Assembly (NCBI RefSeq): GCF_006345805.1
Contig: NC_043002.1
Location: 100,936,001 to 101,000,000 of the forward strand
DNA: 64,000 bases
Reading direction: 5' to 3'
Source: Octopus sinensis
Taxonomy: Eukaryota
The position numbers were made by a program, and so were the translations under genes. The notes below the pieces were generated by a model. The model made no database searches. It saw nothing but the letters and a program-made list of their open reading frames with translations, and was not told where the DNA came from. This document shows positions 1 through 64,000 of this stretch, in pieces; within the stretch, counting starts at the first letter, position 1, and each line of letters opens with the position of its first letter.

Positions 1-70
1 ATCGACTTAATCCGTTTGTCTGTCCTCGTTTGTCCTCTCTGCGTTTAGCCCCTTGTGGGTAGTAAAGAAA
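1..70 (+). mobile_element. 3' end of tRNA-derived SINE (cut by window edge)
   Basis: Matches the 3' part of the first SINE unit at about 8163-8238 (atcgacttaa...tttagccccttgtggg.a.taaagaaa). Confidence 0.75.
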
Positions 71-73
71 AGA

Positions 74-495
74 GAAGAGAATCATAATGGGGGTCATGAG
101 ATGATAACATAGCTACATTTATTTATCTCCTTATCACCATCAAAAGCTCTAATACAACTAATTTTCCACGTCCACTAAGAATTAAAACAACGGGAAATTA
201 AGAGTTAAGTTCTTGCTGCTGATCATGAATTAATTAATGCCAGATATTCTTCCCTACCCTTAATATACTGTGGCTATAAATTCGGTATGGCCACATTAAG
301 GAACAAGTCTCACAAGATGTCAGTAAGATAGGTGTTTATCACCAGAAAGAGGGAGGGTGATGGTGACATAAACTATTTCAATATTGTCAGTTGAAAGGGT
401 CCTAAAATAGAAGACAAAGGAGGTCACAGTAAGATCTAAATGGGTATTAAGGATACAGGGGAAAATTTATATCCAAAATTTAGAATGATTTATAT
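74..495. repeat. Unclassified ~420-bp interspersed repeat, copy 1
   Basis: Collinear, clearly homologous copy at 41554-41967 (gaagagaat..aatgggggtcatgagatg ... atttatatccaaaa). Confidence 0.8.
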
Positions 496-814
496 ATTAT
501 ATTTTTACAGTCTATATACATTACTCTTTTACTCGTTTCAGAAAGCCGAAGTCGGCTGCGGTCATACTGGTGCACCATCATATATTTTATTCTTTTGTTT
601 CAGACATGTGACTAAGGCTGCTCCGAAACAAAAGCATGGAATTTCATAGTCATCTCTAATATGTTTGCCAGAAAGATAGAGCTCGCTCTCCTACACGAAA
701 GTTAATACCCATTTCTTATTTATGTTCAACACAATCGAAATGAGTAAACTTCAAAATTCATAGTACACGTTTGGCAGCTGTTTTGACCCCTGTCGACAAC
801 GGCAGTATCTGGTA

Positions 815-992
<178 letters not shown>

Positions 993-1033
993 TCTGTATG
1001 TGTACATATAGATATATTCATATATATATATAT

Positions 1034-1294
1034 ATTCAAAAATATAAGGAATGACCATAATAGGACATCCGACTCACTCTGCTGAAGAGGCACGCCAGTT
1101 GTAAATAAATTTAATTTAATTTAATTAATTTGTTTACCAAAGTTGGCCGAAACCATGCATAGTCCAGAGATGAAAGGAGTAAATGTTTTTATTTCTCTTT
1201 CAATTTCAGAATTATAATTATTAGCGGTTTGAGTTTGGCTGCTCTTTCTAGTGTGTCGAATGTCCTATTATGGCCATTCCTTATATTTTTGAAT
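1034..1294. repeat. Fold-back: 45-bp inverted arms (1034-1078 / 1250-1294) enclosing a hammerhead motif
   Basis: attcaaaaatataaggaatgaccataataggacatccgactcact versus the reverse complement of 1250-1294: 42/45 matches. Confidence 0.9.
1077..1169 (+). ncRNA. Type I hammerhead ribozyme motif H1
   Basis: Stem I ctctg(1077-81)/cagag(1165-69); core CTGAAGA 1082-88; stem II ggc/gcc plus an AT-rich hairpin extension; GAAA 1149-52; short stem III with palindromic ATGCAT loop; GTC cleavage triplet 1162-64. Confidence 0.7.
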
Positions 1295-1403
1295 GTATTT
1301 TATATAGTCTTAGACTATCTTTTCTTTCTCGCTATATATGTATGTATATATACATACATACATATATATCCGTATATATGTATAAGCATATATGTATATA
1401 TAT

Positions 1404-1475
<72 letters not shown>

Positions 1476-1829
1476 ATTAAAGTTGGGTGGCTACCGCACG
1501 AATATATGCTTGTGTATGTGTATTATGATTGTCAGGGTGGTGTGCATGTGTGCGTGTATGTGTGTGTTTGTTCGCATGTGTGCTATAATTTGTCAGGGCC
1601 GTGTGTGTGTCCGTATGTACACGTGTGTGTGTTATATTTGTCAGGGCGGTGATTGTCCATGTGTAAGTGTTACGTGTATGTGCCTGTGCATGTGTGTATA
1701 TGTCTGAGTCTGTGAGTCATTGTTGTTACTGTTAAATTTTCTTGCGTATGGATGTGCGTTCCTGGGAGGTGAGGTATTGTGTTTGTGAATGCGTGTGGGT
1801 GGTGTGCGTGCGTATAGGAATTAGACTAT

Positions 1830-3240
1830 AACCGAGTTGTTCCGACACCGTTCGATAGTCCAATATATTTTTTAAGATATAAGAGTAGGTTTAACTGTGG
1901 TATATATTTTGGTTGTCGATTGCCCTTAGCCCGTCCTATTCCATTAAAAATTAATGATGATGGGTACTATCTTTCCATTAGAATTCCATTTAATTCTTGG
2001 AGTCTTTTCTCGCGCGCGTCATAATTTGAGACAACTGTACAAATTCTTCTCACTAGATCAAAAGGAATGATTATCTTCATGTGGTTGGAGGTAAACAGAA
2101 AATATTGCTTAGAATCAGTCGGTTTGTAGAGGACATCAGCTTCAACGTTTTTGTCATTTTTATGATTAAGTTATCTAGAAATGGCAGTTTGTCTTGACTA
2201 TATTCCATTGTGAATTGTATATAATTATTGAAGCTGTTTATTAGGTCTTTGATTTCATTGAGTTGGTCGAATGTGTGAGACCATAGAATGGGGCAGTCAT
2301 GCAAGTAGCGCTTCCAATTTTCCAACACTTGTAGAAATCCAGGCCGTATTTTAATTTTGACTGTTCATATATTTTCAACTTCTAGGTAAGCCATAACTAT
2401 ATTAGCGTAATTTGGAGCAACTTTTATACTCATCAGAGTCCCTGATATCTATTTATAGGTTTTATCGTTAAAGTTAAAAAAGTTCTTTTGCAAAATGAGC
2501 TTAGGTCCCTCGAGGATAAGATCTTTTTCTATTCTTCCCGGAATCATACTGGAATATTTTCCCAGACAGTATTGTATTGCTTCCTGTCCGTATTAGTGTG
2601 GAATAGTAGCGTAGAGTTTTATCGCATCAAAAGAGAAGATGAAAATGTCCCTGCTGGCCTGTTTGGGGAGGTGGTTTAGAAAATCCTGGTCATCTCATAT
2701 AATACTTAGTATGTGTTTGACAATTAGTTTTAGCAGTATGTCTATAAAATTGCTTAAACTGTGTGCTTCACAATTTTGGTCGCCACAATTGGTCTCAGTT
2801 TGAAGTCAGTGGGATGTGGGGCATTGACGTAGGTGGAGGTGCACTTTTGCAAGCTTTGTTAATCATTTTGCTCTTGTGGATTTTCGGATGTCCGCAGAGG
2901 TTGCTGGTTTTGCATTTAACATGTGATAAATGGGAACATTCATTTTCCTTACTTTTTGATTTTAGAAAACGGGTGCGTTTAATTTGATCGTTGATTTTGC
3001 TGGTTATTGTCTACACTTTCATGGTCAGTAGTATCTTCTAAGAGGTGAGAGACATTTTTTTTTTGGTATTTGTTACTCACAATGAAAGCAGTTCTTCCCT
3101 TAATCCCTCCCTTCATTATGACATCATTATTGTTTTTTAAATCGTGGATGATCTCCCATTCATTTTGACTGGATTGGATTTGGATTGAGGTTGGCTGCCA
3201 TCAACCACATTGCTTTTTTAAAAAAGAAGACAACAAGCGG
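1830..3240 (-). mobile_element. Decayed Penelope-like element, RT/thumb region
   Basis: ORF 2077-2328 contains WKRYLHDC..W and IQFTMEYSQDKLPFLD (PLE RT motifs); adjacent frames give PLE-type thumb residues; multiple stops and frameshifts. Confidence 0.8.
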
Positions 3241-4560
3241 AATGGTCAGTATTCATAAAACCCTACCGGAAAGAATTAAGATCTGAGTCATACATTAATT
3301 TACGTGATGACATCGATAACAAAATTGCTGATGAAGACATTGAGAAATTGTCCATCCATCCACTCATGTTTATTGGTAGCCCCAGATATGTGCCATGACA
3401 TATGTTAGGAACGTTGGTAGATCAGACCTATTCATAACTCTGAAATGTATTCCGAAGTGGAAAGAGATTCAAAATGGATTGCTTCCAGGTCAAACACATG
3501 TAAATATATACCACCTCACTCATAGGTCTTCCAGACAGAAAGTGTTGAAAGTGATGGATGTCATGACAAAGGGAAATATCTTTGGACCGATCAGTTGTCA
3601 TACGCACACAACTGAATGGCAGTATCCTCATGCATTCATTCTTATTTGGCTGCATGAAAAATTTCCTTCTGATCAAATTGACAGAATAATATCTGCAAAT
3701 CTACCCGATCCATCTAACGACAAAGCATCGTATGAAATAGTTAAGATTCAAATGGTACATGGCCCATGTGGAGCTCTTATCAATAATTGACCCTGTATTC
3801 AAGACAATAGATACAACAGACAAATATCAACGAAGTTCTTTGTAAGGCTATCATGTTTGAAAGACACTCAACGATAGATATGTAACTTAAAAAAGAAGGA
3901 ATCCTTGAGAATTAGATTCTCAAACAAAAGGTGGACAATTTCAAATTGGCAATAGGTGGACTGTTCCATATTACCCATTGTTACTCAAAATATTTAATGT
4001 TCATATCAATTTTGAATTTTACAACTCGGGTGAAATCCATAAAATATGTCTGCAAATATGTCAACAAAGGATCCGATACTGCAATGTTTGCTCTACAGAG
4101 ACAGGATGTTCAAGATGAAGTCAGAATATATGAAAACAAGGTAGATGCATCAGCAGCAACGAAGCATTTTGGAGAATATTTGCACTTCCATTACAGGACC
4201 GTTATTGTCCATATATTGAAATCCAAATATTCTCCAAAATGCTTTATTGATGCTGAAGGTTTCTACCATGTTCATATATACCGACTTTATCATAAACATC
4301 CTGTCTTTGAAGAGCAAACATTCAACAGTCGGCTGTTTGTCTTAAAAATTAGCAACGTCTCTATATCACAGCTGCAATCGCCGCTCAACAGTCATTGGTT
4401 CCTAAAGAAACTACTCTAACGGCTTATTTCAAACTTTGCCACGACAACGATCCATTTGCAATGAAAATTTATTGTTACCGACTACCATCTTAATACACAT
4501 AATTAGCAAGAGAAGACGCGCAAAAGTGGTGCACCTGTTAAAACTCATCCCGATCAGATT
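3240..4560 (+). mobile_element. Decayed Helitron RepHel, Rep domain fragment
   Basis: DLFITLKCIPKWKEI, EWQYPHAFILIWL, IDRIISANLPD, MVHGPCG, SIKYVCKYVNKGSD and TTLTAYFKLC match Helitron Rep motifs; frameshifted. Confidence 0.85.
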
Positions 4561-5636
4561 GCATAGTGCCCTTGGAAGATTTTTTCCCAGTACATCTTAA
4601 TCAAAATGGGTGTCTCTACTTAAGGATCCATATTTGTTTATGCGTTTCTATTTGTCTATATATTAAACCGGAAAAATAAATAAATACATTTTGCTTTGTC
4701 AGCGCGATTACTCTGTCTCATACCTCCCTGGGCAATCGAACTCAGCACATTCTAATTGTATTGTTGAATGACTGTAAAGTTGCAAAGGTTTATATTATAT
4801 TCTATTAAAATCTTTACTTTATAATTAACATCTCTTGACAATTATATTTGGAAATATTTGTTCTTGTATAAGTAAATGTTTTGTATATCTTCACTTTTAT
4901 AGATAGAGAGACTGACCAGTTGAAAACCGAAACCAACGCCAAATCAGTTTACAATAAATTGATGAGGAATAAACTCATTTAAGAAACTAATTAATAAACT
5001 AGTTTCAGAGCCAATTCTTCAGTTTCTTTTTGTTTTGTTTTTCCTATATATACTGTGATCTTTATGCTTGTTAGAAACCGTTACAACAAAAATTTGATTA
5101 ACACGCAACATTTACTTTCGCTCTGCCGATCATTCATCTGACCCTTACCGGTATTCTTCAATGCCACCAAGTCAATCTTCAGCCTTTCTTTTTCTTCAAC
5201 TGCCCCTTGTTTTCAGTATCCCATCCATCGTACCACACTCAGGCCGATGCTCCACCGACCAACTTTATCTCATCACCATACTATCACTTACATTCAATAC
5301 CCAAACACACAGACGCCACTGCCCAGCACATCCTCGCAGCTATCGCTTACACACATGCATACGCATACAACCTGTTCTCCACCTGACTACCGCCTCTACA
5401 TACACCAACACGTCCACACATACATAATGTCTTACACTCTAATGATATGATGTATCTACCCAGACATACCGGCTCTCTGTTTCACGTACACCCATTCGCA
5501 TAGACACACACGTAATAAATTGCACTTATTCTCTACCGTAAACCCACATAAAACCCCATACCTGTTCTAGAATGCACACCTCGCACACATACCATCATTT
5601 CCTCTATGCTTTACAGCTGTACTTTAATTATTCATC

Positions 5637-6385
5637 CGTGGATCAACAATTGCTCAAGACAATAATTAATCTTTCCAACTGATATTTCAAGTCGCGTAAT
5701 ACAAGCACGGACCGACACAAAAGCTTGCAACGCACTCACACATGCCCCCGCTTCGCTAAACTCCTTCTTCCTTCGCTAATACTCAAAAAGCATGAAGTGC
5801 TTGAAAAACTATACGTTTTAACACTTGCTGGACCAAATGAAACACGAAAGCCTTAAAAAACAAGGTTATGTTGACTATTTGGTGGTGCACTGCTTGACTC
5901 ATCTACTATAACTTCTTAAAACACGGAAAAATACATTACTGAAGAATCATATTGCCATGAAATTGCCAAAATAAACGAAAAACTGCCACTCCTCCATTCT
6001 AGACCGGTCAACAGAAGAAGGCCAATCATTTTTTATGACAAGGCCCGACGACATGTTTCACTAATGACGCACCAGATGTCGAGGGAATTTAGCTACGAAG
6101 TTCTTCCCCACGCAGGTTATTCCACAGAGTTTTCTTCTACCGATGGTTTCCTGCGAGAGAAGTAGTTCAAAAATCAAACCAATGCTGAAAGTGAATTCAA
6201 AGAGTTCATCAGCTCCGAAACTCCAGCTTTTTATGTTACCAGAATAAACAAACTTGGAACTCGTTGGCAAAATCATGTTAATTGTAATGGTCCTTACTTT
6301 GGTGACTAAAATTTCCGCATTGTATAGATATATTGTGATGAATTTCATGTTTTAAAACGTTGCTTACTTTTTACTAAGCCTGGTA
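5637..6385 (+). mobile_element. Decayed mariner transposase fragment with 3' TIR
   Basis: PVNRRRPIIFYDKARRHVS (LHDNARPH-like) and RWQNHVNCNGPYF C-terminus; TIR-like end at about 6350-6385. Confidence 0.75.
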
Positions 6386-6389
6386 GAAC

Positions 6390-7990
6390 GAAATCATAGA
6401 TAAATATGAGAAGAGTGCTTGCAGTGGAGATAGCACGGGAATTCGACCGAAGCATATCGACGTTTTGCACCATCTTGAAGAAAAACGACGAGATGAAGGC
6501 TGTTACAGTAGTAAAGGGTGTCTGACTCCAGGCTCTCTAAGTAACTCACTTCTGTCCACGAAAGGACGGGAAAATTGCATCTCCTGAAGCAACTCGCAGA
6601 GGATACGATTACATAGACCATCATCTGCGGGAAAGGACGGGCGCTGTATGGAAATCTCCTGAATAAGAACCCTGGAACATCGACAGAGGAAACATTAGCA
6701 GACGCATATGAAACCAGTCGCGGCTGCTGTCATAATTTAAAGAAGAGGACTGGTGTTCATAGCGTCGTCAAGTATACAGAGGCAGCGAGTTCTGACACGA
6801 AAGCAGCTGAAGATTTCGTGCGTGAGTTCCGTCAGCTCATCGCAGCCGAGGGGTACACAACTGGTAGTCAACTGTGGTGAAACGGACCTTTTTTGGAAAG
6901 AAATGCCCAGAACATACATATCTTTAGACGAGAAAAAATTCCAGGCTAAATATCGTCCTTCGTGCCAATGTGAGTGGAGACATGAAGATTAAGATACTCC
7001 TTGTTTACCGTTCCGAAACCCCTGCGCGTTCAAGTCGCACAAAATCCCGAAGGAGAAGCTGCAGGTCATGTGGAGGACAAACGTTAAACCCTGGGTAACC
7101 AGGCAATTCTTCTTAAATTTATTTTCCGTACCTTTCACTCAACACTACCCCTATCTTGCAGCCCAGAGGCCAACAGGTGATTTTTAATTTTAAAAAGTTG
7201 AATACCAAACACCTGTTTCCTCGGTCCTTTGGATTCACCGGAAATACAAATCTAACCCTTCGTGAGTTTTGAAATGAGCACTGCAGCATTGTATACTGCC
7301 TGAAAATCATCAATATAGCCTGGCATGGTGTAACGAGAACACTGGATTCTGCATGGAGTAAACTGTGGTCTAACTGCGTATCTGAAAACGTCTTCGAAGA
7401 GTTTGAGTCTCAGATACCTGTAGTTGAGGAGATAGTTTCTCATAGGAAGTCCATGGGCCTTTCGGTTAATGGGGGACAGTAACGATCTCATCGAGGTGCT
7501 GACTCAGAGAAGCTGACGACAGATGAACTCCTACAGCTTCAGGAGCAGGAGCATTTGGATGCGGTGGAAGAGATAGGTTCCTCAAAGGAGAACAGTGAAG
7601 CGGAAAATACTGAGGGGAATGTAGCGAAGAATACCGAGTGACATACATGCAGTGTTTGCAAAGTCGCAGTATGTTTCTGAATTTGTAGATAAATATCATC
7701 CTGTAAAAGTAGCTACAGATCGTACAGCTGTTTAATTTAATGACTCTGCTCTGGCGCATTTTCGTAACATTTTGGAAGGCAGGAAAAAGCAGGCTTATCT
7801 TGATATGTTTCTAATGCAAAGACCTGCAAATTAAAAAAAGTGGTGAACGTGTATCCAAAAATATTAAATGAAGTGAAGTGAGAGAGAAAATGCTAGAAAT
7901 TGTTCTTCCTCAAGTTTTAATGAAATGGAATTCTCCTTCCCGCTCTATCGTCTTCCCCGCGCACATATCGTTCCATCTTTAAGGTAATTC
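6390..7990 (+). mobile_element. Decayed pogo/Tigger-like DNA transposon
   Basis: LAVEIAREFDRSISTFCTILK (psq-type HTH), EAASSDTKAAEDF and NCGETDLFWKEMPRTYIS (DDE region); many stops. Confidence 0.8.
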
Positions 7991-8003
7991 AGTTAATATA
8001 ATC

Positions 8004-8407
8004 CAAGGCGGCGACCTGGCAAAATCGTTAGCACGCCAGGCGACAAGCTTAACGGTATTTCGTCTGTCTTTATGTTCTGAGTTCAAAATTCCGCCGAGGT
8101 CGACTTTGCCTTTCATCCTTTCGGGGTCGATAAATTAAGTACAATTTACGCACTGGAGTCGATGTAATCGACTTAATACCTATGTCTGTCCTTGTTTGGC
8201 CCCTCTATGTTTAGCCCCTTGTGGGTAATAAAGAAATAGGTATTTCATTTGTCTTTACGTTCTGAGTTCAAATTCCGCCGAGGTCAAATTTGCCTTTCAT
8301 CCTTTCGGCGTCGATAAATTAAGTACCGGTTGCGTATTGGGATCGATCTTATCAACTGGCACCTTCCCCCAAGATTTCCGGTTTTGTTCTTCGAGTAGAA
8401 AATAATT
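8004..8407 (+). mobile_element. Dimeric tRNA-derived SINE (octopus-type)
   Basis: tRNA-like head (tggcaaaatcgttag / gttcaaaattcc); body gaggtcgactttgcctttcatcctttcgg..tcgataaattaagtac present twice, each followed by a different tail. Confidence 0.85.
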
Positions 8408-8842
8408 CACTTAATAAAATCAGTTTCCATATTTCTTTTGCATTCTTTCTTTATAATTGTCATTTTACCTCTCTCTCTCTCTCTCTTTTTTTTTTTTTTT
8501 TACTCTGGTGAAGTCTTAGTAGTAGGCAATAGATAGTAGGTGGTAGTAGTCCTAAAAGAATATTTGATATGGAGTCTTGGTTTTCGTTGTTTAAGACAGC
8601 AAAGTAAATAATGATATCAAGAACAAAATGAGAAATTTAATAATGCTAATAGCACTATCTGGCAACCAAGCTAGATTGCAACGGTGAAGGCTTTTCCAGA
8701 ATGAAAGTGTTTCGTCCACTTGTGACAGTGATGTATTGTGACTCTCTATTAAAAGGGACAATACTTACACAGCATCATCGCAGATTCATATTTCTTAAAT
8801 TCTAAGGAAACTTTTATGTAAAAAAAAAAGACCAATACCACA

Positions 8843-10215
8843 ATGCAGGAAGAAAACAGGGTCTTTAATGAAGATTAGGGACTGCAGTATTAATTTGTAC
8901 CTTGGAAAGTTAAGAAGGTTTGTTTTCTTTGTGATACTGCGATAACGACATTAACACTTAATGCTCATCAACTCTATACGACTCATAAAGATAATAAATA
9001 TTTCAATTTAGAGGAAGAGACACGAAATTTTGGTCTGCAAACATTTAAAGAATGGAAAACAAAAGCAAATACAGCTATTTCAGTCTGTGCCGAGATCTGA
9101 AAATTATGTCACAGAAGCAACTTGCACAGTTGCTATTATACTGAGGAAAAAAGGTAAGCCTTTCAGGGATGTGGGAATTGTGAAACAGTGTATTACTGAA
9201 GTCAAAGCATGCTCAAACTCCGATAAGATTTCAAACTATAAATAATTACCTCTTTCGAAGAGAACCATAACTGAACAGCAGTATAAGTTATCCCCCAATG
9301 TAACAGAACAAATTCATTCTTACGTATGTGCAGATGGTACTCCTTCCATGACTGGAAAACGTAAAAGATTTATTGCTTAGATAAGTTGTATTAGATCCAG
9401 ATGTTCTCATAAATTTTCCTCGTATATATCATCAGCAAAATCTACTTTTTTAACTATATTCTTAACTATATTCGTACCAATGCAACAATGCAACGTTATT
9501 TACATAACGTGCTGCGGTTGGACAATGAAGTATTCGGTGTGCATTTGATGTATCTCTCTAGTGTGTTGACTTGCAAGGACGGGTATTAGAAAACTTTTTA
9601 ACTTTATGGGGGCAGATAATAAAATTTATTAGGAACAGAATAAACAATGTGAATTATTAGATGAATATTTCTATACAAATACTGTATTTCTTTGATATAT
9701 CATGCCAAAGCAAAATGACTTGAATATTTGTTTGTAGGGTAAAACAAAATTTATGACGTGGCAAAAGTTCAAGCATTTCCGAAAAAAGCTTTCTTTTTTG
9801 AAAGATTTTTCCTTTAAAATGAAATTTTAACTGTACACTTTCCTCTTTTAGCTAAGGCTATTTATGACCACGAAGATCCGTTTGAAACCGTTGATGAACA
9901 TGCAGGTGTTCTGGATTAATTAAGTGAAGAATACTGTGAAAAGTTCACTGACTTAGCGGAAGATGATATTACACAGATATTCAACCATATTGAGTTGATG
10001 CTTGCAATACTCACAAAGAGATGCAGGTGAAATTAATCGAGCTCTCAGAATATTACATCTTAAAGTCGCTATTTAACGTTAAAAAGGATCCAGTTGAAGT
10101 AAGGAAAAAGGCAGTAGAATACCCACGACTTTTTCAACATACGCAAAATTTGCTTTCTTGCGTATCTATAACATATTGCTAATAATTTATGTTTTCAAAC
10201 TTAAACATAACATAG
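8843..10215 (+). mobile_element. Decayed hAT transposase (SPIN/Charlie, GTF2IRD2-like)
   Basis: MQEENRVFNED..KVCFLCD, VAIILRKKGKPFRDVGIVKQC and LPLSKRTITE; heavily interrupted. Confidence 0.7.
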
Positions 10216-11738
10216 GCCTTCTTTCTTTACGCGAAAGAAACAGCCTCAGTACGCGTAAAGATAGGACTCCTCTTCCAAAAGAATGGCTCCCTCACAGACA
10301 GTCCAACTAGGATCAGTGAGGTACTGAATGATCAGTTCAAAAGTGTCTTTACTTCCCCGTTGGAACACAGACAAGTGAACGAACCAGGGACTTCTTTGCC
10401 GCTTCACATACAACCAGCGAGGCAATTACGATGGAATACATTGACATTAGCGAAGAAGATAAACCACTAGCCATAGTGGAAGTGGACACAATCTCAACTG
10501 CTGGTCCTGGTGGATTCCCATCAATCCTGCTCAAATCGTATAAGCATGCGCTGGCAAAACCCCACCAGATTCTCTTCCAGAGATTTCTTGCAAATGGCAG
10601 ACAGCTAAGCAAGCTGAAGGAGGGAATAATATGCCCAATCCATAAAGGGGGAAGCTGATCAGATGCCAAAAACTATAGGCCTATCTCTTTGACTTCACAC
10701 ATCAGCAAAGTCATGGAACGGATAGTCAGAGGGAAATTAATTGCATTCCTTGAAGAAAATAACTGAGATATACCCACCATGGCTTTCGACCAGGTAGGAG
10801 CTGCCTGACCCAGCTCTTACAACATTATGACTGGGTGTTGAGGTAGTTACTCAACAACTCAAATATGGACGTAATATACCTTGATTTTGCAAAAGCTTTT
10901 GACAAGGTGGATCATGGTATGATATGCCACAAACGGCGTGATCTCGACATAGCTGGAGAACTTGGAGAGTGGTCACATGACTTTCTGAAAGATAGAAGTC
11001 AGGTAGTAGTGGCTAACGGAGCCACTTCAATGAAAACACGAACAGTGAACGGTGTTCCACAAGGCACTGTCTTGGGACTGTCTTTAGAGTGGTCCTCTCA
11101 GATATGACCTGAAGAACCCAGATAGCCACCACTGCAAGTTACGCAGACGATACGAAAGTCTCGCAAAAAATACAGAACCCCAGCGATGTTGCACATCTGC
11201 AGTAAGAGTTGGACCCAAGTTACAGATGGTCTGATGATAATATTATGCAGTTTAGAACTGGAAAATTCCAAGTCCTGCGCTACCAGCTAAGACTCTATTC
11301 CCTGGAGAGAAGGCGGGAGAGGTATGCAGTAATATACATCTGGAAGATCCTGGAAGTGATTGAGCCAAATTTTGGCACTGAAAGCTACACCAATGCCAGA
11401 ACGGAACGACACTGCTTAGTGCCAAAGATCCCACCAACGCCATCGCGGTTCAGGAGCAGTTACAGCAACAGCCTGGGTTTCAAGGGCCCACAACTTTTTA
11501 ATATTCTCCAAAGAGGCTAATGAACCTGCACAAAGTAAATGAAGGCGTTTTTAAATCAAATCTGGACCTCTTCCTGTCGAGAATCACAGATGAACCTACA
11601 TCACGGCAAGAGGTGCAAAAGAGGTTAGCTATATCAAACTCCATTCTTCACCATGTGCCACATATTAGAGGAGGCTCTACAGTAATAACAGTGTAGCAAA
11701 ACATCAGCTTGGCCGCAGCTCTGAACTGAAACTACAGA

Positions 11739-11740
<2 letters not shown>
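10216..11740 (+). mobile_element. 5'-truncated CR1/L2-group LINE (RT plus 3' end)
   Basis: GPGGFPSILLK, PIHKGGS, NYRPISLTS, DVIYLDFAKAFDKVDH, GVPQGTVLG, YADD and LYSLERRRERY; ends in a tggccgcagctctgaactgaaacta tail. Confidence 0.9.
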
Positions 11741-11786
<46 letters not shown>

Positions 11787-11914
11787 GTATGTATGTATGT
11801 ATGTATGTATGTATGTATGTGTGCATGTATGCATGCATGTATGTATGTATGTAAGCATGTATATACTTACTTGGAAGTGGATACGTTGCGTTCAATTAAA
11901 TAAAATTACAAACA

Positions 11915-11963
<49 letters not shown>

Positions 11964-11965
11964 TA

Positions 11966-12442
11966 CATATATGGGTACAGGACGTAACCAACAGTAAACA
12001 ACATGAATTCCGAAACAAATGAATAAAATAAGCAAATAACGAGTGAAAAAAGGACAAATAATACAAAGAATGCTCTTCATCAGTTGTCGGATGTCTATCC
12101 ACTCCCCATTTCGAGCAATCAATGGCAATATGAGACTCCGAAGACAGTTGCTCCCATAAATACCAATATATAATTTTGGAATTTACTGAGGGCCAAAGTT
12201 AGGGGAAAAAAACAGGATAGTGGAGGGAAACCGAACGAAAACAAAAATATCGGGTGTTTAGACCTCAAGGAGGGAAATAGTGAACGCTAAGAGAAATATT
12301 CTCTTTGAGAAGAGAAAAGATAGAAGAGAGTAATAGGAGACTTCCATTCCGTCCTTTTATTTCTCTCGTTATTTGGGTATTCAACTCATTTGTTTTCGTA
12401 TTTCATGTTGTTTACTGTTGGTGACATCCTGTATCCACATAT
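11966..12442. repeat. Fold-back with ~90-bp inverted arms (11966-12055 / 12351-12442), PLE terminal-repeat type
   Basis: Arms share gtacagga.gt.accaacagtaaacaacatgaa; right arm leads into a GIY-YIG fragment. Confidence 0.8.
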
Positions 12443-12474
12443 GCATATATAGAAACTCCTTCTCCTTTACTTTT

Positions 12475-13170
12475 TCAGGCCTTATCTATTGCCTTAGATG
12501 TAATCTCTGTAATAAACTCTACGTTGGTCAAACGGGCTGTCAGCTAGCCGATTGGTTCACCGAACATCTACGAGATGTTCGGCATCGCACAAGCGCCCTC
12601 GTCGCCCGTCATTTCTGCTTGGCCAACCACTCCCCTCCTTTTTCTCCGTCGGTTACGACGATGAGGGTTCCGGTTGATCCGAATCAACAGAGCAGCCTGC
12701 TCGTGAAATTAATGTGTAAGTGGCTGAGCACTCCACAGACACGTGTACCCTTAACGTAGTTCTCGGGGATATTCAGCGTGACACAGAGAGTGACAAGGCC
12801 GGCCCTTTGAAATACAGGTACAACAGAAACAGGAAGTAAGAGTGAGAGAAAGTTGTGGCGAAAGAGTACAGCAGGGATCACCACCATCCCCTGCCGGAGC
12901 CTCGTGGAGCTTTAGGTGTTTTCGCTCAATAAACACTCACAACGCCCGGTCTGGGAATCGAAACCGCGATCCTATGACCGCGAGTCCGCTGCCCTAACCA
13001 CTGGGCCATTGTGCCTCCACGGCCCACCACTCCACCTCTAATATCTCCGTCTTTCGCCTCGCCCTGCACCACGGATCCACACACTCCGACTGGCACAGCG
13101 TTACATTTTTCAGTCTACAAACACAAATTCCTTTCGGACACAACACAACCCCTCCTCTTCACGACTGTCT
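12475..13170 (+). mobile_element. PLE GIY-YIG endonuclease fragment interrupted by a SINE
   Basis: LIYCLRCNLCNKLYVGQTG..LADWFTEHLRDVR..VARHF, resuming after 13020 as HSTSNISVF..LQTQIPFG. Confidence 0.8.
12638..13020 (-). mobile_element. Full-length tRNA-derived SINE with target-site duplication
   Basis: A box tggcccagtgg and B box ggtttcgattcc on the minus strand; imperfect TSD ggccaaccactcccctc (12621-37) / ggcccaccactccacctc (13021-38); near-identical copy at 32487-32873. Confidence 0.9.
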
Positions 13171-13949
13171 CTGCAAACTCCTTTAAAAAAGCATTATTTT
13201 ATTTTATTTTATTTCATCTCATTTTATTGTCTTTTATACCCACTTATTTTTTTACATCGGTACCCATTTCTCGATTTTGTCTCGTTTTCTTTACGTCGCA
13301 TTGTTTAACTTTCTACTTGCATTATTTTTTTTAATTGTATTAATTCCCATTTTATCCCTATAATTTCTTCTTATTTTATTTTTTATTTTTTATCTTTTAT
13401 CTATTAATTTTTGCATTTTTTTACATCCTGCACCCTTTCTTCACTTTTCACCCCTTTATTGATTTCTTTTATTACATTTTATTTTATTTCATTTCTGTAT
13501 ACACGCACACACAACCAAAAATACACGCACCCACGCACACACATGAACGCAGATAAACCTCCCACTCACACCACACATATATACAGTACACATACATGCA
13601 CATGCATACACACACATGCATATACACACACATGCACACACGCACATAGACAGGGACACACGCGCATACAGACACACACACACACACACACACGCATGCA
13701 CACAGAAATGCACACATAACACAAACTCCACATAGCACAACCCCACGCACACTCATACATAAATACACACACACACATACATACACACACACGCACACAA
13801 ACATTGACGTGCACACGCATCAATGCACATATACCTCACATATACCGCCTACACACACCACAACACATAATATTGTATGTATCATTTCATGCAACCAACA
13901 TCTGTTGAGCAATAAAGAAAGAAATGAAAACATTCCATGCATAATGAAA

Positions 13950-14640
13950 ATGAGAGGAACTTCATCTTCAGAGTTCGAGAAGAATTACTGTGCAGGTATT
14001 CTGAAAATACGTCACACGCGAACCAACGGAGACTGGATTAACCTACACAAGCCTGGAGTGGGAGCAGGCATCATACCACCAAAATGCAATGCATGGGTAC
14101 ATATCCTTTAAGCTAAAGGATAACAAAAGTATAAGCAGTAAAAGCAGCCTCTCTTTCACCTGTGACAAATCCCACATAGAAAGATATGTTTTTATTAGCC
14201 AAGAACATGAGATTGCTACTAAATAGCTCATAACAAAAAGAGTGACAAAAATACCACCAAACCGCAATATTGTGACTGAAAATGTCGGCTCTGCTATACC
14301 AATGCAGCTGTCGCATATTATCTACGAGATACTACAAGAAGCAAGATATTATTCCTGAAGCAAGATATTATTCCTAAGATTATGTACTATGCTATAGGCA
14401 GGAATGATTACGCCGTCATATACATCAATGGCATACCAGAACTAGTAGGTATTTGCAACTGCATAAACATGAAATACTGGTATAAACACTGCAATAAAAA
14501 GAAAGAATATTGGTGAAAAAGTCAATTAAAATTTCGATTAGGTCCAACATAAGAGACAATCCAACGACATATTCACTGCAGTCACCGTGAAGAAGGAATT
14601 GTCGCTTATGATAAAAAGCGTAAAACATTTCTGTTGAGCA
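13950..14640 (+). mobile_element. Highly decayed R4/Dong-like RLE LINE C-terminal fragment
   Basis: Faint matches: INLHKPGVGAG (RLYLPRKEGGRG-like), KCRLC, GRND, YWYKH. Confidence 0.4.
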
Positions 14641-15290
14641 TTTATTCTAACGGACTCTTAACTGTGTGTCTAACTTGTAAGGTTTCCTCTGTAGGAGACA
14701 GCGAAGGGCGGTAACTGTGGCCAAATTATAGCGTTCTTTATCCTAGGACACTCAATGTCAGTAACTGAGTAGAGATTCTTTATGATAAAAGAGTGTAAAA
14801 CTCCTTCGCTGCTCAAAAACAAATACAAAAATAATGTTATTTCCTCTTCTTAATAATATTGTTATGTCTCCTTCACCTAATCAATAATGTTATTTCTTCT
14901 TCTTCAAACTAAGAAACTTCCCAATATTGTTGGTTGTAACTTTCTTCTACGGTGGATATTTTCTTATCCGTAAAAAGCATGTTTCTATGAGCACCGTCAG
15001 TGTACCGAGAAGAAGCTGTTTAGATCATGTCGTTCAGTGAAGGAGCTAACATGCCCTGTACATCGACGATAGGCACTCACCACTAGATCTTAAATAGATA
15101 AATAAATAAATAAGTAAATAAAGAGAAACTTTCTGCGTTTGAGCTATCTCCGTATAACTGTTCTGCGCTTTTAAGGCAGCGATTACAGCGTACCCTTTCA
15201 ATTGCTGTGATACCCTTGTGTCTGACATTATTTATTTGAAATGTAAGGTTTTAAAAAACTGAATGAGCAAGAAAATTAAAGCTCTTGAAC

Positions 15291-15302
15291 CACGTGACGT
15301 CA
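15291..15302 (+). promoter_or_regulatory. Overlapping E-box and CRE (CACGTGACGTCA)
   Basis: Perfect CACGTG (15291-96) and TGACGTCA (15295-302) about 200 bp upstream of a TATA box. Confidence 0.35.
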
Positions 15303-15497
15303 AAAACCCGACGTAGATGTATATATGTGCATATCTGTCTATCTATCGATCAATCACTCTACGATATTATCTTTTCTGTCGTGTGGATCGGGGCACCCTT
15401 TATTTATTCACTTTATTAACTTCAGGTGCAGAAGAAGAAACCGTTGTTTTCACTTCTCTACGAGCCATAAAATATCTTTAGTTCTCAGCAAGTATTT

Positions 15498-15504
15498 TAT
15501 AAAT
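15498..15504 (+). promoter_or_regulatory. Candidate TATA box (TATAAAT)
   Basis: About 26 nt before an Inr-like TTCAGGTT and an ATG-free segment ending in a GTAAGT donor; weak evidence in AT-rich DNA. Confidence 0.3.
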
Positions 15505-15523
15505 TGTCATTCTTATCCACTTC

Positions 15524-15656
15524 AGGTTTGGCACTGAGATATATTGTCAGCAGCTGTTTATTAGTATTGAAGATCTTACATTCAGTTATAGATACTCATT
15601 GTGTTCGCAGTCTTCATTCTTTTAAATTTCTTCACAGCTTTGTCCTTTTCGTATAC
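15524..15656 (+). other. Candidate non-coding exon 1 (5' UTR) of the Cys-rich secreted protein gene
   Basis: Non-repetitive, contains no ATG, ends at consensus donor AC|GTAAGT (15657); the ATG exon at 24842 has a splice acceptor, so an upstream exon is required. Confidence 0.4.
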
Positions 15657-15931
15657 GTAAGTGAACTTCTAAAATTATCTTATTTTTTAATGGAATTCGT
15701 ATGAAATATTTAAATGTTTGTTTTGCTTTATAACTCAGATATGATTTAAAAAATTGAATCTTTTCGTCAATGTGTTCATGTAGTACATAAATTTGGAAAC
15801 GTGTCTAATATAAAGTCATCTGAAAGTTTGTTGATTTTATTTTATTGGTAAAGAACAAAATATATGGTCTAAATCTAAAATAATTGTATTTTCTGTTTTT
15901 GGGTGTGAATATGTCCTATGTAATATCTATC

Positions 15932-16010
<79 letters not shown>

Positions 16011-16419
16011 TAAGCAAGAAGATATCAAGTAGTGATGCAGTACGACCGTTCCAAGCGCCTCCATTTAATTCAGCAATGTAATCATTATATTGTTTTGTCT
16101 AAGGCATGATACAACCATAGAATTAATTTTTTAACACAGAAAATATAACGCCTACTAATAATATAAATAATTAGAGGGAGAATACAGGCTTACTTGGTCG
16201 GGGAAACAGACCTACTATGAAAGCATCCGCCAAACCCATCAATTTAAATAATGAGATAAGTAACAATTACAAATTAGATACTAAAACCAGTAGGAATAAT
16301 AGTTTGTATAATAATTGTAGTGAGGCGGTTGAGCGGATTATGCCACCATCTAATGATTAGAAAAATTCTGATAGTATAGCCACACCTAATAATCAAGTCA
16401 CGAGTTTGGAAGGTGGTGA

Positions 16420-16660
16420 AAGAGTAAGTAGATTCGGCCTTTATATACGAAAGAGAACTGAAAGTAAGGATTTGGTCTGGTTTAATGTTCCATTCAATTG
16501 TACCATATCCACCAACATATATAAGGAATTTATGGAAATTTTGGAAAAAAAAACTTCCCTGTTTCCTATAGATATAATAGAATATTTTCCCGTAAGACAG
16601 TTAGAATATTGTATTCTATCCTCCTCAATATAGGTACCATCATAGCCAGGTTAAACAGAG
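16420..16660 (+). mobile_element. PLE fragment (WFNPP-type post-RT domain)
   Basis: RKRTESKDLVWFNVPFNCTISTNIYKEF followed in another frame by a HF..H..IF.R.TV..YS-like segment; ends at the (AAT)n run. Confidence 0.6.
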
Positions 16661-16662
16661 TT

Positions 16663-16687
16663 AATAATAATAATAATAATAATAATG

Positions 16688-16761
<74 letters not shown>
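16663..16761 (+). repeat. (AAT)n run flanking Dong A1
   Basis: Directly visible. Confidence 0.95.
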
Positions 16762-16763
<2 letters not shown>

Positions 16764-18541
16764 TATTCCAGGGAGACACTCTCTCTCCACTCCTTTTATG
16801 CTTGGCACTGTCACCTCTATCTGATATGCTAAATAGAACTGGATGCCGATATAAATGTTACGGCAAAACGATCAGCCACCTTTTATATATGGATGACCTA
16901 AAACTATACGCTGCAAATGACAAACAGCTGAAAACACTATTAAAGACAGTTCATGGATTTACCAAAGAAATAGAAATGAAATTTGGATTAGAAAAATGCG
17001 CCAAAGTAACCATGAAAAGAGGAAAACTAGTTAAGAGTAGCAACATCACACTAGATAAAACCAATGAAATAAAAGAATTAGACCAAAGCCAAACTTACAA
17101 ATACTCAGGAATACATGAACTAGATAAGAAACAACACACACAAATGAAAGAGAAAATAAAAAAAGAATATTATAGACGAGTTAGATCAATACTAAACACA
17201 GAGCTCAATGCTGAAAACAAGATAATAGGTATTAACACTATAGCTGTCCCAGTTATAAGTTACAGCTACAATATCCTTAACTGGACACTAAATGAACTGA
17301 CCAAAATAGATAGGAAAACAAGAAAAATACTGACAGGATCTAGGATGCATCACCCAAATTCTGACATAGAAAGACTATATATACAACGTATAGAAGGTGG
17401 AAGAGGCCTTATACAGCTGGAAAACTACTATAAAATAACCACCATATGACTGCAAAAATATCTACTTCAGAAGGAAGGAAAACTGATACAAATAGCGGCA
17501 AAACACGAGCAAAACAAAAAAACTGTTCTCAGTATTTAAGGAAGCTGACAAATACAAACAAGAAATCATACCACCTAATAAATATGAAGAAGAAGAAGAA
17601 GAAGATGAAGAAACAACAAAAGCTATAAAACAAATGAAATCCAAACTAAAAACAGAACAGCAACGAACCATGATAAAACGATGGCAAGAAAAGCCCCTTC
17701 ATGGTAAATACTGGACTAAACTAAACGCAAAAGAAATAGACAAAGAAAAATCCCAGCAATGGTTGAGAAGCTCAGGACTCAAAGCAGAGACAGAGGGATT
17801 TTTAATTGCAGCACAAGACCAAAGCCTCCCCACCAGAAATTACCAAAAACATGTAATGAAAAGAAATATAACAAGTAACTGCAGAATATGTGGAGATGCA
17901 CAAGAAACAATAAATCATATTATCTCTAGCTGCCCAGTTCTGGCTAAGAAGAAATATATTCACAGACATGACAGAGATGGAACCTACATACACTGGAAGC
18001 TATGCCAACATTATGGAATAATAACAGAAAAAAGATGGTATAGGCACACACCAGAAAAGGTCACAGAAAACGAGAAAGCAACTATACTCTGGGTTATGCC
18101 GATACACACAGATAGAGAAATTAAGGCCAACAGACCAGATATAGTTGTCAGAGATCATGAAGAAAAAAATGCTTTCTAATTGATGTATCAATACCGGCAG
18201 ATGACAACGTGTCTCTAAAAGAAATGGAGAAACTTTCAAAATACAAAGACCTGGAAATAGAGGTAACCAGAATGTGGAATCTAAAAACAGAAACAATTCC
18301 TATCATAGTAGGTGCATTAGGCGCGATAAAAAAATATCCAGACAAATACATTACAAAAACACCAGGACTTACAAACACATATAACATACAGAAAATTGCA
18401 CTACTAGGCACTGCACACATCCTACGCAGAACACTTTCCATACAATAACCATCAGAGCATCACAACAAATCACAGACATACCTAAGGCACACAGAGCTGC
18501 GCTCGGTAGTGAAGTGAAAGCACCCTATAAAAATAAAACTA

Positions 18542-18544
<3 letters not shown>
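16762..18544 (+). mobile_element. R4/Dong-clade non-LTR element A1, 5'-truncated
   Basis: IFQGDTLSPLL, HLLYMDDLKLYA, CRIC..ETINHIISSC, RHD, RPDIVV and K..KY (CCHC plus restriction-like endonuclease); ends ..aaactactg then (AAT)n. Confidence 0.93.
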
Positions 18545-18629
<85 letters not shown>

Positions 18630-20118
18630 GATAAAACCAATGAAATAAAAGAATTAGACCAAACCAAACTTACAAATACTTAGGAATCCATGAACTAGAT
18701 AAGACACAACACACACAAATGAAAGAGAAAAAAAAAAAAAGAATATTATACACGAGTTAGATCAATACTAAAAACAGAGCTCAATGTTAAAAACAAGATA
18801 ATAGGTATCAACACTTTAGCTGTCCCAGTTATAAGTTACAGCTACAATATCCTTAACTGGACACTAAATGAACTGACCAAATAGATAGGAAAACAAGAAA
18901 AATACTGACAGGATCTAGGATGCATCACCCAAAATCTGACATAGAAAGACTATATATACAACGTATAGAAGGTGGTAGAGGCCTTATACAGCTGGATAAC
19001 TACTATAAAATAACCACCATAGGACTGCAAAAATACCTACTTCAGAAGGAAGGAAAACTGATCCAGATAGCAGCAAAACACGAGCAAAACAAAAAACTGT
19101 TCTCAGTATTTAAGGAAGCTGATAAATATAAACAAGAAATCATACCACCTAATAAACACAAAGAAGGAGAAGAAGATGATGAAGAAACAACAAAAGCTAT
19201 AAAACAAATGAAATCCAAACTAAAAATAGAACAGCAACGAACCATGATAAAACGATGGCAAGAAAAGCCCCTTCATGGTAAATACTGGACTAAACTAAAC
19301 GCAAAAGAAATAGACAAAGAAAAATCCCAGCAATGGTTGAGAAGCTCAGGACTCAAAGCAGAAACAGAGGGATTTTTAATTGCAGCACAAGACCAAAACC
19401 TCCCCACCAGAAATTACCAAAAACATGTAATGAAAAGAAATATTACAAGTAACTGCAGAATATGTGGAGATGGACAAGAAACAATAAATCATATTATCTC
19501 TAGCTGCCCAGTCCTGGCTAAGAAGGAATATATTCACAGACATGACAGAGATGGAACCTACATACATTGGAAGCTATGCCAACATTATGGAATAACAACA
19601 GAAAAACGATGGTATAGGCACACACCAGAAAAGGTCACAGAAAACGAGAAAGCAACCATACTCTGGGATATGCCGATACACACAGATAGAGAAATTAAGG
19701 CCAACAGACCAGATATAGTTGTCAGAGATCATGAAGAAAAAAATGCTTTCTAATTGATGTATCAATACCGGCAGATGACAACGTGTCTCTAAAAGAAATG
19801 GAGAAACTCTCAAAATACAAAGACCTGGAAATAGAGATAACTAGAATGTGGAACCTGAAAACAGAAACAATTCCTATCATAGTAGGTGCATTAGGCATGA
19901 TAAAAAAATATTCAGACAAATACATAATAAAAACACCAGGACTTACAAACACATATAACATACAGAAAATTGCACTACTAGGCACTGCACACATCCTACG
20001 CAGAACACTTTCCATACAATAACCATCAGAGCATCACAACAAATCACAGCACATACCCAAGGCACACAGAGCTGCGCTCGGTAGTGTAGTGAAAGCACCT
20101 ATAAAAATAAAACTACTG
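18630..20118 (+). mobile_element. R4/Dong-clade element A2, same subfamily as A1, different 5' truncation
   Basis: Near-identical to about 17055-18544; bounded by (AAT)n at 18545-18629 and 20119-20202. Confidence 0.93.
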
Positions 20119-20140
20119 AATAATAATAATAATATTAATC

Positions 20141-20203
<63 letters not shown>

Positions 20204-21129
20204 GTGTTTTCAACACTAGTTTAAACCGCTAAAATGATAATAATATTAATGGAAGTGTGGGAATTAGAAAAAACAGTCCTAACATATATAATATGTACAA
20301 TATAGACGGTGACTTCGAAGTTTATACTAGCACAAGTATTTCTGACACAATGCATTTTGAAGGAAATATAATTAATAACAACAATAATAACACAGATTAT
20401 AGTAATAGTAATAGTAATAATAATTATAATAATAATAATAACAACAACGATAGGAATGATGATATGTGGTATGCTATATATAATACTACCCCATGATAGA
20501 CCCTGCCTATCACAGTATTTTTCTTTCTATGATGTTCTGCCCTTCTGTTCATATTACGTATATTTGCAGTGACTTCATGTACGTCACCTTTCGACTAAAT
20601 CATATACATCTTAGAGACTACAAAATCATACACTCAATAGCATCTGTAACATTACAACTTATATAATCTCTTCGGTCTGAATACCTTTAATTGCCCTCAC
20701 TACTTCAATGCCTATTACCCCCTATTTTCGGGTTACCTTTATCTCTTCTCTATCTCTAATCTTAATACTCTTTATATGTATGTTATATGGCTTTCTATTA
20801 TTTTCTATAAATTCTTATTTTGTTTTCATATTTTGAGATCCTTACTTATTAACCTCTTATCACCTATAAATTGTTATTTTTCTTGTTCTTAAATATATAT
20901 TTTTCAGTTACTTAAGTTCATGCAAGATGGTTATACTATATCCATATAAACGTATAGATATTTATGTACGTGTATATATGCATATATACACATATATAAA
21001 TATGTGCGAATATGTATGCATCTTCACTATTTTTCTGATTCATAGTTTAAAATTAATAGATAGCATGTATATTTGTCCAGTTATTCGATAGGTAAATGCC
21101 CTGAGCGGTCTTTATAGAAACCACCTAAT

Positions 21130-21500
21130 AAGAAATTAATTAAGTACATGAATGAATATTAAACTGATTCTACGTAATCTTTCCGTTCTAATGTTTAGAA
21201 TTCATATATACACACCCTTTACCAATTTCATTTATGATATCATTTTTGAAATTCTGAAATTTATTTTTATACAATATAACAATATTGTATATAACCAATC
21301 ATCCATAGTGTCCCAAAATATAATTTCCTCTGTATTAAGATCTTAATTTTCCTAGTGTCTTACCTCTTTAACTGGTAATTAACACCATAATTTAATGTCT
21401 ACCACTACCCTGCCTCTTTTCATAGACAGTTACTTATATTTAACTTGCAACTTCTAATGTCTTATTTCCTCCCTCCGGAAAAGGGATACATATGATAATA
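21130..21500 (-). mobile_element. Probable very old PLE endonuclease 3' remnant
   Basis: KIKILNTE..MKLVKGV..ILNIR resembles a PLE GIY-YIG C-terminus; weak. Confidence 0.3.
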
Positions 21501-22139
21501 TTTATGACCTTAACTAGCCATTAGCTGTCAGCGCACCGTTGCCCTTTATTCAAAATAGACACAGTTTCTAGTCTTAGATTTAGTAGATGATAAATACATA
21601 AATGACCCCACTTGACTACATGCTATTCTTAGAAGTGTACTTCATTCTTAGCTACAATTTCTTCCATCTTCTTCCTCTGTTAAAATATTTGAGAATAATT
21701 ATATGAATGTCTTACTATGTATTTGTGGAGTTGAATATGCCACTGCATTTAAATTAATGTAATGATTGCATTGTTCAAATAAATGGATCCATTTGAAACG
21801 GCCGTACTGATTCACTAATTGATATCCTGTTGCTTATTTTGATTTTATTCACTTTCGAGCTGTGTGCGGATAATACTGGACTAACTTGGTGATTCAACTT
21901 AAGTCAAGTATATATATATTATCAATAGTAATAAAGGGTGAAATTAATTAATTAATCAATAATTAATAATTCTACCAAGTAGTTCGGTATGTTAAAAGAA
22001 CCATTATTGGTAAACTTAAACAAAAAATTAATGATTATGAGTATAATTATAATTAGGGTTCAGCAAAAATAATTATACTCATAATTATAAAATATATATA
22101 TATATACTTTATTTTAAGCAGCAGGAAATTCAACAAAAT

Positions 22140-22177
22140 CTGTTACTCTGAGTTTCTCGTTGCCGTTCATCAGACAG
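22140..22177 (-). ncRNA. Minimal type I hammerhead motif H2
   Basis: Minus strand: ctgt CTGATGA acg gcaa cga GAAA ctcagag TA acag; stem I 4 bp, A-A mismatch at the base of stem II. Confidence 0.6.
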
Positions 22178-23364
22178 TTTTTGCTAGAATGGAACCGATA
22201 TATCAATTCAATCTAGACTCTTACAAACGCTACACCTTTAAAAAGAAATGGACTTGTTTGATTGGCCCTTTAGAAAAAAAACGGTCAATCTTCGAGCGAT
22301 AAACAAAAAGGTCAAAAAATATATGTATATATATATAAAAAATCTTATAAAAAATTTATAAAATCCGAGGAAAAAACCTTACATTGAATAAAATACATAT
22401 TGACGTTAATGAAGAAAGTATAAATTATTTCATAGAAATTAAACCTGTTATAAATATTACACTGCAATACATATTTTTATTAAAATGTGCATATATATAT
22501 CAACATACACAAAAGGATGCGCGCAAACGCCATACATATACAGACGTATGAATATAAATCTAAATATACACATAAATGCATGTGTACATATATTCACGCA
22601 AACCATCTCGCACGCAAGTTAAAAATGATCTATGTAGCGATTCTCATATATTGAGTAAGGGGGGAACGAAAGAAAGGAAGAGAGAGAAAAAGGAACGAAG
22701 AGGGGTGGGGAAAAAAACGAAATAAGAAAAAATTATGTATACAAGCTGTGTAACGGCATTATTGGCATATATGGAGACAAGTATAAACACAAGTTCGAAT
22801 GGATACATACACATAGTCGTGTATATGTGTGCTTAAGCACAAACATACTCTCACTTACACATACACAGATACGCATGCTTACAAATACATATCCTCGGCT
22901 ATACACATACTTACATCAACATTCTAATTTTGACAACATTGCTTTTTTAAAAAAAACATTGCTTTTTTTAAAAAGAATGGGTGCATTAATAAAAAATATA
23001 TACGAAAGACAAATAAAATAAAATATAACACCCTATTTTGGATCATTTATAAATAATCAAGGTAATATAAATAATCAAGGTAATCCTATACAATACAATA
23101 ACATGAAAACAAAGTTGAAGGTTTTTCCTGATGTATATGTAGAAACATAAGACTTTGCTATACGGATTAAGATCCGCATAGCTTGGAAACAAAATCCATC
23201 GTAGCGCTCATCGTTCAAGAGTCAAAATCAAAATTTCAAAAATCAAAAATACAAAATATATACTCTATCCATATGGTATATTTATATTCGACATTTTAAA
23301 TTTAGCCGCGTGCCTACATAAGTTCATTAGCTCATATATATATATATATATAAATTTAAATTTA

Positions 23365-23481
23365 AAATTATAAGGGTGAAAAATTGAATATCAATTTCAT
23401 TAAAACCAATTTAAAACCAGTGGTCTAGCATATTAAAATCTTAGGATTCAGAAAAATTATATTGCATCCATTATGCTAGAA

Positions 23482-23527
<46 letters not shown>

Positions 23528-24520
23528 GTATAAATATCAACACAAATATTTCTCCTTCCTCCTCCTTTTTTTACTCCTCTCTTCCCTTCTCCAAACTCAC
23601 AGACACCCATACACACACACACCTCCACAAAACAATCATAAAAATAATTCCTCTTCTCTTAGCCCCCAAAAGCATTTGACCATCCCTCATTAAACACACA
23701 CACACACACACACACACTCTCTCTCTCTCTCAATGATAAAAAGAAATATAATTTATGGTCTACCTCCCCACCACCACACACTCAATAACACTATAAAATG
23801 GTCAAAACTGAAATTCTTTTCCCCCAAGATCTTTGACCCCCTTGGAGTCAACATCCTGTCCAACAGAGCAAAAAAATTATTTTCTTCTTCTTCACCTCCC
23901 TTCCCCTGTTTCTTTAGCACTCGTTCCAAATACAAAAACACACACACACACGTACGCACACACACAAATACACACATGCTCTCTCTCTCACTTTCTCCTC
24001 ATCCATCACCATCTTGTACTGTCTTATATTCCTCCCCACCACTACAGACTCAATACCACTATAAAATGGTCAAAACTTTTCACACAGGAACTTAGTTTGA
24101 TTTGAAAACCCCACTAGAATGGGAGAAAGAGCTAATACATGATCTAAGTTATAGGATGTATAAAAAATGTAATATACAAATAAATATCTGTAAATATAAA
24201 CCATCCGATTAGTACCTCATTTCTTCGAATATAAAATACCTGTACATCATCTCCAAACCTTCCATTATATATATATAGGGTCTACCTCTAGCATAATGAA
24301 TGTCTATATATATATATATATATAAATATGAGAGGGAATCCACTATGTGGAAGCCCTTACGCTAAAATGAGAAACACATAAGTCTCAACCAGTAAGAATT
24401 GTATTTACATAAGTATTTATGTATTAATAATATTTTCTGAATCTCAGTTTTTATGCGCTAAACCACTGGTGTTAAATTGATGTTATTAAATTAATATCCA
24501 ATTTTTCACCCTCATTTTGA
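23365..24520. repeat. Inverted pair of an AT-rich repeat (23365-23482 / 24287-24298 plus 24427-24520)
   Basis: agggtgaaaaattg.atat..attt..aatttaa.accagtggt.tagc..gattcagaaaa present in both orientations. Confidence 0.7.
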
Positions 24521-24521
24521 C

Positions 24522-24556
<35 letters not shown>

Positions 24557-24847
24557 TGATTGATTGATTGATTCTAGTTTCAGCTTATGAGCTGTGGCCA
24601 TGCTGGGGCACCGCATATATATATATATATACATATATGCAGGTAAATGTATTCACACATGCATTAATACACACACACAAACACACACACACAAACACAC
24701 ACACACACACACACACATAAGAACGCAAATATATACGTATAGCATTCACGCATTCGCGTATCTAGATGATTTGTTCCGCTTTCCTTTGAAATAGTAAACA
24801 GTTACCAGTTTAATCACCTCAAATTCCATTTGTTCTTCCAGATCAAT

Positions 24848-24920
24848 ATGACACGACTATTTCCTTTCTGTTTGCTGATTTCGACTGCATTTAAAGTTGA
24901 TATGACATTAGCCGATCCCG
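24848..24920 (+). CDS. Coding exon 1 (exon 24842-24920) of a small secreted Cys-rich protein: MTRLFPFCLLISTAFKVDMTLADP
   Basis: Acceptor ccatttgttcttccAG (24840-41), A at -3 of the ATG, signal-peptide-like sequence, donor G|GTAAGT at 24921, phase 1 matching the next exon. Confidence 0.75.
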
Positions 24921-25417
24921 GTAAGTTTCCAATCATATATGAAAATGCATTTCTTGGGCACCAAATCGTTTCATCTATTCAATCGATCAGAGTTTTCGAG
25001 GCTTGATTGCCGATATTTGATTTCCATTGCTATGAATTGACTATATGAATGTATGTATCAATAAATACACAGACACACTCACACAGAAACACACACATAA
25101 GTAAGTAACGAAGGTGTACACGGGACACTTCATTACGGCCGTTTCAAGCGACTCCATTACTTGATTAAGGAAAATTATTGCTACTAATACCACCTTATTC
25201 AGCGACTTCAACTGCTTAAACTCCCAAGCTAATTTGTTATATCTGTCGACTTTTTTTTCTTCCTGATCGCATACCGTGTTGTCAGCTCGATCCAGCATCG
25301 TTTGTTTTCTATCTCAATTACCACTATGTCTCGTTTCCTTTTCTCTACCTCATGGACGCACTGAATCATAAAATCCCATAGGATCTTTGCATTATCATTT
25401 TGATTATTAGTATTATT

Positions 25418-25990
25418 TGTTTGACTTTTGTTTTGTATGTGTACATGTTGACTTCAAGTCTCACCCAGAGACCTCAAGAAACAACAAGTTAGATGTTCAT
25501 GTTGATGTTATGAAAAGGGTGTCATATATTTGGTTTTGGACATATATTGTTCTAGAGAATGTTTAAGGAAACAAAGAAAAATTATGAGTTTGTTTTAGAA
25601 TTTGAGATTACATAGACTGCATTTTACGTAGGATATGGTCAGTTCAAATGAGCACTATCTTTTGAATCTCTGCCATTTTGGGGTTTCCTGGTTTCTGAGA
25701 TAGTTGGTAATCAGCCCCTTTTGCTATCATTCCTCGGGCACCTATGACAACAGCTATTGTTTTAGTCCTGAGGTTCCACATTTTGCCAATTTCTATTTTA
25801 AGATCTTTATACTTGCTCAGTTTTTCGCAGGTTTTGACAGATATATTTATGTCGATTGGGACAGTCATACTCAGTTTGCAAATGACAAGCAAATTTGTGG
25901 TACTAAGCAGAGTATTTGCTGTAGCTCATCTTTTATACCACGACAAAATAATGAAAAAGACAACACTTCCAATCAGTTAAGATGAAAGCC
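25418..25990 (-). mobile_element. Dong subfamily B copy B0, older 3' fragment
   Basis: KTCEKLSKYKDLKIEIGKMW..VVIGARG; 3' UTR homologous to B1 and B2; degenerate ATT run at 25391-25417. Confidence 0.85.
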
Positions 25991-26052
25991 ATGAAAGCTA
26001 TGAAAGCTATTACCCGGTAATGCATCAGATTATTATTATTATTATTATTATG

Positions 26053-26091
<39 letters not shown>

Positions 26092-26092
<1 letters not shown>

Positions 26093-29000
26093 TATGTTTG
26101 ACTTTTGCTTTATATTTGTACAAGTTGGCTCCAAGTCTCACCCAAAGACCTCAAGAGACAACAGGTTGGAAGTTCATGTTGTTGTTATGCCTAGTGTGCC
26201 ATATATTTGGGGGAGGGGTGTTGTACTAATGAATGTCGAAAAAAGTTTTTTTTTAACCGAAAATTATGTTTGTTTTAAACCTTGAGATTACATAGAAAGT
26301 ATTTTGCGTAGGATATGAGCAGTTCCCATGAGCACTATCTTCTGAATTTCTGCCATTTTGGGGTTTCCTGGTATCTGAGTTAGGTAGCTATCAGCCCCTT
26401 TTGCTATCATTCCCAGGGCACCTATGACAACAGGTATTGTTTTAGTCTTCAGGTTCCATATTTTGCTGATTTCTATTTCAAGATCTTTATATTTGCTCAG
26501 TTTTTGGTAGGTCTTGACAGATACGTTTATATCGATTGGGACAGTCATATCAATGAGGAGGCATGTTCTTTGTTTGAAGTCTTTCAATATGATGTCTGGC
26601 ATATTTGCATCTATCTTTCTGTCAGTTTGAATGGTGAAGTTCCAGAGGAGTGAGGTGTGGTCATTTTCAAGCACTGGGGGTGGTTTGTGTTCCCACCAAT
26701 TTTTTTCGTGGGGCAAATCCAGGTTTTTGCAGATTACCCAGTGAATATATTGTGCAGCTCTATCGTGCCTGTTGAGATACTCTGTAGGCACTAGAAGACT
26801 GCACTTGGAGACCACACGATCAATGGTTTCATTTTGTTGCTGGCATACACGACACGTTGGACAGCTTCTGATCTTTAATATGTGGGCCTGGTGGTTTCTT
26901 GTTGGTAGGCATTGATCTTGAGCTGCTATGATAAACCCCTCTGTTTCAGATTTTAAGCCAGAGGCCATTAGCCATTGATGGGTCAGGGCTTTGTCAACAT
27001 CTGCATTATTTGCTCTCTTTGGGTATTTGCCATAGAGAGGTTTTTCTTGCCATTTATCATTCAGAATATCTAAGGCCGCAGATTTAGCACGGGTTTTCAT
27101 GCGCTTAGATTTTTCTGTGCCTGTTTCTTGTATGTCTATCTCTAATTGAGGCCAAATTGCATTCTGATGTCATCACTGAATTGTTTGACAATCGCTAGTA
27201 AGCCCTTGAGTTGTTGGTCATTTTTTGCAAAGAGTTTTAAATCATCCATGTAAATGAGATGATTTATATTTTTATCCAACATTTTATATTCGTATTGCGC
27301 GTTATTGAGCAATTTTGAGAGAGGTATTAAGGCTAAACAAAAGAGGAGTGGTGATAGTGAGTCACCCTGGAAAATGCCACATGAAATTTTTACGTCACCA
27401 GCATTTAGAGATTCATCGTCACTGTTCAAAGATTGTGTGGTTCTCCATGATCTCATACTTACGGACAAAATGTTTCACAGAGCAGGCGCTATTTTGTACA
27501 TTTCCAGGCATTTCTTTATCCAGCTATGTGGTAGGCTATCAAAAGACTTTTTATAGTCTATCCAGGCTATTGACAAGTTTTTGTGTCGTTTGTGACAATC
27601 TTCTAAGATCATCTTATTGATGAGTAGTTGATCTTTACAACCATAGGATCCACGTTTACATCCTTTCTGTTCATTAGGGAATATGCTGCTGTCTGTTAAA
27701 AAACTATAGGTATATTCCGTCAGGGCAGATGTTAGCGTTTTATACATAGTTGTTAAGCAAGTTATGGGTCTATAGGTTTTTGGTTCATTTCTTTCTTCAC
27801 TTTTTGGGAGCAAGAATGTTAACCCATTAACTAGCCAAGGAGGCATCCTACTAGGGTGTTGCACAACATCATTGTGATGTTCTGTTAGCAATTCATAGCT
27901 CTTTGGGAAGGCATTCAACCAGAAGTTAGGAACTTTATCCTTTTCTGGAGACTTCCATTTGCTTGACCTCCTGAGAGCAGATCTTACATCTACCTTGACA
28001 CCCTCCCACTTTTGCTCCTCTAAGGAGTACAAGTCCGTAGCTATTCTGTCAATCCAAGGGACCTTTTCGTTGTGTGTTTTTTCTTCTGCCCAAATTTTAT
28101 TCCAAAATCCCGGCATTTCTTCCTTTGATGGTACAGACATTACAGTAACTGGTGTTTTCCCTATCTTCCTGTAAAATATTTGGGGTTATTTTTGAACATG
28201 TTGTAGTCCTTGAAGAATCTAACACGCTTTTCATACCTCGCTATGTGGGCAGCTTTAGCAGATACCTTTTGCTTGATGGTTTCTATCGTGGCATCAATAT
28301 CAAGTATAGTTTTCATATATTTTGTCTTCAATTTTCGGGTTTTTGTAGGTTTGGTAGTCTTGTCAACCTTAAGGTTTTTCAAACATTCAATGTCATACCT
28401 AAGTAGTTTAATTTGATGTTGGATACGCTCTAGCCAAGAAGGCTTTTTGTGGGAATGTTGCCGTTTTCTAATTTTTTCACCTCATAGGATCGTTGATATT
28501 TTCACGGATGCATAGTACAAGTGGTTGAGATCTGTGATAGTAACATCATTAGCTGAAATTATATCCTTAAGTGCAAGGCGGATTTTACCAATTATTTTCA
28601 TGTTTTGGTTAGAGTTGCGGATTCTGGAGAGTGTATCGCGTTCATCCATATTGGTTTCTTTAAGTTTCAGCCATTCAATCAGGATTTCATTCTTTAGTTC
28701 ACGTAGTTCAGTTGGGTTAATATTTGTGTGACTTTCTTCTATTTGATGTTCATTTGTCTTAGTGTTAATGATTGGTTCAGTGAATATTTCACTTTACCTA
28801 TCAGTTATACTAGCTCTTTCAATCCTTACTGCGTTTTTATCAGCCCTGGGCTGGTCTATAATTATTTCCTTTGTATTATCTTTAACTGCGGCTTCGTTGT
28901 TTTTATCCGTTACTGCTTGTTTGATTTGATCAATCTCTACTTCAGTCAGTAATTTTTTTATAATGTTTCTTCTGACGTTGACAAGTTTGTTACTGCTTAT

Positions 29001-30318
29001 GTAGGGTCTTACTTCAGGGTGTTTCTGTCTCCAGTTTATGTAGGCTTGTATAGTGTTAGATTTATCTGTGGGGAAATATATGGCATGGTAGAAGGCCGTA
29101 AGAACTTCCTTATTATCTTCCCTAGTCCATTTTTCATTATTTTTCTTTTGGCTATTTGATGACGGGCATGGATGGCTATCTGATGGAATATTCCGGTTTT
29201 GGGGTACGACCAGCTCCTGTGTGTCGGGAAGATTTGAACCAGTGGCTGATTTTTTCAATCAGAATTTGGTTCAATGTTCGGGTTTGTGGTCTTTTGTAAA
29301 CCGATCGATGGCGATTGCGGTTTGTAATTTGTTTTGTTGACATTGAAGCATGACGAGCTTCGGCACTTAGATTAGGAGTCGGATCTGTCAGTTTAGGGTT
29401 AAGTTTTTGCGACGATACCGCCTCTGAATGTAAACATCGCTCGTAACGTAATTTCTTAAAGCTAGCAGATCTGTATTCGTCTGTATTATTTCTGTTGATA
29501 GATTTACCTTCGGACATAGTATTTTTGTGGTGTTTTTTAAACTTATGAAGGGTTCACTCTGTCTGTGTTAGTTCGAGAAAATGATAGTAAAATAAGAAGA
29601 AAACAAAAAGATCTGTCGGTTAAGGGTTAAGTTTATGCAGCGACACCGCCTCTGAATGTAAATATCACCCATAGCGTAATTTCTTAAGGCTAGCAGATCT
29701 GTATTCGTCTGTAATTTTTTATATTTATAATTTTGTTGTTTGTAGATTTACCTCCGGACAGAGTTTTTTTGGTTTTGTGGTGCTTTTTACCCTTATTAAA
29801 GGTTCACTCTGTCTGTGGTAGTTCTAAAATATGAGAATAAAATAAGAAGAAAAACAAAGAAGGTTTTGATTTTGTTTTTGCTTGGTTTGTGACAAGTATT
29901 TTCATGTGCGTGAGTGTGTGTGTCCAGTAAATTTCACTTAGTGTGTTCAACTTTGGGATGTATGTGTAGTCCTATGGGTACCAAAGTGCGTATATGATTG
30001 TGTAGACATTCGAGTGTATGCGTAATTACTCAATTTATGAACTCACTATTTTTTTTTATTTTGGTCCGTTTCTATTTTATTCTATGTAAACTTCCCGGTG
30101 TTGATATCGCGCGTGTGTTTCGCACATGTTTCATTGAGACACCGTGTGTAGGAGAAGCTGTACTTTGTTTGGCAGTAAAATTTCGTTTTTTTCCTTAGTG
30201 TCTTCGTTTAAAGGTCGCTTCCTTCAAGTTTTCCTCAGGTTCATTTATCTAATTCTATCGATGTTATTGGATTAGATCTGTTTTTGAATGGAGAGCCCGC
30301 TTTAGTACATCCATCTTG
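26092..30318 (-). mobile_element. Dong subfamily B copy B1, near full length with an internal deletion
   Basis: N-terminal Myb-like KWTREDNKEV; RT (YRPITCL, EQKGC, WIDYKKSFDS, GIFQGDSLSP, YMDDLKLF); CCHC; RHD; PDI..D..K endonuclease; (ATT)n on both sides (26029-26091, 30319-30401). Confidence 0.93.
29382..29859 (-). repeat. Two tandem units (228 and 250 bp) in the 5' region of Dong B1
   Basis: Units start gatctgtc at 29382 and 29610 and share ccgcctctgaatgtaaa, gctagcagatctgtattcgtctgta and ggttcactctgtctgtg. Confidence 0.9.
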
Positions 30319-30336
30319 TTATTATTATTATTATTA

Positions 30337-30401
<65 letters not shown>

Positions 30402-30402
<1 letters not shown>

Positions 30403-31537
30403 TATGTTTGACTTTTGCTTTATGTCTGTACAAGTTGGCTCCAAGTCTCACCCAGAGACCTCAAGAGACAACAGGTTGGAAGTTCACGTTGTTGTTATGC
30501 CTAGTGTGCCATATATTTGTTTTTTTTTGGTGTTGTACTAGTGAATGTCTAATACATAAAAAAAAGAAGTTTGTTTTAAACCTTGGGATTACATACACGA
30601 CATGTTGGGCTACTGCCGTTCTTTAATATGTTGGCCTGGTAGTTTCTTGTTGGTAGGCATTGATCTTGAGCTGCTATGATAAACCCTTCTGTTTCAGATT
30701 TTAAGCCAGAGGCCATTAGCCATTGATGGGTCAGGGCTTTGTCAATATCTGCATTATTCGCTCTCTTTGGGTATTTGCCATAGAGAAGTTTTTCTTGCCA
30801 TTTATTATTCAGAATATCTAAGGCCGCAGTTTTGGCACGGGTTTTCATGCGCATAGCTTTTTCTGTGCTTGTTTCTTGTATGTCTATCTCTAATTCCGAA
30901 ATTGGTTGTATTCGGAATTCACTTAGTTATTCCTTTGCCTGTTTTGTTACTGAGTATGATGCTTTCTTGTTTTCATGTTTTGAGACAAGTTTTAACATCC
31001 AGTCCTCAGACTTTTTCAGGTAGGTGTCTAGGCCAATTGTAGCAATCTTCGTTGTTATTGCCAGTTTCAAAAGACCACGGCCTCCCTCTTTTCTTGGCAG
31101 ATAAAGTCGTTCTGTATCTGCTTTAGGGTGGTGCATTCTATGCATTGTCAACAGTTTTCTTATTTTACTGTCGAGCTGACATATTTCAGTAATTGACCAG
31201 TTAACGATATTGAAACTGTAAGTCACGACTGGTATGGCTAATGCATTGATCGCTTCGATCCTGTTTCTTGCATTCAGCTCTGTCTGAGTATTACTCTTAC
31301 TCTGCGATAGCATTCTCTCCTGATCCTTTCCTTCATCTCTGAATGCCTTATTCCGTTCCCTTCACTTGTAGGCACTTGTAGCTCTCCGCTGGGTCTAGTT
31401 CTTTTATGACATTCTGCTGGTCAAAGTTAACGTTAGATGTTTCTGTCATTTTTTCTTTTGCACATTTATCGAGGCCGAATTGCATTCTGATGTCGTCACT
31501 GAATTGTTTGACTATCGCTAGTAAGCCCTTGAGTTGT
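30402..31537 (-). mobile_element. Dong subfamily B copy B2, 5'-truncated and internally deleted
   Basis: Same 3' UTR as B1; RLYLPRKEGGRGL; followed by (ATT)n 31537-31661. Confidence 0.92.
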
Positions 31538-31557
31538 TATTATTATTATTGTTATTA

Positions 31558-31594
<37 letters not shown>

Positions 31595-31625
31595 GATTAT
31601 TATTATTATTATTATTATTATTATG

Positions 31626-31662
<37 letters not shown>

Positions 31663-32053
31663 GCTTTCTTCTTCTTCTTATTATTATTTTTTAGCAAACA
31701 ACGCCTATACTGAAACCTGAAATCCAGTTTTTCTTATACGTTATGCGATATATCAGTTCACACCAAAACCTTTTGGTTTTCCCAAACCACGCCTTTGATT
31801 AGGAAAAACCGTTGTAGAAGCACGTACCTGTTCGTTGAATTGGTTTCAATATATTCTTCACACGTATTTGTTTTATGGAGGCAGAACTGAGAAAAGAGGT
31901 AAACGATATATGAATTAGAAGGAAGCCAAAATTATGATCTCGCTTGATATTATTGGAACCATCTTTACCTATGCTAACTTATAATAAATCTGTCTTGTAA
32001 AATATCTAATATTCGTTAGTGGAAACTATTACAATGTATGTATTTTTCTTTAG

Positions 32054-32194
32054 ATTGTCTGGGAGGATGTATCGACGACATTTATTTTTGCCGCGATTTT
32101 AAAGAAGAATGGTTGGAAAAGAAATCCAATATGTGTACCAAGAAAATATGCGACAAGTTTGATGGTGAACTGAAAATAAAGGTAAAAGGGTTCT
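32054..32194 (+). CDS. Coding exon 2 of the Cys-rich protein: (D)CLGGCIDDIYFCRDFKEEWLEKKSNMCTKKICDKFDGELKIKVKGF
   Basis: Acceptor tatttttctttAG (32052-53), donor T|GTAAGT at 32195, 141 nt, symmetric phase 1-1, open frame, Cys/Trp pattern repeated in the next exon. Confidence 0.85.
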
Positions 32195-32486
32195 GTAAGT
32201 CGACAAAAAAACAATTTCCTTTCTTCCCTTCACTGCGTGTTTAATGTATCAAAATCCCAACGAAGGTTTATATTAGCTTCGTTTTGAATGCGATATACGT
32301 TGTTCGGTAACTGTTAATTACTGTCCTTCTGCCAGCATTAATTGTGAATTTAATGGACCCTAGCTCCCACACGGTTATACCAACATCAGTAAACGACAGA
32401 TTCTTAGGTGATTGAACTTAAGTGACGAAATGTAACGTAATATAAACCAACAAAGTAGGGCTAGATGTGAGTGCGTAAAGAAATGT

Positions 32487-32873
32487 GGAATGAAAGCACT
32501 CCGTCGGTTACGACGACTAGGGTTCCGGTTGATCCGATCAACGGAACAGCCTGCTCGTAAAATTAACGTGTAAGTGGCTGAGCACTCCACAGACACGTGT
32601 ACCCTTAACGTAGTTCTCAGGGATATTCAGCGTGACACAGAGAGTGACAAGGCCGGCCCTTTGAAATACAGGTACAACAGAAACAGGAATTAAGAGTGAG
32701 AGAAAGTTGTGGTGAAAGAGTACAGCAAGGATCACCACCATCCCTGCCGGAGCCTCGTGAAGCTTTAGTTGTTTTCGCTCAATAAACACTCACAACGCCC
32801 GGTCTGGGAATCGAAACCACGATCCTACGACCGCGAGTCCGCTGCCCTAACCACTGGGCCATTGCGCCTCCAC
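32487..32873 (-). mobile_element. Full-length tRNA-derived SINE (same family as 12638-13020)
   Basis: Near-identical body; TSD cgtaaagaaatgt at 32474-86 and 32875-87. Confidence 0.9.
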
Positions 32874-32929
32874 ACGTAAAGAAATGTATCTAAATGACGC
32901 AAAGCATTTTGGAAGGCGCACTAACTTTT

Positions 32930-33075
32930 CTGGTGGGCTTAGCGGCATTTCTCCCGGATCCTGAACTTATATACCGCTAAGTTCAACTTTAACTTTTACT
33001 CCGTCAAGGTCGAAAATTGAGGTACTAGTTAAATACTGCAATCGCTGAAATTTACTGGTTGCATCCCCTCAAAAA
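32930..33075 (+). mobile_element. Old SINE fragment (8004 family)
   Basis: gcttagcggcatttc..gttcaa..ggtcgaaaa..aggtactagtt.aatactg. Confidence 0.5.
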
Positions 33076-33322
33076 TTGCTCGAATGAAAACCTGTAACGG
33101 ATATATCGCCCTTTCACGGTGATCTTGGTAATTTAAATGCCATGGAAACTGGGTAACCGGTGTTATGAATCCTTAGGCTAAAGACAAATAGAATAAATGT
33201 TTCTTATATTTCAATGCTTATCTTGAATTATAAGTTACCTGCCTAGAATGTTTGAAAGAATGAGCTTTTTTGAGAATTTTAAATCTATATTTTTATCTGT
33301 AGGTATCATCAGTTGACATCAG

Positions 33323-34575
33323 CACGAGGTTCCGCTCAAAAGGTCGTAGGCTTACTAAGATATATCCTCCTGGAATGTGAACAAATGAAGTTGGTTTCCC
33401 AGCATAGTTCCCCTTTCCATCAACACACTTATTCCATCGCTGCTGCAGTCATTGGATCCCATTGCTGAAAAAGCTTTTAGTCTTTTGGTCCAAAAGCCAT
33501 CAACAACATACATGATAGCACTTATCTACACAGCGACATGTTTTTACTTCATGTTCGAGAAGAGGTGAAAGTCGGATGGGGCGAAAATGGGGGAATAGAG
33601 AGGATGATCAACCAGTTCAAGGCCACATTCACAAGAGCCATTAAATGCTATGACTTGTGTGTTGGAGCAATATCCTGATGAATCATGTCCACTTTCTTCA
33701 ACTTTCTTTGGGCTGAAGTCTTGATAGCCTTTCGTAACCATCTCAACAAGTTGGCCTAGTACTTTCCATCAATGTTGCGTCCCTTTTGATGATAATCAAT
33801 AAAATTCTTGACATTTGCATTCCCAAATTTGAAGATTTCTCCTCCCTTGCAGATGAAAAAACGTTGTCATATTTGGAGTAGGCAATGTTGGGTGTCTCCA
33901 CAAAGCGGATTTTTTGTTTTTGCCTCATGCATTGTCTCATTATCTCTCCAAGTACTGAACCCAATACTACTCCTTGGTCAGGAAACGTTCAAAGAAACCA
34001 GCTGGGTGCGCCTCTAATAATGTCATATTTTCCTGTGATGATATGAGCCGGACCGACCAGATATCTTTGTTCCTGCAAAGTCCATCATGCAGAATATGCT
34101 CAAATCTCTCATGGTGAATGCGAATAGCATTGTTTATTTGAGTTATAGTCATTTGGCATTTAACCATCAGCATGTGGTGGACACAATCAATGTTTTCCTC
34201 AGTAATGGCAGCTGCAGGATCATCTTTACTGTTCTCTGTTACCCTCCTAAGTTCAGCTCACCACTTTTGTACTGTAAGTTGATAAAACATGGATGGTTAT
34301 CCACTAATGTAAGAATTGCTGGATTACCATGGAGGCTAAACCTTTTCTTCTGCAAGAACTTGATACTAGATTTTATCCATGTTCAAAGGAAGTCTCGACT
34401 TGTGAAAGTCTTCTTTGAATAGTCAGATTAGAGTCGACTTGAACGCCAAAGAAACAACAAAACAAACAGTTCACTCATTATTATGAAAAGTTGAAGTGGA
34501 TGCATGCAAAACTTCATAGCTCCAGGATCACTTATGAACAGGATCAGCCTATGAACATTTCAGCTTACGCGTGTA
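33323..34575 (-). mobile_element. Full-length decayed mariner with both TIRs
   Basis: HPLYSPIFAPSDFHLF (YSPDLAP motif); degenerate TIRs cacgagg..ctcaaaaggtcgtaggct and agcctatgaacatttcagc..cgcgtg; about 1.25 kb. Confidence 0.85.
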
Positions 34576-34778
34576 TGTGTACGCATCTCGAACATCAATG
34601 TTTGTTTACATAGCTGAAATTAATTGCACAAATGAGAACTAAAATTAGTCATTTAAAACATTAAATCCCTGATTTAATCTCAGAACTATCACCTCAATTC
34701 ATGCATACATACATACATACATACATACATACATACATACATACATACATACATACATACATGTATATATAGCAAAAA

Positions 34779-34816
34779 CTGTCCGACGAACGGGAACGTG
34801 AAACTCAGAGTAACAG
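34779..34816 (+). ncRNA. Minimal type I hammerhead motif H3 (same repeat family as H2; U4 to C)
   Basis: ctgt CCGACGA acg ggaa cgt GAAA ctcagag TA acag; all stems pair but the core has a substitution. Confidence 0.5.
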
Positions 34817-34906
34817 GTTTTGTTGGATTTTCTGCTGCTTTAAATAAAGTATATACATATATATTAATTGTGTATTATATACACAAGTATATTAAATATA
34901 TATATG

Positions 34907-34939
<33 letters not shown>

Positions 34940-35385
34940 GCATGTGAGTATGTGTGTGTATACATATATGTGTATGTGTAGATATGTATATGCATGTGTA
35001 TGTGTAAGTGTATATATATGTATATATATGTGTGTGTATGTATGTGTGTATGTATATGTATATATGTTTGTATGTGTGTGTATGTATGTATACATGTGTG
35101 CATAGGTATAAGTGAGAATCTCCTTATTTACCTAAAACTCTATCCCCCCTTTTTTTATATATAGGTTTTTTTGTTTTTTTTTATATATATAGGTTTTTTT
35201 ATTTTATTTTTTTATTTTTTATTTTTTTATTTTTTTATTTATTCTTCTATCTAATTTAACACTGACTCCTTGACCACTCCCCCAAGTATGATATTTTGTG
35301 CTATGCCTACCCCCAAAAAAGTCCCCCACCAACACCCCGTTAAACCTGCCTAAATGTATAAATGCCAATACAATTCTTGTTAACT

Positions 35386-35436
35386 AGCTTCCTGAAGATT
35401 TCTCTTGAATGAAACAGTTCTAGTCCTGTAGAAGCT
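35386..35436 (+). ncRNA. Type I hammerhead ribozyme motif H4
   Basis: agcttc CTGAAGA tttc tctt gaat GAAA cag ttctagtc ctg TA gaagct: 6-bp stem I, intact core, 3-bp stem II with a basal T-T, 4-bp stem III, GTA triplet. Confidence 0.75.
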
Positions 35437-35519
35437 CCTTCTATATAATAAATTAATTTTACTCTGCTATGTATTGAGTACCTTATTTACTGTGGTTAAC
35501 CCCGAATCAACCCGGGACC

Positions 35520-35589
<70 letters not shown>

Positions 35590-35601
35590 TATCTATGTAT
35601 G

Positions 35602-35639
<38 letters not shown>

Positions 35640-36094
35640 TAAAAATGGTAAAACAACAAAAGAAAGAGACCTCGATATTATGTAAATAGAGGAATTTATG
35701 TATAAATGTATCATGGCTACCGAGTAATTGTCACATATTACATTTCCAGATATATATATATATATATGAATTAGATATTAAATTTAATTTCGTACAACGA
35801 TCATTCCGACCCGTCCAGCTATTGTGTTTCATTGACTTTGAAGTCTGGATCTTATGAGGTATATTGATAAAGTTGTGATTCACTAAAGATCTTCAGTGTT
35901 GACTTATAAGATCTTCAATGTTATATATCCTTCTTATTATTTTATTCATTCCCTAATCAAGTAGATCCAGTATAAGTATGCCATGTCTGTGGATGACGAC
36001 AGATATACTAAACTGTGCAGGCGCTCTACCTAACATTTAAACACACTAATCGATTATATCTAATAGATTATATCTATACGTCCGAAACATTTAG

Positions 36095-36145
<51 letters not shown>

Positions 36146-36265
36146 GTGTTAGTTTAACGCTCCGGAAGTGAGAAAGTCTTTTACGTTTCGCGCCCACGCT
36201 CTTCGACAGAGAGGAACACAGAAATAAACAGGGAGAGAAAGTAGCAAAAGGTTTAGTGGCTAGCG

Positions 36266-36272
36266 ATATATC

Positions 36273-36357
<85 letters not shown>

Positions 36358-36387
36358 TGTGTGTGTATGTGTGTGTGTGTAGATAGT

Positions 36388-36445
<58 letters not shown>
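36266..36445. repeat. Compound (AT)n/(GT)n/(TAGA)n microsatellite
   Basis: Directly visible. Confidence 0.95.
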
Positions 36446-36446
<1 letters not shown>

Positions 36447-38111
36447 CTTGATTGATAGAAATAAGTTGAGGCAATCATTCAAGAAGAGATCAAGGATTAG
36501 TTACAATTGTTTCTGCACCAAATCTCCTTGCGACTCCAGTTACCGCAATAATCGAAATGAAGATATACGCAGTAGTTGCGCTTTTAGACATTAGTGTGGC
36601 ACCTCACAAGTCTTGCATCAAAGATGCGCCCTTACATTGCATGTCTCCACATCATATTATTTATTAATTTATATATTTTTGTTCATATTGAGAAAAAGTA
36701 AAAAAAGTATTCTTAGAACGGTCAGTCAGTACAACATCGTTACCGGTACCCAATAACATTATAACATTTCATGGGTGTATAATTATTTTAATTTACCTGA
36801 AGAGATAACGTTAGGCAGACACAAGGAAAGGCAGACGAGATTGATAACAAATACAAATAATTATAATGAGATGATATTTAGAATAACTAAAATTATAGGA
36901 ATAGTGACATATGTGTTGAGAGGGGATGATGTTGTTAGTAGGAGAATGTCATAAGCCATATGTTAGCAAGTAGACTTAGAATGTGATATGGTGAGACATA
37001 AAACTGAAAATGAAATGAAAAAGAAAGAAGGAAGCTAATGGGATGCGTATGCCTGAAGAGATTAAGCCCTAAAGATAAGTGAATTGATGTGAAATGAAAT
37101 AGAGAAATAAAGAAAATATAGGAAAAATAAATTCCCTATAAAATAAAGAAGAAACACAAACGGGAGTAAAATACATAAAGTGTTATGATTAGGAATTAAG
37201 AAAAGGAGATTATAATTAATAGAAGTAAAATGTTATATAAGTTATGCAGTGAGTTTTTAATACTTTATAAGTGGAGGAGTCGATAGAACGTAGAAAGTGA
37301 ATAATGATAGTTAGATATGAATAGGTGTATAAAAACCCTATAAAGGACACTGTAGAAAGACAAAAATTTCATAAAGTATACTAAATTTTTAATTAGTGAG
37401 AAAAAATACAAGTAAAATATCTATTAAAATTATGAATTATTAAAATATAATCTATAAAAAATATACTAAGAAATGGATAGTACGTTTAACCATTTAAAGA
37501 ATAAATGTTTAGAATCATCAGAATTTAATATACCATATAAATGATGCAATAAAATACTAATTTTCTTTTACTAAATTAAAGTGATCAGAGGTACTTTAAT
37601 TGCATAAGGTAGAAACACCATGAGATATTGATGTCAGTTTATAGTGTTCGGGTAAAATGTAGGTTTGAGTAACATATTATATAAAGATTATAATCTCAAA
37701 GATTAGAAATTCAGCGAATGGCAGAGTGAACAAATAAGTAAAGAAATAATTATAGAAATAAAAGAATTAAAATTCAAATAATTAACATATTTATATAATG
37801 ATGAAAATTTAGGATCAGCAGTTAAACTATAATATTAGTGATTTAATATGATTCTGTTATTCATAAATGGACTTTAAGAAATGTTAACTGAAAGTGCGGA
37901 GTATGGAATATAGAACAAATAGTATAGGTAAAGTCTTATACATGCGTGTACCCAGCCCGATGCATGTAGGCCCCACTCTCGTAGACATGCACATATATAG
38001 ACGTTCACAGACACACATTCATACATACAAAAGCATGACATACATACCCATACACACACCACGTACATACATATTCATATACACATGCATCTAAACACAC
38101 ACATACATACA

Positions 38112-38145
<34 letters not shown>

Positions 38146-38682
38146 GATATACACAAACATGTATATATGTACACACAGATACATACACACATGTTTATAT
38201 AAGTATATGCAGATATACACAAATAGGTGCATATGTACAAACACATGCATACATACAAAAACGCATGTATATATACACACACACATGAGCACATCCTCAT
38301 TTACACATAAGTACTTACATACATACACATAGCAGAATACAAATATATTTAGACATTTATATGTATAAATATTCGTATAGTATCAATAATACAGTGATTG
38401 TTTCTTATTAGGAATAAAATGTTTAATAGGACTGCTATAGAAGTGCTCAATTGAATGAGACAAATATATCAAACTAAGGTTACAGAACAAACAAACAAAT
38501 GCAGGGTCATCCACATAACATTTCATATCTCGAACATTTAATCATAGAATATACATTTATGATATCACAGAAGATGAAACATACCTCATCTGTACAAGCA
38601 TATCAGAAAGTGCGTATATGTATATATACAGTCATACATTTGCTTCCCTCATACAACCACATGTATATATATATATATATAT

Positions 38683-38908
38683 GTTCGAATCTCAGACGGA
38701 GCGACGTGTGTGTTTATGAGGGAAACATCCAAGCTCCACGCAGATCACGCAGAAAGTAATGGCGAAATTCTGCTGAGTGTTTCGCCGCAACATTCTCTCC
38801 CTCGTTCCTCCTACATCTAGCAGCTCACTTGCGACAGACTTGCCTCCAGTCCAGGTGGGGACCTATACCCCAACGACACCGAAAAACCGGCCCTAATGAG
38901 CCAGGCAT
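38683..38908 (+). mobile_element. 5'-truncated tRNA-derived SINE with V-domain-like core
   Basis: B box gttcgaatc; gtttatgag.gaaaca..aagctccacg shared with the 12638 family; gcgacagacttgcctccagtccaggtg resembles the V-SINE domain. Confidence 0.65.
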
Positions 38909-38912
38909 TATC

Positions 38913-39002
<90 letters not shown>

Positions 39003-39057
39003 CTGTGTGTGTGTATGTGTGTGTGTGTGTGTGTGTGTTGTGTGTGTGTGTGAGTGT

Positions 39058-39097
<40 letters not shown>

Positions 39098-39224
39098 GGA
39101 AGCAGAGTGAGCGGTTGGAATAAGTATATCAATTACCTAAGTTAACCCTGGGCATGGGTATGCAAGCAAACTATGCTCATATGGTACAGGTAATAACAGA
39201 ATAAACAAAAGTTTATAAGGAATC

Positions 39225-39622
39225 AAACTTAAAATATGCAGAAAATGGAGAAAACTTTTCATCACCAAACAAACAAATTAACCAACATCGGTTACTTATT
39301 ATTTAATACAAAACTTTAACATTGTTTACGAACGTTTCGACTACCAATGTCAGTTGGTACCTACAAAGAAAATTCCGAAAATAGTATTTGTCCTCCTTAT
39401 AGCATGTTCTACTCTGATGAAGCTCTATGTACTATATCAGATGTGCTATAAAGATGACGAATATTATTTTCGGAATTTTGTTTGTAGGCACCGACTTATA
39501 TTGGTAGCCGAAACGGCCGTAAGTAATGTTAAGTTTTGTATTAAAAAATAATTAACCGATGCTGGTCAATTTCTTTGTTCGTTGGTCAAAAAGCTTCTCC
39601 ATTTTCTGCTTATTTTTAGTTT
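39225..39622. repeat. Fold-back: ~180-bp inverted arms (39225-39404 / 39444-39622) with a 39-nt spacer
   Basis: Arms align along their length (gcagaaaatggag ... attccgaaaata ... ttatagca). Confidence 0.92.
39410..39525 (+). ncRNA. Type I hammerhead motif H5 spanning the fold-back spacer and right arm
   Basis: tact CTGATGA agct ...(about 80 nt)... agcc GAAA cggccg TA agta; palindromic stem III, 4-bp stem I, A-C mismatch at the base of stem II. Confidence 0.65.
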
Positions 39623-39624
39623 AT

Positions 39625-39681
<57 letters not shown>

Positions 39682-40017
39682 TATACACATATATACAATA
39701 TATATAAATATATATAAATATATATACATAAATATTCCAGGAATTTCATTAAACTTGAATATTTTTTTCTATCTCTGAATTATTTTTCTGGAGTATAAAA
39801 AACTTACTTCAGTATCTTGTATACTTTGCTTTTCAGCAAAGCCCGACTTCACCGTCAACCAGCAGTCCAATATCAGCTTTTCAGTTTTCTGCTTTGTTTC
39901 CTTCTTATGCGTCCTCACGCCACTTGCTTCTATTCCCTTATACTTAATTGTAATCGACTTACCCGGTTACCTGAAATCGCTGACCTTTTGTCAAAGATTT
40001 AGCCCAGTATAGGCACA

Positions 40018-40220
40018 ATACTCTAGGCACAAAGCCCGAAATTTTGGGGGAGAGGCCAGTCGATTAGAGCGACTCCAGTACGCAACAGGTACCTAATTTG
40101 TCAAGCCCAAAAGATGAAAGCAAAGTCGACCTCGGCGGAATTTGAACTCAGAACATAAAGACAGACGAAATACCACTACGCATTTTACCCGTCGTGCTAC
40201 CGTTTCGGCCAGCTCTCCGC
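40018..40220 (-). mobile_element. tRNA-derived SINE (8004 family, monomer)
   Basis: Reverse complement gives the head gcggagagctggccgaaacggtagc, gttcaaattccgccgaggtcgactttgc and the tail gggctttgtgcctagag. Confidence 0.85.
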
Positions 40221-40293
40221 TTTAGTATAGACACAATTTTGTCATAGAAATAGTTGTAATAGAATAATCAATATATTTTCTTATCAACAACAG

Positions 40294-40444
40294 ATTGTTT
40301 GTTGCATGATGGAAAATGTGCCTCTCGAAGCACAAAATGGGCTATATTCTCGGAAACCGGGACTTGCTACCGTTACACCTGCACCTATAAAGGAATTTTA
40401 AGCGTTAGTGCCATGAAGAAAAATGTCGGAAAATGTTTACCTAA
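40294..40444 (+). CDS. Coding exon 3 of the Cys-rich protein: (Y)CLLHDGKCASRSTKWAIFSETGTCYRYTCTYKGILSVSAMKKNVGKCLP
   Basis: Acceptor tattttcttatcaacaacAG (40292-93), donor AA|GTGAGT at 40445, 151 nt, phase 1 in and 2 out; repeats the C-x6-C-x6-W-x7/8-C-x4-C module of the previous exon. Confidence 0.85.
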
Positions 40445-40676
40445 GTGAGTATATATCCGAAGTTATTTAATTTTGCCCATATATTACATTTTCTCACTAT
40501 CATTGTTACGTTGTCCTTGTAACAACATTTCCTCTTCAGTTCTAAATTTAGTTAGCTCAAACTTAGAAATGAAAATACAAATCTTAGCATTTCCAGCTGA
40601 AAGTTAATACTGTTAAAATTCTTATTGTTTTAATGTCTAGAATATGTCTGTTTTTTTCTTTTTTTCTTTTTGCCAG

Positions 40677-40710
40677 GGAATCCCTTACCAAACTGCTTTC
40701 TATTTCTTAA
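40677..40710 (+). CDS. Probable last coding exon: (K)ESLTKLLSIS*
   Basis: Long T-rich tract ending gccAG (40675-76) after a 232-nt intron; phase 2 compatible; stop TAA 40708-10; nearest AATAAA at 41016. Confidence 0.6.
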
Positions 40711-40877
40711 GTAGAACATGACTGCTGCACTCTTGAATGGCTTAGATGACCAAATGGACAACTGTACTTATTTGTTTTTAAATATACTTCTTATTCCATC
40801 TGGTTAATTCGTTGAATATAAAATACACGAAGGAAATATAGAACACATAATCAAACACACACACGCACACATATTTG

Positions 40878-40975
<98 letters not shown>

Positions 40976-41118
40976 TATTGTTATATTTCGGAATGGTCAT
41001 ATTGCCAGTTTAGCCAATAAAAACACACGTACTATATATTTGGTGTTATTTTGCTTCAGTGTTATTTATTTTTTACATTAATCTTAATCTTATTTCGTCA
41101 CACTCCTATATTTAAACG

Positions 41119-41181
<63 letters not shown>

Positions 41182-41553
41182 ATATGTATATGTATATATA
41201 AGAAATAATTAAGGCTCTGTTGCATTAGGTACTTAAGTTCAGGCACCAAGTCAGTCCGATATTATCTGCACAGTTCGAAGTAAGGTGAATTAGAAGCCAA
41301 TAAGTAACAAGAATGTCAAGCTATTAGTGCATTACAGCCGTTTCAGGCGGCTCCATTTAATCGACCAATGCAAACATCACATAAATTTGAAAAATACCGT
41401 CTTCCACAGATACAACAAACAGGATATTCCATTACAATTTTTTTAGCAAATTTTCCATCACAACTAGAGTACAAAAGAATTACATGCTTGTTGCTATAAT
41501 TGTAATAGAATGAATTTATGGAGAAAATATCCCAACTATAATTTGGAGTGGCA

Positions 41554-41967
41554 GAAGAGAATGACAATGGGGGTCATGAGATGGTAATATAGCTACATTT
41601 ATCTATCTCCTTATCACCATCAAAATCTCTAATGCAGCTAATATTCCACGTCCACTAAGAATTAAAACGACTGAGAATTGAGAGTCACGTTCTAGTTGCC
41701 GATGATAAATTAATTAATGTCAGATATTCTTCCCTACCCGTAATATACTGTGGCTATATAATTGCTATAAAGGAACAAGTCTCAGAAGATGTCAGTAAGA
41801 TAGGTGTATATCCCCAGAAAGAGGGAGGGTGATGGGGACAGAAACTATCTTAATATTATCAGTTGAAACGAGCCTAAAATAGAAGAGAAAGGAGGTCACA
41901 ATGAAATCTACATAGGCATTTAGGGTAAAGGGGGAAATTTATATCCAAAACTTAGCAACATTTATAT
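41554..41967. repeat. Unclassified ~420-bp interspersed repeat, copy 2
   Basis: Homologous to 74-495, same orientation. Confidence 0.8.
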
Positions 41968-42854
41968 ATCATTATTTTTATAATCCGTATATATATAAAA
42001 TTTTATATGGCAATACTCTCACACTCTAGGAGTGTCATCATGTAATTCCGCATTGTGTCTCAGTACTCGAAGTATAACAGTAAAACCTTCGACGAAGTAA
42101 TTTATAAATGGTTTCTCTTTAACACTGTTTCAGTTTTATCCTTTCACATTTAATAGATTTACTATGCATATATATATATATATACATGTATACATATATG
42201 CGTGTACATATATGTATGTATATATGGAGATATATATATATACATACATGTATGTATAATGTATATATGTATAAATATATATAATTATGTATGTGTAAAT
42301 ATATGTAAATATGTATGAATGTATATGTATATATATGTGCATATGTGTATGAGTATGTATATCTCTCATAGTGAGTGTGTCTTTCTGCATTACGTGCGCT
42401 GATATCCACATACACATATCTACACATACGTTTACATATGTAACGACATGCGTGAATGTATGACTTTGTGAGGTTATCTTAGTATATGCATTTCAGTATA
42501 TGTCAGGCACATTTTATACCACAACGATGACGACGACGCCACATTCTCTATATGAGTGTACACCCGTCTGTGAGAGTATGCGTGTGTGTCTAGGTGGCTG
42601 CTTGTTCCCGCATTACGTACGTTATTAAACGTACACACAACATCTACACATACATATGCATATGTTACGACTGACATGTATGTGAGATCTAGAATTGAAA
42701 CTCTTGAAAAAAATCAAACGAGGTGGCAAGGTCCCAGGTATACATAAATATACCCATTTACTGTTCCATTATCAGTTAGTAATTATCGCAGGTGTTGAAG
42801 GGCTGCAAGGTGTTTGCAATTACATATCTACATTGACATTAAAAAAAACATTAT

Positions 42855-42937
<83 letters not shown>

Positions 42938-43254
42938 AAATATTAGGGAATAAATCCAAACTTACAGGGAAAAATCAGATTTAGGATTAAATCCAATTTC
43001 ATAGTAAAATATTATATTGTTAAACCTCGCTAAGATAAATATTTCAATTACCTGGAGATTGACTGTAACCATAACTCGAATTATTACGAATTGGACAGCC
43101 ATGAAACGATCGTAGTGTTTTACTCATTATCTTTTATTAAACTTTTAATACTTTTGATATATATTTAAAATAATATAAATTAATTAATTTTATCTATTGG
43201 CTTATGTTTTTCATTGTTTGATTTGCCTAATAGTGGTTTTTACTCTAATTTAAT

Positions 43255-43328
<74 letters not shown>

Positions 43329-44157
43329 ATCCTTTGTCCCACTGTCATAACTATTGTTGCATTTTCAATTGAATTAGCAACTCCATACATGTGCTTCTAT
43401 TTCTTGCATTTGTTTATATTTCGTTAATTTACACTGCAGAAAAAATACAGACTTATAATATACTTACTATGTGATCAGTCATTTTGCCTTATTCTTTTAA
43501 GTAATTCAATCCAACATATTCGCACGTGACTGCATAGGCTCACTTTATGTTTCTTATTCTACAGCCACACCAGCAATTCAATGTCAGCGCTTCTGCAGCA
43601 ATTCAACAGTTCCCTTCCCTATTGTCGTCACCCATTGTCACCCATTTCGGGAAAGCACCCATTTATTTATAATGTCTTCATTACACCCCCATTCATTTGA
43701 CGGTCAACCATACGGTTAGTGACCGACTCAAAAGCGAATATATCACTTGATACTTCTTTGGTCATTTCCAAAATTACATACTCTCAATTTCTGGAGCCAC
43801 CGTTGACATTGGCATACGCTTATTGTCCGATCCCCATATACTGCATTAATATTCCCCGCACTTTCCGTTGCATTGTTGCCTTTATTGAAATCATAAAGTA
43901 AAATATAACGAATATGCTTTCATGTAACTTCCAATGTAGCTTTGGAAAAGTCACTGCTAAAATCGGACTGTACATTTCAAAACTAGAACTGAGAATAGAT
44001 ACGGGGTAAAATTACACCGTTTTGATAGAAAGTTCGTGCGGGTGGCTTATCCCACCACCCTCCGACTTTTAGTTCATGCAATTGAAAAAACATGCATTAT
44101 TTATGGGGTGAGCCAATATGTATACACACGCAAACACACCCTAACGCACACACTCAC

Positions 44158-44188
<31 letters not shown>

Positions 44189-44200
44189 CGCGGCTATATG

Positions 44201-45359
44201 CAGGGCTTGGACAAAATAATGGAAGCACCTAGCATCATAGCATCATAATTTTGAAATATCTATAAAACCGTCAAAAGCTTGTTTACTTTTGTTTTTATTT
44301 ATTTATTATTACTGTTGCTTAATATGTTTTGCGGAAATTGCTGTTTCTCTTCAGATATCATTAAAATGACAGATCTATCAGACTTTCAAAGAAGTCAAAT
44401 TGTTGGTGCTCGTATGGCAGGTGACAGCGTAACGAAAACAGCCGAAATGTTTGGTGTATGAAGAAGTATGGTCTCGAAAGTAATGACACCCTTTCTCCGG
44501 AAGAAAACTAAAACTTTCAGATACGGACCATATTGTTAGAAGGGATCACAAAAGTACAGCTCCCAAAATTACTGCAGAGATTAATGACTACCTCATGAAC
44601 CCAGTTCGTACAAAAGCTGTTTGCCGGGAACTGCACAAAGGCGGATTTCACGGGAGGGCTGCAATCAGAAAACCATTATTTTCAAAAACGAACATGGAGT
44701 AAAACCTAAAGAATTGTTGGCTAGTGCAGTGGATGAATGTTATTTTCTCAGACAAATCATCCTTTACCTTATTTCCGACCACCGGCCGAGTATACATGTG
44801 GAGACAGCCAAAAGAAGCATTTGACGCAGACTGCCTTCTTTCAACTCTTAAACCAGGAGGGGGATCTCTGATGATCTCGGGGGCTGTATCTTGGAAATCC
44901 GCCAGCGCCATGATTTCCATTCATGGCAGAATTAATAGACAAGACTATTTAAGCACTTTATCTGATCAAATTCATCATATAGTTACTGAAGTGTTTCCGA
45001 AGAGAAAAGCAGTCTTTCAGGATCATAATACACAAATTCACACAGCTGAGGTTGTTACTGAATGGCACGAGGAACCTCTTATCTGGCCACCACAGTCCCC
45101 AGATATCAGTATTATCGAAAATTTAAGGGGCATGTTAGAAACACAAGTAAAGAATCGATATTCTCCATTATCATTCCACAAGAACTGGAGACTGTTTTAG
45201 CTGAAAATTCGACAAAATTCCTTTGGCAACAATTCAAACTTTGTACGAGTCCATACCTCGTAGAATTCAAGCAGTAATTACTACCAAAGGCGGTCCTACA
45301 CCTTATTAAAATAAATTTGTTTTAATTTTTAAGGCGTTTCCATTATTTTGTGAGCCCCG

Positions 45360-45360
<1 letters not shown>
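44201..45360 (+). mobile_element. Full-length decayed Tc1-like transposon
   Basis: TIRs cagggcttggacaaaataatggaagcacct / aaggcgtttccattattttgtgagccccgg with TA next to both ends; MTDLSDFQRSQIVGAR, VIFSDKS, VFQDHN and WPPQSPDISIIENL (DD34E type). Confidence 0.92.
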
Positions 45361-45391
<31 letters not shown>

Positions 45392-45419
45392 AATAGTAAA
45401 AAGTGAAAAAACTACAGAA

Positions 45420-48095
45420 GGCTTAAAGGTTAAAAACTATATATATTTGCGTCAATATGTCTGAAGAATATTAATTTTTTTTTTTTTTTCCTTACAATGA
45501 CATAGTTTAGAAGAAAGACCGGTTTCGCGTTTAGCTTTTCAAATTTCTTACGGCGTTATGTTTATGTTGAATAGAGTTATCGTTATGTTTATGTTTAAAA
45601 GAGCTCTAAATAAGGGGAGGTAATGAGTGATTTCTTCCGGTGTAAGGGAGATAATCGCTTAAATTTTTTTTCCTTTCCCTTGGTGTGAATTTCTCTGTAT
45701 CAGTATGTTGGCATGGTTAAGTCTGGACTTGTACTTTTCAATGAAGAATGTTTCCTTGTTTAGTCTAATTTGTGTTGATGATCCGATAGCACATTGGTAA
45801 AATGGAAAGATTAAAAATTGTGGTAGTAGTTGCTTTGCGCATTTCTCAATGTGCTCACTAAAAGGTATCACTCTGTATTCTGGGAATGCAATCTGTTGTC
45901 GATGCAGTGTGCATCTACGTCTGAGTGATAGTCCCGTGGATCCCACGTAGTCTTGGTGGCAGCCCGAGCATTTTATGACATAAATCATGTTTTCAGAGGC
46001 ACAAGTAAAGTTAGATTTGATCTTGAATTTCTGTCCCTCTTTAAAGAGGAATTCTGATCCTTCTAGCAGGTTTGGACATGTTGCACAGTTCGATCTACCA
46101 CATTTTTTTTACTTTTGCATCCGTAATTTCAGAAAACAATTTTGCCTTTGTGAGAATCTTTTTAAGTGATTTAGGTTGTTTGTAGCTTTTAATGATTTGG
46201 TGTATGTTTAGAATTTCCTTTAATTTGGGGTCCTTATGAAGTATTGGTAAATTCTGGGTGATGATGGTGAAGGCTTCTTTGTTTCTGGGGTTGTATGTAG
46301 ATATGTAAGGTAGTATTTCGGGGAAGGTGTGTTGTTGTGTTGAACTTTTCTTAAAGTTTCTATGTTGATTTCTGTTGCACGTCTGATCCCATCCTCTATG
46401 AGATGAGCTGGGTAATGTCTGTCAATTAGGGTGTTTTTGAGTTCTTGCAGTCTAAAGTTCCTGGTATTTTGTTCTGACACTATTGTGCATATCCTTCTTG
46501 CAAGGTTGAAGGGGATGTTTGTTTTAGTGTGTCTTGGGTGGCATGAATTAAAAAGAAGGTATTGTTTGGCTTCTGTGGCTTTGTAAAAAATGTCTGTTTC
46601 TATTTTAAGGTTAATTTTTTAATTAGTATATCCAAGAACGGGAGCTCCTTTTGGTTGTATTCCATTGTGATCTGTATATTTGGGTTTATGCTGTTCAATA
46701 GGTTTTTAAATTTTTGGAGTTTATCTGTGTTTTCATTCCAGAGTATAAAACAATCGTCTAAGAATCGTTTCCAATTCTCTTTTATGTATTAAGAAAGGGG
46801 GTTTCCAAAGATTGATAAAGATTCCTGGTAAATTATTATTTCCATGTAGCCCATTGTTAGGTTCGCAATGACTGGTGGTGCCCTTGTACCCATAGCAATT
46901 CCGGATTTTTGACGGTAAAATGTATTGTCAAACATGAAGTGTTTATTATGTAGGATGAATTCAATTGATTTAGTAATGAATTCTTTACTGATCCTTTTTG
47001 GTATTTCTTCAGGAAATTGGTCCAGCCAGAACTGTATTGCCTCTAGTCCATAATTATGAGGCATACTGGTATATAAGTTAACTACATCAAATGAAACCAG
47101 TATTGTTTCTTCCTTGGCTTTTTTTGGAAGGTGGTTTAACATATCTAAGTCATCTCTGATATGGCTATCGATATGTTTAAGGAAGGGTTTCAGGAGGATG
47201 TCCATAAATAGACTTAGTCTGTGTGTTTCACAGGTTGGGCCAGCTACAATGGGTCGTAGTTTTAGGTCCCCCGGGTTAGGTGTGTGTATGTATGTCTTTG
47301 GTGATTTTTTAATGGTTTCATTTATAATTTGGCTTTTATGAATTTTTGGCAGACCATAGAAAAGGCTAGGTTTGCATTTAAAGTGTGTTAGAAAGTCAAT
47401 CTCTTTGGTTGTTAGTTCCTTTTCATGGGTTTTAATTAGTGAAGATAGAGTTTTCATTATTTTTTGTGGGGTGTAGTTGGTAATTTTTTCATAATGTAGG
47501 TCGTCATCAAGCAAGAAATTACAAGATTTCTATAGTATGATGTATCCATTATTACAACTGCATTTCCCTTGTCTGCTTCCTTAATGGTTATATCCTCATC
47601 ATTTTGAAGTTCTATCAGTTCCTTCCATTGTGTAGTGTTAAAATTTGAGTTAACTTTCTGTTTATGTATAGTATGGTAGGGAAAGTTCTCAATGTGGTTA
47701 CAGAATTCATCAAGATCTTTATTTCTTCCTCTGTGTGGGATGTGTTCACTTTTGTTCTTGACTAGTGATTCATCTTCACTATTGAAACTGGTTGATGCTT
47801 CTGCTAGTCTTAAATTTCTGCACAATTCTGTTATATTATCCTTGATTTCATTTAGGTTGGCTCTGCGTGGAGTTGGTGTAAATTTGAGCCCTTTTGAGAG
47901 GATGTCAATTTTTATGTTAGAAAGAGGTTTGGTTGAAAGATTGATTATCTTCGGTTTTTCCTTATTACTAGGTTCCAGCCTGTGTCCTGGTGTCTCTGAT
48001 CCCTGGCTAAAAAATGTTGGGTGTAATTTTGTTTGTATGAATTGTCTGTGAGGTTGTGTGGTTGTGTGGTTGGGTAGATACGAAGTGCCTAAACA
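45420..48095 (-). mobile_element. Near-complete Penelope-like element (RT plus GIY-YIG), a few frameshifts
   Basis: INLSTKPL..LSKGLKFTPTP, YGLPKIHK, LRPIVAG, SFDVVNLYT, GIAMGT and IYVIKCSGCHQDYVGSTG..LHR. Confidence 0.93.
45511..45549 (-). ncRNA. Decayed hammerhead H6 in the 3' terminal region of the PLE
   Basis: Minus strand: aagaaa tTTGAAAA gc taaac gc GAAA ccgg TC tttctt; 6-bp stem I and palindromic stem III intact, core C3 and G8 substituted. Confidence 0.5.
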
Positions 48096-48099
48096 CAAT

Positions 48100-48640
48100 A
48101 CAAAATAGAATATTCACCAAAAAATGCTGATGGTCCAGCGCTGCTGTATTCCACTACAGGTTCATGAGACCTGGTAAGTCAATTACAGCGGATCTATACA
48201 TCAGCCAGTTGGATAAAATGATGAGTGAACTTGCAATTAAACAACCGAGATTGGTCAATAGAGACAAGCCAATTCTCTTGCAAGACGATGCTCAACAATA
48301 CGTTGCACAAAAAACGCTATTCAAGTTACAGGAAGTGAACTTGCAAGTACCTTGTCATTCACCATACTCATCAGACTGTGCACAAAAGGACTATCACGTT
48401 TTGCAGCATTAGACAGCTTTTTGCTAGGAAAAAATCTTCAAATCTGAAGAAGATGCAAAAACAACCTAGCTCTCCAGAAGTTTTCGTTAGCAGTATAAAT
48501 AAACTACCAATAAAATGGCAAAATTGTGTTGATGATTGAAGCGCATATTTTGATTCACTGCATTTTGGGGGTGGGTGGAGATAAAATAAAATAAACTTTC
48601 AGTTCACAATCGTATATTTCATTCTTAATGACCTGAAATA
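48100..48640 (+). mobile_element. Mariner 3' half
   Basis: LVNRDKPILLQDDAQQYVA, HSPYSSDCAQKDYHVL and KWQNCV; 3' TIR-like end. Confidence 0.8.
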
Positions 48641-49149
48641 TATGCGTGTTTCTCTGGATGAACATATATGCCTATATGCATGAGCTTTTGTCTGTTGTGT
48701 GCATGTGTATGTACATATAAACATATTCGTGTTTCAGTTTTGATATAAGGGAGTGTTTTAAATGTTTACGTGTATTGTTGCAGTAGCGTTGCTGAGGGTT
48801 AGGGTAAAGAATCAGCATTTGACTTCGTCTTGTTAATGTAGAGGGGTAGGAATGAGAGCAGAAGTATACGCACATAGATTCGATTCGTGTGCATGCATAT
48901 GTTCGAGAGTATATAGATGTGTGTGTGCGCGTCTGTGTATGTGTGTATTTATGTGTACGTGTGTGTGTATGTTTTTGCCTGTGCACACCACGTCTGTGGA
49001 AGTGAATGCCTCGAGCTGGGGTACATAAGGTTGTGGGTCGGTCTATGGCATGTGTAGCCATTGATAGTTAGGTACCCTGTTCATTATTGTGGATCATCCA
49101 GTGTTGATGAGTAGTCATGTTAAGTTGTTATATCATATCGGTGTGGTCA

Positions 49150-49480
49150 GTGGCTTACATCTGATGGCAGCAAAAATCCCTTGTTTTTAGAATCTGCAGG
49201 TTCGTAGAGAATGTGAAAGCTAGCAAGAAGGGAGCTGTTCTGCCTATGATGGTTCATTAGATGCTGGAGGTTTCATTCCAGAACTATCGGATTCTCCAAA
49301 GGAAATGAAAGAAAGGAGTAGACTTTTCTCTATAGCTTCGGCAATGCGAATGCATATCCTGTGTGTACCTTTCCTTGAAACCACTGGTCGTCATGCCCGT
49401 GTAGTGCCTCTTAAGACTATAGAGCTATATCAGGAGGGATCATTCTACAGAGCAGCTAGTAGTATTTCGGTGGATAAATT
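49150..49480 (-). mobile_element. Decayed PLE GIY-YIG fragment
   Basis: HYTGMTTSGFKERYT, KST..LW, IIGRTAP and HILYEP..KNK match PLE endonuclease spacing. Confidence 0.55.
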
Positions 49481-49643
49481 TGTGACTGGAAGGTTTGCCG
49501 GTGCGTGTTTGCGACTGTTGTAACGTGCAATGTTAAGCTATTATTTCTAAATATGAATATCTCACCATATGCATACATTCACACACACACACACACACTC
49601 TCACACACGGATGCACACACACTGAAATACACACACACACTAA

Positions 49644-50394
49644 TACTGGGTTATCCTATAATGCGGTCTTTTCAATTGCATGAACTAAAGATCAGAGGGG
49701 ACGTGATAAACTACCTGCATCAACTAGCTATAAGCGCAGATATTAATATTACCTCGTCCTTATCCTTATTCTTAGATTTTCACAGTTAGTTTGTCAATGC
49801 TATAATTGAAGTTACAAAGGAGCATATTCGCCACATTTTGCTTCATGTGGGAACGTCTGCCCCCACGTAAAGTATTGATATCTGTGTAGTAGGATACGAA
49901 ACGTTATGTCCGCTTTGAACTTTTCAAGCCAAACGACATGATAACAAAGGAGATCTACTGCGAACAGCTTCAGAGGCGTAAGTCAGTGCTAGAAGCAAAA
50001 CGACCATCTTTAGTTTCAAGACGAAACATATTCTTCCATACAGTGAGGATGACATTCCAAATGCTGGAGCAGTCTGAATGGGTAACCACGCCCCTCTCAC
50101 CATATTCGCAGGGCATTGCCCCACCCGATTATCATTTATTTCACTCTTTTCAAATTAATTTGGAAGGGGGAGAATATGAATACTGGAGACGAGGTCAGAA
50201 CAGTAAGGGAGAAGTATTCTTCGTCACAAGCAAGTGAATTTTGGAAGATGGACCTTGGAATTCTACCAGATAGATGGAAGAGCATTGTAGAAAATGAAGG
50301 AGAGTACATTTTCGATTAAGAAAGAACTTAGTTTATCATAATTTTCAAAAATAAAAGTGTAAAGAAACCACATTATGTATGGGATGACTCAATA
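49644..50394 (+). mobile_element. Internally deleted mariner with both TIRs
   Basis: TIRs tactgggttatcctataatgcgg / cacattatgtatgggatgactcaata; EVTKEHIRHILL joined to SPYSQGIAPPDYHLF and DRWKSIVENEGEYIFD. Confidence 0.85.
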
Positions 50395-50589
50395 TATCTC
50401 TCACTATATATTATTTGTGTATGTGTATGTGTTTATTTGCACACTAACTCCCTATTGGCTCTCATGGATTCCTATTATAGCCAATCTTAACGCCGCCGAG
50501 TTATTCAATGATACAGACTTCGATGTGTATGTTGAAATCATTTGAGCACTACGCCCTTTCCATATTAAGCATCTCTGGATGTCAGCATT

Positions 50590-50651
<62 letters not shown>

Positions 50652-50685
50652 TCTCTGTGTGTCCCTATGTGTATACATATATATC

Positions 50686-50719
<34 letters not shown>

Positions 50720-51334
50720 TGAAATATATATATGTATACGTGCATGTATATGTATGTATATGTGACTATCTCTGCGTGAATGTGTGAGTGTGTGTGCATG
50801 TGCGTGTGCGTGTTATTATATGTGTTTGAGTGTGTGCATGTTTGTATGTATGACTGTCATTATTCGGTTTCATTTCAAGATTTATTGCCAAAGAGCTGGT
50901 TTCTAATCCAGTTTTAAGCTATCTTCATTGGAGTTTCAACATCAGCAACAGGATACTTTTGTATGTAGGTGCATATATGTTTTGTTTCGTACATGTGTTG
51001 TCATGCATATACTTGCATATATATAGACAAGCTCATATATGCTCAAATGATAAACTTCTGGAAAGTTTTACAGATTTTACAGTTCCAGTGATGGTTTTGG
51101 TCAGTAGTCGTTGAATCAGCTTTCTCATTTCTGGTTTTGAGAAGCCCAATTACTCAAGCCTGGTGTTAAGGCAGTGTGTTAGATATTCCAGTTACGCAAT
51201 AATTACAAGTACAAACCTGAACTTGTAGATTTCTCAATAGCTCAGGGTAGGTTTTCTGTTATCCGTTGATATTTAGTTTTATGTAAACATCGGTTGGACA
51301 GCTGATATCCACAACTGCACGCTGTTTCTATCTG

Positions 51335-51366
<32 letters not shown>

Positions 51367-51477
51367 TGTATGTATGTATGTATGTATGTATGTATGTATG
51401 TATGTATGTATGTATGTATGTATGTATGTATGTATGTATGTATGTATGTATGTGTGTATGTATGTATGTATGTATGT
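51335..51477. repeat. (TATG)n microsatellite
   Basis: Directly visible. Confidence 0.95.
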
Positions 51478-51624
51478 AAATAAATAGATAGGTTTCTAGG
51501 TAGAGTGTCAGAATGAAAGACAACTATTCTGCTAGCTAACTAGCTAGTTAGCAGATTATTGCTATGGCTATGATCAACATATGATAATTGTCCAAAATAC
51601 TGGACAAGGCTATCAATTCTGAAT

Positions 51625-51790
51625 GAGGGTGTAAGGGAATTATATCGACCCAAGTCATCAACTGCCAATTATTTCATCGACTCCGAATTATGGAAAGGCA
51701 AAATCGACGTCAGCAGGATTTGAAACAGAACGTAAGGACGGACGTAAAATATTTCGCCCCCCGTGTGCTAACGATTCTGCCAACTCACCA
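51625..51790 (-). mobile_element. Old SINE (8004 family)
   Basis: Reverse complement gives the head ggtgagttggcagaatcgttagcac and body gacgtcgattttgcctttcc. Confidence 0.7.
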
Positions 51791-53197
51791 ATAACGACTT
51801 AAAAGTTTGACTCAAGGCCAACAAGTTCTCGAGCCCTGAAATTTTTCGTAGAGATATTAGTTTTACCATTGAGTCAGAAAGGAGGATTAAACCAGGCCGG
51901 AATTATCTAATGTAATCGTCCACATCCTTTATAATTGCTAATGTCGGCTCCAGTAGATTTAGAAGTAAGAAGACTCAAAGAAATTTTGGTAGGTCGAGAA
52001 GACAAATCACATTCCTATTTTCAGACTTAGTGCGAACTATGGTATTAAAATACTTCTACCTATACGAATTTATAGTGCTACACTTATAAAGCATTCTTCT
52101 CCCTTAAAATCCTCCTCGCTTATGCTAACATTTTCTTTTCTTGTCTGGTTATTATTGTTAACACGGATCCTGACTTTAGTGTAATTATTGCTATTTCTAC
52201 TACAATTATATTTAATAGTAGTATTTTCCTTACTACACTATATTTCTTGCGCACAAAGCAGTATTGTTCTCTTAATACATTTCCTTCTGTTGTCATTTAT
52301 ATTGAATCTTATCTGTATTGGTATCGTTTAACACAATTTGTGATATTCTTAGGACACAAGTATTTCACATATTGCTTCTTTATTTTAGCATAATTTTTAT
52401 TTATTATTAACCGTCTTCTTATTGGATTTAATTTCATTAATGAGATTATTTTCCTATCATAATCTCCATTATTAGCATTTACACTGCGACTATTATTACG
52501 GTGATTATTATTTTCAATCATTTATATATATATACATGGAGAAATGGCGTACTCCGAATTAATAAGGTGACGTACTCCGATGGTAGAGAGGTATTCAGGG
52601 ATCAGGTACTCCGATACTGTCGACAGGACGTTGGGTCCGTGTGAGCTTGCAGTAAATAGTCAATTAAAATAAAACACAGAAAAATTGAAACAAAGGAAGC
52701 AATCACACGTGTGGACGTAATACAAGCAATGTATTAAAGATGCTCAGAGAAGGGAAAATGTTGTGGTTTTACGCTTCAAGCATAGATCTTTTCGGAGACG
52801 GGAAGAACAGGAAAGTCCTCTGGGATGATTTAAATTTCTAGATGATTTGTTTTGTATGGGGAAACCAAACGAGACAGCAGTATTCAAGATGTGGCTGTAC
52901 AAAGGAGGAGAAAAGTGGAATGACAAGAACGTAAAGTATTTATCATAAATTTACGGTTTCACACTTTATTCTACTTTACTGTTACAGCATTACACACACA
53001 GAATCATAAATTTTCCAGTACAAAAAAAAAACACACTTTAAAATATCTCTCTTAAGGTGTGTGATGGAACAATAAATCTGTTTTCTACCACAAAATATAC
53101 TTAAAAAATAGGAGTGGATCTTATGGAACAGTGCGTCTTGTGCGAGAGAACGTATTATTCGTCAGTAAATGCGGTAATTTATCTTTATATTTGCATA

Positions 53198-53611
53198 TAG
53201 GCGCAGGAGTGGCTGTGTGGTAAGTAGCTTGCTAACCAACCACATGGTTCCGGGTTCAGTCCCACTGCGTGGCATCTTGGGCAAGTGTCTTCTGCTATAG
53301 CCCCGGGCTGACCAATGCCTTGTGAGTGGATTTGGTAGACCGAAACTGAAAGAATCCTGTCGTATATATGTATATATATATATATATATATGTGTGTGTT
53401 TGTGTGTTTGTGTTTGTCCCTCCTAGCATTGCTTGACAACCGATGCTGGTGTGTTTACGTTCCCGTCACTTAGCGGTTCGGCAAAAAGAGACCGATAGAA
53501 TAAGTACTGGCCTTACAAAGAATAAGTCCCGGGGTCGATTTGCTCGACTAAAGGCGGTGCTCCAGCATGGCCGCAGTCAAATGACTGAAACAAGTAAAAG
53601 AGTAAAAGAGT
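53198..53611 (+). mobile_element. Full-length tRNA-derived CORE-type SINE (octopus OR-like)
   Basis: A box tggctgtgtggtaag, B-box-like ggttcagtccc, CORE-like cttgggcaagtgtctt, internal AT/GT repeat, tail ggcggtgctccagcatggccgcagtc..actgaaac and (taaaaga) repeats. Confidence 0.88.
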
Positions 53612-54118
53612 ATATAACATTTCGGATGCAAAAGAGTGAATGGGACATCATTGTAGATGACTAAGGAAGAGGCTACCTTTAACAATTATTTTAGCATCCA
53701 TTTTCATTCTTACCATAATGAACTTAAATAAAACAATAAAATTCTGAAAAAAAAAAAAATTGCTAGACGATTTTTTCATCCATAACTTCGACGTTTTCTC
53801 ACATTTTAAGTAAGAGAAAATTAAACGTTGAAAAACCTAGAGGGACAAATAAAGAACAATTTTTTTTTAATTTGTTTCCTTCGAGGGGAAATTTGCCTAA
53901 AGAGTGTCATTGAAATAGCAATCATTTTTTTTTTTTTGACGTCACAAATAAATTGGTTTACAAATATCACAATGAAGGTCATTATAAAATTTCTCGGAGC
54001 TAGGATTTTCATTTAAAACGTCTTGGCCATTTTCTCTTTTAATACCAATTTTTATCATAATTTGAAGTACTGAAGATATTATCATTGCTTTTGTTGTTTA
54101 CTTTCTAAATTAAACCTC

Positions 54119-54257
54119 TACCGAGGTCAACTTTGTCTTTCATACTTTGGGCGTCGATAAAACAAATACCAGATGAGCACTGAAGTCGATGTAATTGACT
54201 AGTCCTCCCCACCCCCACCTAGAAATACGGGCCTTGTGCCTAAATCTGAAACCATCA
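54119..54257 (+). mobile_element. 5'-truncated SINE (8004 family)
   Basis: ccgaggtcaactttg..cgtcgataaa..gggccttgtgcctaaa. Confidence 0.7.
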
Positions 54258-54290
54258 TTATTAGTAGTAGTAGTAGTAGTAGTAGCAGCA

Positions 54291-55887
54291 GAATTTTCAT
54301 AAATACTCATCAGATTGGACTGTTGGAAAAGAAAAATCCTAGCATCGGGCTACAAATAAACTTAGATGCCAAGAACCCTCCAAAGTATCCTACCTGTCCC
54401 TAATAACACTGTTTTTTACAGCTCTACTAAATTGGGTTTGTAGCTATTTCCTCCATCCATCTGTTTATATCTTTATCTACTCTACCTAATACCACGTAGT
54501 CTTCTACTGATATTAACCCTTGTCCACCTTCCTTTCTAGGTAGGTATAATATTTCTACTCCTCCTCTTCTGTGGCATCCTCCATTCATATTGAATTCCTC
54601 CTTAGTCCTGCTGTCTAGCTTTCCTAATTCAGATGTTGTCCAGTCTACAAAAGCTGTTGAGAATCTAAGTAATAATACTGTCCAAGTATTTTCAGCCTTC
54701 TCTAGATTCGGACCATTTAGCTTTGACTTCATTAGCTTCCTCACACTTCTGATGCACTCCTTCTCAATTTTCGTTTACATTTCTGTAGTCAGTGCTCTGT
54801 CATATTCTAATACACCTAGATGCTTATAACTCACTCCTCCTTTCATTGATTTTAATGTCTGGGCATCTGGTAATTCGGTGCCTTCGCTGTTGACTACCTG
54901 TCCCCTTCTCATGACTAATATTGCACACTTATCTGTGCCAAATTCCATGCCTTCATCCTTGCTGAAGAGTCTTTCAGTCTGTATTAAGTAATCTATTTCT
55001 TTTTCATTCTTACTAAAATGTTTCAGATCCTCCATGTAGAGTATCTAGTTAATGTCTCCCTTACTATTTCTAGACTTGTACCCTGCCTATACTGAAGAAT
55101 CTAATTTCCTAGTCATTTCTAGCAGCTTCCTTCCCTTGGTGCCTTTTACTGCTTATTTCTTTACTCATACTCATTACTTACTGCAACTCATCTAAAATCC
55201 TGTGATCTTCCTCACGTAAAATCACTTAAGTCATTGGTAGAGTTGTCCCTTCCTTATTGGTAGTGCTATTACTATTTCTTCCTATAGGTTCTTCTTATTT
55301 TGATATTTATCTCTTATGTTGTTTGTCTTCCCCACTGCCTGGTCTTTCTTTTCAAGTTCCCCTGTGATCCCTTCTATATCCAATTCTATCATCCACTTTC
55401 TTGTAATAGTATCAGCTTTATCAACTTATCTCTGCTCTGTCAATTTAAACATGCCCTTCTCTAACCAAAGTGTTAACATCCGTTTTCTGTAGGTTCATTT
55501 ACGTTCACTTTCAAAGTAGCACTGTATCACTATCCTGTTTTTTTTTTTCAATGGTTCACTTCCTCCTCCTTATTCTATCATCTGCTGACTCTGTATTAAC
55601 ATGACAGCTGTAGTCAGTCTGCACCTTTACTGATCCACTGCCGAGCGAGAGGACTTTCCTCAAAGGTCCAGCTTTATTTTCGCTGTTACAACCAGAGTTT
55701 TTCGGAAACTCCTCTCTTTCATAAACTGAGGTAAGGTAACGATCGTCACTATCCTCATCCCTTCTATTGATTTTCGACATCTGAAAGTTTCAAGCAACTT
55801 TCTATTGTATACTTTGTTGCATCTTTGTGCTGGTGGGGTATGCTGCATTTTTATGGGGTGGGGGATATTGTATTATTATTATTATTA

Positions 55888-55949
<62 letters not shown>

Positions 55950-56600
55950 GTCTTTGCATAGCTTCTAACACTAGAGATGTACTACGGTTCCAGCTGTTTA
56001 CTACCAGGGAACTAAGGTAACACACCTTAATTTTCGAGCATCTCCTGGAGTATTCGAGCGGTTCCAAGCAGTGCTGCTTTCTGCAAGTGTTCCACCTCTT
56101 TTGTTACTTCCATTAAGTTTCTTTTTCTTGACATCGACACCTACATTTTCTGCTACAACAATACTTGCTGCGTTGATCAAATTTTTGGCTTCTGTGATAG
56201 CTTCAAGCTCTACTTCTGTGAACCAACAATTTTTCCTTATTGCTCTAGCTTGATCACACAACCTCCCTTCCGTGAGTTGAAACAATCTCTTTTCTCTCCA
56301 ATGATCATACATACGTTGTCGATAACCCCTAATTTGAGCACCATTTTCATCTACCGGGTTGCTCAGGTAGTAACCCTCCATGACCACAGCATTAATTTGT
56401 TTGCTCCATCTACGCCGTGTGTGGTGGTACCTTTCTGGATATCGACAGGCTGGAGCCGGACCAGAATCTCTGAGCCCACCGGGTGTAACACTGTCACCAT
56501 CAATGGCTTCCGTTTCATTACCACCGTTATTCCCAATATTTTGTTTTTTCATTGTCACTCATAATAGAGATAGCGATTATCAGGTTGCGCAATTACCAAT
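54291..56600 (-). mobile_element. Decayed R4/Dong-clade element, third subfamily (C), internally deleted
   Basis: Myb-like RRRWSKQINAVVMEGYYLS..GYRQRM..RLCDQARAI; RT tail YMEDLK..FGTDKC, LYLPRKEGGQGL; terminal LGTGRILWRVL; (ATT)n at 55871-55949 inside. Confidence 0.85.
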
Positions 56601-56964
56601 GTTTTTATTGCAACACCATCACTGGATGGATGTATCATTAATCAGGACACGGAGAGGCTCCATCCGATTCCTTTCATTATTATTATTTCCATCATCACTG
56701 ATATTATTGTTTTTATATTTTACTATTTGTCATTGTTATATTAACAGAGTCAGAGATTACACAGGCCTATGCAGGGTAGGGGTGGCACCAACTTCCAGCG
56801 CTGTTCACACTCTTTGATCTGGACTTCCTCAGCGATGTTCTGTCATGCTGAACGACTTTCCAAAGAGTCCATTACTCACTTGTAATCTTCTTCGGGGAAC
56901 AGTCTCTTTTTCAGTCTTCTATCGCCGTTGCCAATTACTGCCTTTATTGTTGGATCTATGTGTA

Positions 56965-57110
56965 GTAGCAGCAGAACTGTTAGTACATCGGAAAAATGCT
57001 TATCGGCTTTTCGTCCGGCCCTTTACCTTCTGAGCACAAATCCCACTGAGGTCAACTTTGCTTTTCGTTCATTCAGGATCGATGAAATAAAATGTCAATT
57101 GGGATTTTAT
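56965..57110 (+). mobile_element. Old SINE fragment (8004 family)
   Basis: cagaactgttag..aaatcccactgaggtcaactttgcttttc..gatcgat. Confidence 0.55.
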
Positions 57111-57319
57111 GGTGGTAGAATGAGAGAATTGTTAGTGTCGAAAAATAACTTGCATGGTTTATTCTGGGTCTTTATACTCTGTGTTCAAATTCTATAGCGT
57201 CTAACTTTCCTTTCATCTTCCCTGAAATACTAAGGTCGATGGCATCGGCAGAATTGTCCCCCTCAGAATGGATTGGCCTTGTGCCCACACCTGATATCAT
57301 CATCATCATCATCGTTGTC

Positions 57320-57351
<32 letters not shown>

Positions 57352-57954
57352 AACTGAATCTGCGACACCGTTGTTTGTGTTAGTAATGCTTTTTAGATAT
57401 ACATACATATACATATATACGCATATGTGTGCGTGTGTAAACATGTGTATGTGTGCGTGCGTGCGTACACGTATGTTTGTGTGCTTGAATACATGTATGT
57501 ATATATACTGGGGACCATACATTCGACTATAAATTCTTCAGGGCAGTGTCCCTTTATGGCCGCAGTCTAATGCTTGAAATAGGTAATAGATAAAAAATGC
57601 ATTTCTCACCGACACTGGTTTTGGTAGTGTTTAGGCTACGATCCTTCCATCCTTTCCTTCATCAAATGACATAAAAGAATATATTAAAATTTATGAAAAT
57701 ATCTACAAAAATTTTCCTTTAGTTGCTTAACGTTATTTAGTTGTTTTTGTTATTGCATTTACTTTTTTTTTTTACATTTATTCTAATGCTGAAAAACCTA
57801 ATTTATTTCCTTCTACTTGTGCCATTTCACTCGTTAGCGCCATTTTGTATTTAAAAATCATTGAGCGCTAAAGGCGAAATTACTACTCAATATTCCTAAT
57901 AAAGTGACGTTGAAAGTATAGTGTTTCTTACGTGCTTTGTGCGCGCGTGCGTGC

Positions 57955-57992
<38 letters not shown>

Positions 57993-58576
57993 CTGTGTTT
58001 TATTCTCATTCATTCTCTTTTTTCCCTTCTTTTCTCTTTGTTTCTTAATTAATGCCAAAAGATTGTCGACTTTAAGTGAAATTTAAAATTGCATGATCAT
58101 AAAATTTCATAGCAAGTTCTTTCTATATTTATAAAAACCGGCATTTTCACTATTGGCAGATGGCATCACTGGTCTGGTTGGATAAACATTTGATCGATAC
58201 GAAAGACTTTCCAAACGTTATTTGGCATCACGTCGCGTTGTTATTGTTGTTATTGCTGTGGTTGCTCTTGTTGTTGTTGTTGTTGTCTACATTATTTCTC
58301 TTAACATTTTATACGTGATACGTGAATGTAAATTAAACAATAAAAACAATGCTCTACCAATTAATGATGGACGACAAGAGAATATGTAGAAGTAAATCTT
58401 CGTCTTTTTGTACAAATTAGTAAAGAGATATTTAAAGATTCAAATTAGCTAAAGGCTAAAAACTATCATCTCTAAACAACATAACCAACATTACTTTATT
58501 TAGTATCACACATTTTTGAGCAAATAAAAGAAAACCATCACCACGATTATCATTATCGTTATTAATATTATTGAAA

Positions 58577-58760
58577 CTAGCAGAACCGTTACTGCTTCAA
58601 AAATGCCTAGCGGCATCTATTCCGACTATTTACCTTCAGAGTTCAAATACTGTCAAGATAAACTTCGATTTCTTCTTTTCGGAGTCGATACATTAGGTAC
58701 CAGTTCAATACTGGGATCGATGTAATCGACTATCCCCCTCCTCCAAATTTCAGGCCTTGT
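58577..58760 (+). mobile_element. Old SINE (8004 family)
   Basis: ctagcagaaccgtta..gagttcaaat..ggtaccagtt..ctgggatcgatgtaatcgact..caggccttgt. Confidence 0.7.
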
Positions 58761-59505
58761 ATGATATATCATACGTGTGTGTGTGTGTGTGTGTTTGTAT
58801 ATCTATCAGAGTTGACTACTATTTTCTAGTAATCGTTACTTGAAATTTTATGCTGACTAGATAAGCGCCAGGCAACATTTCAACTTTTGAAACAAGTGAA
58901 AATATTATTGGTGTTCAGCTTATCGGATTTAGTCACGCAAAACATCGTCAGTATCGTTGGTATTATATTTCTCGGGTTTGACACTTTATTTCACATTTCT
59001 TCATTTCATAATATAACAGTCTCGAGAATAGATAAAAAGACTATCTAAGAAATGGTGAATTGTTAACTGAAATAAACTGTCGTCCTTACCAGGTATTTAG
59101 ACACGCGGAAGTGGGTACAGGTTCCTCTCGCATTCACTTAATGCAGTTGTGAAACCGAAGCTGAGCTTTCTTAAAAGCTACTTTTCTTTCCTGGCAGAAA
59201 TGTGCACTCTTTTCATTACGTTTCAACAATTCCAGCTGCCTTATAGTCAACAATATGAATGACAGCAACATCAACAGTTATATATTTTTCTACTTATTTA
59301 TATTTTTTGATGATTGTTTTAAAAGATGGCATTATCCCTATCTTTTCGTCTCAGAAAGTAATAGTGATAATACACGATTCTATGTTTACCACCGAACTTT
59401 CTAAAATCCACCATTTACATCCGGCAATCTAGTGAGGTTCTTAAATTTCAAATCTATCCAAATCTGCCAACCGGATTCCAGGTCTTAAACGTAGCGATAG
59501 AAAGA

Positions 59506-59566
59506 CCACCATTTTGTCACGTACGAACAAAAATGGCGGTTTCCTTTAATGTTTGCTTCTCGCCAT
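59506..59566. promoter_or_regulatory. YY1-type motif cluster (AAAATGGCGG at 59530-39) in repeat-poor DNA
   Basis: Perfect YY1 consensus plus ccatttt and cgccat variants; no linked exon identified. Confidence 0.25.
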
Positions 59567-60159
59567 CATTAATTCTCTCAATCAGTGTTGGGATTTTTGT
59601 TTCGTTATTTTGTTTTTTCGTTTGTATTGTTTTATTTATTCTTATCTTAAACATTATGATTAAATTTCAGTAAATCCTTCCTAATTCCTTTTCTGTTTAT
59701 TCCATTTGATTACAGACAGAACTTCATTGAATAAAGTCGCCTTCATTGTTGTTGTTGTTGTTGCTGCTGTTAATATTATCATCATTCTTATTATTATTAA
59801 CAATTATATTAGAAATTACTGCTACTACTACTACTACTACCTCCATTATTATGATTACTATTGTTATTGTTGTTGTTGTTGTTGTCGCCAGAGCAGGTGG
59901 TGTGTTTTTGGAGTGCTGTAAGTTTGTTTAATTCACTTGTTTTAAAAGGTTCTATACTGTATTTTATTAACCAAAGCCCCATTTTGGGGGTGATACAAAC
60001 CTTTTTGTTTTTAAATTTCTTCGAAAATTTGCTTCGAAGAAAGTAAACATTGACGATGGCGACGAAAAATGGGAGTGAGAAAGGAAGGAAGATGGTACGA
60101 CAGTTTGCACGAGGACCTCCCTATCCTCACCGCCATGATTGGCAGCAGACAGGAGGAGT

Positions 60160-60335
60160 AGGAAGAAGAAGAGGGGGGAGGAAGGAAGGAAGGAAGGAAG
60201 AAGAAGATGAGGGGGAAGGAAGGAAGGAAGAAGAAGAAGGAAGGAAGAAGAAGAAGAAGAAGAAGAAGAAGAAGAAGAAGAAGAAGAAGAAGAAGAAGAA
60301 GAAGAAGAAGAAGAAGAAGAAGAAAGAAAGAAAGA
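60160..60335. repeat. Purine-rich (GGAA)n/(AAG)n microsatellite
   Basis: Directly visible; explains the poly-K ORF. Confidence 0.95.
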
Positions 60336-60514
60336 TCTTATGTGGTGGTTCTGGCAAAAGCGTTGTGTGGAGGAGGCGATTGAAAGGGTTGAAGACGGGT
60401 ACCTTCCTGTTTGGCCAAGGCCTCATTAACTTTTTCAGCTTCCACCTGAAAAGGAAAGTGAGGCTGGAGAGAGGGAAATACTGTCACTCAGTGAGTTCGT
60501 TGAAAGGTGGGTGA

Positions 60515-62420
60515 ATGTGGAAAGAATAGTCGCCGCGTGAATGGGCCACTACTATCGCTTCATCATTTCCGCCCAATGCATATGACATCAGCCCATCCAC
60601 CAGTACCCCAAAATGGAAGATCCAATTTATTCAGGACTGGGTTAATGACCATCCACACCATATTCCTTTCTTCATTCTCGCAGAACCCCATCTCAATAAC
60701 CTCCACTTGGAAGCTGAGGTGAGAGTAAAGAATTTTACAACCATCCCTGTAGATTGTGTCGGCAGAAGAAAGGGCGCGACCGCCATTTTCATGCACGATT
60801 CTTTTTCGGCTGAAGCTGTGGATGTATTTACCAATGGCTACTGTGATGCAGCTTCTGTGTATAATAGAACCAACAATTTAATAGTAGTTGGGCTCCATAG
60901 GCCACTCCTAACTCCTTTACTATGCTTCAAGGAATGCCTCAACAGCATTAAGTGTTTCATACATCAGTATCATGCTGACAACATATTCATGATGTGGGAC
61001 TTCAACCTTCCCAGAGTTGACTGGTCCACAAACAGCTTGAAACCAGGTTTTTGCACCTCAACCCCTGATAAGGAAGCAAACAAATTGTTTTTTGATTACA
61101 TGGATGAGCTTTTTTGACCCAAGTTGCTCTCGAACCAACAGGGTGTCAGAAAAACACCTGGGACCTAATGTTCAGTAATTACCACTGACAGTATCCACAA
61201 TATTGCAGTGGAACAAAAACGCCACTTCTATCAGGCCATGACATGGGTCTCAGCGATCTGAGATTCTACCATTCAAAGATTAAATACAATGACATCTCTC
61301 AAGCACATCCATTTGGCACTATGGATCTTTATGACGAACACTGGGAAGCGATCAACTATCGTTGTTCACAAGTTGGTTGGGCCTTCACGCACGCACACAC
61401 TCGAACCGACATAAACACACCATGGCAGACATTTGTAGATACAGTCACAAATATATGCTCAAAGCTTACTCTATTAAGATCAGTAAACAAATCTTTGTGC
61501 AGAATCCCTAGAAATAGAAGAGCAATTGTCAGAAAAATGAAAAGAAATAACAAGAAAATCAACCAACTTAGATACTGCCAGCAGCAACGCGCCCATTCGA
61601 CTGCCATTGCATCACTTGAATCGAGAAAACACGACCTCCAAAAGAGAATGAAGACCATCATTAGCAAAGAGCAGCTGAGAAGAGTTGGGCCACTGACAAA
61701 ATAAAGACTCAATCTCAAATTGTTCTTTTCATTCGCTGTCTCATCTGCTTGATGAGAACAACACTTTACATGATGATGTAAAATCCATGTGCGAGATACT
61801 GAAGAGACGAAAATGGAGATAAGTTTAGTTTGATCTACTTTAGAAAAGAGGATACTCTGAAATTATCATATGCTCTTCTCTTGACCTTGGAGTTCCCATG
61901 AAAAAAGCAAGTCTTACTTGACCCGCAAGATGTGCTCCTGGATTCTGAGAACGTTCCGGCCTGGAGATACGTAGACCATCATCCTTGTCTACTCTACTTT
62001 TGCCCGACCACACCCTGAATACTGTTGCCCACTGTTGTCTTCCCCATACAAAGCAACTCATTTTGAATGTGGAAGCACTCCAGAGGTCATTAACAAGAAA
62101 GACAGGCGGCGTGACAGACGTTGACTATTGGGATCGACTGAAATCACTCAATCTCTACTCTCACCAACGCCACCCGCAGCGCTACATCATTTGTGTGATG
62201 TGGAAAATATTCCATCAATATTAGCACAAATGATGTTGCCATTAATTTTTAAATCCACCCAAGGCTTGGCCCCCGTGCTATCCGCCCACTAGAAAAATAG
62301 AACTCAGGACACATAACAACATCACGCCGCAACTACTTTACCACAACCGGTCCAGCTCTCTTTAATACCAAACCAAAATACGTTAGAACAGAAACGGATC
62401 CAATAAAATTAAGAAGTTCG
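60515..62420 (+). mobile_element. Decayed CR1/L2-group LINE (APE endonuclease plus RT tail, most of RT deleted)
   Basis: VGRRKGATAIF, IVVGLHRP and WDFNLPRVDW (APE); VEALQRSLTR..YWDRLKSLNLYS..RY..WKIF. Confidence 0.82.
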
Positions 62421-62641
62421 ATTAAAAATAAAGAAAAAAACCCACGAAGCTTGGGATGGATGGAAAGGACGGATTAAACGGCTTAAGGATTAGCTTGTTA
62501 TAACTGAATTAATATGATATGAGGCTACGCCACAAAATAAAATGATTCATTTTATAACATAAAACACAAAAACAGGCCAAAAGACATATTTTCAATAATA
62601 TCATTGGCAGCATTTTACGGCGATTTACGGTAAAGCTTATA

Positions 62642-63152
62642 TCTTTATATATAAAAGAGAGGTTGTGTGCTGTCTGTCTCCTACGATTTAGATTCCTAAC
62701 TACTCCCACATTTTGCGGTGCAGGTTAACCAAAACCGGGTATCTTATAGTCGTGATTCATATCGAGCCCGTCTGAGTATTAGCGCGCGTCTACGATGAGT
62801 CTACGATTTTAAAAATAATTTAACATCATTTTTTATTCCATTTTAATGCATAATTTTCGTGTGTCGATGGCGGCGGAGTTGGCGTCCATGCTCACACCTG
62901 CACCTGTTTGCTTCTCCCCTTTCTTCCCTCCCTCTTGAAGCTGTGGGGAAGGGAGTGTAAGGAAATCAACGTCGTAAAACGTTGTCAAGGAGACCAGCGT
63001 TCTTTTAGAACAACGACTTCATGGCTTGAAGACACCAAAACAGAAATGGCTAAGAAAGCCCGAATTGGCATCTATAAGGGAAGTAACTCTCTAAAAATGC
63101 TTATATAGTTATTTCCCTTACAAATCCGAGCAACGCCGGGCGATACTGCTAG
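62642..63152 (+). mobile_element. Non-autonomous Helitron, copy 1
   Basis: 5' TC after host A (62641); 3' GC-rich hairpin tccgagcaacgccggg (63125-40) then CTAG (63149-52). Confidence 0.88.
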
Positions 63153-63546
63153 TTATATATAAAAGAGAGGCTGTGTGCTGTCTGTCTCCTACGATTTAGA
63201 TTCCTAACTACTCCCACATTTTGCGGTGCAGTTTAACCAAAACCGGGTATCTTATAGTCGTGATTCATATCAAGCTCTTCTGGATATTAGCGTTCGTCTA
63301 CGATGAGTCTACGATTTAAAAAAAAATTACCATCATTTTTTCCATTTTAATGCATCTTTCGCTATTATATAAGGGAAGTAACTCTCTAAAAATGTCTACG
63401 ATGAGTCAACGATTTAAAAAAAAATTACCATAATTTTTTTTCCATTTTTAATGCATTTTTTTGCTATTTTTTGGCTATAACTCTCTAAAAATGCTTATAT
63501 AGTTATTTCCCTTACAAACCCGAGCAACGCCGGGCGATACTGCTAG
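63153..63546 (+). mobile_element. Non-autonomous Helitron, copy 2 (head-to-tail, internally rearranged)
   Basis: Same 5' sequence minus the first TCT; hairpin cccgagcaacgccggg (63519-34); CTAG 63543-46 followed by host T. Confidence 0.88.
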
Positions 63547-63574
63547 TTTATAATAAAAAGTTTAATGTTTCGTT

Positions 63575-63790
63575 TGTGAGGCTGGAGTTAGGTCCCATTT
63601 CCACCAAGAGAGATAACAAACGTTAAGAGGCAAAAGCAATCTACGGAAACGGATCCCATAAAATTAACAAGCTTCACTGCACAACTTTCTTCAAAATATC
63701 CCAGACCAAACTCCTACACCCGGATATGTAACCAACGATAATAGCTCTTTGCTAGTATGGGCTACGGTGCCCCATTATATGACTAAAAGA
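63575..63790 (+). mobile_element. Short 3' fragment of the same LINE family as 60515-62420
   Basis: gaaacggatcc.ataaaattaa.aag occurs at 62391 and 63646; continues with IPDQTPTPGYV. Confidence 0.6.
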
Positions 63791-64000
63791 CATTACCAGG
63801 TAGTGCTATTAAGTTAGACATGCCCTGGGCTTATTCTGGCTGTAAACATATCATAGTTATATAGAAATTTTTCCCAATTCATAGTTTTACTGGATTAGAT
63901 AGCCTCGCCTGTCAAGGGAAGTAACTCTTGTCTCTGTTATCTCCCCTAGTAGTGATGGGACATAAATCCAGCCTCGCAAACGAAGCATTAAATTTTTCAG

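Follow-up and report, generated by a model that had tools for sequence, protein, structure and literature searches.

The question raised by this stretch of Octopus sinensis DNA (64 kb, hereafter the window) is whether four exons on its forward strand form a real gene and, if they do, what kind of protein that gene encodes and to which other proteins it is related. A first-pass annotation had joined the exons, through GT-AG sites in phases 1, 1 and 2, into a frame of 132 amino acids, and this model was exactly reproduced (Table 1).

Table 1. Features of the window gene and its surroundings
Feature	Position (strand)	Description and basis
Terminal coding exon of the upstream tandem paralogue	604..649 (+)	counterpart of LOC128248175 exon 4; alignment with L001 19440-19800 and collinearity
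Candidate core promoter/5' UTR	24780..24847 (+)	conserved upstream segment; three-way alignment of window, O. bimaculoides counterpart and LOC128248175
Spliced model	24848-24920 + 32054-32194 + 40294-40444 + 40677-40710 (+)	399 nt, no internal stops, 132 aa
Coding exon 1	24848..24920 (+)	ATG and predicted signal peptide MTRLFPFCLLISTAFKVDMTLADP, then 1 base; donor GTAAGT, phase 1
Intron 1	24921..32053 (+)	7.1 kb; antisense LINE reverse-transcriptase fragments inside
Coding exon 2	32054..32194 (+)	141 nt, phase 1 to 1; five Cys and Trp44; predicted helix, then first strand
Intron 2	32195..40293 (+)	8.1 kb; SINE insertion at ~32487-32874 between copies of a 13-bp target-site duplication
Coding exon 3	40294..40444 (+)	151 nt, phase 1 to 2; five Cys and Trp87; predicted beta-strands
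In-frame TGA	40446..40448 (+)	used if intron 3 stays in; read from sequence
Candidate exon 4	40677..40710 (+)	ESLTKLLSIS, stop TAA; very strong acceptor
Candidate polyadenylation signal	41016..41021 (+)	AATAAA, first canonical one 3' of either candidate stop

Gene model and tandem array

The three introns begin with GTAAGT, GTAAGT and GTGAGT and all end in AG. Ranked with a rough weight matrix built from general knowledge, the donors lie between the 92nd and 99.9th percentiles of all GT dinucleotides in the window and the acceptors between the 85th and 99.97th percentiles of all AG, scores that are good but not decisive and favour the gene model without settling the matter alone. When exon 3 was used as the query, a single protein was matched among 1.84 billion representatives, RefSeq XP_052825017.1 (E 1.2e-9), a computed model on chromosome CM046606.1 of Octopus bimaculoides named "uncharacterized protein LOC128248175", which is 50% identical to the complete spliced model over 125 aa (E 7e-43). 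The gene model is confirmed because this annotated protein aligns over the exon 1/2 and 2/3 junctions with introns at matching positions, and the earlier claim of a real spliced gene is borne out with it. Intron positions and phases are identical in the two genes (exons of 73, 141, 151 and 34 nt in the window against 67, 135, 151 and 37 nt in LOC128248175), and their second exons are 67% identical. The ATG, frame, donor and phase of exon 1 are the same in exon 1 of LOC128248175 and at 29414-29486 of the O. bimaculoides sequence L001 (MTRLFPFCLLIWATLKVHMTVADK), a counterpart with an open frame and an identical donor. A 5' UTR intron may end at the AG at 24840-24841, which lies 6 nt upstream of the ATG and is kept in all three copies compared. 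Judged by these alignments, the locus is a genuine, hitherto unannotated octopus protein-coding gene, of whose coding exons three are certain and a fourth, short one is possible.

Window positions 73-15915 and 24734-25046 match L001 19047-26544 and 29301-29623 at 83-87% identity, and paralogy spans the whole gene including its introns (75-87% identity). The sequence 3' of LOC128248175 is collinear with the window, which makes the window gene the next member of the tandem array, a head-to-tail series of three or more paralogues. The remaining part of the upstream paralogue lies beyond the 5' end of the window. LOC128248175 resembles the window gene in its full-length identity, four-exon layout, similar leader peptide and adjacent array position, but the two proteins disagree at half of the positions outside the scaffold. 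In LOC128248175 the mature part is acidic (pI 5.2), in the window protein it is basic (pI 8.8); the N-terminus of LOC128248175 has C-x2-C instead of C-x3-C, and its C-terminal tail is unrelated and comes from a different terminal exon ~960 nt 3' of exon 3.

The C-terminal tails differ between copies more generally, and one O. bimaculoides paralogue stops right after the last Cys. In the window, candidate exon 4 has the second-ranked acceptor among 3467 AG sites by the same crude matrix, and the segment is kept with its acceptor in three paralogues; the RefSeq model of LOC128248175 leaves out its homologue, the paralogue does not share the stop codon, and all six codon differences between the two are amino-acid changes. 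We regard the segment as a possible terminal coding exon. If intron 3 is left unspliced, the frame ends at the in-frame TGA and the product is 122 aa long, ending in ...GKCLPK.

Cysteine scaffold and rate of change

The precursor of 122-132 aa consists of a hydrophobic leader followed by a ~100-residue mature protein with ten Cys, of about 11.5-12.5 kDa. The N-terminal hydrophobic signal sequence claimed in the first-pass annotation is present, with (-3,-1) cleavage sites, but the proposed cut after TLA (residue 22) is doubtful; the TLA residues are absent from the paralogue, a (-3,-1) site at residue 14 is common to both proteins, and the leader is probably a cleaved signal peptide whose most likely cut lies near residue 14, not residue 22. 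The ten mature Cys and the motif reported in exons 2 and 3 are seen directly, as C-x6-C-x6-W-x7-C-x4-C in the former and C-x6-C-x6-W-x8-C-x4-C in the latter; when all six frames of the window were translated, the strict motif turned up in these two places only, and it appeared in none of 30 block shuffles. All ten Cys and both Trp are shared with XP_052825017.1, while in a third paralogue, from O. bimaculoides, Tyr replaces the exon-3 Trp.

Outside this scaffold the protein changes quickly. Nonsynonymous divergence (dN 0.325) exceeds synonymous divergence (dS 0.191), giving an omega of about 1.7, with values of 1.4-2.0 for exon 3 in all three pairwise comparisons, although the excess over synonymous sites alone is not significant (Fisher P 0.07-0.09). 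Nonsynonymous divergence is 26.4%, against 16.9% in the flanking introns (P = 4e-4), a comparison that gene conversion or the restriction to alignable parts may bias. Neutral simulations at the observed 24.5% divergence over 121 codons left the frame open in 3.1% of cases and kept all ten Cys and both Trp in 0.009%, with frame and scaffold surviving jointly in 0 of 200,000, so both have been kept far beyond neutral expectation, a case of clear constraint. A dN/dS near 1 had been proposed beforehand as evidence against the gene; omega is indeed not below 1, but the scaffold is clearly constrained, which makes that yardstick misleading here.

These data bear on two ways in which the locus might not be a working gene. 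A decaying or never-expressed tandem duplicate, with an omega of about 1 or more from relaxed constraint, would fit the ratio, the differing tails, the early stop and lost Trp of one O. bimaculoides paralogue, and the absence from protein catalogues (about 15 billion sequences contain neither this protein nor one nearly identical to it). It is nevertheless a quite improbable reading given the simulated odds against an open frame and 12 of 12 scaffold residues being kept, the retention of all splice sites and phases, and the open exon 1 with identical donor in O. bimaculoides. That AT-rich DNA has lined up open frames with splice-like sites by chance is hardly credible at all: DNA of 36% G+C commonly yields short open frames and GTRAGT hexamers, and the acceptors of exons 2 and 3 reach only the 85th to 88th percentile of the crude matrix, but an annotated protein from another genome aligns along the entire splice product with shared intron positions, a relative that effectively refutes this reading, and the Cys/Trp motif is found nowhere else in the window.

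Fold and family

The first-pass annotation could assign no family and suspected a lineage-specific product, and both views stand. No Pfam family scored above cut-off, a Pfam search of XP_052825017.1 found no domains, and with one relative among the 1.84 billion representatives the product looks lineage-restricted, the only catalogued family member being, as far as these searches reach, the uncharacterised LOC128248175. The alignments and the retained scaffold together support exons 1-3 and a secreted product that is rich in disulfides and restricted to this lineage. The only Pfam family to appear, the fungal protease inhibitor AmFPI-1 (PF12190; 14.4-14.6 bits, E about 0.05-0.06, profile positions 14-84 of 91), was rejected as a chance match between Cys-rich sequences, being under the 25-bit cut-off and absent for XP_052825017.1; the likeness is limited to this sub-threshold match of the window protein.

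It had also been proposed that exons 2 and 3 encode two tandem homologous Cys/Trp modules, arisen by exon duplication, with a VWC, fibronectin type I or beta-microseminoprotein fold and an action like that of the squid egg-capsule pheromone. The shared spacing stands, since the five-position register was matched in only 16 of 20,000 shuffles of the exon peptides (P = 8e-4); the exon phases (1 to 1 for exon 2, a phase-1 start for exon 3) are compatible with duplication, and the sole stretch aligned by hhalign is in register with the final two Cys of each module. Homology beyond spacing was undetected (BLASTP E 6.6; hhalign P 0.13, probability 0.5%), and one paralogue has Tyr for the second Trp. 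The models place a helix over the exon 2 motif, with its Trp in the helix, and strands over the exon 3 motif, with its Trp in a strand, and the first strand comes from exon 2, so exons and structural units would not coincide. The beta-MSP family (MSMB/PSP94/MSMP/USM) comprises secreted proteins of ~10-12 kDa with ten conserved Cys, encoded by four-exon genes in lineage-specific tandem arrays, whose amino acids evolve rapidly, with conservation confined to the signal peptide and the cysteines, and whose introns are conserved as well as or better than exons; the squid (Loligo) member has pheromone activity (PMC3268785). The window family shares this evolutionary style, in secreted size, ten Cys, four exons, tandem copies and fast amino-acid change, but kinship is contradicted by every search made: neither protein matched VWC, fn1 or PSP94 in Pfam, the family profile matched none of the MSMB chains in the PDB copy searched (3IX0, 2IZ3, 1XHH, 2IZ4, 6RWC, 6IMF), and hhalign against human MSMB gave 1% probability. 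The Cys spacing and exon-to-domain mapping differ, the C-x2-C-x-C and CC doublet of MSMB are absent, and the fold of MSMB is all-beta and includes a Greek-key N-domain (PMC3268785), whereas a long helix is predicted here. We consider this reading as a whole unlikely.

A secreted tight-binding protease inhibitor of cystatin/monellin fold, or a cathelin-like antimicrobial carrier, has a comparably slim chance. Structure predictions were of low confidence (mean pLDDT 55 and 64), with the topology reproduced in two runs, and the mature-core model (pLDDT 64, pTM 0.51) runs from a single helix into four long antiparallel strands, suggesting at low confidence a helix and four-stranded sheet that is faintly cystatin- or monellin-like. 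In Foldseek the best matches to it were fetuin-B (E 0.05, probability 0.96), a secreted cystatin of Fasciola (E 0.17, with TM 0.47-0.49 across 95 columns) and a number of monellins. Fetuin-B inhibits astacin metalloproteases and cystatins inhibit papain-like proteases, and the size, signal peptide and disulfides of the window protein suit type-2 cystatins; like these proteins it would be a secreted, disulfide-bonded domain of ~100 residues with a helix on a long antiparallel sheet. Against this, no match is significant (every E at least 0.05, every TM below 0.5, from a low-confidence model), the first model gave matches of hotdog/NTF2 type instead, and Pfam Cystatin and Cathelicidin gave no hit. 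The Gln-x-Val-x-Gly hairpin and Pro-Trp motifs, the defining marks of inhibitory cystatins, are absent from both sequences on inspection, and cystatins, monellin and fetuin-B have two or three disulfides, not the five inferred here, nor any sequence match; we know of no cystatin with five disulfides at such spacing.

Possible role

Taken jointly, a genuine gene, a tandem paralogue array, a secreted ten-Cys protein and a recognition-surface mechanism are the reading we hold to be probable. The ten Cys would form five disulfides and lock a compact single domain, for which the prediction is a single helix lying against an antiparallel sheet of four strands, and the secreted protein would act as a binding or recognition ligand whose rigid scaffold displays a rapidly diversifying surface, by analogy with other tandemly duplicated secreted families at co-evolving interfaces. 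As to its role, species- or sex-specific chemical or reproductive signalling, as a functional analogue of beta-microseminoprotein, is a tentative first suggestion; a putative salivary or venom component and a putative mucosal or immune binder or protease inhibitor are each somewhat fainter prospects, and some other role is fainter again. The find is a modest one that establishes no new principle, and what it adds is a small, tandemly duplicated and fast-evolving orphan family in octopus.

A spliced gene and its relative in Octopus bimaculoides

The four exons proposed by the first-pass annotation, with GT-AG sites, phases 1, 1 and 2 and a 132-aa frame, were reproduced exactly when joined in a script (coordinates are collected in the table), and the stop-free translation is identical to the sequence quoted there. 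The exons measure 73, 141, 151 and 34 nt, the introns begin with GTAAGT, GTAAGT and GTGAGT, and each ends in AG. Scored with a rough weight matrix for splice sites, drawn up from general knowledge, the donors lie between the 92nd and 99.9th percentile of all GT sites in the window and the acceptors between the 85th and 99.97th percentile of all AG sites. The cysteine/tryptophan motif that had been pointed out in exons 2 and 3 reads C30-x6-C37-x6-W44-x7-C52-x4-C57 and C73-x6-C80-x6-W87-x8-C96-x4-C101, and C26 and C119 bring the cysteine count after the leader to ten, as had been claimed. Translated in all six frames, the 64-kb window (36% G+C eukaryotic DNA, rich in transposon debris) contains the strict motif at these two sites only, the motif is absent from 30 block shuffles, and the five-position register was matched in 16 of 20,000 trials in which the two exon peptides were shuffled. 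The scan and the shuffles speak against chance: the original observation is correct and the pattern is not accidental.

The gene had been described as missed by the ORF track, and the 132-aa product is without a match in a word-indexed protein search, its exact sequence being absent from a collection of 15 billion proteins. An exhaustive HMMER (phmmer) search that used the exon 3 translation alone as bait returned a single match among 1.84 billion representatives, the 129-aa protein P0001 (E 1.2e-9, residues 69–117), which is RefSeq XP_052825017.1, "uncharacterized protein LOC128248175 [Octopus bimaculoides]". The word-indexed search had missed it because the two proteins have too few exact 5-mers in common. 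XP_052825017.1 is the sole member of its own 90%-identity cluster, Pfam finds no domain in it, and no other protein came up when it or a three-member family profile served as the query of a word-indexed search. The same profile found no match in metagenome contigs, and a literature search found no paper on LOC128248175, XP_052825017 or Octo-SAP. The Sepia egg-case proteins were considered as relatives and rejected, being unrelated proteins of 70 kDa (PMC4500399).

Aligned with XP_052825017.1 by BLASTP, the whole spliced model gives 63 identities in 125 positions (50%; E 7e-43) from Met1 onward, and the alignment runs through the exon 1/2 and exon 2/3 junctions, though exon 3 was the sole bait. 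We regard this passage across both junctions as the key sequence test of the proposed splicing, and it upholds the joining of exons 1 to 3. All 12 positions of the scaffold (ten mature cysteines and two tryptophans) align, and the predicted isoelectric points are 8.8 for the window protein versus 5.2 for the paralogue. As far as exons 1–3 are concerned, we hold it very probable that the gene is real.

The two ends of the protein are less firmly placed. The leader combines a basic n-region with a hydrophobic core some 12 residues long; the (-3,-1) rule allows cleavage after residue 14 (between STA and F) or after residue 22 (between TLA and D). In the paralogue, which lacks the TLA segment and therefore the second of these sites, it allows cleavage after residues 14 and 16 only; a site near residue 14 would thus be consistent with the family as a whole, and cleavage there is our guess. 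At the other end, exon 3 closes with CCT AA before its GTGAGT donor, and an unspliced message would stop at the TGA at 40446–40448, giving a protein that ends in CLPK. The acceptor of the candidate exon 4 is among the best in the window on the rough matrix, and the first AATAAA downstream of that exon lies at 41016. The RefSeq model of LOC128248175 passes over the corresponding segment in favour of an exon lying 960 nt past exon 3; where the window's exon 4 has its TAA, that segment reads CAA, and each of the six codon differences (6/6) replaces an amino acid. The terminal exon that the paralogue does use has a counterpart in the window that has likewise diverged, coding for HVTKAAPKQKHGIS versus QVIEDTQNKTA, with a 13-bp indel. 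Together these differences indicate that the tail after the last cysteine is unconstrained. Exon 4 remains a candidate, a question that does not affect the ten-cysteine core.

Coordinates of the gene, its relatives and neighbouring repeats in the window and in the O. bimaculoides locus (L001, CM046606.1:106,998,605-107,028,227)
Feature	Sequence	Position	Strand	Remarks
Window gene, coding exons 1–4	window	24848-24920, 32054-32194, 40294-40444, 40677-40710	+	399 nt joined; exon 4 candidate
LOC128248175, coding exons 1–4	L001	10001-10067, 13774-13908, 18479-18629, 19587-19623		67/135/151/37 nt; phases 1, 1, 2
Terminal coding exon of upstream tandem paralogue	window	604-649 (acceptor 595-603)	+	counterpart of LOC128248175 exon 4; from DNA alignment with O. 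bimaculoides
Third family member, exon 3	L001	1998-2140		O. bimaculoides, upstream of LOC128248175
SINE-like repeat, about 380 bp	window	about 32487-32874	-	intron 2; perfect 13-bp target-site duplication
SINE-like repeat, second copy	window	12644-13020
Degraded non-LTR retrotransposon fragments	window	26288-31313 (-), 16685-19753 (+), 46789-48098 (-), 60707-61704 (+)		Pfam RVT_1, zf-RVT, Exo_endo_phos_2
Helitron_like_N fragment	window	3395-3790	+	inside 784-4332
DDE_3 fragment	window	44724-45200	+	transposase fragment, Tc1/mariner-type
Long (TA)n and (CA/GT)n microsatellites	window	40880-40980, 41120-41200 (putative 3' UTR), 24670-24720		last one just upstream of exon 1

Tandem copies and the repeats around them

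Intron positions and phases are equal in the window gene and LOC128248175, and blastn similarity between the window and L001, the locus that holds the latter, falls into two layers. In one, L001 19047–26544, downstream of LOC128248175, is collinear with window 73–15915 at 83–87% identity, and window 24734–25046 matches L001 29301–29623, where an open exon 1 at L001 29414 (MTRLFPFCLLIWATLKVHMTVADK) has the GTAAGT donor and the phase of the window gene; the collinearity, which as a whole spans window 73–25046 and L001 19047–29623, and this open exon show that the window gene corresponds to the gene that follows LOC128248175 on its downstream side. In the other layer, the window gene and LOC128248175 themselves can be aligned at 75–87% through much of their introns, and the two arose by duplication of a whole gene.

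Traces of further copies are found on both sides of the comparison. The terminal exon of an upstream paralogue near the start of the window matches O. bimaculoides at about 90% in its flanks, the remainder of that gene lying beyond the 5' end of the window; tblastn queries with the spliced model, its single exons and XP_052825017.1 revealed no additional family exon in the window. The third O. bimaculoides member, for which the databases hold no protein, keeps five of five cysteines in its exon 3, with Tyr for Trp and a one-codon deletion; a TAA lies directly 3' of the last cysteine, 8 nt before a retained GTGAGT donor. Within the window, the sequences 3' of the two tandem genes (73–521 versus 41553–41996) are 85% identical, about the level seen between the window and O. 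bimaculoides (83–84% there, 83–87% overall), so the duplication unit reaches beyond the genes.

The SINE-like repeat of intron 2 is flanked by the target-site duplication CGTAAAGAAATGT at 32474–32486 and 32875–32887. LOC128248175 carries the same SINE in its own intron 2, but inverted, which indicates an independent insertion. ARAGORN and Rfam assigned it to no tRNA or RNA family, and Rfam and tRNA scans of the whole window found nothing. The retrotransposon fragment at 26288–31313 takes up a large part of intron 1 in antisense orientation, and the Helitron_like_N fragment sits in a 3.5-kb stretch (784–4332) missing from the collinear O. bimaculoides sequence. The (CA)n tract upstream of exon 1 is found also upstream of exon 1 of LOC128248175.

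Divergence, fold and kinship

By the method of Nei and Gojobori, exons 1–3 differ from LOC128248175 with dN 0.325 and dS 0.191 (omega 1.7, or 1.8 for the mature part), and across the three possible pairs of exon 3 copies omega is 1.4–2.0. Against synonymous sites alone the nonsynonymous excess is not significant (P 0.07–0.09); against 1,034 aligned positions of flanking intron, an alignment possibly biased or homogenised by gene conversion, nonsynonymous divergence is 26.4% versus 16.9% (P 4e-4). The exons, at 72–82% identity, are not above their flanks (70–94%). Such figures might suggest a pseudogene, and the first-pass annotation had offered dN/dS near 1 as grounds for refuting the gene. 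Simulated random substitution at the observed divergence of 24.5% left the frame open in 3.1% of runs and all ten cysteines and two tryptophans intact in 0.009% (9e-5), and both together in 0 of 200,000, which argues against a pseudogene. The scaffold is strongly constrained despite an omega of 1.7; that yardstick therefore misleads for this gene, which retains its frame and its cysteines and tryptophans beyond neutral expectation. The pattern is the one expected of an invariant disulfide framework whose surface changes fast.

The statement that no family could be assigned holds, since Pfam, PDB and Foldseek searches all ended without a significant match. Pfam gave nothing above threshold for the window protein; its AmFPI-1 (PF12190) matches of 14.6 and 14.4 bits fall below the gathering threshold of 25 bits and have no equivalent in XP_052825017.1, and this candidate was rejected. 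Searches of PDB sequences with the protein and with the family profile returned chance matches only. The suggested kinship with VWC and fibronectin type I was not borne out, as PF00093 and PF00039 match neither member, full-length or mature, at E up to 10, nor does the resemblance of the two modules extend beyond their Cys/Trp spacing, exon 2 and exon 3 having no detectable similarity by BLASTP or hhalign.

An AlphaFold2 run on the paralogue, with two fragments from the window as the alignment, reached a mean pLDDT of 55; a run on its mature core reached 64. The two models, though of low confidence, agree in topology: the exon 2 motif lies in a helix some 18 residues long, and four long antiparallel strands follow, the first of them still encoded by exon 2. 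Foldseek found no significant PDB match for either; the top matches of the better model are fetuin-B, a Fasciola cystatin and monellins (E 0.05–0.2, TM 0.37–0.49). A cystatin- or monellin-like helix-on-sheet domain is for now a lead only. Pfam matched neither PF00031 (cystatin) nor related models to either member, and, unlike cystatins, both sequences lack by inspection the inhibitory motifs QxVxG (hairpin 1) and PW (hairpin 2), the predicted hairpin 1 reading K-W-D-D-G-G-C / L-L-H-D-G-K-C.

The likeness to beta-microseminoprotein (MSMB), with which kinship had also been suggested, is one of evolutionary style, for that family too has ten cysteines, four exons, lineage-specific tandem arrays and introns better conserved than exons, and its squid member acts as a pheromone (PMC3268785). 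PF05825 (PSP94) matches neither octopus member at E up to 10, hhalign with human MSMB gives a probability of 1%, and the MSMB chains confirmed to be present in the PDB copy were matched neither by the family profile nor by Foldseek. The cysteine spacings differ, being 3/6/14/4/15/6/15/4/17 in the window protein and 15/18/2/1/6/0/13/8/13 in human MSMB (C2, C18, C37, C40, C42, C49, C50, C64, C73, C87; sequence checked against 3IX0), whose CC doublet and C-x2-C-x-C are both absent from the window protein. The MSMB fold is all-beta with two domains, a Greek-key N-domain and a four-stranded C-domain (PMC3268785), whereas our models, at a pLDDT of only 55–64, place an 18-residue helix before four strands, and MSMB is absent from the Foldseek top 50. 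We therefore reject membership: the octopus family may work like MSMB, but judged by its sequence it is not one.

A fast-evolving, probably secreted family

The product is predicted to be a secreted ten-cysteine protein of about 11.5–12.5 kDa and pI 8.8, a member of what appears to be an octopus-restricted tandem family for which the databases hold one uncharacterised model. Most likely, a disulfide-locked scaffold would present a rapidly diversifying binding surface, and this surface would act in a co-evolving extracellular interaction, which may lie in chemical or reproductive signalling, in saliva or venom, or in immunity and protease inhibition. A more far-reaching reading, which we think improbable, is an octopod-specific invention, an undescribed five-disulfide alpha+beta fold whose tandem copies are under positive selection as contact chemosignals specific to a species or sex, or as effectors aimed at prey or pathogens; if true, it would be an independently evolved functional counterpart of the squid beta-microseminoprotein pheromone. 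Taxon-restricted secreted cysteine-rich families are common in cephalopod genomes, orphan ones being a familiar class, and nothing yet indicates a new principle.

The annotation gain is solid, an unannotated gene having been added to an octopus genome, and the case warns annotation pipelines that short three- or four-exon genes with transposon-filled introns of 7–8 kb are missed and that, in such families, dN/dS near or above 1 does not argue against function. The lone "uncharacterized LOC" entry proves to be one copy of a tandem, fast-evolving family of probably secreted ten-cysteine proteins without detectable relatives elsewhere. A fixed disulfide scaffold, a variable surface and local duplication are the usual home of pheromones, toxins, reproductive proteins and immune effectors, a signature that makes this locus a candidate for the study of cephalopod chemical ecology and, further, for a possibly new small disulfide fold.
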